This document shows, in pieces, positions 1-64,000 of a stretch of 64,000 bases of DNA. Within the stretch, counting starts at the first letter, position 1. Every line of letters starts with the position of its first letter. Origin of the DNA: an uncultured Methanomassiliicoccales archaeon (GTDB taxonomy: Archaea; Thermoplasmatota; Thermoplasmata; Methanomassiliicoccales; CAZOLG01); assembly GCA_964580935.1 (NCBI GenBank), contig CAZOLG010000001.1:3114-67113 (forward strand). Reading direction: 5' to 3'. Under the pieces are notes generated by a model. That model made no database searches, had not been told where the DNA came from, and worked only from the letters and a program-made list of their open reading frames with translations. Position numbers and translations under genes: made by a program.

Positions 1-1490
1 ATTTCACCCTTTCTTGCAACTGCTGAAGATATATCCACGACTCGTGTTTCGTTGCTTTGAATCAAACGAATATCTGGAGTTGAATAGGCATTTATAGGCG
101 ACCCCCATCTGATTCTGATTCCGTCTTGCAGGGCGCCATCAGGAATGTGAACATTTGGATTTTGAGGCTTCTTCTTAATATACTCATTAATATCAGAGAA
201 ATCTGGTTCAACCTCAAGTGGATCAAATCTATCCTTGAGGATGTTACTGAGTATTCTAAGATTCTTATCAGGTGATATGAATTTATCCCAGCTAGGATCT
301 TCACCCCATGAGATACTCTTCCCATATGATAATTCTTCTTTGAAATTCTGTACTGTGTATCTGCCTCCCCTATATCTGTTGACTCTTTCATGAATTGTCT
401 CAAATAACTCTAATAGAACTTTGAAGACTCCTTTGTGATTGAGCCATCCGTGTTGTGGTGATCTTTCCCAAGCATAGGGCCAAGTCTGTTTGACTGCCGA
501 AAGGTAATCCTTTATGATCTCGGCAGCTCTTCCTGGGGCGTTTCTATGTTCCTCAAGACATCCTGAATAGTAATCCTTCAAAACTGAAACAGCTTGAAGA
601 GCGTCAATGAAACCTTTCTTATGTGGAGCGACTCTGATCTTATCCCATACAGGGTTACTCTCAATATTTCCAAATGCATTCAAGAATAGACAGATCTCAT
701 AAGCCCATCTCCTATCCATATTGTTTGTCTCATCAAGTGGAGAAATGTTGAAAGCATACTGTAATAACATCTTGTGTAATTTGTGCAAATCTTCGGATTT
801 AGTTGTGATCTCAGTGAAAAGCTTTGCCTGTTCTGACTTTCCAAACTCATTAGGTGGCAAAATAATCGTAGGCACAAATTCTTCTCTGTAATGAGAATGG
901 CGGTAGGGTATCCCTCGAATTCTATGTTGCCCATCGATTACAATTGCGGGTTGCCAACTCGTATTATGACGCGAACATTCATGATCTGAACATCTATCTT
1001 GATATATTGTCTTTCCATCATCATCCTTGAAATCCATACCACATTCAGGGCAGCTATTCTTCATCCACGGCTCTATCCTGACTGTCAATGGGGAGCTTCT
1101 AAGATTGTTCTGAATACCTGAAAAGGCATCTGAATCCTTCAACGCAATGACGACAGGATTAACAATATAATTGGTATCCTCATCAAAAAAATCTGATATC
1201 TCTTCTATCCTTGAAAATGATAGTTCTCGTTGCCAATTGAAATCGCTCCCTTTAATTGGGGAAATTGCCTTTTCCGCTATATCAATGTTTGACCACTCTC
1301 GAAAATTAATCGAAGGAACGTCGCACATTAGATCCAATTCCTTAGCAGGTATCCCACAGAAGACAATATCTTTGCCCTTTTGCCTAATTGCAAAAGCATT
1401 AACTTCTATTGGATCTGTTTGGGGCTCCTTTACTCTGTGAATGATTTTGTCACAATAGTCTTCTTCGCATCTTTCGATTTCTATTTCCAT
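1..1490 (-). CDS. DGQHR-domain protein (DndB/ParB-like nuclease superfamily); N-terminus complete, C-terminal end runs off the window
   Basis: My translation of the minus strand from the ATG at 1490 stays open for 496 codons down to position 1. It is absent from the ORF track because it has no stop inside the window. It contains the literal motif IDGQHR and a CPECG...CSDHEC zinc-ribbon-like insert. Its start overlaps the stop of the upstream HNH gene by 10 nt. Confidence 0.7.
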   Translation of the reverse strand, partial: MEIEIERCEEDYCDKIIHRVKEPQTDPIEVNAFAIRQKGKDIVFCGIPAKELDLMCDVPSINFREWSNIDIAEKAISPIKGSDFNWQRELSFSRIEEISDFFDEDTNYIVNPVVIALKDSDAFSGIQNNLRSSPLTVRIEPWMKNSCPECGMDFKDDDGKTIYQDRCSDHECSRHNTSWQPAIVIDGQHRIRGIPYRHSHYREEFVPTIILPPNEFGKSEQAKLFTEITTKSEDLHKLHKMLLQYAFNISPLDETNNMDRRWAYEICLFLNAFGNIESNPVWDKIRVAPHKKGFIDALQAVSVLKDYYSGCLEEHRNAPGRAAEIIKDYLSAVKQTWPYAWERSPQHGWLNHKGVFKVLLELFETIHERVNRYRGGRYTVQNFKEELSYGKSISWGEDPSWDKFISPDKNLRILSNILKDRFDPLEVEPDFSDINEYIKKKPQNPNVHIPDGALQDGIRIRWGSPINAYSTPDIRLIQSNETRVVDISSAVARKGE

Positions 1491-1984
1491 TCAATTTCCC
1501 CCCAAATGGGCAAGTTTCCTTTCAACTGATTATGAAATCTACACAACAACTGAGTATTTTCTCTATCAGATGTTCCGCCGAAAGATCTTGGCCATTTATG
1601 ATCTAATTCCAATTTTTCAGCATTCCCACACTTGCTCAACTTCCACTCACATTCATTGATTCTATTCATGTGCCACTTTTTTGCCTCTATCTTCAACGAG
1701 GATCTCTCAGCCTTTCTTCCCGTAAGACCTTGCTTAATTCGTTCTCTAAGGACGTTTAGTTCAATTGGCCATTGATCAATATTTGCATCATACCATTCGG
1801 TCATAATCTCATAAACCAATCCTTCCACATCTGAATTTTCAGGAATCCTCTTCTTGGTTTCTTCCAACAATTCACAGTAGATGGACCAACGAATCAAAGA
1901 CTTGCATGCTTGTTCGATTCCTTCTTTGTTGATCGATGGACATCTGGATGCGAAATCGAGTAGATCATTGACTGATTCTGTCAT
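1481..1984 (-). CDS. HNH endonuclease-domain protein
   Basis: 167-aa ORF. C-terminal CGNAEKLELDHKWPRSFGGTSDRENTQLLCRFHNQLKGN matches the HNH (His-Asn-His) nuclease signature. A+T-rich codon usage unlike the rest of the window. Confidence 0.75.
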   Translation of the reverse strand: MTESVNDLLDFASRCPSINKEGIEQACKSLIRWSIYCELLEETKKRIPENSDVEGLVYEIMTEWYDANIDQWPIELNVLRERIKQGLTGRKAERSSLKIEAKKWHMNRINECEWKLSKCGNAEKLELDHKWPRSFGGTSDRENTQLLCRFHNQLKGNLPIWGEIEWK

Positions 1985-2232
1985 GTATATAATTTTATTG
2001 ATTTCGTAATATAATTACTTTTTGCACATTTTACGCGCTTCCAGATCTAATATGCCAATCGACTTGAAAACTTAAGTAACATTTCTTGTGGATTGTTCTC
2101 GGCATTAATCTGATTATCAATTGCTACCTTCTGCTATCTAAAAGTCCAAACCATGTATTTGCGCGGAATTATTTGCACGAATCTCTAGTCAATAATTATT
2201 AGTAACTTTCCACGTTGGGAGCCAACAATAAT

Positions 2233-2445
2233 TCAGCCCTTCATCACACCCAACGGTTTCAGCCTAGCAACAGGCATTGACAGCCCCGCGTTTTCGACTA
2301 TCGATACCACATGGTCGACGTCCTTGTAGGCGCCAAGCGCCTCCTCAAGCACACCGTCCTTCGTAGTAGACCTCAGATAGATGCCCTTGGCGTTGAGATC
2401 GTCCTTTGATTTAGTGAGATTATGTATCTTGATGTATTCGCCCAC
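2233..2445 (-). pseudogene. Displaced duplicate of the rtcB 3' end (about the last 60 codons), no upstream rtcB body
   Basis: The 70-aa ORF ...DLNAKGIYLRSTTKDGVLEEALGAYKDVDHVVSIVENAGLSMPVARLKPLGVMKG is near-identical to the C-terminus of RtcB encoded at 3789-5243. Confidence 0.85.
2309..2400. repeat. 92-nt near-identical direct repeat, copy 1 (partner at 3865-3956); att-like core
   Basis: By-eye alignment: acatggtcgacgtccttgtaggcgcc....gcctcctc.agcacaccgtccttcgtagtagacctcagatagatgcccttggcgttgagatc, about 5 mismatches. Flanking homologous sequence is much more diverged. Confidence 0.8.
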
Positions 2446-2628
2446 TGTCTCGGTAATGAGTGTGGGACATCCTCTTATCTCTGGTAGGGATCGGTCGTGT
2501 AGTCAAACGCCGTAAGCGTCACTTGAAGACTACTAAACACCCATGAACGATTTGATCTCAACTTCAGCATTAGGAATTCAGAATCTAGGAAACCCTCGAT
2601 CGGTCTTCATAGACAGTAAATACGAGGG

Positions 2629-2859
2629 TTACAGATTCAATTCCCATTCCCGCTCTCCCTTTCTCACTAGAATGTTCTCTCTCTGAAGGTACCTGTCCCT
2701 CATTTTGATATACTTGATTGAATCGATCAGTTTCCATCTCGGAGTGGGTCGCCTCTTCACCTTCCGCTCCCTGTATTTTCTATCAACCTGCCGCCCCCTC
2801 TCAGCCCACATTTTCAGATCAACCTCTCGCATTTTCAATCTCCTCCAGTATACCTTCAA
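2629..2859 (-). CDS. Small, very basic hypothetical protein
   Basis: 76-aa ORF rich in R/K. Its start overlaps the end of the upstream 222-aa gene by 41 nt. No recognisable domain. Confidence 0.3.
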   Translation of the reverse strand: MKVYWRRLKMREVDLKMWAERGRQVDRKYRERKVKRRPTPRWKLIDSIKYIKMRDRYLQRENILVRKGEREWELNL

Positions 2860-3487
2860 GCATCTGTGCTGAGAGCCCTTCTTCGCATTTCTTCCTTAGA
2901 TACGGCCAGTCGATGTCTTCATAGAATGAAGCGCCCATCCTGATTGCCTGCTCTTTATCACTCTGACTTTCCCAGTGTTCTGCAGCCTGGATTCTATCAA
3001 AGATAATGTCCTCCAATCCTATCACGAACGCGTGACCCTCACTAGTGGTCACTTCGGTCAATTTCTCTTCTGAAATGTCTTCCTTGTCACCAGGTATCTC
3101 GATGTATAGGCCAAGATCTTCTCTCACCCACATTCTTCCTTCCTTCTTGAAACCAAAGGCATCCATGACCTCCCCGAACTCATTTCTCTTGCCCTTGTCA
3201 ATGGCTAGATCGATATCTCCTGTAGCATACCAGTCTCTGGTATAGAATTCAACAGCCGCCCCCCCGATCACAACAGGCACAACGCCCCGCTCCTCCAGCT
3301 CTCGAGTCAGAACTGACATCACGTAGAGCGTTCTCTCGAACCCCCTCTCTAAGTTCCGTGCCCTCGCCAGTCCCTCTCCCCTTTCTTCCTTGATCGGGTA
3401 ATCCAATCTTCTCTTGCACCTGGGACAGGCTTTGGGCTGATCTTTACGGGGGGACCATTCGTAATTGCAGTGAGGACACTTCATCAT
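2819..3487 (-). CDS. Zinc-ribbon plus nucleotidyltransferase-fold protein (MNT/AbiEii-like)
   Basis: N-terminal CPHC...CPRC ribbon. VVIGGAAVEFYT...TGDIDLAI resembles the GG/S...DxD minimal nucleotidyltransferase motif. Confidence 0.5.
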   Translation of the reverse strand: MMKCPHCNYEWSPRKDQPKACPRCKRRLDYPIKEERGEGLARARNLERGFERTLYVMSVLTRELEERGVVPVVIGGAAVEFYTRDWYATGDIDLAIDKGKRNEFGEVMDAFGFKKEGRMWVREDLGLYIEIPGDKEDISEEKLTEVTTSEGHAFVIGLEDIIFDRIQAAEHWESQSDKEQAIRMGASFYEDIDWPYLRKKCEEGLSAQMLEGILEEIENARG

Positions 3488-3788
3488 AGAGATAGTAGTA
3501 GTATTAGTAGTTGTAATTTTGTATTGAATCCTCTGATGGGAAACGAGTCGTATATTGGTCTGTGATTGCCTGCCATTGTGTGTACCAGGATTATTCTTAG
3601 CAATGGAGCCTTAGGCGCCTCTCGATATTCCATCAAATATGGCCTTTCGCTTCAACGGGGGGCACTCGGCCCGGCCGACGGTAGTAGAGAGATCATTCTG
3701 TTGACTGCATCTGGGACTCAGATGGGACACCAATATCTTGCAGATACTCTTATCGGCATCCGTTTGATACTCTAGTGCAGAGTGCGGT

Positions 3789-5243
3789 CTACCCTTTCAT
3801 CACACCCAAAGGTTTGAGCCTTGCTACAGGGACTGAAAGACCTGCGTTTTCGACTATGGAAACAACATGGTCGACGTCCTTGTAGGCGCCCGGTGCCTCC
3901 TCCAGCACACCGTCCTTCGTAGTAGACCTCAGATAGATGCCCTTGGCGTTGAGATCACTCTTGACGGACGTGAGGTCATGTACTCTGGTGGCCTGTCTGC
4001 GCGACATGGTCCTGCCGGCCCCGTGGCAAGTCGACCCGAAGCTCTGCTTCATGGCCTCGTCTGTGCCCACGAGCACGTAACTGCCCGCGCCCATGTTGCC
4101 CGGTATGAGCACGGGTTGTCCTACCGACGAGTACTGCTGAGGGACTTCAGGGTGACCGGCGGGGAACGCCCTGGTGGCCCCCTTTCTGTGCACGTAGACC
4201 TCCCGCCTCTTGCCCTCAACTTCATGTTCCTCCAGCTTGGCTATGTTGTGCGCCACGTCGTACACCATGTCCATGCCCATGTCCTCGGCGCCCGCGTTCA
4301 TTACCTCTTCGAAAGACTGTCGGACCCAGTGTAAAATCATCTGTCTATTGGCCCAGGCGTAGTTGGCACCGCAGGCCATGGCCTTGTAGTAGTCCTGTCC
4401 GTCGTCGGAGGTCACGGGCGCACACGCCAGCTGCTTGTCCGGTAGGTCGATACCACGTTTCTTGACGCTGCGCTCCATCTCCTTGAGGTAGTCCGTAGCG
4501 ATCTGGTGGCCGCATCCTCTCGACCCGCAGTGGATGGTGACCGTCACCTGGCCCTCCTCAGTTATACCGAACGCCTCGGCCTTCTCCTGGTCGATGATCT
4601 TTTCCACTCTATCGACCTCCAAGAAGTGGTTGCCCGAGCCCAGCGAGCCGACCTGGGGCACGCCGCGCTTCTTGGCCTTGTCGCTTACTTTTGAAGAGTC
4701 TGCGACATCCATGTAGCCGTTCTCCTCAGTGACTTCCAGGTCACGGTCCCAGCCGTAGCCCGACTCGACGGCCCACTTGGAGCCGTAGTCCAGGATGTCG
4801 TCGATCTGGCTGGCGGCCACGTCTGTGACCCCCTTAGAGCCTACGCCGGCGGGGACGTTGTTGTACAGCGTGCCCATCAGGTCCTTGATCTTGGGCACTA
4901 CGTCCTCCTCTCGCAGGTCGGTCCTGATTAGCCGAACACCGCAGTTGATGTCGAAGCCTATGCCGCCCGGGGAGATGACACCCTCTTCAGCGTCCAGGGC
5001 GGCCACGCCCCCGATGGGGAAGCCGTACCCCCAGTGGATGTCCGGCATCGCTAAAGAGTTGCCGACGATGCCCGGTAAACAGGCCACGTTCACCACCTGC
5101 TCCGCCGCATCGTCGTTACGCAGCTGTGGGATCATCTCGTTGTCAGTGAAGATGGTAGCGTCAGTCCTCATGCAGCTCTTGTAATCCTGAGGTACCTTCC
5201 ATTTGTAATCTGTAATCCTGTAAAGCGGTCCCTTCCAAGTCAT
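3789..5243 (-). CDS. rtcB: RNA-splicing ligase RtcB
   Basis: 484 aa. Typical RtcB blocks: PDIHWGYGFPIGGV, GFDINCGVR, GSGNHFLEV, HCGSRGCGHQ, STCHGAGR. Confidence 0.95.
   Translation of the reverse strand: MTWKGPLYRITDYKWKVPQDYKSCMRTDATIFTDNEMIPQLRNDDAAEQVVNVACLPGIVGNSLAMPDIHWGYGFPIGGVAALDAEEGVISPGGIGFDINCGVRLIRTDLREEDVVPKIKDLMGTLYNNVPAGVGSKGVTDVAASQIDDILDYGSKWAVESGYGWDRDLEVTEENGYMDVADSSKVSDKAKKRGVPQVGSLGSGNHFLEVDRVEKIIDQEKAEAFGITEEGQVTVTIHCGSRGCGHQIATDYLKEMERSVKKRGIDLPDKQLACAPVTSDDGQDYYKAMACGANYAWANRQMILHWVRQSFEEVMNAGAEDMGMDMVYDVAHNIAKLEEHEVEGKRREVYVHRKGATRAFPAGHPEVPQQYSSVGQPVLIPGNMGAGSYVLVGTDEAMKQSFGSTCHGAGRTMSRRQATRVHDLTSVKSDLNAKGIYLRSTTKDGVLEEAPGAYKDVDHVVSIVENAGLSVPVARLKPLGVMKG
3865..3956. 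repeat. 92-nt near-identical direct repeat, copy 2 (inside the rtcB 3' end)
   Basis: See 2309-2400. Confidence 0.8.
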
Positions 5244-5445
5244 TCTCTCACCATCAACAGATTACTCACTCCTTCTTTTAACTCTTGCGAAGGAGGCTAG
5301 CCTCAGAGTATCGCCCGAAAATCCGGAATGGTCGCTGTTGCTCTCCTGTTCTTCATTTCAAAACCGGTAGAACACCATTTCTATCATTATTCGAACTCTG
5401 TTCAAAATATCTTTAATAAATGAACCTTATAAAAACAGGGATAGA

Positions 5446-6639
5446 ATGATCGGGGGAGTGACTGGGGCCGCGTTTCTTGGTATGCGTCCATACTCCTTCA
5501 TGTTCCTCTTGGGCGCCGCGTTCTCACTGGCCCTGGGGATGTTCTTATTCAGAAAGCACCCCTCGGCAAAGATTTCTTTCCTGTTCCTGGTGCTCATGGT
5601 CTTCATCTTTCTGGCCTCCGTCTTCTCCTTCGTATTCGTTAACGTGGCCGATGAGTCTCTGGCCACTCTCACCGCCCAGTTGCTGGTGGCCTCTATCGTC
5701 CTGGCCTATTCCTGCATATTTCTGGTCTACTCGCTCGTGGCCTACCAGGAACGCATCGGCCGGTTGGCCGATCACCTGGGCCCGTACGCTCTCGCTTCTC
5801 TGGTCTTGGCCGCTATCCCCGCTTTCTTCCTGGCGGAGGTGCAGGAGTGCCCGTGGGGTTGGGGCGTGCCCGTGAGTTTGTCCATGGGCCTGCTCTACAC
5901 GATCATAGGCGGTTTCATCTTACTCTCGGTACTCCTCCTACTGTCGTTCTTCCCCATGACCGACTCCAGGGTGAAGTACACCTCCTCGTTCGCCACCTTC
6001 GGGATCATCGCCCCAGTGATCGTGGCTTTCCCCCTGGCCTTCTACGACATAGTCGGTTACGTCCTGGGTCTGGTGGTCGGTCTGCTGGTGACCGCCGTAA
6101 TATTCTCTGTTGGTATACTGCGCTACGACGTGTTCGCCTCTTTGCTTATCCTGGAAGAGGAGAAGCCCCCGGTGGAGGTGGAGACGGACCATTACTCCTG
6201 TCTGCTCATCGAGGGCAAGGACACTTCCGGAGCCTACCGCACGTTCATGGATCTCGTGTCCGAGGCTGACCAGGGACTGCTGGTGTCCAGGGTCTATCCG
6301 GAGAGACTTAGGGACCGTTACGGGCTGGAAGACATCAGGGCGATATGGCTGACCGATCAGCCCGGTCCAGACCGCATAGATCCTACCAATCTGTCGATCC
6401 TGCAGCACACCATCTTGGACTACTTGGAAGACAAAGATGGACCGGTTCTACTGCTGGATGGGCTAGAGTACCTGATCGCCAACAACTCGTTGGAGAACAT
6501 ACTGGTACTCCTATACAACATCAGGGACGAGCTGACGATGAGGGGAGGGAAGGCCATTCTGCCCGTGGACCCAGATACCATGGACGAGAGAGAGCTTTCG
6601 CTGTTCGAGAGGGAGTGTGAGGTCAGGAAAGAAAAATGA
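5446..6639 (+). CDS. Multi-pass membrane protein with C-terminal DUF835-like cytoplasmic domain
   Basis: About 230 hydrophobic N-terminal residues in several TM segments. The C-terminus (LLIEGKDTSGAYRTF...LLLDGLEYLIANNS...PVDPDTMDERELSLFERE) resembles DUF835. Confidence 0.75.
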   Translation: MIGGVTGAAFLGMRPYSFMFLLGAAFSLALGMFLFRKHPSAKISFLFLVLMVFIFLASVFSFVFVNVADESLATLTAQLLVASIVLAYSCIFLVYSLVAYQERIGRLADHLGPYALASLVLAAIPAFFLAEVQECPWGWGVPVSLSMGLLYTIIGGFILLSVLLLLSFFPMTDSRVKYTSSFATFGIIAPVIVAFPLAFYDIVGYVLGLVVGLLVTAVIFSVGILRYDVFASLLILEEEKPPVEVETDHYSCLLIEGKDTSGAYRTFMDLVSEADQGLLVSRVYPERLRDRYGLEDIRAIWLTDQPGPDRIDPTNLSILQHTILDYLEDKDGPVLLLDGLEYLIANNSLENILVLLYNIRDELTMRGGKAILPVDPDTMDERELSLFERECEVRKEK

Positions 6640-6644
6640 GAGAG

Positions 6645-6719
6645 GGCCGGGACCGAGATTCGAACCCGAGTCAAGGGATCCACAGTCCCTGAGGATAACC
6701 AAACTACCCTATCCCGGCC
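6645..6719 (-). tRNA. tRNA-His (anticodon GUG) with encoded G-1
   Basis: Hand-folded cloverleaf. Acceptor GCCGGGA/TCCCGGC, D stem AGGG/TCCT, anticodon stem AGGGA/TCCCT with loop CTGTGGA, T arm TCGGG-TTCGAAT-CTCGG. Extra 5' G opposite the discriminator C. No encoded CCA. Confidence 0.9.
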
Positions 6720-6806
6720 ATTGAGTTGCTATGGCAATGCTTGAAAATAATTAAAGCTTTTTGTTCTATGGTGGCTGCTTCAGACCGCCCATTACCGAAA
6801 ACAGAT

Positions 6807-7388
6807 CTATTCGTAAGGGAACAGCGAATACAGCAGGGCGAACTTCTCTTCTTTGTCCTCTGGGTGTCCCTCTGCCAGCCTGGACATTCCCTTGTCCAGT
6901 TCAGACACCAGTTCTTCGGCCTCCTGTGCCGACTCGGGAGTGTTGGGCACCACGACATAGTTGGCGCCGAACGGGTACCTGGGCCTTTGCTCTATATCCA
7001 TAAAATAGTCTTCTCTCTCGTCTAGGACTCTAATGCCCCGGTTCAGTATGCCCTTGATGGCCCCCATGGCGGCGAACACCAGCTCCATTCTTTCGGCAAT
7101 GTCAATGGTCGTCTCATCGGCAGCCTCGGACACCATCCCCGGTTCGAAGTTGGACCGGTAGTACTTCTCCACCAGGTTGCCGACCACTTCTTCTTTAGTC
7201 AAGTAGATCAGCTCAGCGGATAGAAGCTTCTTCACGTGGTACTGAGCGTTCTGGATGCTGATCTTGAGCAGCTTCGAGATCTGGGTGGTGGTCATCTCCC
7301 TCATGGACAGCATGCTCAGTATGGCCAGCCTGTTCGGCTCTGAGAGGACTTTGATATGCTCCTCCTTGATCTTGTTCATGGAATTCAC
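6807..7388 (-). CDS. ArsR-type winged-HTH transcriptional regulator with extended C-terminal domain
   Basis: LSEPNRLAILSMLSMREMTTTQISKLLKISIQNAQYHVKKLLSAELI is a typical ArsR/SmtB HTH. Confidence 0.75.
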   Translation of the reverse strand: MNSMNKIKEEHIKVLSEPNRLAILSMLSMREMTTTQISKLLKISIQNAQYHVKKLLSAELIYLTKEEVVGNLVEKYYRSNFEPGMVSEAADETTIDIAERMELVFAAMGAIKGILNRGIRVLDEREDYFMDIEQRPRYPFGANYVVVPNTPESAQEAEELVSELDKGMSRLAEGHPEDKEEKFALLYSLFPYE

Positions 7389-7800
7389 TCAAATGTATTT
7401 TTAACGATATTACCTAATAGTAACTATTAAATACTTCGATTATACTCACTAAAATCTCATTAGAGCGGTATGATAGGAATTAAACGAGGTGATGACCGTG
7501 AAGAAAAAGAAGAATAATAAAGGGATGCGTCAGTACTTCAACTTCAATATGCTGCCCAGGTAGGGATATTGAAAAACCTCTTTCTACACCTTCCATCCTC
7601 CACTCGCTATGAGATTTCCTAATCCCTTTCTTCAAGATTTTTGAGAGTTGACACCGGACCAATCCGCAGTATGTCCGGACAATCCACATCATCTCTTGAT
7701 GTTCTCGTGCATAAACTCAGATTGAAACATATTGTGGGCCGCGATGACCGCCCTCGCACATAACTGTTAAAAAGGAATTTGGTGTAGAAGTCACGAGAAC

Positions 7801-8709
7801 ATGAAGCGCAATATCATTTCAGTACTGGATATGAAGGATGACATGGAGGACTTGATCTCACACGCCGTGGACATCAAGGCGGGCAAGGCCGTGCAGGACT
7901 TTCCTCTTGCCGGTAAAAACCTGGCCATGATCTTCGAGAAATCGAGTACCAGGACCAGGGTGTCCTTCGAAGTGGGGATGACCCAGCTCGGCGGCCATGC
8001 TTTGTACTTAAGCCCCAAGGACATGCAGATGGGTAGGGGGGAGACGGTGGCCGACACTGCGAAAGTACTCTCCCGCTACGCGGACGCTATCATGTACAGG
8101 GCGTTCAAGCACGACGTCATGGTGGAGTTGGCGGAGAACGCCACCGTGCCGGTCATCAACGGGCTAGACGATCTTGAACACCCTTGCCAGATCGTAGCCG
8201 ACCTTCAGACTGTGAAAGAGAAGAAGGGGTTGGAAGACATCAAGATGGTGTACCTGGGGGACGGGAACAACGTCTGCAACTCCCTCCTGCTGGGCGGCGC
8301 GCTGGTGGGCATAGACTTCACTGCTTCATGCCCCGAGGGCTACTACCCCGACTCGTCCATTCTGTCCAGGGCTCAGGAGATCGCCAAGGCTAAAGGCATC
8401 ACATCGGAGGTCGTGGAGGACCCTGAGGAGGCCGTGGAGGGCGCAGATGTCGTCTACACCGACGTCTGGGTCTCCATGGGTCAGGAGGGGGAGAAGGAGG
8501 AGAGGGAGAGAGTGTTCGCTCCTTACCAGGTGAATTCAGAACTGGTGTCTAAAGCCAAAGAAGACTGCATCGTGATGCACTGCCTGCCCGCCCACCGCGG
8601 GCTAGAGATCACCGGCGAGGTGATGGACGGTCCCCAGAGCGTGGTGTTCGACCAGGCCGAGAACCGCCTGCACGCCCAGAAAGCGATACTGGTCTCTTTG
8701 ATCGGTTGA
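7801..8709 (+). CDS. argF: Ornithine carbamoyltransferase
   Basis: STRTRVSFE carbamoyl-phosphate motif, HPCQ, LGDGNNV (ornithine-type) and HCLPAHRG motifs. 302 aa. Confidence 0.93.
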   Translation: MKRNIISVLDMKDDMEDLISHAVDIKAGKAVQDFPLAGKNLAMIFEKSSTRTRVSFEVGMTQLGGHALYLSPKDMQMGRGETVADTAKVLSRYADAIMYRAFKHDVMVELAENATVPVINGLDDLEHPCQIVADLQTVKEKKGLEDIKMVYLGDGNNVCNSLLLGGALVGIDFTASCPEGYYPDSSILSRAQEIAKAKGITSEVVEDPEEAVEGADVVYTDVWVSMGQEGEKEERERVFAPYQVNSELVSKAKEDCIVMHCLPAHRGLEITGEVMDGPQSVVFDQAENRLHAQKAILVSLIG

Positions 8710-8724
8710 TGGATGATCAAGAGC

Positions 8725-10155
8725 TCAGGAGAGCTGAGCGCCCACTATCCTCTCAACCTCCGTCAAAAACTCTTCTTCTTTACCCGACGGTATGGTGGCA
8801 CCTGCGGCTATGTTGTGACCGCCACCGCCGCCGGAGACTTTCTCCGAAGCCTGCTTCATGGCCGAGGCGAGGTCCAACCCCTTTTTTACCAGCTCTTTTG
8901 TGCCTCTTGCCGACACTTTGATGTTGCCGTCATCCGAGTTGGCGAAAGCTATGACAGGCACCTCTTTGGTAATCTCTCCCGAGCCCAGGACCATGCCTGC
9001 TACGATGCCCACGATGCTGTCCATGATCTCGTCCTGTGCGTGGAAGTGCTGTATCCACTGTCTTCTTTGGACGCCCAGATCCATCACCGTGCCTATGGCG
9101 TTCGCCAGCTTCCTCCTGTGGTTCCTCTGAAGTCTGAGGGCTTTCTCCAGGTTTTCGTCTCTGTCGCCCTTGCACACCTCCATACCCACTTCGGCCTCAC
9201 CGTACCGGCCGCAGGAGTTGAGCAGGGTGGCGAACTCTTTAGCATCGTGCAACTCGGTGCCCTCTTCTTCCTTGGCAAGCAAGTACACTTCCCCGATCAG
9301 CCTCCTGATGGCCCTCGAGCCCCTTCCGGTGTCCAGAAGGAGATTACTCAGGGCACTGGCTATGGTCTTCTTCTCTTCGGCCCCTAAGTCTACCCAGCAC
9401 CTCCAGGTGTCCTCTTCTTGCTCGCTAATGCCCAAATCCTGTATGAACTGCTTGCAGGCGTCCAGGTTCCCCGTAAGCCCGGGCAGATAAGGGTCCGACG
9501 AGTACTGCAGCATCTTCGAAAGCGGCCGGGTCTCCCTCCCGAATATTTGGATGTCGATGATCTTCTCCACTGTCCCCTGCTCCTCCGCCTCCCCGAGCAA
9601 TTTCCTGTTGAACCCTCTCAATCGGCAGCGGGCGGAGTCCTGGAAGTCGCCCACGGCGCCAACGATGGCCAGTCCGCTGAGGTCTTTGTTGCTCCCGTCC
9701 ATAGCCCTGGCCACGCAATAAGTAGTGCCAGCCCCGCTCACCTCGTAGGAGCCGTCCACGCCGAACAGATGAGGGTTCACATGTCGGCAGCAGAAGTCGA
9801 ACAGAGTGTTCTGGCCCTGTCCCTTCTTCCATGCGTTGGTGTCGTCCGGGACGTGGTGGTCGGCAACGCACAGCCCCGGGTGGTCCATCTGGGAGTAGCA
9901 GCCACTGCCCAGGTCGACGAGCCACAGGGTGTCACACTCTTCCCCGTCCAGCTCCTTCCGCTCCTTTTCATCCAGCTTCTTGATGAATCTGACCCTGTGG
10001 GGCACTCCCGCCCGCTCCAGGGCGGAAGAGGCGATGGAGGCGGCGCTCACCCCATCCGCGTCGATGTGTGCCACCACCAGGACATCTGATGAGGTCTTGA
10101 GCTGATCGGCCATGCTCCCCGCCGCCTGCAGGAATCCCTTGACGTCCCTTTCCAA
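8725..10155 (-). CDS. DHH-family RecJ-like phosphoesterase/exonuclease (archaeal RecJ/GAN type)
   Basis: VVAHIDADGVSAASI and VADHHV DHH motifs. C-terminal GGGGHNIAAGA DHHA1-like motif. Confidence 0.85.
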   Translation of the reverse strand: MERDVKGFLQAAGSMADQLKTSSDVLVVAHIDADGVSAASIASSALERAGVPHRVRFIKKLDEKERKELDGEECDTLWLVDLGSGCYSQMDHPGLCVADHHVPDDTNAWKKGQGQNTLFDFCCRHVNPHLFGVDGSYEVSGAGTTYCVARAMDGSNKDLSGLAIVGAVGDFQDSARCRLRGFNRKLLGEAEEQGTVEKIIDIQIFGRETRPLSKMLQYSSDPYLPGLTGNLDACKQFIQDLGISEQEEDTWRCWVDLGAEEKKTIASALSNLLLDTGRGSRAIRRLIGEVYLLAKEEEGTELHDAKEFATLLNSCGRYGEAEVGMEVCKGDRDENLEKALRLQRNHRRKLANAIGTVMDLGVQRRQWIQHFHAQDEIMDSIVGIVAGMVLGSGEITKEVPVIAFANSDDGNIKVSARGTKELVKKGLDLASAMKQASEKVSGGGGGHNIAAGATIPSGKEEEFLTEVERIVGAQLS

Positions 10156-10159
10156 CTGC

Positions 10160-10918
10160 TCACTCTCCCTCTATAGCCTGCTCCTTCATGCTGTCGTAGA
10201 CATAGCGGGCCAGCGGTTTGAGGTTTTCTGTGTCTTCTGCATTGTATCTTGTCAGCAGCTTCAGAGCGTTCTCTCTCCCCTTGCGCTCCCACAGGTTCCA
10301 CAGGTACACTGCTTGTTCCCCGGTGACGTAGTCCACCTCCTTGGGCCTGGCCATCCCCAGCCGCCTCTCGATGTTCTTCAGGCCCCCCTTCAGGCCTACG
10401 CGGGAACAGGCGTGCCTGAGGTCGAAGTGCGGCACGTTGGGAACGGAGAACGGAAAGTGATATCCCAGTATCGGTATGTCGAAAGAACTGCCGTTGAAGG
10501 TGACCAGAAGTTTGCAGCCCTCGAGCGCCCTCTCCAGCGATTCGGGGTTCAGGCCGCGGTCCCTGACAAGAGTCGTGGTCTCGTTGCCCTTATGCACGCC
10601 GACTACGGTCACCGTGGCCTCGCTGCTCAGCCCGTCGGTCTCGATGTCCAGGTAGGCGGTCCTGTCCTCGAACCTCTCGAACATCCTCCAGTGCTCCCTA
10701 GAGGGCAGCACCTTGGTGAAGTACTCCGTGTGGTCTCTGCGGAGCAGCTCATCAGCCTCCTCCAGGTGCGGATCGAGCCTGGCCTTCCTCTCTCTGGAAA
10801 AACCTTCCGGCTTGTCGGCAGCGAGGAAATCGTCCCAGTCGTGTATACCTTGCTGCCACAGTGATCTTTCGGTGGTGCGTCCCACCGATGGTAAAATGAG
10901 AAAGGTCCTTCTGATCAT
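10160..10918 (-). CDS. RNase H-like (YprB-type, DEDD) predicted exonuclease
   Basis: YLDIETDGL exonuclease motif. 252 aa. Ends 4 nt before the RecJ-like gene start, so likely co-transcribed. Confidence 0.7.
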   Translation of the reverse strand: MIRRTFLILPSVGRTTERSLWQQGIHDWDDFLAADKPEGFSRERKARLDPHLEEADELLRRDHTEYFTKVLPSREHWRMFERFEDRTAYLDIETDGLSSEATVTVVGVHKGNETTTLVRDRGLNPESLERALEGCKLLVTFNGSSFDIPILGYHFPFSVPNVPHFDLRHACSRVGLKGGLKNIERRLGMARPKEVDYVTGEQAVYLWNLWERKGRENALKLLTRYNAEDTENLKPLARYVYDSMKEQAIEGE

Positions 10919-11031
10919 CCTGAAAATGATTGAAAGCCCGACTCAATATTCTTTCGGTGGGCACTTTGAAACTGGTGCCCGAGTCCTTGTACCCGATAAA
11001 CTTGAAATATCGACTTCTCCAATAGGGAAAC

Positions 11032-11454
11032 GTGAAGCGAATTTCGGTCGAGCTGGACCCTGATACCCACCGACGCCTGTCCAACCTGATGAAGATTCTG
11101 GAGATGAGCGACGTGGACAGCGCGCTCAACCAGATCATGGAGCAGGTGGAGCTCCGCGGCTGGAAGAGGAGAAAGGAAGCGATGGACGAGATCGAGAGGA
11201 TATTCACTCTTGAGTGCCCGTACATAAACAGGAAAGTCTCTCTGGCCAGCTGCGAGCACTGTCCCTACTGCGATGAGCTGGACAAGAAGGAGGGCTGTGT
11301 AGTGTGCTCCTACGGACAATCCAGGGAATTGGAGTTCATGACCACCTGCCCCAGGATGAGGAGCACGGCCACCGTGGTCAGCTGCGTTGACTGCCGGTTC
11401 GGCAAGGTCTCCGAGAAACACGGCACCGTGGTGTGTCGTTACTTCGACGAATGA
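11032..11454 (+). CDS. Ribbon-helix-helix-like N-terminus plus Cys-rich domain, hypothetical
   Basis: GTG start. KRISVELDPDTHRRLSNLMK resembles a CopG/RHH strand-helix. The C-terminal half has multiple CxxC pairs. Confidence 0.45.
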   Translation: MKRISVELDPDTHRRLSNLMKILEMSDVDSALNQIMEQVELRGWKRRKEAMDEIERIFTLECPYINRKVSLASCEHCPYCDELDKKEGCVVCSYGQSRELEFMTTCPRMRSTATVVSCVDCRFGKVSEKHGTVVCRYFDE

Positions 11455-11460
11455 ACGGTT

Positions 11461-12201
11461 TTGAACATGGACGCTATGGAGATACTCCCACAGGTAACGA
11501 TTACCAACGACATGTGCGCTCTACTGGGCACTGATACTGTAGTGATAGCCGACCTGCACATCGGCTACGAGTCGGCGATGGAGGAGCAGGGTCTGTCTTT
11601 GCCCCGCATTCAGGTCAACGAGCTCAGGGAGCGCCTGCTACACATCCTGGACAAGTACGAGCCGGAGCGCACGGTGATCTTGGGAGACATGAAACACGAG
11701 TTCAGCAGGAACCTCAGGCAGGAGTGGGACGACGTCCAGCACCTGCTGTCTCTGCTGAAGAGCCAGACCGAAGTGGTCATAGTGCGGGGCAACCACGACA
11801 ACTACCTGGCCACCATAGCCTCCAAGATGGACGTGCCGATGGTCAGAGAGCACAGGGAGGAAGGCATTACACTCACTCACGGCCACCGAGACTCAAAGCA
11901 AAGGCCGATTATGATGGGGCACGAGCACCCCTCCATCAAGATATTCGACGAAGTGGGGGCCTACGTCCGCTTCCACTGTTACATGCTCGACCGTGAAGAA
12001 AAAATACTGGTACTCCCCGCATTCAGTCCCCTGGCCTCCGGCACCGACCTCTCCAGGGCCGGCTACAGGTCCTTCCTGTCCCCCATCCTGAAAGGTCATG
12101 ACACAGCTAGGATGGAGGTGATCGCCTGCAGCGAGATCGGCCTGCTCTCCCTGGGCAGCCTGTCGGAGATCACGGAGCAGAGGGCCAGGCTGAAGGGCTG
12201 A
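11461..12201 (+). CDS. Calcineurin-like metallophosphoesterase (SbcD/Mre11-related small family)
   Basis: Motifs DLHIGYE, GDMKHE, RGNHD, HGH, GHEHP. The true start may be the ATG a few codons into the ORF. Confidence 0.8.
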   Translation: MNMDAMEILPQVTITNDMCALLGTDTVVIADLHIGYESAMEEQGLSLPRIQVNELRERLLHILDKYEPERTVILGDMKHEFSRNLRQEWDDVQHLLSLLKSQTEVVIVRGNHDNYLATIASKMDVPMVREHREEGITLTHGHRDSKQRPIMMGHEHPSIKIFDEVGAYVRFHCYMLDREEKILVLPAFSPLASGTDLSRAGYRSFLSPILKGHDTARMEVIACSEIGLLSLGSLSEITEQRARLKG

Positions 12202-12272
12202 TCGTTGTTCTCCCCTCTCTAACTACTCTTTATCTAGCAGCATATCATTAATTAGGCATGCCAGCGTAAGGG

Positions 12273-13367
12273 ATGGCAATGAATGTAGAATCGAGCACGG
12301 GGCGGCTGAGCATCGCCAGATGGTGGCACCTTGAGGACGATAGGGTCAGGTGCGAGCTGTGCCCCCATAGTTGTCTACTGGTCAAGGGAGGTACTGGTCG
12401 ATGCCACGTGAGGAAGAACGTGGGAGGCGTGCTTCACAGCATGAACTACGGTAAGATGTGCGTGTCGGCCATAGACCCCATAGAGAAGAAGCCGATGTTC
12501 CACTACAGGCCGGGCAGCAAGTTATTCTCTATAGGCACATTCGGCTGTAACATGAGGTGCGATAACTGTCAGAACTTCTCCCTGGCCTCTTCTTCCGGGG
12601 ACGACATCCCTCATGAAGAGTGGACCCCAGAGGAGGTTGTCGAGCACGCTCTCGAGAAGGGAGCGGATGGTATATCCTACACGTTCAACGAGCCCACTAT
12701 ATGGTATGAGTTCGTGTACGACGTTTCTGAGTTGGCCAGGCAGCATGGGTTGTACACCATGATGAACACCAACGGCTACACGAACCCCGGTCCGTTGGAA
12801 GAACTGCTGCCCCTGGTCGATGCCTTCAACGTGGACCTCAAGTCCTTTTCCGACCAGTTCTACGAGGAGAACTGTGGTGCTACCCGGGGACCGGTCATGG
12901 ACACCTGCTCCAGGATAGCCAGCGCTGGGACTCATTTAGAAGTCACCTACCTACTTATCACCGGGATGAACGATTCGACGCAGGAGATCACCGAGCTATG
13001 CGAGTGGGTGGCGAAAGAGCTGGGTGAGGACACTCCTCTGCACCTGTTCAGGTTCCTCCCCTTCCACAGGCTGTCGCACATCGAGGAGCAGACCATGGAC
13101 AAGCTGGACGAGGCTTATCAGATCGCCCAATCCGCCGGTCTGCGCTTCCCGTACTACGCCGGAGTGACCGGTCATCCCCGCCAGAACACCAGCTGTCCGG
13201 AATGCGGCGCGACACTCATCGAAAGGCAGAGCCAGCAGGTGGAGGAGAAGATCTCGGTTAAGGAGGACGAGATCAGCAGGTTCTGTCCTACGTACCCTTC
13301 GGTGGTTTCTCATCTGGAAGACGGAAGTTGTCCCCGGTGTGGAGCTCCTATACCGATCATCACCTAG
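12273..13367 (+). CDS. Radical SAM enzyme, AmmeMemoRadiSam-type, with C-terminal zinc ribbons
   Basis: CNMRCDNCQN (CxxxCxxC) cluster motif, GISYTFNEP block, C-terminal CPECG and CPRCG. Confidence 0.8.
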   Translation: MAMNVESSTGRLSIARWWHLEDDRVRCELCPHSCLLVKGGTGRCHVRKNVGGVLHSMNYGKMCVSAIDPIEKKPMFHYRPGSKLFSIGTFGCNMRCDNCQNFSLASSSGDDIPHEEWTPEEVVEHALEKGADGISYTFNEPTIWYEFVYDVSELARQHGLYTMMNTNGYTNPGPLEELLPLVDAFNVDLKSFSDQFYEENCGATRGPVMDTCSRIASAGTHLEVTYLLITGMNDSTQEITELCEWVAKELGEDTPLHLFRFLPFHRLSHIEEQTMDKLDEAYQIAQSAGLRFPYYAGVTGHPRQNTSCPECGATLIERQSQQVEEKISVKEDEISRFCPTYPSVVSHLEDGSCPRCGAPIPIIT

Positions 13368-13550
13368 TTGTCAGCAGAACTATGAGACGCTACCCCGTAT
13401 TCGATCCCCGAGAAATCTGTGCTCCCCTTCATGATCTGTTTGCGATTGCCACCCTGACCTCATTGGATAGTGTATCCATCCACAAAAGGGTTTATAATAA
13501 TGCATCCTAATCCGAAAATTGAATCCTGACTTTGAGGAGGGAATCTAAGC

Positions 13551-14189
13551 ATGAGCGAAGTACTAGAGAAATTGGCGGATGCTGTTATCAATGGTAAGAT
13601 CAAAGAGGCAAAACCATTGGCGGAGGATGCCTTGGAAGAGGGAATCGATGCGAAGACGATCATTTTTGAAGGCCTCAGCGCTGGTATGGAAGTGGTGGGG
13701 GACAAGTACGAGAACAAGGAATACTTCTTGCCCCAGGTTCTGCTTTCTGCCCAGGCGATGTACGCCGCACTGGACATAGTGCTTCCAGAACTGAGCGTCG
13801 AAGACGCGGCCGCCAGTGGGAGAGTGGTAATCGGTGTCGTGGAGGGAGACGTCCACGATATCGGAAAGAACATCGTCAAGGCGATGCTCACCGGTGCAGG
13901 ACTGACCATTTTCGACCTGGGCAGGGACATACCTCTCAAGGACTACATCGCGAAGGTCAAGGAAGAGGATGCCCATATGCTGGCCACGTCCACCCTGATG
14001 ACTCCTACCCTGGCCGGTATGGAAGAACTGGAGAAGATGCTCAAGGAAGAGAACCTCAAGGGTCCTGTCAAGAGCATGATCGGTGGCGGTGCTACCTCCC
14101 GCGAATTCGCGGACAAGATCGGGGCCGACGGCTGGGCCTACGATGCTACTGAAGCCGTGAAAGTGGCCACCAAGCTGCTGGCAGAATAA
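13551..14189 (+). CDS. Methyltransferase cognate corrinoid protein (MtaC/MtbC/MtsB family)
   Basis: 212 aa. B12-binding DVHDIGKN (DxHxxG) motif, helical cap domain, and later SxL and GGG blocks. Confidence 0.9.
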   Translation: MSEVLEKLADAVINGKIKEAKPLAEDALEEGIDAKTIIFEGLSAGMEVVGDKYENKEYFLPQVLLSAQAMYAALDIVLPELSVEDAAASGRVVIGVVEGDVHDIGKNIVKAMLTGAGLTIFDLGRDIPLKDYIAKVKEEDAHMLATSTLMTPTLAGMEELEKMLKEENLKGPVKSMIGGGATSREFADKIGADGWAYDATEAVKVATKLLAE

Positions 14190-14301
14190 ATGGGTTACAC
14201 CCACCTTTCTTTTTTATATAATTCTTGTAGAACTTACCTGCGAGCGTGAGCTATACTAAAAACTATAATACATTAGCTCTCTTCCTGGGGAAAAGCGGGT
14301 A

Positions 14302-16311
14302 TTGTCCCCTGAACTGGGGATCATTCTCATGGCTGCTACATCTAAGGGTAAGGACGGCCGGAAGCTCGGACTGGGCATAGATACAGGAGGCACCTTTACG
14401 GACGCCGTCATTGTGGACCTGGACACCAAGGAAGTCATCACCAAGGCCAAGGCACCTACCAACCACCAGAACCTCTCCCTGAGCATCGACCAGGCGGTCA
14501 ACAATGTCATGGAGGCCGCAGGGATCGATATAGGCCTCATAAGACTGGTGGGCGTTTCCACCACCCTGGCCACCAATTCGGTGCTGGAGGGCAAAGGGGC
14601 TCGGGTGGGCCTCATCGGCATCGGCTGGGAGCCAAAAGAGGGGTGGGAACTGGGTGCCGACAAGGAGAGGTTCATCCAGGGTGGCCACGATCTGCAGGGC
14701 CGCACGCAGCAGCCACTGCTTGACGAAGAGGTGGAGGCCGCCATCCAGGAGATGAGCGAAGGCATAGACGCTCTGGTAGTGTCCAGTCTATTCAGCGTGT
14801 CAAACAGGTCACACGAGGAGATGGTGAGAAAGAAGGCCGAGGGGAAGCTGGATCTACCGGTGGTGGCCGGTCACGAGCTGACCGGAGAGCTGGGGGTGAA
14901 GGAGCGGACGGTCACCGCGGTGCTCAACGCCCGCCTGATCCCGGTCTTGGACTCTTTCCTGGGCGACGTTAAGAAGACGTTGGAGAGGATGGGCATAGAG
15001 GCGTCGCTCATGGTGTTCAAGGGGGACGGGAGCCTGATGAACCTGGAGACCGCTGTCAAGAGACCGGTGGAGACGATCCTGTCCGGACCCGCCGCAAGCG
15101 CGATGGGCGGAAAGAAGTTAGCCGGCCTGGACGACTGCATGGTGATCGACGTCGGCGGCACCTCCACCGACATCGCCCTCCTGGACGGAGGCTTCCCACA
15201 GATATCCCCGGAGGGGGCGGTCATCGGCGACTGGAGGACCAGAGTCAGGGCGGTGAACATGTGGACCGCTGCCATGGGCGGTGACTCCGGGATCATGGTG
15301 GACGACCGCAGGAATATCACGTTCTCTCCAAAGAGGGTCATCCCGCTTTCCATTGCCTCTTCGATGTTCGACGGTCTGCTGGAGAAGATGAAGGAGAGCC
15401 AGGAGACGGAGTTCCTGGTCATGAACCAGAGGAACCTGAAGAATCCCTCTCGTGGTGAGAAAGAGGTCTTTGAATTCGTGGAGGAGCACGGCCCTGTGAG
15501 GGTAAGAGAGATCAAGGATGGTGTTTCTGTCGTACTCGTGGACAGGTACGTGGACTCTCTGTTAGAGAAAGGCAGGATCATCGGTATCGGCCTTACCCCT
15601 ACGGACATACTGCACGTCACAGGCGATTACATGGAGGGGGACGTGGAAGCCGCCGCCTTCGGCGTTGAGAGGGCGAGGGAAAAGGCCCATATGGATGAGG
15701 AGGAGTTCTGCGACACCATCCTGAACATGGTAGCTTCCAGTATATGCAGGGAGGTGGTCAAAAAGGTCATGTCCGACGAGGTGGGGATCAACCCCGATTC
15801 TGAAGGCTCTGAAGACTCTGAGTACCTGCTGGACCTGATAAGCAAGGGGAGGCTCAGCGACATTCTGTCGTTGGACGCTACACTGCAGAACAAGATAGTG
15901 GGTATAGGTGCCCCTGTGCACGTCTACCTGCCCATGATCGAGGAGAGGTTGGGCACTGAGGTGATCATACCTGACGACCACGAGGTGGGCAACGCCGTGG
16001 GCGCCGTCTGCTCTCAGGTGGTGGAGGTCATCAAGGTGATGATCTACCCCAACATGGACCACAAGTTCTCGGTCATCGCCCCTTCGTATGGAGCGTCCCA
16101 GTACAGTCACATCGAGCAGGCCATAGGGAGCGCCAAGAGCATAGCGTCAAGGCATGTCAGGGAGAGGGCAGAAATGGCCGGTGCTAAGGACGTCAAGGTC
16201 AAGGTGACAGTCAACGAGAAGAAGTCTAAAGGGGGCGTGGTGGTCTCAGGCGAGCTCACCCACTGGGTGGAGGTCATTGCCAAGGCTGTGGGTCAGCCAA
16301 CAATCGTTTAG
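14302..16311 (+). CDS. Hydantoinase/oxoprolinase-family (ASKHA ATPase-fold) protein
   Basis: GIDTGGTFTDAV N-terminal hydantoinase motif and VIDVGGTSTDIAL second phosphate motif. The ORF track start is TTG; the ATG at 14329 is the more likely start. Confidence 0.8.
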   Translation: MSPELGIILMAATSKGKDGRKLGLGIDTGGTFTDAVIVDLDTKEVITKAKAPTNHQNLSLSIDQAVNNVMEAAGIDIGLIRLVGVSTTLATNSVLEGKGARVGLIGIGWEPKEGWELGADKERFIQGGHDLQGRTQQPLLDEEVEAAIQEMSEGIDALVVSSLFSVSNRSHEEMVRKKAEGKLDLPVVAGHELTGELGVKERTVTAVLNARLIPVLDSFLGDVKKTLERMGIEASLMVFKGDGSLMNLETAVKRPVETILSGPAASAMGGKKLAGLDDCMVIDVGGTSTDIALLDGGFPQISPEGAVIGDWRTRVRAVNMWTAAMGGDSGIMVDDRRNITFSPKRVIPLSIASSMFDGLLEKMKESQETEFLVMNQRNLKNPSRGEKEVFEFVEEHGPVRVREIKDGVSVVLVDRYVDSLLEKGRIIGIGLTPTDILHVTGDYMEGDVEAAAFGVERAREKAHMDEEEFCDTILNMVASSICREVVKKVMSDEVGINPDSEGSEDSEYLLDLISKGRLSDILSLDATLQNKIVGIGAPVHVYLPMIEERLGTEVIIPDDHEVGNAVGAVCSQVVEVIKVMIYPNMDHKFSVIAPSYGASQYSHIEQAIGSAKSIASRHVRERAEMAGAKDVKVKVTVNEKKSKGGVVVSGELTHWVEVIAKAVGQPTIV

Positions 16312-16384
16312 GAAAGATTGAAGTATCCGCGTTTAGATTTTCGACCATAGTAACCAGACTTATATTCCGAGGAGGCAAAGATTT

Positions 16385-17404
16385 ATGGCTAATGGAATGA
16401 CAGCAAAGGAAAGATGGCTCAGGGCCATGGAAATGAGGGAAGTGGACAGACCACCTGTCTGCTGTATGACTCAGAGCGCCACACTCGATCAGATGGACGC
16501 TGTGGGCGTGTACTGGCCCGATGTTCATACCAGTGGGGAGAAGATGGCCAAGCTGGCTTTGGCCGGTAACGAAGTAATAGGATTCGAATCAGTTAGGGTA
16601 CCTTACTGTCTCACCGTCGAGGCTGAGATTATGGGGGTCGAAGTGAACCTGGGAAAGAAGGACAGGACCCCGATGGTCAAGTCTCATCCTTTCAATGAAG
16701 ACACTATCGATGAGATCGAAATCCCTGAGAACATGATTGAGAAGGGAAGGGCGAAAGAAGTGGTCAAGGCGGCCGAGATCCTGAAGGACGAAGTGGGCGA
16801 TGAGTTGCCGGTTGTTGTAGGCACAACAGGTCCGTTCACCATCGCTGGACACCTGGTGGGCACAGAGAACCTGCTTCTGTGGATCGTGACCAATCCTGAC
16901 GCGGTTCACCGTGTGCTGGAGAAGGCGGCGGAGATAGCCTATCAGTATCACAAGGAGATCGACCAGGTAGGTGTGGACGCCATTCAGCAGAGTGAGCCTT
17001 CTGCTTCAACGGACATGCTCTCCGGAGAGATGTTCGATGAATTCGCTGCCCCTTACATCAAGCGCTCCCTGGAGGGCGTGAACAACGCCAAGACGGTGCT
17101 GCACATCTGTGGAGACACTGAGATACTCATAGACCACATGATCGAGACCGGTACGGACGGTCTAAGTATCGAGGAGAAGGTGGACCCCTACAAGGCCGTG
17201 GAGCTCGTGGACGGCAGGATCGCCCTGATAGGAAACATAGGTGTGGTCAACCCGCTGCTGCAGGGAACTCCGGAAGACGTGGTCGAGGAGACCAAACGGG
17301 TCGTAGACTCGGGATTCGAGATCATCAACTCCGGCTGTGGACTGGCTGCTTCAGTCCCCAAAGAGAATCTCCTGGCGATGGTGCGTACCGTCCAGGAGAT
17401 GTAA
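16385..17404 (+). CDS. Methylcobamide:CoM methyltransferase family protein (UroD fold; MtaA/MtbA/MtsA-like), copy 1
   Basis: 339 aa. Zinc-ligand pattern HICGD plus a later GCGL. Strong GGAGG about 8 nt upstream of the ATG. Confidence 0.85.
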   Translation: MANGMTAKERWLRAMEMREVDRPPVCCMTQSATLDQMDAVGVYWPDVHTSGEKMAKLALAGNEVIGFESVRVPYCLTVEAEIMGVEVNLGKKDRTPMVKSHPFNEDTIDEIEIPENMIEKGRAKEVVKAAEILKDEVGDELPVVVGTTGPFTIAGHLVGTENLLLWIVTNPDAVHRVLEKAAEIAYQYHKEIDQVGVDAIQQSEPSASTDMLSGEMFDEFAAPYIKRSLEGVNNAKTVLHICGDTEILIDHMIETGTDGLSIEEKVDPYKAVELVDGRIALIGNIGVVNPLLQGTPEDVVEETKRVVDSGFEIINSGCGLAASVPKENLLAMVRTVQEM

Positions 17405-17545
17405 GCCCCAAAAACTACTTTCTTTCTATATATTGTGTATTTTCTATATACTCTAATTATTCCACACCCTGTTCTCTATTGCTCCTAGAGTCCGTCCTCC
17501 AGCTCAAACATATTTATCCTACGTCTCTGTTCACCTTATGGTGGT

Positions 17546-18562
17546 ATGATGAGGTCCCTGGACAGAGTGATGGCTTCCCTATCGATGGAGGAGACGGACA
17601 GACCGCCGGTTACCTGCATGACCACCAGTGTCACCCTCGACCAGATGGATGCTTTGGGCGTATACTGGCCGGAGGCTCATCACGACCCGTCATTGATGGC
17701 CGGGCTGGCCAGGGCCGCTCATGACATAGTGGGCTTCGAATCGGTCCGTATCCCCTTCTGTCTGACGGTGGAAGCGGAGATACTGGGGGCGGAAGTGGAC
17801 ACTACGTCTAGTAGGCGGACCCCGATGGTCAAGTCCCACCCTCTCCGGCAGGGTGGTTATATGGACATACCGGATGATGTCGCAGGTAAGGGTAGGGCGA
17901 AGGTGACCCTTGAAGCTCTCCGCTTGCTGAAAGAAGAGGTGGGGGGCGAGGTGCCGGTGATCCCTCTGGTCACCGGTCCGTTCACACTGGCCGGTCATCT
18001 GGTGGGTATGGAGAAACTCCTGCTGTGGATCATACAGGACCCGGGGGAGGTGCACCGGGTGGTGGACTTTGCCGCCTCGTTCCTTTTGGAATACATGGGC
18101 GCACTGGACGCAGCGGGGGCGGACGTGATACTGATGAGCAATCCATCGGCCTCAGCGGACATGATCTCACCCGAGATGTACAGAGAGTTCTCCGTGCCCC
18201 AGACCCGGAGGGCAATCTCTTCCGTGGAAAACGCAAAGACCGTGCTTCACATCTGCGGGGACAGCACCTCGCTGCTGGACGGTATGGTGAGCGTGGGCAC
18301 CGATGGTCTGAGCGTGGAGGAGAAGGTGGACCCCTTCGAGGCGGTGGACATCGTGAACGGCAGGGCGGCCCTCATCGGCAACGTAGGGGTGATCAATCCC
18401 CTGCTGAACGGCACTCCTGAGCAGGTGGTTAACGCCACAGAGCGGGTGATGGAAGCGGGGTTCGAAGTGATCAACCCCGGCTGCGGTCTCGCTCCTGAGA
18501 TCCCACTGGAGAACCTGCGGGCGATGGTGCGGACGGTGAAAAGGCAGGACCGCGTTCCATAA
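17546..18562 (+). CDS. Methylcobamide:CoM methyltransferase family protein (MtaA/MtbA/MtsA-like), copy 2, tandem paralog
   Basis: 338 aa, collinear with copy 1, more than half of positions identical by eye. Same HICGD...GCGL pattern. Confidence 0.85.
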   Translation: MMRSLDRVMASLSMEETDRPPVTCMTTSVTLDQMDALGVYWPEAHHDPSLMAGLARAAHDIVGFESVRIPFCLTVEAEILGAEVDTTSSRRTPMVKSHPLRQGGYMDIPDDVAGKGRAKVTLEALRLLKEEVGGEVPVIPLVTGPFTLAGHLVGMEKLLLWIIQDPGEVHRVVDFAASFLLEYMGALDAAGADVILMSNPSASADMISPEMYREFSVPQTRRAISSVENAKTVLHICGDSTSLLDGMVSVGTDGLSVEEKVDPFEAVDIVNGRAALIGNVGVINPLLNGTPEQVVNATERVMEAGFEVINPGCGLAPEIPLENLRAMVRTVKRQDRVP

Positions 18563-18665
18563 CCTTGTCGTGTTGACCGCTGCCGTGAGGCTCCCGAAAG
18601 GCACGTTAAAAAAATTTGCATGCAATCTTAAATATTGAAATCATATATCGGAAGCGTGATAGGGC

Positions 18666-20309
18666 ATGTCTTACGGCATAGCATTGGACCTGGGTACTAG
18701 CGGCTACAGAACTCACCTGGTGGACCTGACAGGCAGAGGGAAGATCACTTCGACTTCTATCACCATGAGACACCCCCTGCCCGGTGCCAACGTGATGGAC
18801 CACCTTCACTTCTGGATAGAAAACGGTCCCGAGGTGGGCCACAAGATCGTGATGGAGACCATCGACAAGCTGATCGGACTGCACGATGTGGACCCCAAGA
18901 ATATCACCAGGATGGCGGTGTGCGGAAACCCCATCCAGCTCTCGATGTTCGAGAACATCGAGGTCAGGGACCTCGCCTACGCTGGGGAGTCGATGATCAA
19001 GAAACTGAACATCAAGAGACCTCCCCGGAAGGCCCATATCAAGTCCGCGGGCGAGGTAGGCCTGGGCGTGGTGCCTTCCGAAGCCCAAGTACTCATTCCT
19101 CCCGCTATCAGACACGAAGTAGGGGCCGATGCTCTCGCCATGATCATCAAGTCCAAGCTGCTGGAAAAGGGGGAGACGTGCATGGTCACCGATTACGGTA
19201 CCAACGCTGAAATGGGGCTATTCCACGATGGAGAACTGTTCAGCGGCAGTGCCGCTGCCGGACCGGCCCTGGAAGGACAGCACATATCCTGCGGCATGCT
19301 CGCCGCCCCCTATGCTATATCCGATCTCGGAGTGACCAACAGCAAGAAGTGGGCCAACTACGTGCTCGACAGCCAGTTGGGCGCGGTGTTTGCCTCCAAG
19401 ACCAATCCCAATAATGGGTCTTCAGAGAGACTGCAAAACATCAACGCCAGGGGGATCACCGGCACGGGCGTGGTGGCCGCGGTCGCTCTGGGCCTGGAGG
19501 AAGGCTGGATCGACCCGCCCAGGATAGGCACGTCGGACAACAGGCTCCACTTCCAGGATGGAGTGCACTTCGACGAAGAAGACCTGCTAGAGGCGGGCAG
19601 GGCGATGGGAGCCATCAGGGCAGGGCACAGGACATTGCTACACGAGGTGGGCATTGAAGACAGAGAGCTGACCGCGATGTACATGGCCGGTGCCTCTGGG
19701 ACCTATGTAGACCCCATCAAGGCACAGACGGTGGGGCTGGTACCGGGAGTCGTGGACAAGACCATCCAGGTGGGGAACACCTCGCTCATGATGGCCTACG
19801 ACATGCTGACCGATGACAGCACGCTGGACATGATGCAGGACGTGGCCGACTCCATAGCATCCAGACACATCATGTTCGCCACTTCGGACATATTCAAAGA
19901 TCTGTACGTGAACGAAGTGGCACTGTGGTCCGAGGGTATGCCCTTGGAGATGTACAACAAGATGCTCAAGAGGGCCGATCTGATGCCCCTGCCCCCCATC
20001 GAGAGGCCCAGCGAGACTCTGAAGATGGTGGACAGGGACATCCCGGTGATAGGGGACAAAGGGCTGCACACCCTGGAGAATGTGGGCGTGTTCCTGACCA
20101 TCGAACTCCCCGGTTGTACGGGCTGCCGCAAGTGCGAGACGAGGTGCCCGGAGCAGGCCCTGAAGGTCAGGGAGCTGGACGACGGCACCTTCCAGATCAG
20201 GGTGGTCACCGACCTCTGTCTGGGCACCGCGTGCAAGCAGTGCCAGACGCAGTGTTCCGAGGGTGTAATGGATTTCTCGGAACTCAGGATCAGTGAGCGT
20301 GAGGAATGA
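18666..20309 (+). CDS. ramA: Corrinoid reductive activase, RamA family (ASKHA domain plus C-terminal 2x[4Fe-4S])
   Basis: GIALDLGTSG ASKHA start. C-terminal CTGCRKCETRCP and CLGTACKQCQTQC ferredoxin motifs. 547 aa. Confidence 0.85.
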   Translation: MSYGIALDLGTSGYRTHLVDLTGRGKITSTSITMRHPLPGANVMDHLHFWIENGPEVGHKIVMETIDKLIGLHDVDPKNITRMAVCGNPIQLSMFENIEVRDLAYAGESMIKKLNIKRPPRKAHIKSAGEVGLGVVPSEAQVLIPPAIRHEVGADALAMIIKSKLLEKGETCMVTDYGTNAEMGLFHDGELFSGSAAAGPALEGQHISCGMLAAPYAISDLGVTNSKKWANYVLDSQLGAVFASKTNPNNGSSERLQNINARGITGTGVVAAVALGLEEGWIDPPRIGTSDNRLHFQDGVHFDEEDLLEAGRAMGAIRAGHRTLLHEVGIEDRELTAMYMAGASGTYVDPIKAQTVGLVPGVVDKTIQVGNTSLMMAYDMLTDDSTLDMMQDVADSIASRHIMFATSDIFKDLYVNEVALWSEGMPLEMYNKMLKRADLMPLPPIERPSETLKMVDRDIPVIGDKGLHTLENVGVFLTIELPGCTGCRKCETRCPEQALKVRELDDGTFQIRVVTDLCLGTACKQCQTQCSEGVMDFSELRISEREE

Positions 20310-20362
20310 TGTTTCTGTTGGCAGCTAGAAATTTCAGCCGGACGGTACTCCCCCTCCAATGA

Positions 20363-21250
20363 CTATTCTTGAACTGCCTGTCTGATCAACTGGTGGGAAA
20401 AGGCGGCGCTGTAGAAAGCTTTCTTCGCATACTCGATGGGACCATAGATCACGAAATCCGCACCGGCAGCTATGGGCAGTGATATTGAAGAGATATCCAC
20501 CGATCTATATAGTGAAGGCTCCTCCCCCCGCTTACGGGCCAACCCTTCCCAAGACTCCACCGCGTTATGGGGGGCGCATCCACAGGGCAGGCCCCACTTG
20601 GCCTTGGCCACGAATATACCCCTCAGGGCTGAGCCCGCGTTCTGGTCCATGGACATTACTGCTAAGTCTAAAAGCGGCCGCTCGATCCCGTACCGCTGGC
20701 CCCTGTCAATGAGTCCCTCGTCCAGGGTCTTGCCTCCGTCCTCCAGCAGGTAGATCTTACCTTTCAACGAAGGGTCAGAAGGATCGAAGGCCAGCAGGAC
20801 GGCGGACTCAATTCCCAGCTCCTGCAGTCTCTCCAGCTCCTCGTCCTCAGTGCCATAGTGTACTGTGTTGTATATGATCCTGTTCTCAACGCCCATCTCT
20901 CTGGCCCTGCGCGCTCCCGACAGCTTCACCTCAACGCTGGGGGAGTCCAGTAGTAGCGGTAGCGCAGTTTCTTCGGAAACTGTCTCCAGGTACGAGGCCG
21001 CTGCTTCCTCCGTCTCGGCGTAGAGCATCAGAGCTCCGGCGCCTTCGGTCTCCCCCATGACCTGGTGCAGAGTATCCAACCTCTTCTGGAGAGCTTCTTG
21101 GTCAACAATGCCCTCTTTCCTGTTCTCCACCACGCTGTGCTGCGGGTAGAACAGTGAGCCTATCAGTACCGGCGGTCGTTTGCCCGGCTGCCCTCCGAAC
21201 TGGACATTCTCTATCTCGAATATCTTCTGGTCCTTCTGGAAAGTAAACAT
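20363..21250 (-). CDS. MtrH/MtxH-like methylcobamide:pterin methyltransferase
   Basis: MFTFQKDQKIFEIENVQFGGQPGKRPPVLIGSLFY, LLLDS, FDPSDPSLKGK and DGGKT align by eye with MtrH. Confidence 0.85.
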   Translation of the reverse strand: MFTFQKDQKIFEIENVQFGGQPGKRPPVLIGSLFYPQHSVVENRKEGIVDQEALQKRLDTLHQVMGETEGAGALMLYAETEEAAASYLETVSEETALPLLLDSPSVEVKLSGARRAREMGVENRIIYNTVHYGTEDEELERLQELGIESAVLLAFDPSDPSLKGKIYLLEDGGKTLDEGLIDRGQRYGIERPLLDLAVMSMDQNAGSALRGIFVAKAKWGLPCGCAPHNAVESWEGLARKRGEEPSLYRSVDISSISLPIAAGADFVIYGPIEYAKKAFYSAAFSHQLIRQAVQE

Positions 21251-21262
21251 CTCACTCAGCTC

Positions 21263-22066
21263 CTAGTCTGCGCCCGTCAAGTACGATTTCATCCTGCTCA
21301 CCAGCTCGATGGAGGGTACGACAGAGACCTGGCCATCGATGGGGTCGATGATGGTTCTGAACTCTTCTGAGACCAGCACCAGTGAGGCGGAAGTGTTCAG
21401 CTTCTGGCTGGGCATCCTCAGCATCTGAGATACGAACTGATCGGAGAGTTCGTTCATCCGCCTCCCCGCCTCATCACTGTCGTCCACGAGCGCGTCCAAC
21501 TGGGGGACGTATACCCCCTTGCTGAAGGGGCCCGGATCCCGGGCCTCACAATCTTGGATGGCGTCCACCAGCTCTGTAGTCCTCTCTCTATCAAAGTCGT
21601 ATTTGGGGTTCCACTCGATGATCTCGTCTACCTCTTTTGGGTGCAGCAGGTCGATCACTTCCACCTGCTCTCTGAACCTCTCCACCGTCTCTCGATCGAT
21701 GTTGCAGATGTAGGGGATGGCCGCTCTCGTATCCCGGATCTTCCCACTCTCGTCGACCCCCCTCTTGATCAGAGAGAGCAGGGCATCTCCCGGGAAATGG
21801 CCGAATTCTTCACGGCCGCATACGGTAATGAACCTGATGTTGGGGTTGGTGACCACATTCACTATGATGCGTTCGATGCCCATGTTCTCGGTCTTGAATG
21901 TGCCCAGAAGGGAGAAGCGGTCCTGGTGCAGGTCCACCTCTCCTCTACCCACTACGGCCACGGCCACAGGATGGTCTTTTTCCCCTACCCGATAGTTCCC
22001 AGGAACGGGAGGCCAATCAGTCTTCGGTTCTCCCTCCAACGCTCTCTCCTCCCCAGTGTAGTACAA
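21263..22066 (-). CDS. MtrA/MtxA-like corrinoid-binding protein, soluble (no C-terminal TM helix)
   Basis: WPPVPGNYRVG, KTENMGIERII, TNPNIRF, the GH cobalt-ligand region, AAIPY and ERFREQVEV match MtrA blocks. The C-terminus is hydrophilic. Confidence 0.8.
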   Translation of the reverse strand: MYYTGEERALEGEPKTDWPPVPGNYRVGEKDHPVAVAVVGRGEVDLHQDRFSLLGTFKTENMGIERIIVNVVTNPNIRFITVCGREEFGHFPGDALLSLIKRGVDESGKIRDTRAAIPYICNIDRETVERFREQVEVIDLLHPKEVDEIIEWNPKYDFDRERTTELVDAIQDCEARDPGPFSKGVYVPQLDALVDDSDEAGRRMNELSDQFVSQMLRMPSQKLNTSASLVLVSEEFRTIIDPIDGQVSVVPSIELVSRMKSYLTGAD

Positions 22067-22188
22067 GGTGGCCTATATTAACATTTATTATGAAATTGTG
22101 AATCATAATGAGTTTTAATTATGAACCCTATGAAGGCGGAAATACATCGTTCGACAATTATAAATAGAAACTTAAGATTACGCTTGAA

Positions 22189-22902
22189 ATGAAGGGTATT
22201 AAAATGCTCAATTATGCGGAGATATCTGATAAACTCAAGACCATTTTAGGATTGGAGAGCGAACCAGTAGCGGTGACCCTTCTGAAACCTGGTGATGAAG
22301 TCCCCGAAGGCTACATGGCCCCTGAGAAAGGGCTCAGTCACTGCCAGTCAATCATGAAGGCCAGGAAGGGAGAGTCGCTGGTGATCAGTGCTGACAACCA
22401 AAAGTGCTCTGTGGGCGCTTCCAGCCTGGGCTTGATCTCCCTGCCCGACAAGATCCGTTCGGGCCATTTCCACCACGGGATAGGGATGTTCGAGTCTCCA
22501 GCATCCGCGAAGCGCATGATCGACGAGAGGTTCGAGCTGGACCCTGGTACCTACGTGGCCACTGCAGTCAGCCCCCTCAAGGACGCAAAGCTGGAGCCCG
22601 ATGTAGTAGTGCTGAGCGGACTCCCCGAGCAAGTTTATTGGTTGATACCTGCTTCCACTTACCGCAAGGGAGGACGGGTCAAGGTAGAAACGGCAGCATT
22701 TCAGGCAACGTGTGTGGATGCGACCCTGATCCCAATGATTACCAGTCGGATTAATCTCTCACTGGGTTGCTACGGCTGCAGGAGGAGGACGGATATAGCC
22801 GAAGAAGAGATGCTGGCCGGGATCCCCCCGAACCTGCTGGAAGAGATCGTGGAGGCTCTGGAGGAGATGGCCCCCGGGCCGATGGCCAAGGCCAGGAGTT
22901 AG
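22189..22902 (+). CDS. DUF169-family protein
   Basis: LGLESEPVAVTLLKPGDEVPEGY...SHCQSIMKARKGE pattern typical of DUF169 (COG2043). Confidence 0.7.
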   Translation: MKGIKMLNYAEISDKLKTILGLESEPVAVTLLKPGDEVPEGYMAPEKGLSHCQSIMKARKGESLVISADNQKCSVGASSLGLISLPDKIRSGHFHHGIGMFESPASAKRMIDERFELDPGTYVATAVSPLKDAKLEPDVVVLSGLPEQVYWLIPASTYRKGGRVKVETAAFQATCVDATLIPMITSRINLSLGCYGCRRRTDIAEEEMLAGIPPNLLEEIVEALEEMAPGPMAKARS

Positions 22903-22953
22903 AGTTTCTATAGGGAAGGAAGCTCTGAGACGCAGTACGCCACGCCTGCAATT

Positions 22954-23000
22954 CTGTCGGAATCGCCGACAGACCGAACCTCCTTTTATTTCCATTTTAA
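22954..23000 (+). terminator. Hairpin plus T-rich tract after the DUF169 gene
   Basis: CTGTCGG-aatcg-CCGACAG 7-bp stem, followed by cctccttttatttccatttt. Confidence 0.45.
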
Positions 23001-23155
23001 ACTGTTTAAGGCCCGCGTTTAACGCTTAGTAAGTGAGGGTTCTATTTACAGTATGTTTAATAAATGAGTAAGTAATTCACATTTTAACGAAATGATGTAT
23101 CATTCGACGTCTGTAATGGGTTTTAAATGAAACATGGTTACATGGGGGCTATCAA

Positions 23156-23629
23156 TTGGACAAGGTGGATATCAGGATCCTCCGCATGCTTAAAGAGGAT
23201 TCCCGTCAGAGTATGGCTAACATAGCCAAAGAGATCGGGATTTCAAAGGCCACGGTCAGCAGGCGCATATCCCGGATGGAAGACGAAGGCATTATCTCCG
23301 GCTTCACTGTTACCACAGATATCACCAAGATGGGAGGGATGAGGGCCATCATGCTGCTGGAGACTGCGGGCTCCTCCCTGACCAGCGTGGTCGATGACCT
23401 TTCCAAGTTCGAAGAGATTGAGTATATCCACAAGCTTTTCGGCGACCACAGCCTGCTGTGTGAGATCTACGTGACCGCGGTGGATAGCCTTTATGAGTTG
23501 ATACAGAACAGGATCATGACCATACCCAACGTGAAGAACGTAGAGGTGGACATCATGATCGAGAGGATAGCCACACACCCGGAGGCGGAGCTGAACTTCA
23601 TAGCCTCCTCGGGCGCGCTTTCCAAGTGA
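23156..23629 (+). CDS. Lrp/AsnC-family transcriptional regulator
   Basis: DKVDIRILRMLKEDSRQSMANIAKEIGISKATVSRRISRMEDEGII HTH plus a C-terminal RAM/ACT-like domain. Confidence 0.85.
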   Translation: MDKVDIRILRMLKEDSRQSMANIAKEIGISKATVSRRISRMEDEGIISGFTVTTDITKMGGMRAIMLLETAGSSLTSVVDDLSKFEEIEYIHKLFGDHSLLCEIYVTAVDSLYELIQNRIMTIPNVKNVEVDIMIERIATHPEAELNFIASSGALSK

Positions 23630-23685
23630 CCGTTTTTGCGCTCATCCTGAATAATTTAATAGAAGGTCACGTTATTTGTGTCCCC

Positions 23686-24897
23686 ATGAAACTCGGTCCC
23701 ACGCCAAAGAGGTACACTGAGGACAACCACAGGGCGGTTCCTCCTTGGAAGACTCTGGAGCGGGTGGGGCCGCTGGCAGACAGGATCGGTCTCGAAGAGC
23801 TGGAGGACATCACCGATCTTGACCGGTTGAAGATCCCGGTCTTCTCCTGCATCAGATCTTCGACCGTCGAGGGTGCTGCGTGCGTTCATAACGGCAAAGG
23901 GGCCTCCAAAGAACAGGCCAAGACCTCGGCCATTATGGAGGCACTGGAACGGTACAGCGGGGAGATGAGAGATCCCCAGGTCGAGCCCGACTTCGTCCAG
24001 CAGATGATGTCCTCCCAGAACTGCGTCGATCCCAGGACACTCATCCTGCCGGAAATGACCGCTTTTCATCTGATGCATCACAGGATCGGCTGGGTGAAGG
24101 GTTACGAGCTGTTCGAGGAGGAGGAAATATGGGTACCGGCCAACGCCGTCTTCCATCCTTACAATTCCTCCCACTTGAGACTATTCCGCTCCAACTCCAA
24201 CGGTCTGGCATCTGGGAACACCATTGAAGAGGCCGTCCTGCACGGACTGTGCGAACTGATAGAGAGGGACGCCTGGTCGATCAGCGAGTTCAGGGGCGGG
24301 GTGAACGGCAAGCTCGTGGATGAAACTGACAACAAGATCATATCCGACCTTATCGAGAGGTTCAAGTCGAACGGGGTGGAGATCCACATGTCTGACATCA
24401 CCAGCGATATCGGGATCCCCACGGTGGCAGCGGCCGGTGACGACACGGTGAGCAAGGATCCGGCCATGCTCACTATCGGAGTGGGAACCCATCTGAACCC
24501 TGAGATAGCTGCCATCAGGGCGCTCACCGAAGTGGCCCAGAGCCGCGCTACCCACTTGTACAGGCAGCAAAAATTCGATCAGAGCGGGCCGAGGATAGGG
24601 TACGAGAAGGTGAAGGAAATGAATAAGATGTGGTTTTCCTCTTCTGTCGATGAACTGGGGCTCACAGACCTCCCTTCCTATGATTCCATGGATATTTACG
24701 AGGATGTTCAGACGGTGCTGGACAAAATGAGAAAGGCGGGAATTGAGAAGGCGGTGGTGGTCGATCTGACCGATGAAGAGCTTGGCGTACCTGTAGTGCG
24801 GACCATCGTTCCGTGGTTGGAGGTGTACACCATGGACCCGCAGCGCATGGGTCCGCGGCTGAGAGGTGACACTCCCTCTGTCACGGGTCATTTCTGA
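23686..24897 (+). CDS. ycaO: YcaO-domain protein (methanogenesis marker 1 type, McrA thioglycine-forming family)
   Basis: NGKGASKEQAKTSAIMEALERYSGE and SNGLASGNTIEEAVLHGLCELIERDA YcaO blocks. The ORF opens at 23626, but the ATG at 23686 (MKLGPTPKRY) is the likely start. Confidence 0.85.
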   Translation: MKLGPTPKRYTEDNHRAVPPWKTLERVGPLADRIGLEELEDITDLDRLKIPVFSCIRSSTVEGAACVHNGKGASKEQAKTSAIMEALERYSGEMRDPQVEPDFVQQMMSSQNCVDPRTLILPEMTAFHLMHHRIGWVKGYELFEEEEIWVPANAVFHPYNSSHLRLFRSNSNGLASGNTIEEAVLHGLCELIERDAWSISEFRGGVNGKLVDETDNKIISDLIERFKSNGVEIHMSDITSDIGIPTVAAAGDDTVSKDPAMLTIGVGTHLNPEIAAIRALTEVAQSRATHLYRQQKFDQSGPRIGYEKVKEMNKMWFSSSVDELGLTDLPSYDSMDIYEDVQTVLDKMRKAGIEKAVVVDLTDEELGVPVVRTIVPWLEVYTMDPQRMGPRLRGDTPSVTGHF

Positions 24898-24912
24898 ACC
24901 CAGAGTCTGCCC

Positions 24913-24948
24913 TGATGTAACATAGTTTCATGATGAAACATAGTTTCA
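24913..24948. promoter_or_regulatory. Tandem 18-bp direct repeat containing a 15-nt palindrome, between ycaO and mcrB
   Basis: tgatgtaacatagtttca (24913-24930) and tgatgaaacatagtttca (24931-24948), 17/18 identical. The junction forms GTTTCATgATGAAAC (24925-24939). Confidence 0.4.
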
Positions 24949-25344
24949 ATCGGACGCAACATTGGATTGCCCCCGCTTTCCGCTGGCAGGGACGAGGAGA
25001 TCCTGTTTGATTCATTACATATCGTTGACTTAAGATCGATCGGGGAATTATGAAAGGAGGTTTTGATGCCGGATTACATCCTTCACAATACGGTAACAAA
25101 GGAATAGCCATTGGGATAATACAACCAATGGCCTCTCTTATAGGCAGGATTTGGAGGCCAAATTGACGATTGTTATACCTACTGGTTATCATCAATTGTT
25201 TATGGGTGGATAGTCCATCCATCCACAATCAAACTTATAAGCTCCTTTGTGTTACAATGTAAATGGAGCCGGAAGGGAGGTCGTTGCATCGAAAGGAGGC
25301 TTTTTGTAACGATGAGAACTTCCGGACAAAATAGGAGGTAACAG

Positions 25345-26670
25345 ATGGCGAAATACAAGGACAAGTTGGACTTGTATGACGACAGGGGCAAGCTGATCGA
25401 ATCAGATGTGCCGCTTGAAGCCATTAGTCCTTTGCACAACAAAGCTATCAAGAAAGTCCATTCACTGGCAAAGCGAACTGTCGCCGTGAACCTAGACGGG
25501 ATTGAGAAAGCTCTCAGGACCGGGAAGCTAGGTGGATTGGGAGTGCAGATCCGAGGAAAAGAGATCGAGGCTCCCGTGGTGGAAAAGGCTGACGAGATAG
25601 CTGCCAAAGTCAAGGACATGGTGAAAGTTGCTGATGGTGATGACACCGAAGTAGAGCTGCTTGAGGACGGCAAGAAGATGATTGTTGTCGTTCCAACAGC
25701 GCGGCTCGATGCTGGTGTCGAGTACACCACAGGATTTACAGCGGCCGCTGCTGCGGTCACCCAAGCCGTCATTGACACGTTCGACATAGACATGTTTCGA
25801 GCGAACATGGTCAAGGGAGCAGTATGGGGAAGATATCCTCAGACCCTGGACTTCATGGGATCCAACCTCAAGACCATTCTTGAGGTGCCCCAGAAGAACG
25901 AGGGTGCAGGATATGCATTGAGGAATATCATGTCCAACCATATTGTGGCCCTCACTGGGAAGAACGCGATGAATGCGGCAGCTTTGTCGTCTATATTTGA
26001 GCAAACAGCGATGTTCGAAATGGGAGACGCGATAGGTCCGTTCGAGAGGATGCACCTGTTGGGTCTGGCCATTCAGGGATTGAACGCTAACAATATTGTG
26101 TACGAAACGGTCAAGGAGAACGGGAAAACTGGAACTGTCGGTACAGTGGTCGAGTCCATTGTTGGCAGAGCCATCGAGGACGATGTAATCAAGGTGAAGG
26201 AGAAACTACCCTCTGGATACAAGGTCTACACCACAGATGACATGGCCATGTGGAATGCGTATGTGTCAGCAGGGATGCTGGCTGCTATCATGGTCAATGT
26301 GGGTGCGGCCAGAGCATCACAGGGTGTACCTTCAACCGTACTGTATTACAACGACCTCGTTGAACACGAGACTGGTCTGCCTGGTGTGGACTTCGGTCGT
26401 TCCATGGGGACTTCCGTTGGTATGTCTTTCTTCTCCCACTCAATTTACGGAGGAGGAGGGCCAGGTCTGTTCCATGGTAACCACATCGTGACTCGACACT
26501 CCAAGGGATTCCTTATACCGGTGATTGCCGCCGGTTGTGCTCTTGACGCCGGAACTCAAATGTTCTCCCCAGAGAGGACATCTGGATTGATAGAAAAGGT
26601 ATTTGGTGACATACCTGAATTTAGTTCACCCATCAAGAATGTCGGAGCTGAGGCTAAAAAGCTCAAATGA
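25345..26670 (+). CDS. mcrB: Methyl-coenzyme M reductase beta subunit
   Basis: 441 aa. [17 protein letters not shown] start and conserved McrB blocks. AGGAGG RBS upstream. Confidence 0.97.
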
Positions 26671-26679
26671 GGTGGCAAA

Positions 26680-27105
26680 ATGACGGATGTCTCACCCGCA
26701 GAAGAATACGTTCCGCTCCCTGAAATACAGATTTTCCCGGAGCGACTACTATCCGCTGACACTACCGAGAAACTACTACGACGACTGCGTCAGATCAAAG
26801 ACGTAAGGCAGATCAACGTTCATGGAGAGAGCCTGCCCGAGAAGGTCAGGTACGGCCCAGGAACGGGTCTCGATGTCAAACATCCAGAAAGAAAGAAGAT
26901 CAAGGTAGACGAGGAAGAAATGGAACTGCAGGTACAGGTTGGACGGGTGTTCGTTGAGGTCAACGACATCGACAACGTTCAACACGTTCTGGAGAAGATC
27001 GAGGAGGTATGCGAGGAAATGCTGTCCTTTGATTTCTCTCTGGAGGTGGGGAGATATTCGAAGTTTAAGCCCACCGTATCCGACTACAAGAAAGGATTGA
27101 GGTGA
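26680..27105 (+). CDS. mcrD: Methyl-coenzyme M reductase operon protein D
   Basis: 141 aa. IQIFPERLLSADTTEKLL, HGESLPEKVRYGPGTG and VQVGRVFVE are typical of McrD. Confidence 0.92.
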   Translation: MTDVSPAEEYVPLPEIQIFPERLLSADTTEKLLRRLRQIKDVRQINVHGESLPEKVRYGPGTGLDVKHPERKKIKVDEEEMELQVQVGRVFVEVNDIDNVQHVLEKIEEVCEEMLSFDFSLEVGRYSKFKPTVSDYKKGLR

Positions 27106-27111
27106 TTAAAT

Positions 27112-27885
27112 ATGGCGTATAAGAGACAATTTTATCCCGGAAACACTTCTCCTGCGAAAAACAGGCGCAGGTTCATGGACCCTTCGGAGAAGCTGGACAA
27201 GCTTCGAGAAATATCCATGGAAAATGTAGTGAAGATCTTGGGTCACAGACAACCAGGTGAAGAGTACAAGAGCATTCACCCACCCCTTGAAGAAGGTACA
27301 GAACCTGACTGCCCCATCAGAGAAATGGTCGAACCGATCGATGGTGCCAAGGCTGGGGATAGGATCAGGTATGTACAGTTCACTGATTCGGTGTACTTCG
27401 CTCCGATCGCACCCTACGTGCGAGCTTGGATGTACATGTCCAGGTACAGGGGACTCGACACGGGTACTCTGTCCGGAAGACAGATCATCGAGATGAGGGA
27501 GCGAGACCTGGAGAAGATAGCCAAGGAACTGATCGAGAATGAGACCTTCGACCCCGCGAGGACGGGTATAAGAGGTGCGACCGTTCACGGTCACGCCTGC
27601 CGTCTGGACGAGAACGGTCTGATGTTCGATGCTTGGCAGAGATATCAGTGGAACGCTAGTACTGGTGAAGTGGATTACGTGAAGGATCAGGTGGCTATAC
27701 CTTTAGACAAGCCCATCTCTGTCGGCAAGCCGATGCCGGAAGATATGTTGAAGGAAAAGACAACCATCTTCCGCGCAGACGGAGTCGACATGAATGAGGA
27801 TGAAGAAGTGACCAATGTCAACCTGAGACTGCACAGACTACGAACACTGGCTGGATTCCAGCCCTTCATGATAAAGGGGGACTGA
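27112..27885 (+). CDS. mcrG: Methyl-coenzyme M reductase gamma subunit
   Basis: [23 protein letters not shown]...[19 protein letters not shown]. 257 aa. Confidence 0.97.
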
Positions 27886-27889
27886 TTCA

Positions 27890-29554
27890 ATGGCAAAGAA
27901 GAAAGAGAAATTGTTCGACAAGGCCGTTAGGAAGAAATTCCCTGAAGAACCTACAGACGTCAAGACCAGTTTCTACACCTTCGGCGGCTGGAGACAGTCC
28001 AAGAGGAAGAGGGAGTGGGTAGAGCAGGCAAACAAGATCGCCAAGGAACGTGGCATCCCGATGATGAACCAGGATATCGGTGTGCCCCTCGGTCAGAGGT
28101 CTTGGATGCCTTACCAGCTCTCTCACACTGACATGTTTGTGGAGCCTGATGATCTACACATCATCAACAACGCCGCAATACAGCAGTGCTGGGACGATAT
28201 CCGGAGGACCGTGATCGTCGGGCTGGACATTGCCCATCAGGTGTTGGAGAGAAGGTTGGGTGTCGAAGTGACCCCTGAAACCATCAACAACTACCTGGAG
28301 ACAGTGAACCACACCATGCCCGGTGGAGCAGTCGTTCAGGAGCACATGGCAGAGATCTCACCTGCACTGACCGCTGATTCCTATGTCAAGGTGTTCTCCG
28401 GGGACGATGAGTTGATTGACCAGATTGACGACGCTTTCGTCATCGACATCAACAAGGAGTTCCCGGAGGACCAGGCTGAGGAACTGAAAGAGGCCATAGG
28501 CAGTGGACTGTACCAGGCGATCCGTGTGCCCACTATAGTCGGCAGACTGCTTGATGGAGGTACCGTCAAGCGGTGGAGCGCTATGCAGCTCTCGATGGCG
28601 TTCATCAGCTCTTACAAACTGGCTGCTGGTGAGGCCGCTATCGCGGACTTCGCATACGCTGCGAAGCACGCTGCCCTGCTCACAATGTCCACTATGATGC
28701 CCGCCAGGAGAGCTCGTTCACCGAACGAACCCGGCGGACTTCCATATGGTTTCTTGGCTGATATGGTCCAGTCGTACGCGAAGTATCCAGACGATCCAGT
28801 GAGAGCTTCTCTAGAGGGAGTTGCCATCGGCGCTGCTATCTACGATCAGATCTACCTGGGCGGTTACATGTCCGGGGGTGTGGGATTCACCCAGTATGCA
28901 ACTGCTGCATACACTGACAACATCCTGGAAGACTACACCTACTACGCTGCCGACCTTCTCAACGAGAAGTACGGCGGATTCAACAACATGGAGCCCAGCA
29001 TGGACAACATCGAAGAGCTAGTGACCGATGTCAACACCTACTCTCTGGAGAGCTACGAGAGATACCCGGCCGCTATGGAGGCCCACTTCGGTGGATCTCA
29101 GAGGGCCAACGTTGCAGCCGCTGCGTCAGGCATAGCGTGTGCTCTGGCCACTGGCATATCCGATGTGGGTGTCAACGGATGGTATCTGTCCATGCTCCAG
29201 CACAAGGAGAGGCTGGGTAGACTGGGATTCTATGGATACGACCTGCAGGACATGTGTGGTGCATCGAACTCGTTCTCCTACAGGAGCGACGAGGGTCTAC
29301 CGTTCGAGCTCAGAGGACCGAACTACCCGAACTACGCGATGAACGTCGGTCACATGAGCGGATATTGCGGTATGCCCGCGGCAGCCCACTACGGTGCTGG
29401 ACGAGCGTTCGTTTGCAACCCGCTGATTAAGGTCGCGTTCGCAGACCCCAACCTGCCGTTTGACTTCGCTAACATAACGAAGGAATTCGGTCGTGGCGGT
29501 CTGAGGGAATTCAGGCCCGCAGGAGAGAGGACTGCTGTGATCCCACCAGAGTGA
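27890..29554 (+). CDS. mcrA: Methyl-coenzyme M reductase alpha subunit
   Basis: 554 aa. [35 protein letters not shown] (thioglycine/Cys region), [14 protein letters not shown]. Confidence 0.98.
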
Positions 29555-29558
29555 TCTC

Positions 29559-29834
29559 ATGGAAGTCGGAGACTACGCCAAGTACGTGAACACGGGGACC
29601 GTAGGGGTAGTGAACGATATCAAGGAGGAAGAGGGAGCGAAATGGATGCTCCTGGACGTCACCGCTCTTTACTACCACGAGTCCACACTCGAACCGGCGG
29701 ATCCCTCTGAGTACAAGGAAGTCTCCGAGAAGGAGAAATCTCTGGACAGAAGCCTTGAGGATCTTGATCGGATGAGAAAGTCGATGAGGGACATGGAAGA
29801 CTCCATCGGCGACATCTCACCGACCGGGACATAA
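29559..29834 (+). CDS. Small acidic protein coupled to mcrA (possibly DUF2098-like)
   Basis: 91-aa ORF starting 4 nt after the mcrA stop, same strand. Small beta-rich N-terminal half, charged helical tail. The family name is a weak recollection. Confidence 0.55.
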   Translation: MEVGDYAKYVNTGTVGVVNDIKEEEGAKWMLLDVTALYYHESTLEPADPSEYKEVSEKEKSLDRSLEDLDRMRKSMRDMEDSIGDISPTGT

Positions 29835-29839
29835 AACCC

Positions 29840-29862
29840 TTTCCACTTTTTACATTTTTAAT
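29840..29862 (+). terminator. Oligo-T terminator of the mcr operon
   Basis: Two T5 runs (ccactttttacattttta) immediately after the last ORF of the operon. Archaeal terminators are oligo-T. Confidence 0.5.
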
Positions 29863-29927
29863 CTAGCTTCCACAGAACAGCGCTGGCGCTGGCCCTTGCA
29901 TTTCTGATTAGAACTAAAACTCAAAAA

Positions 29928-30479
29928 CTAGGAACCGTTCTCTAGATTGAACCCTACCAGTATACTCGCCAGCTCAGGATTGTCTTCCAGTCCGTAGGAC
30001 TTTCTCAGGGCCAGGTCGCCCGGCGGCGAGGGGCTGCAGGACACAACATCACTGGTACCCTCCATCTCTGAGAGTTCGGGGAAGGAGACGGGCGGCAACA
30101 CAAAGCACTCCTTTTTCTTAGGCTTCTTGTCTGTGAACATGACGAACTCTTCGGAAAGGAATATCACGTCGTCCCTTTCCTTGTACTGATCCTTCTCCCC
30201 CGGGAATATCTCCTTGCCCACTATCAGGTCTTCGTCACCGACCAGCAGCACTGTGGGTTCGGGAGGAAGGCGGAACTGTTGGTTCTTGATGATGCAGATG
30301 GTGTATTCCCTCTCTATGCACTCGCACAGACCTTCGTTCCTCAGGTCGACCCCGATACTGGTGTTGATCTGGTCTTCGATGTCTCTCAGCTTCTCCATCA
30401 CTTCCCCGTCCAGTAAGAAGGCTTCTTCCACCCCCTTTAGAGAATGAAGTTTGTCTAGTATCTCTTGGACTCGGTTCAT
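29928..30479 (-). CDS. Conserved hypothetical, paralog A of 34797-35375
   Basis: 183 aa. The C-terminal half (DVIFLSEEFVMFTDKKP...FVLPP...EMEGTSDV...RKSYGLED...LVGFNLE) aligns with the other copy. Confidence 0.6.
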   Translation of the reverse strand: MNRVQEILDKLHSLKGVEEAFLLDGEVMEKLRDIEDQINTSIGVDLRNEGLCECIEREYTICIIKNQQFRLPPEPTVLLVGDEDLIVGKEIFPGEKDQYKERDDVIFLSEEFVMFTDKKPKKKECFVLPPVSFPELSEMEGTSDVVSCSPSPPGDLALRKSYGLEDNPELASILVGFNLENGS

Positions 30480-30534
30480 TTATTCAACATAGAATGGCCT
30501 AATCTATTTTATAGATAGTGCTTATTGACGAAAT

Positions 30535-30852
30535 ATGAGTCTCAAATTACTCTCCAAGAAGAACCCGCCAGTGGTCAGGGCGCTATACAAGTTGAAGCAC
30601 GAGATTTTCAAGGAAGGGGCTTTAGATAAGAGGGAGAAAGAGCTAATCGCAGTGGCCATCTCCTCCATTCAGCACTGCGGAAAGTGCCTCGAGTTCCACA
30701 CCGAGCTTGCCAGGGAGGCAGGAGCGACCGACGAGGAGATCCAGGAGGCCCTTTCAGTGGCCATGTACCTTACGGGACCTAGCACAATGATATGGTCCCC
30801 TAAGATCGACGAGGCCATGGGAGGCCCCACTCTTGAGGACGACGAAGACTGA
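30535..30852 (+). CDS. Carboxymuconolactone decarboxylase / AhpD-like family protein
   Basis: 105 aa. LDKREKELIAVAIS...HCGKCLEFH CxxC core of the CMD/AhpD fold. Confidence 0.8.
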   Translation: MSLKLLSKKNPPVVRALYKLKHEIFKEGALDKREKELIAVAISSIQHCGKCLEFHTELAREAGATDEEIQEALSVAMYLTGPSTMIWSPKIDEAMGGPTLEDDED

Positions 30853-30860
30853 TATCGGCC

Positions 30861-31265
30861 TCACTCGAAGCGTAACTCAACATCTCTGGGGAGTGCCAGT
30901 CCCGAGGCCGCCTCCACGCACTTGAGTATGGCCATAGGTATTGGGCAAGTGGAGTGTTTGAGGAGTTCTCCCGCCTTCCGGTACAGATCGTTCTCCTCGT
31001 ACGGCATGCTGAGGCAGGTGAATGGGTCCAGGGAATTGATTCTCTCCGTCAGCTCGTTGATACATTCACACCCGCTGCACACCTCCAGCTCCACTTCCTC
31101 TCCGTCATAAGTTGCGCAGATAGTGGTCTCAAACTGGCAAACACCGGGATTTACGGTAGCCCTGATCGAATTGTCGTCGTCCGTGCCCATAATCGGGAGG
31201 TTAGGAGTTGCTGGATAAAAGTCTTTTCTAGCCACAAAGTATTCTGTGACCAGTCGAGCCAGCAC
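30861..31265 (-). CDS. Cys-rich hypothetical protein
   Basis: 134-aa ORF with about 9 Cys (CQFETTIC, CSGCEC, CPIPMAILKC). No family recognised. Confidence 0.45.
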   Translation of the reverse strand: MLARLVTEYFVARKDFYPATPNLPIMGTDDDNSIRATVNPGVCQFETTICATYDGEEVELEVCSGCECINELTERINSLDPFTCLSMPYEENDLYRKAGELLKHSTCPIPMAILKCVEAASGLALPRDVELRFE

Positions 31266-31296
31266 TATTCACAAAAGCCTACTCCTACCCCTACTT

Positions 31297-32313
31297 TTAC
31301 TCCTCTCTGCCTCTCATCCTCTGCATGATCTCGAAGACCGCTCCCTTGGTAATGTCAACCACCCCGATCACGGCGATTGACTCGTTCTCCCTGAGGATGG
31401 GGACGGCCACTATTGGAACGCCGGCGTAAGAGCCCCTGGGCGCCACCTTCCTGACGATCTTGCTCTTCTCCAAGACCTCTTCCAGCAGAGGCCCGGTGTA
31501 GCTGCTATCGATCACCTCTCCGCCTTCACACCTCACGCCGAGATGGTTCTTACTCCTCATGGTCACCGGAAGTCTCCCCATCAGCTCGTGAATGGCCAGC
31601 GCCAGGCACTTCAGCTCCTCGGCCTCTGTGTCTCCCGAGAGAATGTTGCATGTCTCTTCCCAGCTCTGATCGTTCTCATTCCCCATGAGCAGAGCAGTGG
31701 TAACCGCGCCCCTCTCGGCAGATAAATACGAATCTCCGGTCCCGATGATGACCACATCGTTCTCTTGGATGTTGAAGACTTCCTCCAGATAAGATATCTC
31801 GTCCGAATTAGGAAAATCATCTTCTCCAGGAAAGGCCAGTCGGCCTCCTTTATATACGAGCGTGGTAGCTCCAGAAGCTCCGGCCCTGATCGCCTCATCT
31901 CTCCGCCTGCATCCGCTATCTACCAGGTGGGCCATCCCCTTGATATGCACCGCGCAGTCGAACTCGTCAAGAGTCAGCTCCGAAAGTGAGACCTTCCTCA
32001 CCTCGATACCCGAGTTACTGAACTTCTTCTCGCCCTTCTGGGTCAGCACAGCTCCTCGACGGGTGTTCTTCACGTCCCCCTCTGCCACCATCTTGTCCAG
32101 TATCGTTCTGGTGGACCCCTCTCCTATAGAAAGCACCTTAGCCAGACTCTTCCTACCTATCGGTCCTTCTTTGTCGATGGTTTCGTACGCCTTCCAAATA
32201 TGGTAAGCTGTGAATTTAGGGGAAGGGCCACCCTTTGAAAAGGAATATGATTGAAGCAACATCAATGGTTGGATAATATATCCATCCTTAAATCTTTTTT
32301 TATTCCACCTCAC
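31297..32313 (-). CDS. Winged-HTH (DUF4443-like) N-terminal domain protein, putative regulator/sensor
   Basis: GPIGRKSLAKVLSIGEGSTRTILDKMVAEGDV wHTH, followed by about 230 aa of unknown domain. Divergent from atwA across a 123-nt spacer. Confidence 0.6.
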   Translation of the reverse strand: MRWNKKRFKDGYIIQPLMLLQSYSFSKGGPSPKFTAYHIWKAYETIDKEGPIGRKSLAKVLSIGEGSTRTILDKMVAEGDVKNTRRGAVLTQKGEKKFSNSGIEVRKVSLSELTLDEFDCAVHIKGMAHLVDSGCRRRDEAIRAGASGATTLVYKGGRLAFPGEDDFPNSDEISYLEEVFNIQENDVVIIGTGDSYLSAERGAVTTALLMGNENDQSWEETCNILSGDTEAEELKCLALAIHELMGRLPVTMRSKNHLGVRCEGGEVIDSSYTGPLLEEVLEKSKIVRKVAPRGSYAGVPIVAVPILRENESIAVIGVVDITKGAVFEIMQRMRGREE

Positions 32314-32436
32314 CGTTACAGCAGCTGTCGATGGACTGATCTGAAAAGACCCTGTGGGAAACGTCCACAGAGATAATCGGGGAAAGATTTATGTTTAGCA
32401 TAGTCGTACGCTGGATTATATGCCTGAGGGGTCCTA

Positions 32437-34137
32437 ATGCCTGAAGAGTCAGAACCCTTTGTTATTCTGGAAAACGTTTGCAAGAAGTTTGATGGGACTA
32501 CCGTCCTTGAAGACATCAGTGCTACCATCAATGTTCAGGAAGTTCTGGGCTTGATAGGCAGGAGCGGCGCCGGTAAGTCGGTGCTAATCCACATGCTCAG
32601 GGGGAGTCCTGACTACAAGCCAGACTCCGGTCGGGTGGTCTACAGGGTGAATAGATGTGAGTCCTGTGGATGGATTGACCTGCCTAGTCACAACTCCATC
32701 TGCTCCAAATGTGGCGGGGAGATGGGAACCGTAGAGATTGATTTCTGGGAACTCGATAACAGGGATCCCAGGCTGAACGAGATCAGATCGAGGATCTCCA
32801 TCATGCTGCAGAGGACGTTCGCTCTGTATGGAGAGATGAGCGTGATAGAGAACATCTTTGAGGCTCTGGGCAAGGACGTGGACGAGAACGAGAAGGTGGA
32901 TAGAGCCATCCAGCTGCTGGAGATGGTTAACCTGACCCACAGGACCACCCACATAGCCAGAGACCTCTCGGGTGGAGAAAAGCAGCGGTGTGTGCTTGCC
33001 AGGCAGTTGGCAAAGGACCCTATTCTTTTCCTTGCCGATGAGCCCACGGGCACCCTGGACCCACAGACGGCTGAACTGGTGCATGATGCACTGGTCAACG
33101 CGGTCAAGACCGAGAAGATGGCCATGGTGGTGACGTCACACTGGCCCAAGGCGATAAGGAAGATGGCTGACCGGGCCATCTGGCTCAGAGACGGCAAGAA
33201 GATCGATGAGGGGGATCCAGATAGGATTACCGAGGAGTTTATGGAGGATTATGACCTCTCCAAACAGGAAGAGGTGGAGGTCGGCGAACCCATGGTTAAA
33301 GTGAGGGACGCCAAGAAATACTTCTATTCGATATCCAGAGGCGTGGTGAAAGCGGTCGATCACGTTTCATTTGATATTAATGAGAGGGAGATTTTCGGTT
33401 TGGTGGGCATTAGTGGTGCGGGGAAGACCACCCTCTCCAAGATGATCTCCGGGATGATGGACGCCAAGATCGTAGCCGGTAGCATCAACGAGGACCTGGA
33501 GATAGAGGCTGATTCTGGTCCCAGGGGTACTTCCGGCAACGGAGAGAAAGGAACCTTCGTCAGGATCGGAGACGACTGGGTCAACATGGCTGAATACGGC
33601 CCTCTGGGGAGGGGAAGAGCCACCCCTTACATCCAGATGCTTCACCAGGAATACTCGCTCTATCCATTTGACACCGTACTCGAGAACCTGACCACCTGTA
33701 TCGGGATCAAGATGCCCGCCGAGCTGGCCAAGATGAAGGCCATACAGGTGTTGAAAGGCGTCGGTTTCAGTCCCAAGAAGGTGGAACAGATCCTCTACTC
33801 TTATCCAGATGCTTTAAGCGTGGGGGAGAAACAGAGGGTGGCCCTTGCTCAGGTGTTGATCCGGGAACCGAGGCTGGTCATACTTGATGAACCCACCGGA
33901 ACCATGGACCCTATTACCAAGATGGACGTAGTTGAGTCCATCAAGAGCGCCCGGGAGGAGTTGGGAGAGACTTTTCTAATCGTAAGTCACGATATGGATT
34001 TCGTCCTGAGCTGCTGCGACAGGGCGGCGCTGATGAAGGAAGGTAAGATCGCCGCCATCGGCGACCCCGAGGACATCGTGGGGCACCTCACCGAGAAGGA
34101 AGAGGAGATCATGCTCGGCGGTGGTGTGGAAGCTTGA
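32437..34137 (+). CDS. atwA: Methyl-coenzyme M reductase system component A2 (double ABC ATPase)
   Basis: Two ABC cassettes ([30 protein letters not shown] and [31 protein letters not shown]). Zn-ribbon insert CESCG...CSKCGG. Confidence 0.9.
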
Positions 34138-34808
34138 AATCACGCATCGGTCGCCACACCGGGTTTGTAGAGTGCAGAGAGACCAAGGGGATGGGCATCG
34201 GGGGAGGACTGGCCCAGAGGGCCACGATCTCCGAGAGCGGCAGAGACGTGGTGGCCGTGGCTATGGGACCCTCTAGGAGACACATCACCAAGCCGGTTTG
34301 CGAGATCACTTACGCCCTGAGGGAAGAGGGAATTGACACCAGCGTTATCGTTCTCAACGCCGGGTCTGGGGTTCCTGCAGACGCGCCCGATGTCAGCACA
34401 GGATCCATATTCGGACTGGACCCCATCGAAGTGCAGAGGATCAGGCAGTTCAAGCTGGCGCTCATCCATCTCGGAAACGTTAAGAACCATATCATCTACA
34501 AGGCAAGGTTGATTCTGAGGAACGTGGACCTCCCGGCGGTACTTGTCTGCCAGGCACCGGTGGACTTCGAAGACTTCGCCAAGATCGGTGTGAAGACCAG
34601 ACTGGTGATGCCCAGGCCTCAGGATGTGGGCACCAAGGGAACACTCAGGGACATCGTCATCGGTGTGGTCAGGGGGGTCACCTGCCCTCAGAACAAGCTG
34701 GACGAGATCGTCTCCAAGGTGAGGAAGCACCTTGAAGGCAGTAATGATACAGGGCCCGCTAGACTCAGCATAGAGGAGGAGGCGGCCATAAGGACCTCAT
34801 CCCGATAG
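34134..34808 (+). CDS. mcrC: Methyl-coenzyme M reductase operon protein C
   Basis: [31 protein letters not shown] matches the McrC N-terminus. TTG start overlaps the atwA stop by 4 nt. Confidence 0.88.
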
Positions 34809-35375
34809 ATTGAACCCCACCAAGTGTGTCCAGTAGTCAGTATCCTCATACCCCATCGCTTTTCTTATGTAATGATCGCTTAGGGTGGAGATACTGCCCG
34901 ATGTGATGTCCTGTATGCCTTCCACGTCCTCCAGAAAGGGTAACTCGATCTCGGGGAGCAGGAAGTATGGAGTGCCCTCCGGCTTCACATCGGAATAGAT
35001 CACGAAGTCATCACTGAGGAAGCACACGTCCTCCCTATCAGGCGATACCTCACCCTCCCTCATATATTCACCCAGAACCTGTCCGTTCTCGTCGACCATC
35101 TTCACCGGTGTGGAGTGGTTGAGCACCTCTTTCTCGTGCTCCATTACCAACAGGACGACGAAGCTCCTGTTTAGGCTCTCCCAGACCCCTTCGTTCGTGA
35201 ACGCCATCAGGCCGCCCGCAGCCCCGTTGTCCTCAGCCCTCTTCTCCAGCTCGATGATCTTCTTCTTCTCATCATCACTCAAGAACTTGAGATCGACCAA
35301 CCCGGGGACAAGTCTCAGTTTCCTCTTCACCAGTTCAAGAGTATCCATAGCGCCCGCCATAGCCATATCCGTCAC
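34797..35375 (-). CDS. Conserved hypothetical, paralog B of 29928-30479
   Basis: 192 aa. [17 protein letters not shown]...FLLPE...DVEGIQDI...RKAMGYED...LVGFNLS. Its 3' end overlaps the mcrC 3' end by 12 nt (convergent). Confidence 0.6.
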
Positions 35376-35757
35376 AACAATCCGATAACTGAACTAAAAT
35401 GGTTTCCTATATACTCCGCAAGGCACAGCCTGAGCTTCCCACTCGCGATCGAAGATTTTCCGTCCGAAGAGAATAGCCTTATAGCGCATTTCGCGTCTAT
35501 GACCAGCAACATCAGATGCATCCAAGGATGAATAGGATCTCAGAATCCATCTACGATATGTGCTGAAAGGATGGAGGTGACTGTCACTTACGATGTGGAC
35601 AGTGAGACATGGAACCCCACACAGAGGGCCGTAGAGGCTGCGTTATTCGCCATCGCCCCATGTTCTCCACTGTATTCTTTCTTATCTCCCTCTCTATCGG
35701 TTTTGTCGTCAGCAAAGACCTTGCCGAGATTCTGGAGAAATACCCAACGAGATCTCC

Positions 35758-36057
35758 TTGGTATTCTCTGTAATGGGCGGTCTTCCCCTCATCTTGGAGG
35801 CCGCGGTCTTTGAGCCTTCATTCTATTATCTCCCCATCCCTGTTTTCTCGTATACAGCTGCCCTGTCAATAGCCGCAATCATAATGATATCCGGGGTCGT
35901 CCATTATTTCTTCAGAGATACGACCTCGAAGGCGGGCCTATTATGCTCTGTCCTCAGTATGGTCAACCTCTTCTTCGGGGCACCGGGGTTGGGGACCGTA
36001 CTCACTCTCATAGGGGGACTGACGGCCTATGGTTCCTTCCAAAACACACAGAAATAG
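35758..36057 (+). CDS. Small membrane protein (about 3 TM), hypothetical
   Basis: 99-aa hydrophobic ORF with a TTG start. The start is uncertain. Confidence 0.35.
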   Translation: MVFSVMGGLPLILEAAVFEPSFYYLPIPVFSYTAALSIAAIIMISGVVHYFFRDTTSKAGLLCSVLSMVNLFFGAPGLGTVLTLIGGLTAYGSFQNTQK

Positions 36058-36242
36058 GCACTCATCTTTCTTGATGAAACTCAACCGCAGCAGTCTGACC
36101 CCCTCACCACCGTTTTCAGGAGTCTTCTATCTCGCTGGTGTTCACCCGGATGCAGGAGTAACGTCCCCCATCTGGACCGGACATCGCTCCAGAAAATCGG
36201 GAAAAGTTATTTAGTTTCTTCAGCATTGGGCGGAGTGAATAC

Positions 36243-37757
36243 ATGCATGTGAGCGTGAATGGGTGTGATATGGACGTCGAAGAGGGTGCCACTTTAGGCG
36301 ACGTTATATCTGGCCAGCCTTACCGTGAGGGCGCCGAACTGGCGGTCATAAGATCCGTTGACGAGGTCAAGAAGACCACCAGCAACTTCGAGATAGTGAC
36401 CACTGAAGGCTCGATGGTGCTGGCTCTGAACGAGTCTGAACATGCAGATCTGTTCAAGGACAACATCGAGCAGATCATCGGGCTCAACCTCAGATGGCAT
36501 ACTTCGGGCATACTGGCCTTCGGTTCCTTCCCCACTGACCTGCCTGTAAACGAATCTTCATTTCAGTATTCTAGGTACGAGTGTTTCTTCGCCCTGGGAG
36601 GTTTTGACAACTCTACCACTTACATAATGATCTCCAAGCAGGATCATGAGAGAGGCTACGGCACCAGGAAGGCCGTCTTTGGAAAGATCACCCGCGGGAG
36701 GCACCTTCTGGAGAAGGTGGAGGAAGGAGAGAGGATCGAGGACGTCAGGCCGCTGGTACTCAGCAGGACCAAGAAGGATGCCTTCTCGACAAGCGACCTG
36801 TCTACACGACTGGAAGAGGGGATGTCCATTGAGACCTATGTTAGCATAGCGTTGTCGGAGGAGGCGCCCATGAGTGCGGAACACATACTGGTGACTTCTG
36901 AAAGAGGAGTAATCAACATCAACGAGAAGACGCACACCTATTCCGCCTGCACGGACAACTTGAACGTCTCCCTGGTGAAGGGGCCCTCCGGGGTGAGGGA
37001 GGAGAATGTGGTCACTGTGAGGCATGAGGGGGCGGAAGAGGGCAAGATATACTTCTATCAGAAGAGGAGACAGCTGTCGCCCTTCCACACCATCGCCGGC
37101 AGGTTGGAGAACGGTCAGGAGCTGATAAGACTGGCTCCAGAGGGTTCACGGGTCACCACGATATGCGACCCTCCCAGGTTGATGACCATCGGCATGACCC
37201 AGAAAGAGGGTCAGGAGCTCCTCAACGAGCGGAGCCTGGAGCAGAAGAGGACCGGCTCTGAGGACGATGATTCGGTGATCGTAGAACAGGAGCCCGAGCT
37301 GACCATGTATGCGTTGAATGAGGATCGGATTGAGACCTATGGAGTCCCCAGGGAAGAAATCCACGTGTTTAGTATCAACGACTCCGAGTCCCCGAAAACA
37401 GCCCAGTACTTCAGAGATATCACAGGCCTGGACCACAAGCAAATAGGTACGCTCAAAGTCCATTTCACATTCGAAGGGATGCCCATGGTGACATTCGAAG
37501 GTAGCGAGTCACTGGCCGGGAGGCTAGCGCCCGAGAAATCCTTCGATGAAGTCTCCGAACGTGGGGACGTCGGGGTGACCAACATGTCCAGACCACAGAA
37601 GGGTCTGGTGGGCATTCGATTGAAGGAGAGCGATGAGTTTGGACCCACGGGGGAGGAGCCCCACGGCACGAATATTCTGGGAAAGATTACCAGCTCACTT
37701 GAGAATCTGATGGACGGCCTGGAGGACGGTGATATTATCTATGTCAGAGAAGAATGA
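36243..37757 (+). CDS. mmp3: Methanogenesis marker protein 3
   Basis: 504 aa. Size, position as first gene of the marker cluster, and an N-terminus of the M.V.VNG...EG.TL.D type. Confidence 0.75.
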   Translation: MHVSVNGCDMDVEEGATLGDVISGQPYREGAELAVIRSVDEVKKTTSNFEIVTTEGSMVLALNESEHADLFKDNIEQIIGLNLRWHTSGILAFGSFPTDLPVNESSFQYSRYECFFALGGFDNSTTYIMISKQDHERGYGTRKAVFGKITRGRHLLEKVEEGERIEDVRPLVLSRTKKDAFSTSDLSTRLEEGMSIETYVSIALSEEAPMSAEHILVTSERGVININEKTHTYSACTDNLNVSLVKGPSGVREENVVTVRHEGAEEGKIYFYQKRRQLSPFHTIAGRLENGQELIRLAPEGSRVTTICDPPRLMTIGMTQKEGQELLNERSLEQKRTGSEDDDSVIVEQEPELTMYALNEDRIETYGVPREEIHVFSINDSESPKTAQYFRDITGLDHKQIGTLKVHFTFEGMPMVTFEGSESLAGRLAPEKSFDEVSERGDVGVTNMSRPQKGLVGIRLKESDEFGPTGEEPHGTNILGKITSSLENLMDGLEDGDIIYVREE

Positions 37758-38184
37758 AGGTTCAGACGAGCCAGGCGACATCGAAACCAGGTTGATCGTG
37801 ATCGCTCCCACCTCCCAGATCACACCGGATCAGGTGACCAGGTTCATCCATTCTCTGGAGAAGCCCATCAGCGTCAAGGAGACCTGCTACGGGGCTCTCA
37901 TCGAAGGGAAGCGGGAGACGGTCTGTGGTGTGCTGGAAGAGGTGAGGAAGATGGACCCCAATCGCATATTCTCCAAGATTAGGGGGTTCCCGATGGGAGA
38001 CAAGAGGCGCTGCAGGGCCCACCACGGTTCCAGGCCCGGTTTCCCCCAGCTCCAGAAGGAGTGGGAGGACCTGGCGCTGTTCGAGCAGGCCCTGGAATGT
38101 CTGGACGAAGAGGTGGGAGAACCTTCGAAGAAGAGTGGCAAGTATTCAGTAGAAGAACTCAAACAACTGATTGAAGAGGTGTGA
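37741..38184 (+). CDS. mmp6: Methanogenesis marker protein 6
   Basis: About 147 aa from the ATG at 37741 (the ORF track starts at an upstream GTG). Overlaps the mmp3 end. Position between mmp3 and mmp5. Confidence 0.7.
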   Translation: MSEKNEGSDEPGDIETRLIVIAPTSQITPDQVTRFIHSLEKPISVKETCYGALIEGKRETVCGVLEEVRKMDPNRIFSKIRGFPMGDKRRCRAHHGSRPGFPQLQKEWEDLALFEQALECLDEEVGEPSKKSGKYSVEELKQLIEEV

Positions 38185-38621
38185 AGATGAAGATATTTAT
38201 TTCGCCTCCCAACAGTCTAATCCTGTACGACCTGGTGGAGCGGTTCGGTCACGAGCCCCTGAGCACCATGGGCGCGCTCAAGGACAAGATCAGGAGCCCG
38301 GAGATCGAGTCACCGCCCATGAACATCACGCCGGAGGACGTGAAGAAGGGGCTGGCCTACGCTGGTATCGAGGTACCATCGGGCATTCGAGGCAGGTTGG
38401 GGGTTTTCGGTCCACTTATAGACGAAGCTGAGGCAGCCATCATTATCGACGATCCCCCTTACGCATTTGGGTGTGTGGGGTGCCATAGGACTAACGAGAT
38501 GTTCAAGTATCTGATCAAGAAGAGGGAAATACCTCTCCTGGAACTGGAATATCCAGAGGATGAAGAGGGCGCCAAATACCTGGTCTCACGGGTCCGGGAT
38601 TTCCTGGAGGAGTTAGAATGA
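38181..38621 (+). CDS. mmp5: Methanogenesis marker protein 5
   Basis: 146 aa. 4-nt overlap with both neighbours. Conserved [11 protein letters not shown]-type Cys motif. Confidence 0.75.
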
Positions 38622-39847
38622 TCAAGATCGCTCAGATTTCATGTGGTGCAGAATACAGCGGCGTCCAGGCGGAGATCGAGAAGGCGGCGGAGAGCGTGGG
38701 CGCCAAGATGGTCTATCCGGACGTGGACTACGAGGAGATCGACCGGGCGGTGGAAGAGTTCGGTTACCGCCCGGCCAGTGCTCAGCTGAGGATGCTGATC
38801 GCCAGGGCAGTACACCTGGTGGAGGGCAAGTTCGACGCCGACGCTGTGTTCATAGCATCCTGCTTCAGGTGCGCCGAGGGGGCGCTGGTACGCAACGAGG
38901 TGCGCAGGCTGATCCAGGAACGGTCGAGGCTACCGGTGGTGACCTACTCGTTCACTGAGAGGACCAAGTCCGGGCAGTTGCTCACGAGAATGGAGGCCCT
39001 GGTGACCATCGTGGCCAGGAAGGAGCTGATGGCCAGGGAGAGGCAGGTGGGCCTGACCGCTGGCATCGATTCAGGGTCCACCACCACCAAGATCATGATA
39101 CTGAGGGACAACGAGGTCATAGGAAAACACTGGTTGCCCACGGGGGAGGTCTTAGGCTCGGCGGAGACCGGCTATCAGAAGGCACTGGAAGACGCCGGTG
39201 TCAAGGCCAGCGAGATCGAGGGCATCGGCGTGACGGGCTACGGCAGGTTCATGATCGGCAAGAAGATGGACGCCAAGCTGATCCAGGAGGAGCTGACCGT
39301 CAACTCCAAGGGGGCCGTGTGGCTGGCCGACAGACAGAAGGGGGAGGCCACCATCATCGACATCGGCGGGATGGACAACAAGGCCATCACCGTCAGGGAC
39401 GGTATACCGGACAACTTCACCATGGGGGGCATATGTGCCGGTGCTTCCGGCCGTTTCCTGGAGATCGTGGCCAAGAGGCTGGACGTGAAGATCCAGCGGC
39501 TGGGCGAACTGGCGGACAGGGGCAACTGGAAGAAGGTGAACATGAATTCTTACTGTTCCATCTTCGGAATTCAGGACCTGGTCACCTCGCTGGCCGAGGG
39601 CACCTCGATAGAGGACGTGGCCTCGGCGGCCTGCCACAGCGTGGCCGAGCAGGTGTACGAGCAGCAGCTTCAGGAGATAGATATCCGTCAACCGATCATT
39701 CAGGTGGGAGGTACTTCCCTGATCAGCGGGATGGTGTCGGCCATGGAGGACATGATCGGCTCATCACCTATCGTACCCCCACACTCGCAGTACATCGGCG
39801 CCGCGGGCGCAGCGCTGTTGGCATCAGGATTCCTTGAGGGAAGGTAA
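38618..39847 (+). CDS. mmp15: Methanogenesis marker protein 15 (BadF/BadG/BcrA/BcrD-type ASKHA ATPase)
   Basis: [14 protein letters not shown] and [12 protein letters not shown] ATPase motifs. 409 aa. Confidence 0.85.
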
Positions 39848-40404
39848 TGGAAATCATCGTCGAGGGGCCGGATGACTGGGGCAACGAGGCCTACGAGAGC
39901 CTACTGAACAGGGTTCTTGTGGACTTAGGGGTGACCACGTCCGTTGAGAGGGTGAAGATGATAATCGAACCGGAGGGTCCGCTCTTCCTGATCTCTCTGG
40001 TCACCAGGAAGGCGGCGGGTACTAGAAACCTGACCGAGGTGGCCCGTCTGGAAGAGAAGTCGAACGGCACCCGGATTACGATCACCAACGAGTCGTATGC
40101 CCCACGGATACTCTCCGCCCTGTGGCGAGTCTACGGCCGGGATCGTATCGACCAGCTGACCCGGCTGGAGATCATGGCGCAGGGACTTTTCCAGGAGGAT
40201 CTTAAGGGCCTGAAATTAGATCCCGGAGAGGAGCTGCGGGAGAAGGTGCTAGATGCCCTGTGGCGTGTGCTGCCCGAAGGCTTCAAAGTGCGCTACCGGC
40301 TGGTGGACGAAGAAGTGCTGACCATAGCCTCCACGGAGCACAGCATGAAGGATGAGTGGAAGAAACTGGCTCGAGAGGTGCACGAGGAGATGGAGGCTGG
40401 CTGA
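39847..40404 (+). CDS. mmp17: Methanogenesis marker protein 17
   Basis: 185 aa. Start overlaps the mmp15 stop by 1 nt. Position and size. Confidence 0.75.
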   Translation: MEIIVEGPDDWGNEAYESLLNRVLVDLGVTTSVERVKMIIEPEGPLFLISLVTRKAAGTRNLTEVARLEEKSNGTRITITNESYAPRILSALWRVYGRDRIDQLTRLEIMAQGLFQEDLKGLKLDPGEELREKVLDALWRVLPEGFKVRYRLVDEEVLTIASTEHSMKDEWKKLAREVHEEMEAG

Positions 40405-41330
40405 TGTACGAAGTTCTCATGTTCGAAGGTGGTGTGTACAAGATCAACGAGCTGTACGAGCTGGTGGATGATCTGGGAGGATTCATCCTGCAGAAGAGCC
40501 AGGCACAGCAGCAGATGACGGTGACCCTGGCCATCCCTGAAGAAGAGAGAGGGGTGATACAGGAGAAGACGGTGGAGCTGGGCGCAGAACTCACCGATGT
40601 ACCCCTGGCTGGCACAGAGATCGCTGTGGTGGCCCCTACTCTGGGCAGGCACCACATGCCCCACCCGGTGTGCGATATTGCCGAGCACCTGAGGAGGTAC
40701 GGCGCGATAACGGTGGTCATGGGGCTGGCCAGAGGAAAGGGCAGGGAGACCGCACAGATATCGGCTGAGGAGAGGCAGATTATTGAGGAATACGACACCG
40801 CCGTCTTCGTGTTAGGAAACTTCAAGAACTGCATCCTGGAAGAAAAGACACGACTGTTCGAGGACCTGGAGATTCCGGTGACTGTGGTGTGCGGCCCGGA
40901 GATAGAGGAGCTGAAGGGGTGTGAGGGGCTGGTGTGCGGTGTGGGCAGGAAGGCAGAGAGGATGCGGAGGGCGGAAGAGATCTCCAAGCTGGAGGAGACT
41001 GCCGAGGAGGTGGAGAAGGTGATCCGGGTGAAGAGAAAGGAGCTTGAGGAGGACCCGCTATTCGTACATCCAGCAGAAGTGAAGAAAGTGATAGAGGACA
41101 TGCAGGCGGTGAAGGACAGCCTGAGGCCTGCCCCCATCGTGGTACATCTGGACGGGCTGCGGGTGAAGATACCCTATGAGGAGTACGGGGATGAACTCGC
41201 GGAGATAGAGGTGTACGGTAAGAAACTTAGCGATATCGCCGAGATCCGGGGATCGAGCCTCACCGGAAGCACACTCATTACCATCCTCACCAGGTGTGAA
41301 GTACTGGCAAACGAAGACCAGTCTTTATAG
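40404..41330 (+). CDS. mmp7: Methanogenesis marker protein 7
   Basis: The likely start MYEVLMFEGGVYKINE at 40404 overlaps the mmp17 TGA (TGATG). About 308 aa. The ORF track's 40356 start is upstream. Confidence 0.78.
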   Translation: MYEVLMFEGGVYKINELYELVDDLGGFILQKSQAQQQMTVTLAIPEEERGVIQEKTVELGAELTDVPLAGTEIAVVAPTLGRHHMPHPVCDIAEHLRRYGAITVVMGLARGKGRETAQISAEERQIIEEYDTAVFVLGNFKNCILEEKTRLFEDLEIPVTVVCGPEIEELKGCEGLVCGVGRKAERMRRAEEISKLEETAEEVEKVIRVKRKELEEDPLFVHPAEVKKVIEDMQAVKDSLRPAPIVVHLDGLRVKIPYEEYGDELAEIEVYGKKLSDIAEIRGSSLTGSTLITILTRCEVLANEDQSL

Positions 41331-41414
41331 ACCGCTGGTTCGGACGCAAGTAGAACAGGAGCGCTCAAAAAGAAATATTAAGGTCTTCATCCCTCAATCA
41401 ACGGAGGAGATAAT

Positions 41415-41999
41415 ATGAAAGTATTGGGAATCTCAGGAAGTCCTAGGAAAGGGGGGAACACCGACATCCTGGTCAAGGAAGCTCTCAAATCGGCCGAAGA
41501 GAACGGAGCTGATACTGAGTTCGTAGGTCTTGCGGGCAAGGAGATCAAAGGTTGTATCGCCTGTTCCGACTGCGGGAAGAAGGCGAAGTGTGTGATCGAT
41601 GATGACATGCAGGAGATATATCCGAAGATGGTGGCTGCAGACGCCATCGTACTGGGCTCGCCGGTGTACTTCGGTACGGTGACTGCTCAGACCAAGGCGC
41701 TGATCGACAGGTCCTACTTCCTTCACAAGAACGGCAGGAAGTTGGCCGGTAAGGTGGGAGGGGCCATCGCGGTGGGAGGCAGGGCAGGGCACGAGATCTC
41801 ATCGATGACCATCATGGATTTCGCCACCATAGTGGGAATGGTGCTGCCTGGCAACGCCTTCGTGCATAGCTACTCAAGAGAGAAGGGCGCTGCTTCTGAT
41901 GAGGAGAACGCCATGACGGGAGCCTCCTCCCTGGGCGAGAGGATCGTGGGACTGCACAACACCCTCACCGGGAGGATGTCGTCCGACGAGATGCCTTGA
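41415..41999 (+). CDS. isf: Iron-sulfur flavoprotein (Isf) / NADPH-dependent FMN reductase family
   Basis: MKVLGISGSPRKGGNT flavodoxin-like start and compact CIACSDCGKKAKC cluster motif. Confidence 0.8.
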   Translation: MKVLGISGSPRKGGNTDILVKEALKSAEENGADTEFVGLAGKEIKGCIACSDCGKKAKCVIDDDMQEIYPKMVAADAIVLGSPVYFGTVTAQTKALIDRSYFLHKNGRKLAGKVGGAIAVGGRAGHEISSMTIMDFATIVGMVLPGNAFVHSYSREKGAASDEENAMTGASSLGERIVGLHNTLTGRMSSDEMP

Positions 42000-42021
42000 T
42001 CACTGAACAGTATCCAACTGT

Positions 42022-42426
42022 ATGACTATTAGCGAAAGGATAAACCGAAATAAATTCCTGTTGAGGAGGACCAATATGGAGATACCTGATCCTATTAGGA
42101 GGTCACTGGAAGAGTCGGGAGGACTGGGAAGGATACTATCGTCCCTCCCAGAGGACGATGAGATAACGGACCTCTCAAAGACCTTCCAGGCCCTCTCCGA
42201 CCCACTGAGGGTCAGGATACTCCTCATACTCAGAAAGCAGTCGTTGTGCGTGTGCCTGCTGAAAGCCCTGACCTCGGTACCTGATTCTAAACTGTCGTAT
42301 CACCTCTCCATATTGAAGGACCACGATCTGATTTCGGGTGAACAGGAGGGGAACTGGATCATCTATCGGCTGTCGGAGAGGGCGGAGAGGATTTTGGAGA
42401 AGCACTGCGGGCCCAGGGAGAGGTAG
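42022..42426 (+). CDS. ArsR/SmtB-family transcriptional regulator
   Basis: LSDPLRVRILLILRKQSLCVCLL...LSYHLSILKDHDLI. The start may be the internal ATG (MEIPDP). Confidence 0.8.
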   Translation: MTISERINRNKFLLRRTNMEIPDPIRRSLEESGGLGRILSSLPEDDEITDLSKTFQALSDPLRVRILLILRKQSLCVCLLKALTSVPDSKLSYHLSILKDHDLISGEQEGNWIIYRLSERAERILEKHCGPRER

Positions 42427-42855
42427 ATGCCTCTTGAAGAGAACCTGAAGGGTTCCTACCTTCTGGTATCTAATCTCAGCGATCCATCGGATATCGAAGT
42501 TGGGGCCCTGGGCAGGCTGCATTTTTCCAGAGGTATCTACGTCTATGCTGGCTCGGCCCTGAACGGACTCAACGCCAGGCTCAAGCGCCATTTCTCACAG
42601 CAGAAGACACTGTGGTGGCACATCGACTACCTGCTGGTCCATGCCGAGGCCTTGGAAGCCCTAGTACTGCCGTCAGAAAAGAGGCTGGAGTGTTCCCTCA
42701 ATCAGATGGTGGCTTCACTGGAGGGGTCAGAGGAAGTGAAAGGGTTCGGGGTCAGTGACTGCCGGTGCTCCACCCATCTTCACCGGGTGGACGAAGACTC
42801 CCTGAGATGCTTGATGCACAGCTTCAGAGATGAACTGAGGGTCAGGCCCCGATAG
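42427..42855 (+). CDS. DUF123 / GIY-YIG superfamily protein
   Basis: GSYLLV...GIYVYAGSALNGLNARLKRHF...WHIDYL pattern. Starts immediately after the ArsR stop. Confidence 0.7.
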   Translation: MPLEENLKGSYLLVSNLSDPSDIEVGALGRLHFSRGIYVYAGSALNGLNARLKRHFSQQKTLWWHIDYLLVHAEALEALVLPSEKRLECSLNQMVASLEGSEEVKGFGVSDCRCSTHLHRVDEDSLRCLMHSFRDELRVRPR

Positions 42856-42976
42856 AGGCCGCTCCTTTTCAGGCAGAGCGTTTGAGTGTTCTAGCCCGAG
42901 CATAACTGGTCAGCCGGTGCCCCATTTCGGGACTAGTTATTTCTAACCGGAGTCGAATCATGAGGAGAGTGATCTT

Positions 42977-43681
42977 ATGAAACTCGCGATAGTCGGGCAT
43001 TCTGATTCAGGAAAAACATCGATCATCACCACGATCATCAAGGAGCTGAAGGAGTCCGGGATCAGTGTGGCCACCGTCAAGCATGCGCACGGTGCCCACT
43101 CCCTGTTCCCAGAGGAAAAGGATACCACCCTGCACCTGCAGGCGGGAGCAACTCCGGTGGTGGGTATCTCGCCCAATGAGACGGCGATATACCTGGCGGG
43201 CAGTACCCCTCCCGAGGAAGTCCTGGGGCTACTGGAAAAGATGGCAGACCCCGATGTAATCCTGATAGAGGGGTTCAAGGAGAGTTCGTTCCCAAAGGTC
43301 GCACTGGGAAACGTTGATTCCGCAGACCCTGTGCTGCTCAGAGGGGAGAAGAGCGAGGATATCGTGACCGATGTGCTGGAACTGATCAACAGAGAGGTGG
43401 AAACGGAGAGAGTCCTGGAACAGCTACCTCAGCTGGCCTGTGGAAAGTGTGGTTACCCCACCTGCAGAGAACTGGCGGAGGCCATAGTAGAAGGCGACAA
43501 GACGGTCGATGATTGCAAGAACAGACCAAGGGAAGACATCCGCATCAAGGTAAACGGCGAGGAAGTTTCCGTGGGAGGTTTCGTTTCGGAGTTCGTGAGT
43601 AATACAGTCTCCGGGATGATCTCTTCGCTCAAGGGGGTGGAGAACATCCGAACGATCGAAATAATCATTGAGAAGCAGTAG
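42977..43681 (+). CDS. mobB: MobB (molybdopterin-guanine dinucleotide biosynthesis adapter) fused to a putative Fe-S/C-terminal domain
   Basis: IVGHSDSGKTSIIT P-loop, ATVKHAH, ILIEGFK. Then CGKCGYPTCRELAEAI. Confidence 0.75.
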   Translation: MKLAIVGHSDSGKTSIITTIIKELKESGISVATVKHAHGAHSLFPEEKDTTLHLQAGATPVVGISPNETAIYLAGSTPPEEVLGLLEKMADPDVILIEGFKESSFPKVALGNVDSADPVLLRGEKSEDIVTDVLELINREVETERVLEQLPQLACGKCGYPTCRELAEAIVEGDKTVDDCKNRPREDIRIKVNGEEVSVGGFVSEFVSNTVSGMISSLKGVENIRTIEIIIEKQ

Positions 43682-43858
43682 TGGGAGCAACCTCCGTCTG
43701 TAGGGAAGGCTCCGGTGCGATATAGCCCCGTTTCCTCCTCCACCTTGTCAGTAACTGGATACCGCGCTATACCCACTCTACAGGATTTTCTCAGGTGGTA
43801 CATCTCGGGTAGCGCATATTTCCGCCCGCTCAGGCATCTCAAATTGCCTTTTAGCCAA

Positions 43859-43868
43859 TCTATAAATA
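43859..43868 (+). promoter_or_regulatory. TATA-box-like element upstream of the structured RNA
   Basis: tctataaata lies about 25-30 nt upstream of the first base of the closing helix at 43892. Confidence 0.4.
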
Positions 43869-43891
43869 CATCGGGAACGCTATACTATAAA

Positions 43892-44159
43892 GCCTGAAGA
43901 GGGTAATCGGTGAAGGAAAAGGGAAAGTGAAGATCGGCTTCGGCCGGGAACCCTTTCTCTGAAACTTCGACCGGTCTTAGTACCGGTATACCCTAGACCG
44001 TTGCTAACGCAACGAATCACAGGGATCCTATTGCCTCAACCGGGCCCCAACTGAGAGGTTGGCAACGGTTGAGAACAGGAGAAGGTAAACAATCGGACTA
44101 ACCGTCATTCTGAGGAATGACTCCCCCGGTTGGAAACTCGCCGACCCTAAACTTCAGGC
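43892..44159 (+). ncRNA. Unidentified highly structured RNA, about 268 nt
   Basis: 8-bp closing helix GCCUGAAG/CUUCAGGC between the ends, extended by GGGU/ACCC and CGGUG/CGCCG. Five internal hairpins, including UUCG and UAAC tetraloops. TATA box upstream and a T-rich tract (tcgttctttt) downstream. No credible ORF. Confidence 0.5.
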
Positions 44160-44349
44160 ATTCTCGTCGTTCTTTTGAAGAGATAATCGTCTCCATCTTT
44201 GCGCGAATCATACCCTATGAACCGGTTCCAATCTCATGGCTTTGGATTGATACAGTTGGAGACCCAATGCCCTTTTACAGGAGGTTTAAAATATAATAAT
44301 GAGTTAAGGCAGATAGTTTGAGTTCATAATCATTCAGGAGGATCATAAT

Positions 44350-45936
44350 ATGGAAGCTGTCGAGGAGTCCGTACAGGATATCCCGGGATCAGCGTTGAAA
44401 AGGCTGAAGAAGGCGATCGGCGAGGACAATATTAAGGTGAGTAAGTTCGAGAGGGTGCTATACAGCCACGACCTTGCGCCCCTGCCAAAGGAGGTACAGC
44501 TGGCGTTCAAGAACGTGCCGGACATCGTGGTCAGGCCACAGTCCACTGAGGACATCAAGAAGATCGTGGAGATCGCCAACGAGCATGGAATTCCCATAAC
44601 GCCTAGAGGCAGTTCTACCTGGGGCCTCGGAGGTTCCATACCCGCGTTCGGGGGTATCATGGTCGACATGAGCGGAGGTATGAACAAGATCATCGATATC
44701 GACCGGGAGAACCTGTGCGTCACCGCCCAGGCGGGCGCCACCTGGGAACAGGTGTACGAAGCCTGTCTGGAGAAGGGTATGCTGTTGGGCTCTTACCCCA
44801 GCAGTTTCCCCAGCGCCACCCTGGCAGGATGGATATCCACCGGTGGAATCGGAGTGGGCAACTACAAGTACGGATCCGCTGCGGATAACATCCGTAACAT
44901 GGAGGTGGTGACCGCGGACGGGACGGTCATCGAAACAGGTTTCGACAAGATCGTTGATAACGGCGCGGGATACAACCTCAATCAGCTGTTTACCGGGGCC
45001 GAGGGAACACTCGGGATTATCTCTAAAGTCACGTTCAAGCTCGCCCCCGGGCCGGAGAAGATGAAAGCGGTGGCCTACGCCTTTCCAGATCTGATGGAGG
45101 CGGGAGAGCCTCTAGACGAAGTGTGCAAGTCCAGGATAGAGCCCCTCCACATATGGTTCAACGACGGGGACCACTATGATATGTTGAGGAAGGCCGGTAA
45201 GGACGCGCCGCAGGTGGGCAGCGCAACGCTGTTCATGCTGGAAGGGGACGAGACCATCGTTGACTACGAAGAATCGGTGCTGGACGAGATCATGGAGAAG
45301 CACGGGGGGGAGAAACTTAATCCCGATTTAGCACAGCACGAATGGGAAGAGAGGTGCTACGAGTTCAGGGCCAGAGAGATGGGGGTAGGACACATACCCG
45401 GAGAGGTGGTGGTACCCGTCAACAAGTTCAGCGCATTTGCCAGGGAGACCTATGATCTCATGTATGAGATGAAGATGGAGGGAGCGATCATAGGCATCAT
45501 GGCCGACAGGAACACGGTCATGTTCATGCCCTACTACTTCTTCGACCCCGAGAGCCTGATGAAGACCTCTACATCTTTCTCTTTCAACAAGAAGTTCTCC
45601 GACCTCTCCTTCAAATACGGCGGGAGGCCGGTAGGGTTCGGAAAGTTCTTTGCTTCCAATCTCGGCCGGATCCGCGGCGACGGCGCCGAAGTGATGAAAG
45701 GTATCAAGGACACACTGGATCCTGACGATATCATGAACCCTGGTACCCTGATCAAGCTGGTCACCAGGCACAATATCTCTATCCCCCCTCAGATCTTCGA
45801 GATGGGTATGAACATCATGGCCCTGGGCAAGAAGATGATACCCAGGGAGAACCTGGTGGACAGGAAGGCCAAGGAGTACGAGGTGGAGCGTAAGACCTCG
45901 AGGAAGAAGAGCCTCCACGAGAAGAAGGAGTGTTGA
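44350..45936 (+). CDS. FAD-binding oxidoreductase (GlcD / D-lactate dehydrogenase-like, FAD_binding_4 family)
   Basis: VVRPQSTEDIKKIVEIANEHGIPITPRGSSTWGLGGS FAD-binding N-terminus. 528 aa with a basic C-terminal tail. Confidence 0.85.
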   Translation: MEAVEESVQDIPGSALKRLKKAIGEDNIKVSKFERVLYSHDLAPLPKEVQLAFKNVPDIVVRPQSTEDIKKIVEIANEHGIPITPRGSSTWGLGGSIPAFGGIMVDMSGGMNKIIDIDRENLCVTAQAGATWEQVYEACLEKGMLLGSYPSSFPSATLAGWISTGGIGVGNYKYGSAADNIRNMEVVTADGTVIETGFDKIVDNGAGYNLNQLFTGAEGTLGIISKVTFKLAPGPEKMKAVAYAFPDLMEAGEPLDEVCKSRIEPLHIWFNDGDHYDMLRKAGKDAPQVGSATLFMLEGDETIVDYEESVLDEIMEKHGGEKLNPDLAQHEWEERCYEFRAREMGVGHIPGEVVVPVNKFSAFARETYDLMYEMKMEGAIIGIMADRNTVMFMPYYFFDPESLMKTSTSFSFNKKFSDLSFKYGGRPVGFGKFFASNLGRIRGDGAEVMKGIKDTLDPDDIMNPGTLIKLVTRHNISIPPQIFEMGMNIMALGKKMIPRENLVDRKAKEYEVERKTSRKKSLHEKKEC

Positions 45937-45942
45937 CTTCCT

Positions 45943-46089
45943 TTACTCCTCAGTATACTTCTCGGGATCGGAATCGAATTTTCTCTTGCATCCTGGAGCG
46001 CAGAAATAGTAGGTTTGACCCTTGTAAGTGGACTTCCACTCGGCGGTCTCCTCATCTACCTCCATTTTGCATATCGGATCAGTCGCCAT
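45943..46089 (-). CDS. YHS/TRASH-domain small metal-binding protein (copper chaperone-like)
   Basis: My own translation, below the ORF-track size cut-off: [48 protein letters not shown]. This is the classic DPxCxM...YYFC...GC...F...PEKY pattern. The start overlaps the copA 3' end by 11 nt. Confidence 0.8.
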
Positions 46090-48595
46090 GTTTTTTCACC
46101 TCCTTCTTTAGATTGTAACGCCGCAGCAGCGCGGCGTTGGAAACTACGGACACTGAGCTCATGGCCATCGCCCCTGCGGCGATGATCGGGCTGAGCAGCA
46201 CCTGGAAAAAGGGGAAGAGGACACCGGCCGCTATCGGGATGCCCGCCGAGTTGTAGGCGAAGGCCCAGAACAGGTTCTGCTTGATCTTGGTCATCGTTTT
46301 CCTGCTCAACTTGATGGCCGCCACCACGTCCATGATCTCGTCCTTGACCAGTACGATGTCCCCCGCCTCAACAGCTACATCGGTGCCACTACCTATAGCA
46401 ATGCCCACCTCCGCCTGTGCGAGTGCGGGGGCATCGTTGATACCATCACCGACCATGGCCACCGTCCGTCCCTGGGCCTGCAGCTTCTTGATCTCAGCCA
46501 CCTTCCCCCTGGGGAGCACCTCGGCCAGTACTTCATCAACGCCCAATTCCTGGGCGATGGCCTTAGCCGTCCTCCAGTTGTCGCCGGTGAGCATGGCCAC
46601 CTTGAGCCCCATGTCCTTTAGCTGTGAGATAGCGGTCAGAGAATCTTCCTTGACCTTGTCTGCCACCGCAATGATGCCCATTAGTTCTTCTTCCTGAGCG
46701 ATGAACATCACCGTCTTCCCCTCACTTTCCAGCCGCTCAACCTCCTGGTCGTAGGGCAGCCAGCTCACCTCGTTCTCATCCATAAGGACACGGTTGCCCA
46801 GTATGATCTCTTTACCATTGACCTCCGCGATGACGCCCTTGCCTGGCACGTTTGCGAATGATAGACTCTCTGGGAGTTCAAGCCCCTCGTCCTCGGACTT
46901 CCTCACGATGGCCTCTCCGAGCGGGTGTTCCGATCCCTTCTCCACCGCAGCCGCTGTTCTCAATACCTCTGTTTCTTCGTAATCATTTGACATGATATTG
47001 GTGACCTCTGGTTCCCCTCTGGTCAGCGTGCCAGTCTTGTCGAAGACCATGACCTCCACCTTTCCGGCAACCTCTAGAGCTTCACCGCTCTTGATCAGTA
47101 TGCCGTTCTCAGCACCCTTGCCGGTGCCCACCATGATCGCCGTGGGCGTGGCTAGGCCCAGTGCGCAGGGACAGGCAATCACCAGGACGGTGATGAATAT
47201 GGAAAGCGAGAAAGCGAACCTGGGGGTTTCTATATCGAAATATGAATATCCCATGAAATACCATACGATCATGCTGACGATGGCGATGCTTATGACTGCG
47301 GGAACGAAATAGGCGGAGACGGTGTCCGCTATGCGCTGTATGGGGGCTTTGGTCCCCTGGGCCTCCTCCACCAATTTGATGATCTGCGAAAGCGTGGTAT
47401 CCTTTCCCACCTTGGTGGCCCTGACCCTCAGGACACCGTTCTTGTTGATGGTGGCCCCGATCACTCCGTCCCCTTCCCCCTTCTCCACCGGTATGCTCTC
47501 CCCCGATATCATGGACTCGTCGACCGAAGAATGGCCGTTGATGACTTCGCCGTCGGTAGGGATCTTCTCTCCAGGTTTCACCACGAATACATCGCTAATA
47601 TCCAGTTCATCGACGGGTATCTCTTTCTCTTCTCCATCGACTATCACCCTCGCTGTCTTGGCCCTCAGATCCATCAGGCTCTTGATGGCCTGAGAGGTCC
47701 TTCCCTTGGCTTTGGCCTCCAGGTACTTGCCCAGGAGTATGAGGGTGATGATCAACGCTGAGGTGTCAAAGTAAACATGCTCGAAGGCCAACGATCCTGG
47801 GAAGAAGACGATGATGACGCTGTAGAAATAGGCTGCCGAGGACCCCATGGCGATCAGGGTGTCCATGTTCGCCCTGCGGTTCCTAAACGCCTTGTAAGTG
47901 CCCACGTAGAACTGATAGCCGGCTACGAACTGGACCGGTGTGGCGGTGAGGAACAGTATGAAGTTTCCCCACTCTTCCACAAGAGCAAGGTCGGCAAGTT
48001 GAGTGAATTCGAAGGACAAAGTAAGCAAAAATGTGGGAACGCTGAATATCAGACTGAAAATGAGAATATCCCGCTGCCTATTCAGTCTTCTCTCTCTGGC
48101 CTCCTCTTCCGAGTCTGTCTCCTCGGCCTCGATGACCTCGTACCCTGATAGTTCGATCCTCTTCTTCATGTCCGATTGGCGGACGGACTGAGGATCGTAC
48201 CTGATGGTCACCCTCTCGGTGGCCAGGTTCGCGGTGGCCTCGTACACACCCTCCATGCTCATCAGTGCCCCTTCCACGCTCTTGACACAGGTGGCGCAGG
48301 TCATGTTCCCAATGGAGAATATGACCTCGTTGATGACCACATCGTATCCCGCCTCCCGCACCGCCTTGGCCATGCTGTCCATGTCTAACATGGAGGGATC
48401 ATAATCAACGACGGCCCTCTCCGAGGCCAGGTTAACGGTGGCCTCGTACACACCCTCCAGTGATAAGAGGGTCTCCTGTATGGTCTCAGCGCAGGTGGCA
48501 CAGGTCATGTCTAGAAGCCCAAAAGTCACCCTGCGTGTTTCCTTGACAGGGCTGTATCTTTCTTGATCAGCGCCCGGGCCGATATTATCTTCCAT
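46079..48595 (-). CDS. copA: Copper-translocating P1B-type ATPase
   Basis: Two N-terminal HMA domains ([22 protein letters not shown]), CPC transmembrane motif ([11 protein letters not shown]), [15 protein letters not shown]. Confidence 0.95.
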
Positions 48596-48769
48596 CGCTG
48601 TTACAATTGTTATACCTAATAATCACTGTTCCGCATCAACAATCGCTTCGTGGCTGTATCATTATCATAAGTGAAGAATATCGTTAGATGCCAAAATAAA
48701 TTGAAAATATGCACCTATAGGATTAACAAACAGCAAACTTCATTACCTATCTCATTCAATGTTTAATAC

Positions 48770-49366
48770 ATGCGTTTGGACGAGACGGACTTGAATATTC
48801 TCAGGGTCCTGCAACAGAACGGTCGACTCTCCTTCCGACAGATCTCGGAGAGGGTGGACGTAAGCGTGCCCACGATCAGCAATAAAATCTCCAATATGAA
48901 GAACATGGGCATCATCAGGGGGTATTGTGTCGACCTGGATCCGGAGGTACTAGGGGAGATCAGCGTGACCCTCAATATCAAGACCAAACCCTCGGAGTTA
49001 GAACCGGTAGCCCAGGGTTTCAAGTCCAATGAACATGTGAGGAAGGTCTTTATCTTGAGCACCGGCCGCCTGTTGCTTACCTGCACCTTCACGGATTCAC
49101 ACCAGATAAATGAGTTCATTATGAGGCTTGGCGACATTCCTGAGATCATCGAGTATGATATCGCCAATGTGGTCTCGGTGGTCAAGGAACAGCATCGGGC
49201 ACTGGTGCACTCAAGTGCCGGACTGGTCCTGGAATGTCCTAACTGTAACTCCACTATACTGGAGGACGAGGTTAAGGTCAAGATCAACGGCCAGGACTAT
49301 TACTTCTGCTCGGAGGTCTGTGCTGAATCATACAAGGAGAAAAGAAAGGGCAAGACTCTTTCATAG
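48770..49366 (+). CDS. Lrp/AsnC-type HTH regulator with C-terminal TRASH domain (CopR/CopT-like copper-responsive regulator)
   Basis: LDETDLNILRVLQQNGRLSFRQISERVDVSVPTISNKI HTH. C-terminal CPNC...YYFCSEVCAESY TRASH motif. Divergent from copA. Confidence 0.85.
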   Translation: MRLDETDLNILRVLQQNGRLSFRQISERVDVSVPTISNKISNMKNMGIIRGYCVDLDPEVLGEISVTLNIKTKPSELEPVAQGFKSNEHVRKVFILSTGRLLLTCTFTDSHQINEFIMRLGDIPEIIEYDIANVVSVVKEQHRALVHSSAGLVLECPNCNSTILEDEVKVKINGQDYYFCSEVCAESYKEKRKGKTLS

Positions 49367-49477
49367 TGGTTATCTGCTTGGCAGCTGACCAGAAGGAGGC
49401 TGCGCCCCCCGACAACCCACGCCGCTTCTTATGAGTCGACTCGTATAGATTGAATAGCATCGCATCGTGGAGCAAGG

Positions 49478-50155
49478 TCACGGCAGCAATCTTCTGAGCT
49501 CAGAAACATCATTCAAGATCTCTCTGCACCCCGCCCTTTGCCATTCGGATTTGCCGTACGATCCGGACAGAACGCCTATGAATCTCGCCCCGCTGGCCAG
49601 GGCACATTTCATGTCCAGGTAGTGGTCACCGATCATTAGGCAGTATTCGGGGGAGGTGTCCAGCAGGGTGGTCAACCTTCGCATGGCGATGGGGTCCGGT
49701 TTGGCCTCATACCAGGCGAAATCGTCCCTACAGATCATATGATGGATAGCTTTCTCTATGCCCATCGTTTCCAGCGCCCTCTCAGCGTACCCTCTCGAAG
49801 CTCTGGTAAGTACTCCCACCTCGTAGCCTGATTCCCTGATCTCGGTCAGTAAGTCCCCCACCCCGTTGATCGAATTCATCTGATCCAGGCTCTTCAGTTC
49901 AACCGCCTTGAATGAATCTTCGATGCTCAACCATACTTCGTTGTGTGAATTGTGGCCAAGGAGGTCTCGCGCTCTTTCCATGACCTCAGCTATGGTGAGC
50001 TCCCAGGACAGAAGGTCTTCGGGTACCCCCTCCCCCTCCAGGAGAACTATCGCTCTAGCTTTCATCTCATAGTAGTCTATGTTGCTGTCCACCAGCGTAC
50101 CGTCTAGATCGAAGATGATACCCTCGATGTTTGAACCATCGCCCTCGGACAGCAT
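49478..50155 (-). CDS. HAD-superfamily hydrolase
   Basis: IIFDLDGTLVDS motif I, a later GVLTRA and GDHYLDM motifs. Confidence 0.8.
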   Translation of the reverse strand: MLSEGDGSNIEGIIFDLDGTLVDSNIDYYEMKARAIVLLEGEGVPEDLLSWELTIAEVMERARDLLGHNSHNEVWLSIEDSFKAVELKSLDQMNSINGVGDLLTEIRESGYEVGVLTRASRGYAERALETMGIEKAIHHMICRDDFAWYEAKPDPIAMRRLTTLLDTSPEYCLMIGDHYLDMKCALASGARFIGVLSGSYGKSEWQRAGCREILNDVSELRRLLP

Positions 50156-50232
50156 GATTTTCGATATACGAAGACTTCCTTAACCTACTTACAGATATCG
50201 ATGGCAACATATCACCATCGTATGAAGTCGGT

Positions 50233-51210
50233 CTATCTGGTATTCTTGTACCATTCCGCAGTGGCCCTGATACCCTCTTCAAGAGGGGTACCACCGTCAA
50301 AGCCCAGCATCTCCTCCGCCTTTGAACAATCCACTCTCTTGTTGCCCCCGGAGCCGAACAATCTCACCACGAACTTGGAGATCCCCGCTTCCTTCTCATA
50401 CCCACTGAGTCTGGCCCTGAATTCTGAGATATATGCCATCAGGAGGGCCAGGTAATAGTTGATCTCCCGGGGATCTATCTCCTTGTCCAGCTCGTTTGCT
50501 ATTAGCTCAAGCACCCTTTTCAGAGAAGCCGTATTTTCGCCGTCCAGGTCGAACGCTTCCCCCGAAACATCTCTTTCAAGGGCTTCCACGAACACATCCT
50601 TGAGATCCTCGATGTAGATCAAAGGAAACGGGCTGGTCCCATCCCCTATCAGATATGTCCCTCCGTTATCCACCATCTTGAACCAGTGATATGAAGCGGT
50701 GAAGTCCCTAGGCCCGTAGATCACCCCGGGACGGAGAGCCACCGCCTCAATGTCTCTGGACTCGCACTCTGAAAACAGCACCAGTTCGGCCTCTGCCTTG
50801 GACCGACAGTACTTATCCTTGATATTCCTGTAGTTCTCAGGACCACCGTTGGAGCCGAATCCCCTCACTCCGAGAGAACTGGCGTGTACTATCCTCTGGA
50901 CCCCGGTTCTTGAAGCGGCAATGACCATGTTCCTCGTTCCTTTGACGTTAACGTCATGAAGGAAGGAGTAAGGTGTCACATGCTTGACGGCACCCGCGCA
51001 ATGCACCATAGTTTCCTTCCCCTTGGCCGCTTTCTCTATGGAATCCACGTCGTTCAGATCACCGTAGTGAACGTCCAGGCCCAGATGCTCCACTGCTGAG
51101 AGATCGCTAGTCTCCCTAGCCAGCAGGGTCACAGTGTGCCCCTTCTCTACCAGAGCTTCAACAACATGTCCTCCCAAGAATCCTGATCCGCCTGTAGCTA
51201 ATATATCCAT
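50233..51210 (-). CDS. NAD-dependent epimerase/dehydratase (extended SDR)
   Basis: ILATGGSGFLGGHVV Rossmann motif, YCRSK catalytic YxxxK. Confidence 0.85.
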   Translation of the reverse strand: MDILATGGSGFLGGHVVEALVEKGHTVTLLARETSDLSAVEHLGLDVHYGDLNDVDSIEKAAKGKETMVHCAGAVKHVTPYSFLHDVNVKGTRNMVIAASRTGVQRIVHASSLGVRGFGSNGGPENYRNIKDKYCRSKAEAELVLFSECESRDIEAVALRPGVIYGPRDFTASYHWFKMVDNGGTYLIGDGTSPFPLIYIEDLKDVFVEALERDVSGEAFDLDGENTASLKRVLELIANELDKEIDPREINYYLALLMAYISEFRARLSGYEKEAGISKFVVRLFGSGGNKRVDCSKAEEMLGFDGGTPLEEGIRATAEWYKNTR

Positions 51211-51366
51211 GTTTAAATCTCCGAATCCTCTGCATTCCTCTCATGGATTTATCGGTAATGAATGTAACCTTGTAGAGAGCAGTAGGCGAAGGGTCTGGTA
51301 ATGGACCATCCAGAGTGTTCCTCCATTTCATAGTATAAAAAAGTAACTGTAGCATGCTCAAATACC

Positions 51367-51376
51367 TTTTTTATAG
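51367..51376 (+). promoter_or_regulatory. TATA-box-like element upstream of the repeat-peptide gene
   Basis: ttttttatag lies about 40 nt upstream of the ATG at 51414. Confidence 0.35.
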
Positions 51377-51413
51377 CATCGAGGGCAAATAGCTAAAAAC
51401 AAGGCTGGTAAAT

Positions 51414-51695
51414 ATGGAAAGGAAATCAATTATTGCAATAATAGCTACCGTGGCCCTTTTCGTGGCTGCAGCTGCGATGGTGGTCTCAGGAATGCTTCCT
51501 GTAGGTCTAGGAAGTGATGGTGCGAACGGCATACCGGGTAACAGTCCTCATGGCATACCTGGGAACTCTCCTCACAGCGTAACAGATGCGACTGCACTTG
51601 GAATACCTGGGAACAGCCCTCATTCGTGGGGTTTTTCATTGGATCTCAATCTTGAGCTGCCAACACTAGGGATCCCTGGAAACTCTCCCCACTGA
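51414..51695 (+). CDS. Secreted/anchored mini-protein with 4x GIPGNSPH octapeptide repeats
   Basis: 93 aa. MERK then a hydrophobic stretch IIAIIATVALFVAAAAMVVSG. Exact GIPGNSPH at 51528-51551, 51552-51575, 51600-51623 and 51669-51692. The stop follows the last copy directly. The copies differ only synonymously at the DNA level. Confidence 0.6.
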   Translation: MERKSIIAIIATVALFVAAAAMVVSGMLPVGLGSDGANGIPGNSPHGIPGNSPHSVTDATALGIPGNSPHSWGFSLDLNLELPTLGIPGNSPH

Positions 51696-52079
51696 TCCCT
51701 CTTTTTAAACATTTTCCATCCCACTTTGAACACTTTCTCTTCCACTGATCTTCTGATAGTTTGAGGCGTTTCGCCTCTTCGTAAGATCGTTATGCCGCTA
51801 TGTGGTGAACATGTCTCCCACCGCTTCTCCCACTTTCCTGAATTCACCGCCCCAGTAGACAAGGGCACCCGCCTTATCGTATTGAACCACCGTGTCCGCA
51901 TGTACCGCCGGGGACCAATGCCCCACGATGTACGGCCTCTTTGACGTCTCCTTCATCGAACGAGTATCCGCTGTTCCTGAGACTAAGAATCAGAGTGCTG
52001 TATGCGATCCAGTAGAGCCGGTAGCTCCGGTTGACAATTCAGTTCAGGGTCCTTCTTGAGATCTATCTATGTGGGAGAC

Positions 52080-54773
52080 CTATTCCACAGCGGATATCGT
52101 ATCTGTGATCTCCCTTCTCAGATTCTCATGATCGGTTTCGTCAGCGATCTTCAGCGCCTCCCTGAGCAGCGATTTCCCCTCCGAGGTGTCTTCATTCTGG
52201 AGGTACAGCATACCGATCTCGTACAGCCATGTGCTCAGTTTCACTGGTACCCTTAGCCCCCTCATGATTTCCAGACCAGTTCCGAACTCCTCTTTGGCCC
52301 AGTTCCATTCATTCTTGGCCGAGAAGGCGTATCCTCTGTAGAGGTGCATAGTGGAGATCATCATCTTGTCCTTCAGGTTTTCAAATATGGAGCTTGCTCT
52401 CTCTATCAGCTCCTCGCTTTTCTCCACGTTGCCCATTTCGAGGTAGGAAGCGGCAGCGTTTGACAATGCGTAGCCAAATGTGCTCACGTCTCCGCCCTCC
52501 TGCGCCAGGTCTATAGCCCGGTCCTGGTATTCGATCGCCCATTTCATGTCCCCCACCTCTTTCAGATCGATGCCCAGGCTGGTACACACCTTGGCTATTT
52601 CGTTGGCGTTACCCGTTCGTTCCAGGACTTCCAGTGCCTCCTCCTTCAACCGAATAGACCTCTTGTACTCCCTCATCTGTTCATGGGCCCTCCCCATGCC
52701 GTACAGTGCCTTCCCCAGCCCTACATCGTTCCCAATCGATTTGGCCAGGTCACGGGAATGCTCGAAGTATGAGAGGGCCTCCTGCATCTCACCCCTGCGT
52801 TCCGCGTTCCCTCCCAGATCGTAGAGCACCTCCATCAGGGTGGCCACATCCTCGGACTCCTGGGCCAGAGAAAGACTCTTCTCCAGATGAAACATAGACT
52901 CGTCGAAGTTTACCCTCCTCAGATATATGGCACCGATCCTTCTATGGGCCTCGGCTATCAGTCGTGTGTCCTCGCCTTCAGAAGCGATCTGTATCACTCG
53001 TCTGAGGTTCGCCAGAGCCTGGTCCCACTCCCCCCTAACCTCGTTGATGTTGCCCAGCAGCAACAGCAGCTCGATCTTGTCTTTCTCCATCACTTCCTGG
53101 TGCCCACTCAACAGCTCTTCCACCAGGGGAGCGAACAGGGCGGTGTACCCCCTCTTGAGTATCTGCCTGCCGTGACCTGCAGCTATCTGGACGGCGGTAT
53201 CGAATTCTTCAGCCTGCAGAGAATGATAGAGCGCTTCCACGTAAGATGATATGGAGGAGTCTTCCAGGTAGTACTTTGAAGCCGCCCTGTGATACGTCCG
53301 CCGTTGCCTGGGGCTCAAACGAGAATAGAAGAACTCCCTGATCAGGTCGTGCATACCGATCATACGCCCCGTGGATTCCTGCAGCATGGACTTGGTGAGC
53401 AGGTCGTCGATGGTCTCGTAATCGACCATGTAGTCCTGGTAGCTCATCTCTTCCACTGAATTGCCAAGCTCTTCTTGAATCTCCTCCTCCATGGCGAAGA
53501 AGGCATCCATCATGACTGGGTACCTGAAAATGCAGGCGATCTCCAGGATGTGCTTCTCCCCCATGTTCAGCTTCGAATAAACTTCCTGTTCGATGAACAT
53601 ACGGACGTCTTTTTTCAGAATGGACTGCGGATCTTCCACCAACTGAAGGAACAGTGGATGACCGTCGGTGGCATCGAACACATCCTCTATCGATATCCCA
53701 GGGTGATGCTTGGCCCTGAGCATCTCGATTGCACTGCCCCGCTCCAGTCCCTTCAGATGTATTTCCTCGATGTGGCCGGAGATCACGTCACTCCTGCTGT
53801 AGTACTCGGGCATCTCTCTGCTGGCGGTGATGAGCCGCAGCTTGGGCAAATTGTTCATCACTGAAGTCAAGGCCCTCAGCAGACCCCTCACCTCCTCCCC
53901 TGCATTCTGGATGTCATCTATGATGATTAGGGAACTGACACCTTTTAGGTCGGATTCCAGTATGGTGCACAGCTCCCCCATACTGAGAGCATCGGTCTGA
54001 CTGAGATATCGTTCCAGTCCCTTCTTCCCTATGTTCGACAGGAATTCGGCCAGAGGGTTCAGGAGGATCTTGGGGGTCACCCATTCATGGACCTTGTACC
54101 AGAAGACGTGAATCTTGCTCCTGACATCTTGGGCGAACTTCGCCAGTAGTGTGGTCTTGCCTATACCGGCTATACCGAATACGGAGAGGATATTGGCCTC
54201 ATCTTTCTCGATAAAATCCTCTAGTTTCTCCAACTCCTGCTCCCGCCCGAAGAACTCCCTCACAGTGGGCTTTCTATCCGTATAGTCTACAAACCTCCTT
54301 TCTTCTTTCTTTTTTGACTCGTAGAATGAAGGGCAGTCGAAGGTGCCTCTGGTGACCGCAGAAGCGAGTTCGATGAGGGAATAGCTATTGGGCAGATACA
54401 TGTTCAGTCTGCCCACCTGGTCCTCTGTCTCTTCCTGATCGAAGTCCACCACGGTTACCCCCACCGATTCGATCTCCTCTTTGAGAGACACGCCGTGTTG
54501 GAATCCCATGTGGGTGAGAAAGTACACCTTCCTGATCCGCTTCATCCCCCGCACATGCTTCTTCTGCACAGTGAGGATATCCTCTTTGACCAGATCTCTC
54601 ACTACCTTGGATACGTTGTTCCTGCCCACGTCAATGGCTTCCGCTATCCCGTCCTGGGTGACCTCTTCTGGGGCGGCGGAATCGTGACGGAACTTATGGT
54701 AGTCCAGGAGATGGATGACCACCTTCTCTTTGGAGGTGATCAGATTCTTCCGGTCGGATCGAGTCACGCCCAC
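52080..54773 (-). CDS. STAND-type regulator: N-terminal wHTH, P-loop NTPase (archaeal ATPase/NB-ARC-like), C-terminal TPR array
   Basis: 897 aa. DGIAEAIDVGRNNVSKVVRDLVKEDIL HTH. Walker A VFGIAGIGKTTLL, Walker B LIIIDDIQ. Repeated TPR-like A/L/Y-rich 34-mers in the C-terminal half. Confidence 0.8.
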   Translation of the reverse strand: MGVTRSDRKNLITSKEKVVIHLLDYHKFRHDSAAPEEVTQDGIAEAIDVGRNNVSKVVRDLVKEDILTVQKKHVRGMKRIRKVYFLTHMGFQHGVSLKEEIESVGVTVVDFDQEETEDQVGRLNMYLPNSYSLIELASAVTRGTFDCPSFYESKKKEERRFVDYTDRKPTVREFFGREQELEKLEDFIEKDEANILSVFGIAGIGKTTLLAKFAQDVRSKIHVFWYKVHEWVTPKILLNPLAEFLSNIGKKGLERYLSQTDALSMGELCTILESDLKGVSSLIIIDDIQNAGEEVRGLLRALTSVMNNLPKLRLITASREMPEYYSRSDVISGHIEEIHLKGLERGSAIEMLRAKHHPGISIEDVFDATDGHPLFLQLVEDPQSILKKDVRMFIEQEVYSKLNMGEKHILEIACIFRYPVMMDAFFAMEEEIQEELGNSVEEMSYQDYMVDYETIDDLLTKSMLQESTGRMIGMHDLIREFFYSRLSPRQRRTYHRAASKYYLEDSSISSYVEALYHSLQAEEFDTAVQIAAGHGRQILKRGYTALFAPLVEELLSGHQEVMEKDKIELLLLLGNINEVRGEWDQALANLRRVIQIASEGEDTRLIAEAHRRIGAIYLRRVNFDESMFHLEKSLSLAQESEDVATLMEVLYDLGGNAERRGEMQEALSYFEHSRDLAKSIGNDVGLGKALYGMGRAHEQMREYKRSIRLKEEALEVLERTGNANEIAKVCTSLGIDLKEVGDMKWAIEYQDRAIDLAQEGGDVSTFGYALSNAAASYLEMGNVEKSEELIERASSIFENLKDKMMISTMHLYRGYAFSAKNEWNWAKEEFGTGLEIMRGLRVPVKLSTWLYEIGMLYLQNEDTSEGKSLLREALKIADETDHENLRREITDTISAVE

Positions 54774-54879
54774 TTAATCAGCTTACTTAGAAAAAAGATT
54801 ATTGCTGCAAATGTAGCATGCTCAAATCGGTTTTAAATAAGAAAACCGCCAAATTGCCACTCAAGCTTGGAGAGATAAA

Positions 54880-55461
54880 ATGGTCAGAAAAGACGAAGTA
54901 TCGAAAATATCGCTGCTGGTGGAGGATTATCCCAGGTACGGTTTCCAGGCACTTTCAAAGATTCTCGACGAGGGAAAAGAAGGGTTGTGTATCACAAGGC
55001 TCCATCCCGATTATGTAAGGAAGAAGTACGGACTTGGAGACCTGGAGTGTCACTGGTTGAGTACCCGCAAGGGCAAAGACACCATTTCGCCCAAATCGGT
55101 TGAGCGGTTTATCAACATCATCGAGAAGGGTCTGGACGATAACAAGAGGCTGATCTTCATAGATGGGTTGGAATACGTCCTGATATGGAACGACTTCAAG
55201 AAAGTGATTGATATACTGAGTAGCATCAACGAGTTGCTGGAGGAGAAGAGGGCTGAGATGTTCATATGCGTTGATCCCCTGACCCTGGAACAGAAAGAAA
55301 AAGAGAAACTGTGGGACACGTTCCCCAATTATCCAGCAGATCAACTAGCTGAGATTGATTCTAACAAACAACCTCAGCAAACCTCCTCAGCCTTGCAATT
55401 GAACGACGATCAAAAGAACGAGAGTCTAGTGGAATCAGAAGTATCGCATGTGATTCCATAG
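54880..55461 (+). CDS. DUF835-domain protein
   Basis: GLCITRLHPDYVRKKYGL...CHWLS...IFIDGLEYVLIWNDF...ICVDPLTLEQKE. Confidence 0.72.
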   Translation: MVRKDEVSKISLLVEDYPRYGFQALSKILDEGKEGLCITRLHPDYVRKKYGLGDLECHWLSTRKGKDTISPKSVERFINIIEKGLDDNKRLIFIDGLEYVLIWNDFKKVIDILSSINELLEEKRAEMFICVDPLTLEQKEKEKLWDTFPNYPADQLAEIDSNKQPQQTSSALQLNDDQKNESLVESEVSHVIP

Positions 55462-55906
55462 CCATTTCGTTCAGGGTCTCGATGAACATCTGCAGCCTGT
55501 TGAAGTCATTAAAGGCAGAAAGATACTCTACACCATCGAGCACGACGATCGGGCTTTCGTGCTTCTCCATGTAAGAAGCGACATTATTGCTGATCTTGGA
55601 TAGTTGGGAAGGATGGATATTGGATTTACCGTTCCTCTCGCACAGCCAAACGGACTGAAAATTCTCATCTGGCCAAAGCCTCTCGAGTAGATCGGGGTGA
55701 TATCTGGACAGGAGAAGAACATTCTTGTCCTCCCCCAAATCCTTGGCAATATCAAAAGCCTCATCCACCGGCTCCCTGCATATGAGGTACATCCTCCCAA
55801 AATCGAAAGGGACGGCAGAACCATCTACTGTTGCATGTAGTGATCCAATGCCAGAGACATGGTGTTGAGAGCCTTGGTCCGTTATCAAATGATTCCTCCA
55901 CAGCAA
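55361..55906 (-). CDS. DUF835-domain protein
   Basis: VLLLSRYHPDLLERLW...SVWLCE...VVLDGVEYLSAFNDF...LLIPLDSRSFD. Its 3' end overlaps the convergent DUF835 gene by 101 nt. Confidence 0.72.
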   Translation of the reverse strand: MLWRNHLITDQGSQHHVSGIGSLHATVDGSAVPFDFGRMYLICREPVDEAFDIAKDLGEDKNVLLLSRYHPDLLERLWPDENFQSVWLCERNGKSNIHPSQLSKISNNVASYMEKHESPIVVLDGVEYLSAFNDFNRLQMFIETLNEMAMESHAILLIPLDSRSFDRRSIARLRRFAEVVC

Positions 55907-56101
55907 CTTACAAACGGGTAGTTATTCCTTATCTTCTTGAATAGTTATTAAACCTTCGGATAACAATATTTATCAACTGAACTACAGATAAAGTGGTAGT
56001 ATTCTTTTACCGATGTGTTTACCATTCTGGTTTCGCCTTTCTTTCCACAATGATTACTGGCAGCAAGATATTTTTAGGGAATATCGGGTATTGAGAAGAG
56101 T

Positions 56102-56793
56102 ATGGGAATACCTGGGGTCTCTGCGGGAACGATCAAGGAGATGGCCCTTGACTCCGGTTTCGATCTGGTGGGCATCGTGGATTCAAACCAGATCGGGGCA
56201 GATACTGATCTTAGCAAGACCATAGTGCTGGCGCTGGTCACCCCGGACCGATCTGCAGAGTTTGTATATAAGGTAGAGATCAGCGGTCAGGTACGATGGA
56301 GTAAGTGGATTTATGAGAGGTTGCAGAATAGTGCAAGGAAGTTGACAATGGCGTTAAGGGAGATGGGGTTCAGGCTGAACCGTTGGAGTTTGAGGAGTCC
56401 TGGGAGACGATAGATCTGAGAAGAGCCGCGGTTCAGGCCGGGTTGGGCGTCATGGGAGAGAACAATCTAGTGCTCAATAGGGAGTGGGGTCCCAGGATGA
56501 GATTCACGGCCGTGTTCGCGGAGATGGATGTCGATCTCGACCAGCCGATGCAGACTGAGGTCTGCAGGATGTGTGCTATATGTGTGAGAGAATGCCCCAC
56601 CGAAGCCATCGATGGTGCGGAATTCGAGCGTTCGGAGTGTCTGGCCGAGTTCGACCCTGGGCCCAAGATGAAGGAGATTCAGAGGAGGGAAGTATTCCAT
56701 GTTACGGAGTACACTAAAGAACAGTGTTCACTCTGCATTACCACCTGCCCTTATGGCATGTTCAACGATCTTACAGAAATGGACGGTTTCTGA
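56102..56793 (+). pseudogene. QueG/reductive-dehalogenase-related 4Fe-4S protein split by a -1 frameshift
   Basis: Two overlapping ORFs (56102-56413, 56383-56793) read as one protein if one G is added to the GGGG run at 56365-56368: ...ALREMG|VQAEPLEFEESWETIDLRRAAVQAGLGVMGEN.... The C-terminal part has CRMCAICVRECP and CSLCITTCP. Confidence 0.6.
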
Positions 56794-57004
56794 CCGAGTT
56801 GACTTGGGCACCAAATAGCTGGATGCAGGACAGCTCGACTTTCTATTCCTTAGGCCAGTACCGTGACCGGCAAGCAGGCTCGATGTTCGATGAAGCGGGG
56901 ATACTTCAGCAATTTTGACCAGCTGTAAAAATGAAAATTCCCGGACCCGGATTGTCGTAGGGGACCTCTCATTCCGGGTCCCAGGAGTGGGACTGCATGC
57001 AGTC

Positions 57005-58360
57005 TCAGACAGAAGCGTCCAGCTTTCCTTCCAGGTAGGTCCCGTAACCGGAGAGATCCAGCAGCCCGTGGCCAGAGAAGTTGAAGACAATCGTCTTCTC
57101 CTCATTATTCCTCTTGGCCTCCAGGGCCTTGTCTATGACGGCCATTATGGCGTGATTGGTCTCCGGTGCGGGTATTACGCCCTCAGCCCTTGCGAACTTG
57201 ACGCCCGCTTCAAAGGTCGCTATCTGGTTGTAGGTCATCGGGGTGAAGACTCCTTCCTTCTTCAGTATACTCAGAGTGGGGGCCATGCCGTGGTACCTTA
57301 GACCTCCAGCATGGATGGGTGAAGGTGCAAACTCGTGCCCCAGGGTGTACATTTTGAGCAGAGGAGTCATTCCTGCTGTATCACCAAAGTCATATTCATA
57401 TTTCCCGTTGGATAGGGTGGGAACCGCCTTGGGCTCTACGGCTATGAATTCGGTATCTATCTTGCCGTCCAATTTTTTCTTGATCATGGGGAAGCTGAAA
57501 CCAGCCAGGTTGCTTCCACCCCCAGCACAACCGATCATGTAATCTGGTTCTATGTCCAGTATCTCGAGCTGCTTGATCACTTCCTGGCCTATGACCGATT
57601 GGTGGAGCATCACGTGATTCAGCACGCTGCCCAGCGAGTAGTTCGTCTTGTCGTCTTGAACCGCAACCTCGATGGCTTCGCTGATGGCGATGCCCAGCGA
57701 TCCGTGGTGATCTGGATTTTTTTCCATTACACCTTTACCGAATTTGGTCCTCTCGCTAGGTGAGGGGTAAATGTCGGCACCGTAGGTCTGCATCACGTTC
57801 CGCCTGTAGGGTTTCTGGTCGTAGCTAATCCTCACCATGTAAACTTCACAGTCGATGTCAAACAGCTGGCAGGCGAGTGAGAGGGCAGATCCCCACTGTC
57901 CGGCGCCCGTCTCTGTGGTCAATCTCTCAAACCCTTCCTTCATGTTGTAATAAGCCTGGGCAATGGCTGTATTCGGTTTGTGACTGCCAGTGGGACTCAG
58001 GTCCTCCCGTTTGTAGTATATCTTAGCTGGAGTGTTCAGCACTTTTTCCAGACCCGTCGCCCTCTGCAGTGGACTCGGGCGGTTAAGAAGCACCAGAGCA
58101 TCACGCACTTCATCAGGAATGTCGATATACCTTTTATCAGACATCTCCTGCGCTATCAAAGTCTTGGGAAAAATGGCCTCCAGATCCTCCGGGGATATGG
58201 GCTCCTTGGTCTCAGGATTGAGTGGAGGAGGAACCTGTTCAGGCAGGTCAGGCAGAATGTTATACCATTTTTTAGGTATGTCTTCAACGTCAAGCTGAAC
58301 CTTTCTCTCATTATTCAGTATTCTCATGGAAAATGATAATGTAAAATCAATATATAACAT
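57005..58360 (-). CDS. trpB2: TrpB-like PLP-dependent enzyme (tryptophan synthase beta, TrpB2 type)
   Basis: [19 protein letters not shown]-lysine block, [11 protein letters not shown], long TrpB2-type N-terminus. The likely start is the internal ATG at 58327. Confidence 0.88.
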
Positions 58361-58776
58361 TTATGAACTATAATGCATATGTTTATACATTATTTACCGC
58401 AGAATAATCATCTCCAGTACAGGGCAAGAACGGATAATACTTGCAGAGCAATTCGCCCACCATTCAGAATTGTTTGATAGATACGAAAATAATATTTCGG
58501 CTGACTTCACGGTCAATCCAAGGAGGAAATATAGGGGAAGTCTTGACGTTCTTCTGTGAAGTCAGCCTGGGTTGCTGTGCACTGTCAGGGTCCGACCGTC
58601 CAGATCTTTACTCCAGGTGCCGACTGGATTTCGTCGAATAGCAACAAGGAAATCGATGAGCACTCGATATAATACAGTCGCTTCCTCTATCATTTCTGAT
58701 AATTTGGTTACAGACCCGGCCCAGGTTCTCGTGTGCTGCTGGAGGCCAGGACACTATCAGATAATGCCTGTATCAC

Positions 58777-60558
58777 TCAAGAGTAGCCGCACCTCTTGCA
58801 TACGAAAGAACCTTCTTGGATGCCGATCTCTGCCCCACATTTTGGACAGGTCTTTCTGGGGTCGAGGGTGAGTACCTGTTCCGACCTGGCACCTTCCCTG
58901 TACACCGTGATCCCCTTGCATCCCAGTTGATGAGCAAACTTGAATATCTCCTTTACCCTTTCCTGTCCATACCCCCCGGGCAGGTTGATCGTCTTTGAGA
59001 CCGCATTGTCCACATTCTCCTGGAATATGGACTGTATTTTCACCTGTTCCCGAGGTAGGACATCGTGGGCGGTGGGAAAGAGATCGCGAACCTCCTCTGG
59101 TATCGCCTCCATATCCTGAATGGAGTGCTTTCTGGAGACTCTCTCGATCAACTCATCTGAGTAGAACCCCTCTTCCCTGGAGAGCTGAAGGAAATAGGGG
59201 TGCGTGATCCTCAAATGCTCCTCCTCCATCACGTTCTTGGTGTAGGAAACGGCGTATATCGGTTCTATACCGCTCGAACATCCAGCGATCATACTGATCG
59301 TACCCGTGGGCGCTATGCTAAGTACAGTAGCATTCCTTCTGGGAGCTTCCAGCACGCTCTTTTCGATATTGGGGAAACTGCCCCTGCTCTCCGCGATCCT
59401 CGTCGATTCCTTCTCCGCCTCCTCCCTCATGCAGGTGCTCAACTCGGAGGCGAATTCAAGAGATGCTTCGCTCCCGTAAGTCATACCCATCTTTATCAGT
59501 GAGTCCGCAAAACCCATCACTCCCAGCCCAATCTTGCGGTTTCCGGTTACGATCGTCTCAGTCTCCTCCATGGGAAATCTGGTAGCATCGATCACATTAT
59601 CCAGAAAACGTATTCCTTTGTGCACCAGCTCTCTGAATCTTTCCCAGTCGAACCTCTCTCCATCGGTCAGCCTGGATAGATCGATGGATCCCAGATTGCA
59701 GGCCTCGTAGGGGAGTAAGGGGACCTCGCCGCATGGGTTAGTGGCCTCGATGTCTCCCAGCAATGGGGTGGGGTTGTCTCTGTTGATTTCATCGACAAAT
59801 ATCAGGCCCGGGTCTCCAGTCTCTACCGCCATATGGCTGATCTCTTCCAGTATCTCTGAGGCGTTCAATGTACCCCAGGATTCCCCCGTCCTTGGGTTGA
59901 TCACATGATAATCTCTCTCTCCCGAGACCCGCTCCATGAAATCATCGGTGACAGCTACGGATATGTTGAAGTTCTTCAGGGCCTCAGGGTCTCCCTTGGA
60001 GTGAATGAAACCTCTGATGTCGGGGTGGTCCACCCTAAGTATGCCCATGGAAGCACCGCGCCTTCTGCCCCCCTGTTTGATGGCCTCTGTGGCGACATCG
60101 AACACCTTCATAAAGGACAGAGGGCCGGAGGCCACACCCCCCGTGGAGCCTACGATATCTCCCGAAGGTCTCAGTTTGGAGAAGGAAAAACCGGTCCCAC
60201 CCCCGCTCTGATGAATCAGAGCTGCTGATTTCACGGCATCGTATATGCTCTCAATCGAGTCTTCGATGGGGATGACGAAACAGGCCACCAGCTGCTGTAT
60301 CTCAGTACCAGCGTTCATGAGTGTGGGCGAATTGGGGAGAAAGTCCAAACTTACCATCATATCGAAGAATTCCTCTTCCTCGCGACCAACATCTCTATCT
60401 CCGTACTCGATGGATACTGAGGAGATGTTTCTGGCCACCCTGCGAAACATCTCCTCCGGGCTCTCTACTACCTCTCCCCGATCATCTTTCTTCAAGTACC
60501 TTCTTTTAAGGATGATCTCCGCATTCCTATCCAGAGCAGGAGATTTATCTATGCCCAT
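58777..60558 (-). CDS. nrdJ: Adenosylcobalamin-dependent (class II) ribonucleotide reductase
   Basis: LPNSPTLMNAG, NPCGEVPLLPYEACNLGSIDLS, GGGTGFSFS. C-terminal CPKCG...CKRCG ribbon. Confidence 0.9.
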   Translation of the reverse strand: MGIDKSPALDRNAEIILKRRYLKKDDRGEVVESPEEMFRRVARNISSVSIEYGDRDVGREEEEFFDMMVSLDFLPNSPTLMNAGTEIQQLVACFVIPIEDSIESIYDAVKSAALIHQSGGGTGFSFSKLRPSGDIVGSTGGVASGPLSFMKVFDVATEAIKQGGRRRGASMGILRVDHPDIRGFIHSKGDPEALKNFNISVAVTDDFMERVSGERDYHVINPRTGESWGTLNASEILEEISHMAVETGDPGLIFVDEINRDNPTPLLGDIEATNPCGEVPLLPYEACNLGSIDLSRLTDGERFDWERFRELVHKGIRFLDNVIDATRFPMEETETIVTGNRKIGLGVMGFADSLIKMGMTYGSEASLEFASELSTCMREEAEKESTRIAESRGSFPNIEKSVLEAPRRNATVLSIAPTGTISMIAGCSSGIEPIYAVSYTKNVMEEEHLRITHPYFLQLSREEGFYSDELIERVSRKHSIQDMEAIPEEVRDLFPTAHDVLPREQVKIQSIFQENVDNAVSKTINLPGGYGQERVKEIFKFAHQLGCKGITVYREGARSEQVLTLDPRKTCPKCGAEIGIQEGSFVCKRCGYS

Positions 60559-60715
60559 TGCGTGTAAGATATGAACGCGAAATAGGTTAATCTTCCGGTA
60601 TGTAACATATCAGAGTCTCATGATGAACTAGATATTTGGGTTGAGGCATAATAATTTATATTACTTTTTGAATCAAAATTAAACAAGCTAATCGAGTAAC
60701 AGAGAGGGAGATAAT

Positions 60716-60931
60716 ATGGCTGTAAAGGAATACGAAAGCGATCTGGGTTTCAAAATTCTAGTCGATCAAGATAAGTGTGAGGGCATTGGAAATTGTATCG
60801 AGGAGTGTCCCACTGACGTATACGAGCTTCAGGACAACAAGGCAGTACCAGTGAGGATAGACGAATGTGTTGAATGTTGTCTCTGCGTCGACGCATGTCC
60901 CACTGGAGCTATCGAGCACACCAGCTGCTGA
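60716..60931 (+). CDS. 2x[4Fe-4S] ferredoxin
   Basis: CEGIGNCIEECP and CVECCLCVDACP motifs. 71 aa. Confidence 0.85.
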   Translation: MAVKEYESDLGFKILVDQDKCEGIGNCIEECPTDVYELQDNKAVPVRIDECVECCLCVDACPTGAIEHTSC

Positions 60932-61056
60932 GCTTCGCGTTGGTTGGTAGAATCTATCTACCGTATTATCAGCTTGGCTGCTCCATTGAGGGCCGCTGTA
61001 CCAACGGGAGATATCTTAATAGTTGTGGAGAGCATATGCTGCATGGAGGAGGAGAG

Positions 61057-61293
61057 ATGAGATACGGAGCGGTCAGTAGATTCCCGAAGGATAAGCTGGT
61101 TGAGAAAGCCATAGAATATTTTGAACAGTTCGGTATGACTGTAGTTGAACAAACAGATAGCGCCCTCGTAATGGAGCGGGAGGGCGACGCTGTCACTATT
61201 CGTTTTGAAGATAGTGATCCCTTGGAGATCGAGATCCTCACCAAACAGATGGATATTCAGGTGAAGAAGTTCATTCAGAGGATTGCTGACTGA
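61057..61293 (+). CDS. Small hypothetical protein
   Basis: 78 aa from the ATG preceded by GGAGGAGGAGAG. The upstream part of the track ORF (from 60874) overlaps the ferredoxin gene and is probably not coding. Confidence 0.4.
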   Translation: MRYGAVSRFPKDKLVEKAIEYFEQFGMTVVEQTDSALVMEREGDAVTIRFEDSDPLEIEILTKQMDIQVKKFIQRIAD

Positions 61294-61369
61294 CTGCTGG
61301 TCTTATCTCAAATGAACAGCATTGGCAGACATCTAGCGACAGTCAATTCTCCATGGTTACCCGGGAAGT

Positions 61370-62086
61370 CTAGTCACTCTGGCTAGCCTGTTTGAACTCG
61401 TTGTAGAAACCGTCGCCCTGAATGATCACTCTGGGGACGTAATTGACCAATACTCTACCCAGGGATACCATCTCTGACTCTTGGGGAACCGGTTTGTCAA
61501 AGCCCGCAAAAGGTGCGTCATTGTCGGGGTTGCTCAAGAACTGATATAGCATAGCCTCTGTGGCAGTCCCCGATATCTGTTCTCCTATCGTTTCCATTAT
61601 CTCCTGGTCTATGAAACCTGGAATTACGCGAATCCAGACTCTGACCTTCTGACCTTTGAGAATCTCTATAGTCTTCTCCAATCGTTTTAAATATATCTCC
61701 GTTCTCTTTTCGCTCAAACCGGCAAGGTCTGAGTTGCACTTCAGTGAGTCAATGGGACACTTGACCTCCACTATATACTTGTGAACGAGTCCTATAGTCT
61801 GCTCAATGAAGTCAGGATCATAACCGCTGGTCTTCAGTATCGCCTTCTTCTCCATCCTCTGGAGACGATTTAGTATCTCCAGTACCCCCTCTTGTTGTAG
61901 GGTCGGTTCTGCTCCTCCCAAATAAACCTCCTCTACCGAGGGGTCGGCAACGAATTCCAGGACGTCCATAACATCGTATTCGATCTTCTCCCGATCGAGG
62001 TGCGTACAGTAATCACAGCTCAGTGGACACCCAAAGAAATCTATCTTTGCGCGATCTCCGTTCTTGCTCATCCCGATGAGTCTCAT
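61370..62086 (-). CDS. Radical SAM activase-like protein (NrdG/PflA-type small radical SAM)
   Basis: FGCPLSCDYCTH CxxxCxxC near the N-terminus. 238 aa. Confidence 0.75.
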   Translation of the reverse strand: MRLIGMSKNGDRAKIDFFGCPLSCDYCTHLDREKIEYDVMDVLEFVADPSVEEVYLGGAEPTLQQEGVLEILNRLQRMEKKAILKTSGYDPDFIEQTIGLVHKYIVEVKCPIDSLKCNSDLAGLSEKRTEIYLKRLEKTIEILKGQKVRVWIRVIPGFIDQEIMETIGEQISGTATEAMLYQFLSNPDNDAPFAGFDKPVPQESEMVSLGRVLVNYVPRVIIQGDGFYNEFKQASQSD

Positions 62087-62200
62087 AGGAACTACTCCAT
62101 TATACTCAGATGAATTATTTAGTTTGTGGATTGCAAGAACATCCTCCCCCGACGGAGAGGGACAGACAAGTAGGGGCTAACACAAGACTGGTGAAGTGAT

Positions 62201-62674
62201 TTAGGAACCGCTGGAAACAGTGCGGTATGAGATCACTTTCAGCTTGTCAAGATCATTGCTGAAATGGCTCGCCGGGTTGAGACTTATGATGATGTTGTTG
62301 TTCTTGTCCTTCAGCTCCCTGCCCAGCATCTTAAGGACCTGTAGGACTGGATAGAAGCCGTTCCACTTCTCAAGCACATCGAGACCGTTAATCACAACCA
62401 GACCGTTCTCGTTAGTAATGATGAAATCCTTGATGTCCTTCTTGAACAACTCCAGATTCATCGGAGGTATGCAGACTTCCCTGGTCCGCGGACTCAACCA
62501 CTTCGTCTTGAAAATACTATCATCGAATTCGAATTGAGAACGGAGTATATTAGGAGCCTTCTTGGAGATGTAAAGTGCTTTCCTACCTCGTGAAAGTTCT
62601 TCCCTCACGACCCGATGGGTCTTGAGGGGGACTCTTTCCATAAATAGATACAGTGTTCCTTTTGTAATTTCCAC
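62201..62674 (-). CDS. DUF835-domain protein
   Basis: ALYISKKAPNILRSQF...TKWLS...VVINGLDVLEKWNGF...IISLNP. Confidence 0.65.
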   Translation of the reverse strand: MEITKGTLYLFMERVPLKTHRVVREELSRGRKALYISKKAPNILRSQFEFDDSIFKTKWLSPRTREVCIPPMNLELFKKDIKDFIITNENGLVVINGLDVLEKWNGFYPVLQVLKMLGRELKDKNNNIIISLNPASHFSNDLDKLKVISYRTVSSGS

Positions 62675-62918
62675 AGTATACCTCCCCTGAAAGTCTAAAC
62701 AATATAACGCGTGTTAAGTATTAACCAGTTACGCGCTGCATGATTGCATTGGTGCAAGATATTCGCTACAATATTATTTTAAATGGTAAACTACTGAGTT
62801 ATCAGCATTGCATGTGAAAGAATTCTGTTTGCCAGAAGTCTTTCAGCTCGACTTTAATACTCTATCGACGAAGTGGGGCTCTGGGGACCCCACAATTCCT
62901 CAGCTCCGAAAAGGGTTG

Positions 62919-63216
62919 GTCAGGTGAGGGTAGTAGGCCCCCTTCTGTTTCAGGCAGCATTCAACTTAGCACCCTACCCGCCGGTCTAGAGAAATCTTCC
63001 CGGCTGTTTGGGCTTGCTCCGGTGGGGAGTCGCCGTTTCACCAAATCCCGGACCAACGTCATCGCCAGACGAATCATCCTCGGACCAGGCTGTGTCGTTT
63101 CTGCGCCCTTGCCCGGGCTCTCACCCGATCACCTTTCGCGATCCACCTTCTCTCGGAGGGGGGACCTTCCTCAGCTGGGTCAATGCCCTACCGTCAGCTG
63201 CCCTCCCTCTCCTGAC
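62919..63216 (-). ncRNA. rnpB: RNase P RNA (archaeal type A-like)
   Basis: The minus strand carries GAGGAAGGUCCCCCC (CR-I-like), GGUGAAACGGCG and ACAGAAGGGGGCCUAC (CR-IV-like). P1 GUCAGGAGAGGGA/UACCCUCACCUGAC, P2 GGCAGC/GCUGCC and P4 GGUCCCCC/GGGGGCC pair as expected. UUUU follows the 3' end. Confidence 0.85.
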
Positions 63217-63274
63217 GGGTCACTATCTATCGGTTCGTACTTAAATCTCACTGTGCTGCCCGTTAAGTGGTGGG

Positions 63275-63706
63275 TTAGCGGAGCACATCATCAGCCCTAA
63301 GTAGCTCGAGTCCCCTCTGCTGCATACTTTCGATGGCCTCTTCGATCTTGTCCACCCTCAGGATTAAGACTGAGTTCTCCCTGCCGGTGTACGCATACGA
63401 GTACTCGATATTGATTTCGTCTTCTTCCAGAATCTCGGCCACTTCGTATAGGCCACCCGGTTCGTTCTTCATCTTAACCCCTATCACTTCTGAACAGGTC
63501 AATGTGAATCCCATGTCTTTGAGTGTGTGATAGGCCCTCTCGGGATCGCTCACCAGGGCCCTGATCACCCCGAAGGCACCTGCTTCCGCAATGCAGAACG
63601 CGAGCATGTTGATCCCTTTGTCCTGTAAAGTCTTGGCCACTGAAGCCAGGCGGCCGGGGCGATTCTCCGAGAATATCGAGATCTGATTGATCATGTATTC
63701 GTTCAT
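63275..63706 (-). CDS. ACT-domain protein (two ACT repeats)
   Basis: ISIFSENRPGRLASVAKTLQDKGINMLAF and a second GVKMKNEPGGLYEVAEIL repeat. 4-nt overlap with the upstream PaaK-like gene. Confidence 0.85.
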   Translation of the reverse strand: MNEYMINQISIFSENRPGRLASVAKTLQDKGINMLAFCIAEAGAFGVIRALVSDPERAYHTLKDMGFTLTCSEVIGVKMKNEPGGLYEVAEILEEDEINIEYSYAYTGRENSVLILRVDKIEEAIESMQQRGLELLRADDVLR

Positions 63707-64000
63707 TCAGTCCATCTCTTGTCTATCACCCGGTCCGCCTTGCCCTTTGACCGGGGGAGGGAACCGGGTTCAACCAGCTCTACATTCACCTTGATGTTAA
63801 TAGTGTTTCTGAGTGTGTGGGCGATCTTCTCCTTCAGGGCCATAAGATCATCGATCTTGTCGCTGAATGCAGATTCACTCACTTCGATTCGGACCGTCAT
63901 GCTGCCCAGGGCACCTGTTCTTTCCACGATCACCTGGAAGTGATTGCCCGCCCCTGGTATGGACATCAGGGCGTGTTCTACCTGTGAAGGGAAGACGTTG
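63703..64000 (-). CDS. Phenylacetate-CoA ligase family (PaaK / F390 synthetase-like), C-terminal part only; 5' end off window
   Basis: The frame is open to the window end (NVFPSQVEHALMSIPG...). C-terminal ...VELVEPGSLPRSKGKADRVIDKR is typical of PaaK. Confidence 0.75.
   Translation of the reverse strand, partial: NVFPSQVEHALMSIPGAGNHFQVIVERTGALGSMTVRIEVSESAFSDKIDDLMALKEKIAHTLRNTINIKVNVELVEPGSLPRSKGKADRVIDKRWTE

What the first reader, a model, noticed from the sequence alone, without database searches (positions are those of the whole stretch)
13551..22066. Corrinoid methyltransferase cluster with no recognisable substrate-specific MT1
Gene order seen in the sequence:
- Plus strand: corrinoid protein (DxHxxG), hydantoinase-like ASKHA protein, two tandem zinc-motif MtaA/MtbA/MtsA-family proteins, RamA activase.
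- Minus strand, convergent with RamA: soluble MtrA-like then MtrH-like genes.

Established knowledge: methanol and methylamine pathways need MtaB, MtmB, MtbB or MttB. None is present here, and there is no in-frame-UAG gene. In the methylthiol system, MtsA (the same UroD fold as MtaA) performs both half-reactions with the corrinoid protein MtsB. Bacteria-like O-demethylase systems in archaea combine a UroD-like MT1, a corrinoid protein, an MtrH-like MT2 and an activase.

Inference, with two options:
- The tandem paralogs split MT1 and MT2 roles for a methylated thiol or methoxylated substrate.
- The substrate methyltransferase is one of the unassigned proteins.

The substrate cannot be read from the sequence.
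Basis: partly seen in the sequence, partly recalled or inferred. Interest (0 to 1): 0.65.

Follow-up and report, generated by a model that had tools for sequence, protein, structure and literature searches.

The report
Known methyl-transfer hub beside mcr genes
This is the usual gene neighbourhood that feeds methyl groups to coenzyme M next to the methane-forming enzyme genes in Methanomassiliicoccales methanogens; the "missing" substrate-specific enzyme is normally encoded elsewhere in these genomes, so the locus is largely ordinary, although an orphan vitamin-B12 protein and an ATPase-like partner in it are still unexplained.

Summary

The window comes from a Methanomassiliicoccales archaeon. 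The cluster lies 3 kb from mcrBDGA. It is this order's conserved backbone: corrinoid protein, HyuA-like ATPase, Mta/MtbA-type MT2, RamA, DUF169, Lrp, YcaO, mcr. Borrel et al. 2014 catalogued a matching gene set as mtxC1 ("uncertain methyl-compound"), mta/mtbA1 and MAP. The soluble MtrA/MtrH pair was described in 2018.

Both UroD paralogues pass the curated methylcobalamin:CoM methyltransferase subfamily cut-offs. They group with this order's Mta/MtbA proteins and with Methanosarcina mazei MtaA, not with MtsA. In this order MT2 genes are never linked to MT1 genes.

Two things remain open. One is the role of the highly conserved orphan corrinoid protein. The other is the "hydantoinase": I found this stand-alone HyuA-like family repeatedly inside corrinoid methyltransferase clusters in distant, probably bacterial, lineages.

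Verdict: a new member of a known kind, of moderate-to-low interest.

The parts
13551..14189 (+). Orphan corrinoid protein (CoP). By position it matches the order-wide 'mtxC1' of Borrel 2014.
   Evidence: Carries PF02607 plus PF02310, with DVHDIG at residues 100-105. NCBIfam scores are pyl_corrinoid 205.6 (cut-off 215.3), MtgC 194, MtbC 181 and MtaC 142. It is 65-81% identical across more than 120 Methanomassiliicoccales protein clusters. It sits upstream of the MT2 gene in L002, L005, L085, L088, L090, L092, L094 and L096.
14329..16311 (+). Stand-alone HyuA-like ASKHA ATPase ('hydantoinase-like'). It is an accessory protein of unknown role and not a methyltransferase.
   Evidence: Carries Hydant_A_N plus Hydantoinase_A. 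ASKHA motifs are DTGGTFTD at residue 18, DVGGTSTD at 274 and GNAVGA at 554. The AF2 model has pLDDT 86.7, and its best PDB matches are N-methylhydantoinase, acetone carboxylase beta and caprolactamase alpha, with TM about 0.6. No HyuB lies next to it in the sampled loci. Homologues sit inside corrinoid methyltransferase clusters in distant lineages.
16385..17404 (+). UroD1: methylcobamide:CoM methyltransferase (MT2, Mta/MtbA type). It is the conserved MT2 at this locus.
   Evidence: URO-D scores 270 bits, PRK06252 369 (cut-off 244), TIGR01463 322 (cut-off 235), MtaA_Meth 362 (cut-off 400) and MtbA 272 (cut-off 600). The PDB search gives 254 bits to M. mazei MtaA 4AY7. The zinc motif is HIC at 240 and GCG at 317. 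It is 49-76% identical to the single MT2 at the same position in relatives.
17546..18562 (+). UroD2: a tandem paralogue of UroD1, also MT2 type, arising from a lineage-restricted duplication.
   Evidence: PRK06252 scores 364, MtaA_Meth 337 and MtbA 258. The PDB search gives 246 bits to 4AY7. It is 56.6% identical to UroD1. An ortholog was found only in L002, at 62% identity. It branches inside the order's Mta/MtbA clade.
18666..20309 (+). RamA, the ATP-dependent reductive activase of corrinoid proteins.
   Evidence: TIGR04270 scores 698.8 bits against a cut-off of 500. It has Raco_middle, RACo_C_ter and a C-terminal Fer4 dicluster at residues 484-533.
20363..21250 (-). Soluble MtrH-like methyl-pterin:corrinoid methyltransferase.
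   Evidence: PF02007 scores 252 bits. TIGR01114 scores 251 (cut-off 271) and MtgA 194 (cut-off 550). In the PDB search it scores 184 bits to an MtrH chain of the Mtr complex and 166 bits to Desulfitobacterium hafniense methylcorrinoid:THF methyltransferase MtgA.
21263..22066 (-). Soluble MtrA-like corrinoid protein with an order-specific C-terminal domain in place of the membrane anchor. The public gene call is 258 aa, starting 9 codons downstream.
   Evidence: PF04208 covers residues 13-150. The PDB search gives 125 bits to MtrA 5LAA, with the GH motif aligned at residue 89. A family of about 255 aa was found only in Methanomassiliicoccales, with the conserved extension MLRMPSE...VPS...SYLTG. 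In the AF2 model the N-domain matches the MtrA fold (TMt 0.86) and the whole-chain search returned no hit beyond the MtrA domain. There is no membrane helix.
22189..22902 (+). DUF169 protein, divergently transcribed from MtrA. It is part of the conserved backbone and its function is unknown.
   Evidence: PF02596 scores 207 bits. There is no PDB sequence match. It is present between RamA or MtrA and Lrp-YcaO-mcr in most related loci, including the MtrAH-less loci L090, L094 and L096.

Best explanation
The region is the Methanomassiliicoccales 'methyl-CoM supply' neighbourhood that flanks the mcr operon.

**Proposed working of the parts**
- UroD1 is the housekeeping MT2. It takes the methyl group from methyl-Co(III) corrinoid proteins that are loaded by MT1 enzymes encoded elsewhere, and passes it to coenzyme M. 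Those MT1 enzymes are most likely MtaB with MtaC. Pyrrolysine-type methylamine MT1s are unlikely, because TAG is a common stop codon here.
- UroD2 is a lineage-specific duplicate of the same enzyme type.
- RamA uses ATP and low-potential electrons to return oxidised Co(II) carriers to Co(I).
- The soluble MtrH moves a methyl group between a pterin (H4F or H4MPT) and a corrinoid carrier. The carrier is the anchor-less MtrA-like protein or the orphan CoP. There is no sodium pumping. This links the methyl-corrinoid and methyl-CoM pool to the C1-pterin pool, as Speth and Orphan proposed in 2018. Because no MtrE is present, a soluble UroD-family enzyme is the likely partner on the CoM side.
- The orphan CoP and the HyuA-like ATPase are old, conserved members of this backbone, and their exact roles are not known.

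**Shown versus inferred**
- Shown: gene identities, family memberships, synteny and its conservation.
- Inferred: which carrier serves which transferase, the direction of methyl flow, and the roles of CoP, Hyu and DUF169.
For: **Source organism.** The window holds an archaeal RNase P, and mcrBDGA lies 3 kb away. Close homologues are named Methanomassiliicoccales.

**Family tests.**

**Synteny.**
- The order CoP-Hyu-UroD-RamA-(MBL)-MtrH-MtrA-DUF169-Lrp-YcaO-mcr recurs in L002, L005, L007 and L088/L089.
- The same backbone without MtrAH occurs in L085-87, L090, L094 and L096.
- MtrAH lies next to RamA and a UroD gene in 11 of 17 species-level loci.

**Published catalogue.**
- Borrel 2014 Table S10 lists mtxC1, mta/mtbA1 and mcrB with consecutive or nearby accessions in Ca. 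Methanomassiliicoccus intestinalis and M. luminyensis.
- Borrel 2013 reports that the order's mtaA/mtbA genes are never next to MT1 genes.
- Speth and Orphan 2018 and Zinke 2020 describe mtrAH with the unusual MtrA C-terminus in the environmental clade.

**UroD placement.** The tree and identities place UroD1 and UroD2 with Mta/MtbA and away from MtsA.

**Stop codons.** TAG ends 16 of 44 genes. The figure is 1.6% in Ca. Methanomethylophilus alvus and 4-5% in Methanosarcina, both of which decode pyrrolysine.

**Precedent.** MtrH-type enzymes can work on B12-domain corrinoid proteins, as MtoA does with MtoC and MtgA with MtgC.
Against: - The rest of this genome could not be searched, so the presence of mtaBC elsewhere is not shown.
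- Orthology of CoP with mtxC1 rests on position and accession adjacency. The M. luminyensis mtxC1 sequence was not retrievable.
- An MT2/activase locus gives no reason for an orphan corrinoid protein that is 65-81% conserved across the order, so part of the locus is unexplained.
- No Methanomassiliicoccales Mta/MtbA has been characterised biochemically in the papers read.
- My tree is neighbour-joining without bootstraps. It has only one biochemically characterised reference, M. mazei MtaA.
- Both UroD proteins score below the Methanosarcina MtaA equivalog cut-off of 400.
Confidence: 0.6

Rival explanations
1. MT1-independent system of the MtsAB/MtpAC type. The orphan CoP and one or both UroD paralogues alone would move a methyl group from a methylated thiol (DMS, methanethiol, MMPA) or a similar donor to CoM. 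One paralogue, or one bifunctional enzyme, would do both half-reactions.
For: - CoP and a UroD gene are neighbours in every relative examined.
- No MT1 is present in the window.
- Precedents exist in MtsA/MtsB and MtpA/MtpC, where a UroD-fold enzyme plus a corrinoid protein suffice (literature cited).
- The tandem duplication could allow a split of roles.
Against: - The order has its own distinct MtsA/MtsB pair. M. luminyensis MtsA is 19% identical to UroD1 and UroD2, and its MtsB is 47% identical to CoP.
- Ca. M. intestinalis lacks mtsAB but keeps mtxC1 and mta/mtbA1.
- UroD1 and UroD2 pass the MT2 subfamily cut-offs, whereas MtsA scores only 53-62 bits.
- UroD2 exists only in the window and in L002, so a two-paralogue mechanism cannot explain the order-wide CoP-UroD pair.
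Confidence: 0.15
2. Dedicated soluble methyl-pterin:CoM methyltransferase. MtrH would act as the 'MT1' with methyl-H4F or methyl-H4MPT as substrate. MtrA-like and/or CoP would be the carrier, one UroD paralogue would be the CoM-side transferase that replaces MtrE, and RamA (plus Hyu) would be the maintenance factors. CoP and UroD2 would then exist mainly for this bridge rather than for catabolic methyl-CoM supply.
For: - MtrAH sits next to RamA and UroD genes in 11 of 17 loci.
- Outside the order, 64 MtrA-homologue loci have MtrH but no RamA, CoP or DUF169.
- In the rearranged locus L091, Hyu abuts MtrH-MtrA and a UroD-family gene lies 4 kb away.
- CoP scores best against MtgC, and MtrH resembles MtgA, a known working pair.
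- No MtrE or other membrane subunit is present.
Against: - CoP, Hyu, UroD1, RamA and DUF169 persist, with high conservation, in loci that lack MtrAH (L085-87, L090, L094, L096). The three cultured-lineage genomes are not reported to carry mtr genes, and they list mtxC1. Their main role therefore cannot depend on MtrAH.
- In relatives, the UroD type that tracks MtrAH is a divergent clade that is absent from this window.
Confidence: 0.2
3. A new substrate-specific MT1 is hidden among the unassigned proteins, namely the HyuA-like protein or DUF169.
For: Both are conserved in the backbone and have no assigned function.
Against: - Hyu has the complete HyuA-type ASKHA ATPase fold and its nucleotide motifs.
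- Hyu occurs in clusters that already encode MttB-family MT1 enzymes.
- DUF169 has no similarity to any methyltransferase family in Pfam, NCBIfam or PDB sequences.
Confidence: 0.03

Closest known systems
mtxC1 - mta/mtbA1 - MAP (RamA) genes near mcr in M. luminyensis, Ca. M. intestinalis and Ca. M. alvus (Borrel et al. 2013, 2014)
   Same: It has an orphan corrinoid protein of 'uncertain methyl-compound', an Mta/MtbA-type MT2 that is not linked to any MT1, and an activase. All sit close to mcrBDGA. The same backbone is seen in Methanomassiliicoccaceae MAG loci L085-87.
   Different: The window additionally carries a tandem second MT2, the HyuA-like gene between CoP and MT2, the soluble MtrAH pair and DUF169. 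Orthology to the named accessions is inferred from position and was not shown by sequence.
Soluble mtrAH of the 'Lake Pavin'/environmental Methanomassiliicoccales (MALP; Speth & Orphan 2018; Zinke et al. 2020)
   Same: It has MtrA plus MtrH without MtrB-G. MtrA has an unusual C-terminal extension and MtrH is divergent. A role as a methyl-H4F:CoM link has been proposed.
   Different: The passages of those papers that I read do not mention the conserved placement between RamA and DUF169, nor the neighbouring MT2, CoP or Hyu genes. The function remains hypothetical.
MtsA/MtsB (Methanosarcina barkeri) and MtpA/MtpC (Methanosarcina acetivorans) methylthiol systems
   Same: A UroD-fold zinc enzyme is encoded next to a small corrinoid protein, with no separate MT1.
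   Different: UroD1 and UroD2 fall in the MT2 (Mta/MtbA) subfamily and are 19% identical to the order's own MtsA. The M. barkeri and M. acetivorans sequences themselves were not available for comparison.
Mto O-demethylase system of Methermicoccus shengliensis (MtoA MtrH-like, MtoB, MtoC, MtoD; Kurth et al. 2021)
   Same: The component classes match: an MtrH-like pterin methyltransferase, a B12-domain corrinoid protein, an ATP-dependent activase and a UroD-superfamily transferase.
   Different: MtoB is an MtvB-related protein of about 47 kDa, not a 339-aa MtaA type. MtoD has an N-terminal 2Fe-2S cluster, whereas RamA here has C-terminal 4Fe-4S clusters. No MtvB-like gene is present in the window.
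Glycine-betaine methyltransferase cluster of strain DCMF (MtgB/MtgC/MtgA plus a 668-aa 'N-methylhydantoinase A' of unknown role; Holland et al. 2022)
   Same: A HyuA-like protein of about 660-690 aa is encoded between the corrinoid protein and the methyltransferase genes. In DCMF it is co-induced with them, with log2 fold change -7.2. The same arrangement occurs in metagenome loci L103, L104, L107 and L116.
   Different: Those clusters carry MttB-family MT1s and H4F-dependent MT2s. Here the partners are MtaA-type MT2s, RamA and MtrAH. Identity to the window protein is only about 35-38%.

Membership tests
MtaA/MtbA methylcobamide:CoM methyltransferase (MT2, UroD fold) | Matches the curated subfamily models above their cut-offs | tested here: met
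   PRK06252 scores 369 and 364 against a cut-off of 244. TIGR01463 scores 322 and 315 against 235.4.
MtaA/MtbA methylcobamide:CoM methyltransferase (MT2, UroD fold) | Zinc ligands His-x-Cys ... Cys | tested here: met
   UroD1 has HIC at 240 and GCG at 317. UroD2 has HIC at 235 and GCG at 312. These align with the M. mazei MtaA motifs.
MtaA/MtbA methylcobamide:CoM methyltransferase (MT2, UroD fold) | Reaches the Methanosarcina MtaA or MtbA equivalog cut-off | tested here: not met
   MtaA_Meth scores 362 and 337 against 400. MtbA scores 272 and 258 against 600. This is expected for a distant order. Assignment to MtaA versus MtbA stays open, as in Borrel 2013.
MtaA/MtbA methylcobamide:CoM methyltransferase (MT2, UroD fold) | Methyl transfer from a methyl-corrinoid to CoM | not testable with these tools
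   Needs an enzyme assay.
MtsA/MtsB or MtpA/MtpC bifunctional methylthiol system | The UroD-fold enzyme groups with MtsA or MtpA | tested here: inconclusive
   UroD1 and UroD2 are 19% identical to M. luminyensis MtsA and lie on a separate branch.
MtsA/MtsB or MtpA/MtpC bifunctional methylthiol system | A cognate corrinoid protein is encoded next to the UroD-fold enzyme | tested here: met
   CoP lies 2.2 kb upstream of UroD1, with Hyu between them. The arrangement is conserved in relatives.
Substrate-specific MT1 (MtaB, MtmB, MtbB, MttB superfamily) | Any Pfam match among the scanned window ORFs of at least 150 aa | tested here: not met
   No such hit.
RamA reductive activase | TIGR04270 above its cut-off, RACo ASKHA domain and C-terminal 2x[4Fe-4S] | tested here: met
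   TIGR04270 scores 698.8 bits against 500. RACo_C_ter scores 218 bits. Fer4_7 covers residues 484-533.
Membrane Mtr complex (MtrA-H) | MtrB-G subunits and a C-terminal membrane helix on MtrA | tested here: not met
   Only MtrA and MtrH are present, and the flanking genes are RamA and DUF169. The maximum hydropathy is 0.98. A soluble alpha/beta extension is predicted instead.
Membrane Mtr complex (MtrA-H) | MtrA cobalamin-binding domain with the conserved histidine | tested here: met
   The PDB search gives 125 bits to 5LAA. The GH motif is at residue 89 of the 267-aa ORF and is invariant in the family alignment (H81 in the 258-aa call). The fold matches with TMt 0.86.
Mto O-demethylase system | MtvB-related O-demethylase of about 47 kDa and an activase with an N-terminal 2Fe-2S cluster | tested here: not met
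   Both UroD proteins are 338-339 aa and of MtaA type. The activase is of RamA type.
Hydantoinase/oxoprolinase/acetone-carboxylase (HyuA/HyuB) enzymes | HyuA-type fold and ASKHA nucleotide motifs | tested here: met
   Foldseek TM is about 0.6 to N-methylhydantoinase, acetone carboxylase beta and caprolactamase alpha. The motifs are listed.
Hydantoinase/oxoprolinase/acetone-carboxylase (HyuA/HyuB) enzymes | A partner HyuB-type subunit is encoded alongside | tested here: not met
   There is no Hydantoinase_B gene among the scanned window ORFs or among the Hyu-adjacent ORFs scanned in related loci. All NCBIfam equivalog scores are far below their cut-offs.

The most novel reading that the evidence does not exclude
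The stand-alone HyuA-like ASKHA ATPase is a so far unrecognised, widely distributed accessory factor of corrinoid-dependent methyltransferase systems in both archaea and bacteria. One possible role is an ATP-driven chaperone or reactivase for the corrinoid carrier that complements or replaces RamA/RACo. In this locus it would work with the orphan CoP and the soluble MtrH as part of a pump-less methyl-pterin/corrinoid/CoM shuttle. The CoM-side step normally done by MtrE would be taken over by a soluble UroD-family enzyme.
Probability: 0.25. Interest if true: 0.65.

Novelty: new member of a known kind. Interest (0 to 1): 0.35.

Why it matters
As an MT1-less pathway the finding does not hold up. 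It is the standard MT2/activase neighbourhood of this order, and the literature has already catalogued it.

It still touches two real gaps:

- **The orphan corrinoid protein.** It is conserved at 65-81% identity across all Methanomassiliicoccales sampled. Since 2014 it has been listed only as 'uncertain methyl-compound'.
- **The soluble MtrAH pair.** How it connects to CoM without MtrE is unknown. This bears on how methyl-reducing methanogens obtain biosynthetic C1 units, and on whether some can disproportionate methanol or use acetate.

The recurring HyuA-like protein is a concrete, cheap-to-test candidate for a missing maintenance factor of B12-dependent methyl transfer. Such systems matter for methane formation and for gut trimethylamine and quaternary-amine metabolism.

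Tried and rejected
**Look-ups that led nowhere**
- Exact-sequence look-ups of the Hyu protein from either start codon found nothing.
- The UroD1 look-up gave only a 2-kb contig.
- The source genome is not among the species representatives scanned. The best MtrA match there is 51% identical. A genome-wide search for mtaB, mttB or pyl genes was therefore impossible.
- A cluster look-up of ten CoP homologues gave no link to the published accessions WP_019176763 or AGN26884.
- The stored M. luminyensis proteome is truncated and lacks the mcr-adjacent genes. It did supply reference sequences for MtsA, MtsB, an MtaC-like protein and one Mta/MtbA.
- Sequences of characterised MtbA, MtsA, MtpA, CmuA, MtoB and MtvB could not be obtained.

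**Ideas considered and dropped**
- Hyu as an MT1: its fold and motifs are those of an ATPase.
- Hyu as a chance neighbour: it recurs with corrinoid genes in rearranged and distant contexts.
- DUF169 as a specific partner of MtrAH: L090, L094 and L096 keep DUF169 without MtrAH.
- CoP as a methylamine corrinoid protein, which is the JGI name for it: TAG is a frequent stop codon here, and the environmental clade is reported as methanol-specific.

**Tools not applied or uninformative**
- The whole-chain fold search with the MtrA-like model returned no hit beyond the MtrA domain, so the C-terminal extension stays unassigned.
- The sigma-70 promoter scan was not used because the organism is archaeal. 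I only noted TATA-like boxes and T-runs in the intergenic regions.

Full report
**Observation**

| Gene | Coordinates | Key evidence |
|---|---|---|
| Corrinoid protein (CoP) | 13551-14189 + | DVHDIG at residues 100-105 |
| HyuA-like ASKHA protein (Hyu) | 14329-16311 + | Hydant_A_N + Hydantoinase_A |
| UroD1 | 16385-17404 + | HIC...GCG zinc motif |
| UroD2 | 17546-18562 + | HIC...GCG zinc motif |
| RamA | 18666-20309 + | TIGR04270 699 bits, cut-off 500 |
| MtrH-like | 20363-21250 - | PF02007, 252 bits |
| MtrA-like | 21263-22066 - | PF04208 over residues 13-150 |

- The two minus-strand genes converge on RamA.
- The MtrA-like protein has no hydrophobic helix.
- Pfam scans of the ORFs of at least 150 aa judged to be genes found no MtaB, MtmB, MtbB or MttB family member.

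**Where the window comes from**

- The window carries an archaeal RNase P RNA.
- mcrB-D-G-A lies at 25345-29554, YcaO at 23626-24897, and a methanogenesis-marker cluster further on.
- The nearest homologues of Hyu, MtrA-like and CoP that carry names are almost all 'Methanomassiliicoccales archaeon'.
- The source is therefore a Methanomassiliicoccales genome. It is not one of the species representatives I could scan, where the best MtrA match is 51% identical.

**The cluster is a conserved backbone, not a special island**

- The same order recurs in a JGI contig (L002), in GCA_014361295.1 (L088/L089) and, for the stretches those loci cover, in L005 and L007. The order is RtcB, DUF835, OTCase, DHH, RNase H, phosphoesterase, (rSAM), CoP, Hyu, UroD, RamA, (metallo-beta-lactamase), MtrH, MtrA, DUF169, Lrp, YcaO, mcr.
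- Loci L085-87, L090, L094 and L096 keep CoP, UroD, RamA and Lrp and/or YcaO beside mcr but lack MtrAH. L090, L094 and L096 also keep Hyu and DUF169.
- MtrAH is therefore a variable insert between RamA and DUF169.
- Where MtrAH is present, it adjoins RamA and a UroD gene in 11 of 17 species-level loci.
- Outside the order, 64 MtrA-homologue loci carry MtrH but no RamA, CoP or DUF169.

**The two UroD proteins**

- Both pass the curated subfamily cut-offs for methylcobalamin:CoM methyltransferase: PRK06252 scores 369 and 364 against 244.
- Both score about 80-90 bits higher on the MtaA model than on the MtbA model, although both fall below the Methanosarcina equivalog cut-offs.
- The best solved structure for each is M. 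mazei MtaA 4AY7, at 254 and 246 bits.
- I used reference sequences recovered from the M. luminyensis proteome supplement of Borrel 2014. Against these, UroD1 and UroD2 are 52% and 48% identical to an Mta/MtbA protein, 37-38% to M. mazei MtaA, and 19% to the MtsA that sits beside MtsB.
- UroD1 is the ortholog of the single MT2 at this position in relatives, at 49-76% identity.
- UroD2 is 56.6% identical to UroD1 and has an ortholog only in L002, so it is a lineage-restricted duplicate.
- Caveat: the trees are neighbour-joining without bootstraps.

**What the literature already says**

- Borrel et al. 2013 report that mtaA/mtbA homologues in this order lie apart from all MT1 genes and cannot be assigned to MtaA or MtbA.
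- Borrel et al. 2014, Table S10, list an orphan corrinoid gene 'mtxC1' ('uncertain methyl-compound') in all three genomes studied. In Ca. M. intestinalis and M. luminyensis its accession numbers are adjacent or nearly adjacent to mta/mtbA1 and close to mcrB. That matches the backbone seen here, although I could not confirm orthology by sequence.
- Kroninger et al. 2017 call the mcr-proximal gene mtbA, without biochemical evidence.
- Speth and Orphan 2018 described mtrAH in the Lake Pavin genome. They noted the unusual MtrA C-terminal extension and proposed a methyl-H4F:CoM methyltransferase. Later surveys found mtrAH across the environmental clade, which is reported as methanol-specific.

**Pyrrolysine**

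- TAG terminates 16 of 44 genes in the window.
- In constitutive pyrrolysine decoders the figure is 1.6% for Ca. M. alvus and 4-5% for Methanosarcina.
- This argues against Pyl-dependent methylamine MT1s in this organism. It also argues against reading CoP as a methylamine corrinoid protein, despite the automatic names given to it.

**MtrA-like and MtrH-like**

- The MtrA-like protein belongs to a family of about 255 aa that I found only in this order. It has a conserved soluble C-terminal extension.
- Its N-domain models as the MtrA cobalamin-binding fold with the conserved histidine. The whole-chain fold search returned no hit beyond that domain, so the extension is unassigned.
- MtrH-like is about equally similar to MtrH of the Mtr complex and to the D. 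hafniense methylcorrinoid:H4F methyltransferase MtgA.
- CoP scores best on MtgC models.
- MtrH-type enzymes are known to act on B12-domain corrinoid proteins, as MtoA does with MtoC. Either carrier is therefore plausible here.

**The 'hydantoinase'**

- The protein has ASKHA nucleotide motifs. Its full-length model (pLDDT 86.7) matches the ATP-binding subunits of N-methylhydantoinase, acetone carboxylase and caprolactamase. It is not a methyltransferase.
- No HyuB partner is encoded next to it or next to sampled relatives.
- It is not a chance neighbour:
  - In the rearranged locus L091 it abuts MtrH-MtrA.
  - In distant metagenome loci (34-38% identity), homologues lie between corrinoid proteins, pterin-binding MT2s, MttB-family MT1s or a RACo-like activase. 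These loci are L098, L103, L104, L107, L114, L116 and L129.
  - A corrinoid-methyltransferase gene lies within 5 kb in 5 of 7 loci at 39% identity or more, 10 of 35 loci at 34-39%, and 3 of 40 loci below 34%.
- Holland et al. 2022 found a 668-aa 'N-methylhydantoinase A' of unknown role inside the glycine-betaine methyltransferase cluster of strain DCMF. It was co-induced with the cluster, with log2 fold change -7.2.
- From my own knowledge, not tested here: known B12-enzyme reactivases (DdrA, EutA, GlmL) and the ATPase domain of RACo/RamA are all ASKHA proteins. An ATP-dependent role in maintaining the corrinoid carrier is therefore a reasonable guess.

**Most likely working of the locus**

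- UroD1, and its duplicate UroD2, transfer methyl groups from corrinoid proteins loaded elsewhere to CoM. MtaB/MtaC is the most likely loader.
- RamA re-reduces inactive carriers.
- MtrH with MtrA-like and/or CoP links the methyl pool to a C1-pterin pool without ion pumping. A soluble UroD-family enzyme would stand in for MtrE.
- The roles of CoP, Hyu and DUF169 are inferred at best.
- I put 0.6 on this reading, 0.2 on a dedicated methyl-pterin:CoM system as the main purpose, 0.15 on an MtsAB-like MT1-free system, and 0.03 on a hidden MT1.

**Verdict**

- The locus is a new member of a known, already catalogued kind.
- The residual interest lies in the unexplained orphan corrinoid protein and in the recurrent HyuA-like accessory protein.

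Noticed in passing
window 14329-16311; L103 9986-12046; L107 1680-3713; L104 198-2225; L116 596-2662; L091 8001-9965: A stand-alone HyuA-like ASKHA protein of about 650-690 aa recurs inside corrinoid methyltransferase clusters far outside Methanomassiliicoccales. Its neighbours there are a corrinoid protein, a pterin-binding MT2, MttB-family MT1s or a RACo-like activase. In one rearranged Methanomassiliicoccales locus it lies directly next to MtrH-MtrA. A homologue is co-induced with the glycine-betaine methyltransferases in strain DCMF, and no function has been assigned to it.
   Followed up: yes
L002 14362-15387 (-); L009, L012, L015, L016, L019, L020; L091 14671-15711 (-); L090 11238-12097: A divergent UroD clade carries the motif H-N-C...PGCE. 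It scores 130-150 bits on PRK06252, below the cut-off of 244. An intact copy is found in 8 of 13 loci that have MtrAH and in none of the 4 that lack it. In L090, which has lost MtrAH, the gene is split into two fragments. The clade is absent from the window. It could be the CoM-side partner of soluble MtrA.
   Followed up: partly
window, 44 called genes: TAG is the stop codon of 16 of 44 genes (36%). This argues against constitutive pyrrolysine decoding and hence against Pyl-type methylamine methyltransferases in this organism.
   Followed up: partly
window 21263-21800 (C-terminal ~110 residues of the MtrA-like protein): A conserved soluble extension (MLRMPSE...VPS...SYLTG) replaces the membrane anchor of MtrA. 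It is predicted as a helix, three strands and a helix. It was found only in Methanomassiliicoccales, and the whole-chain fold search gave no PDB hit for it.
   Followed up: partly
window 24898-25344: No plus-strand ORF of at least 80 aa lies between YcaO and mcrB, so no TfuA gene follows YcaO here. Related loci L085-87 and L090 do have YcaO followed by TfuA.
   Followed up: no
M. luminyensis proteome (Borrel 2014 supplement), Mmc.PEG.109-113: A second locus holds a CoP paralogue (PEG.112, 64% identical to the window CoP). Its neighbours are a divergent UroD-like protein, a HemN-like radical SAM protein, an Lrp regulator and a PaaK/F390-synthetase-like ligase.
   Followed up: no
L164 9995-16173: A more distant Hyu homologue (31% identity) lies 2 kb upstream of a methylmalonyl-CoA mutase with a B12-binding domain. 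This is another B12 enzyme in the neighbourhood of this family.
   Followed up: no
window 31297-41330: A methanogenesis-marker cluster holds DUF2111, a double ABC ATPase (possibly component A2, by my own reading), a weak McrC-like protein, DUF2102, a BcrAD/BadFG-type ATPase, DUF2113 and McrC. It includes a 504-aa ORF (36243-37757) with no Pfam match.
   Followed up: no
window 1-4000: This stretch has low G+C (39-47%, against about 55% elsewhere). It carries an HNH endonuclease-like ORF and a DUF2204 nucleotidyltransferase-like ORF, so it may be foreign or mobile DNA.
   Followed up: no
window 5446-6639, 54880-55461, 62201-62674: There are three DUF835 proteins in one 64-kb window. The first is also conserved at the same position in related loci, between RtcB and OTCase.
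   Followed up: no
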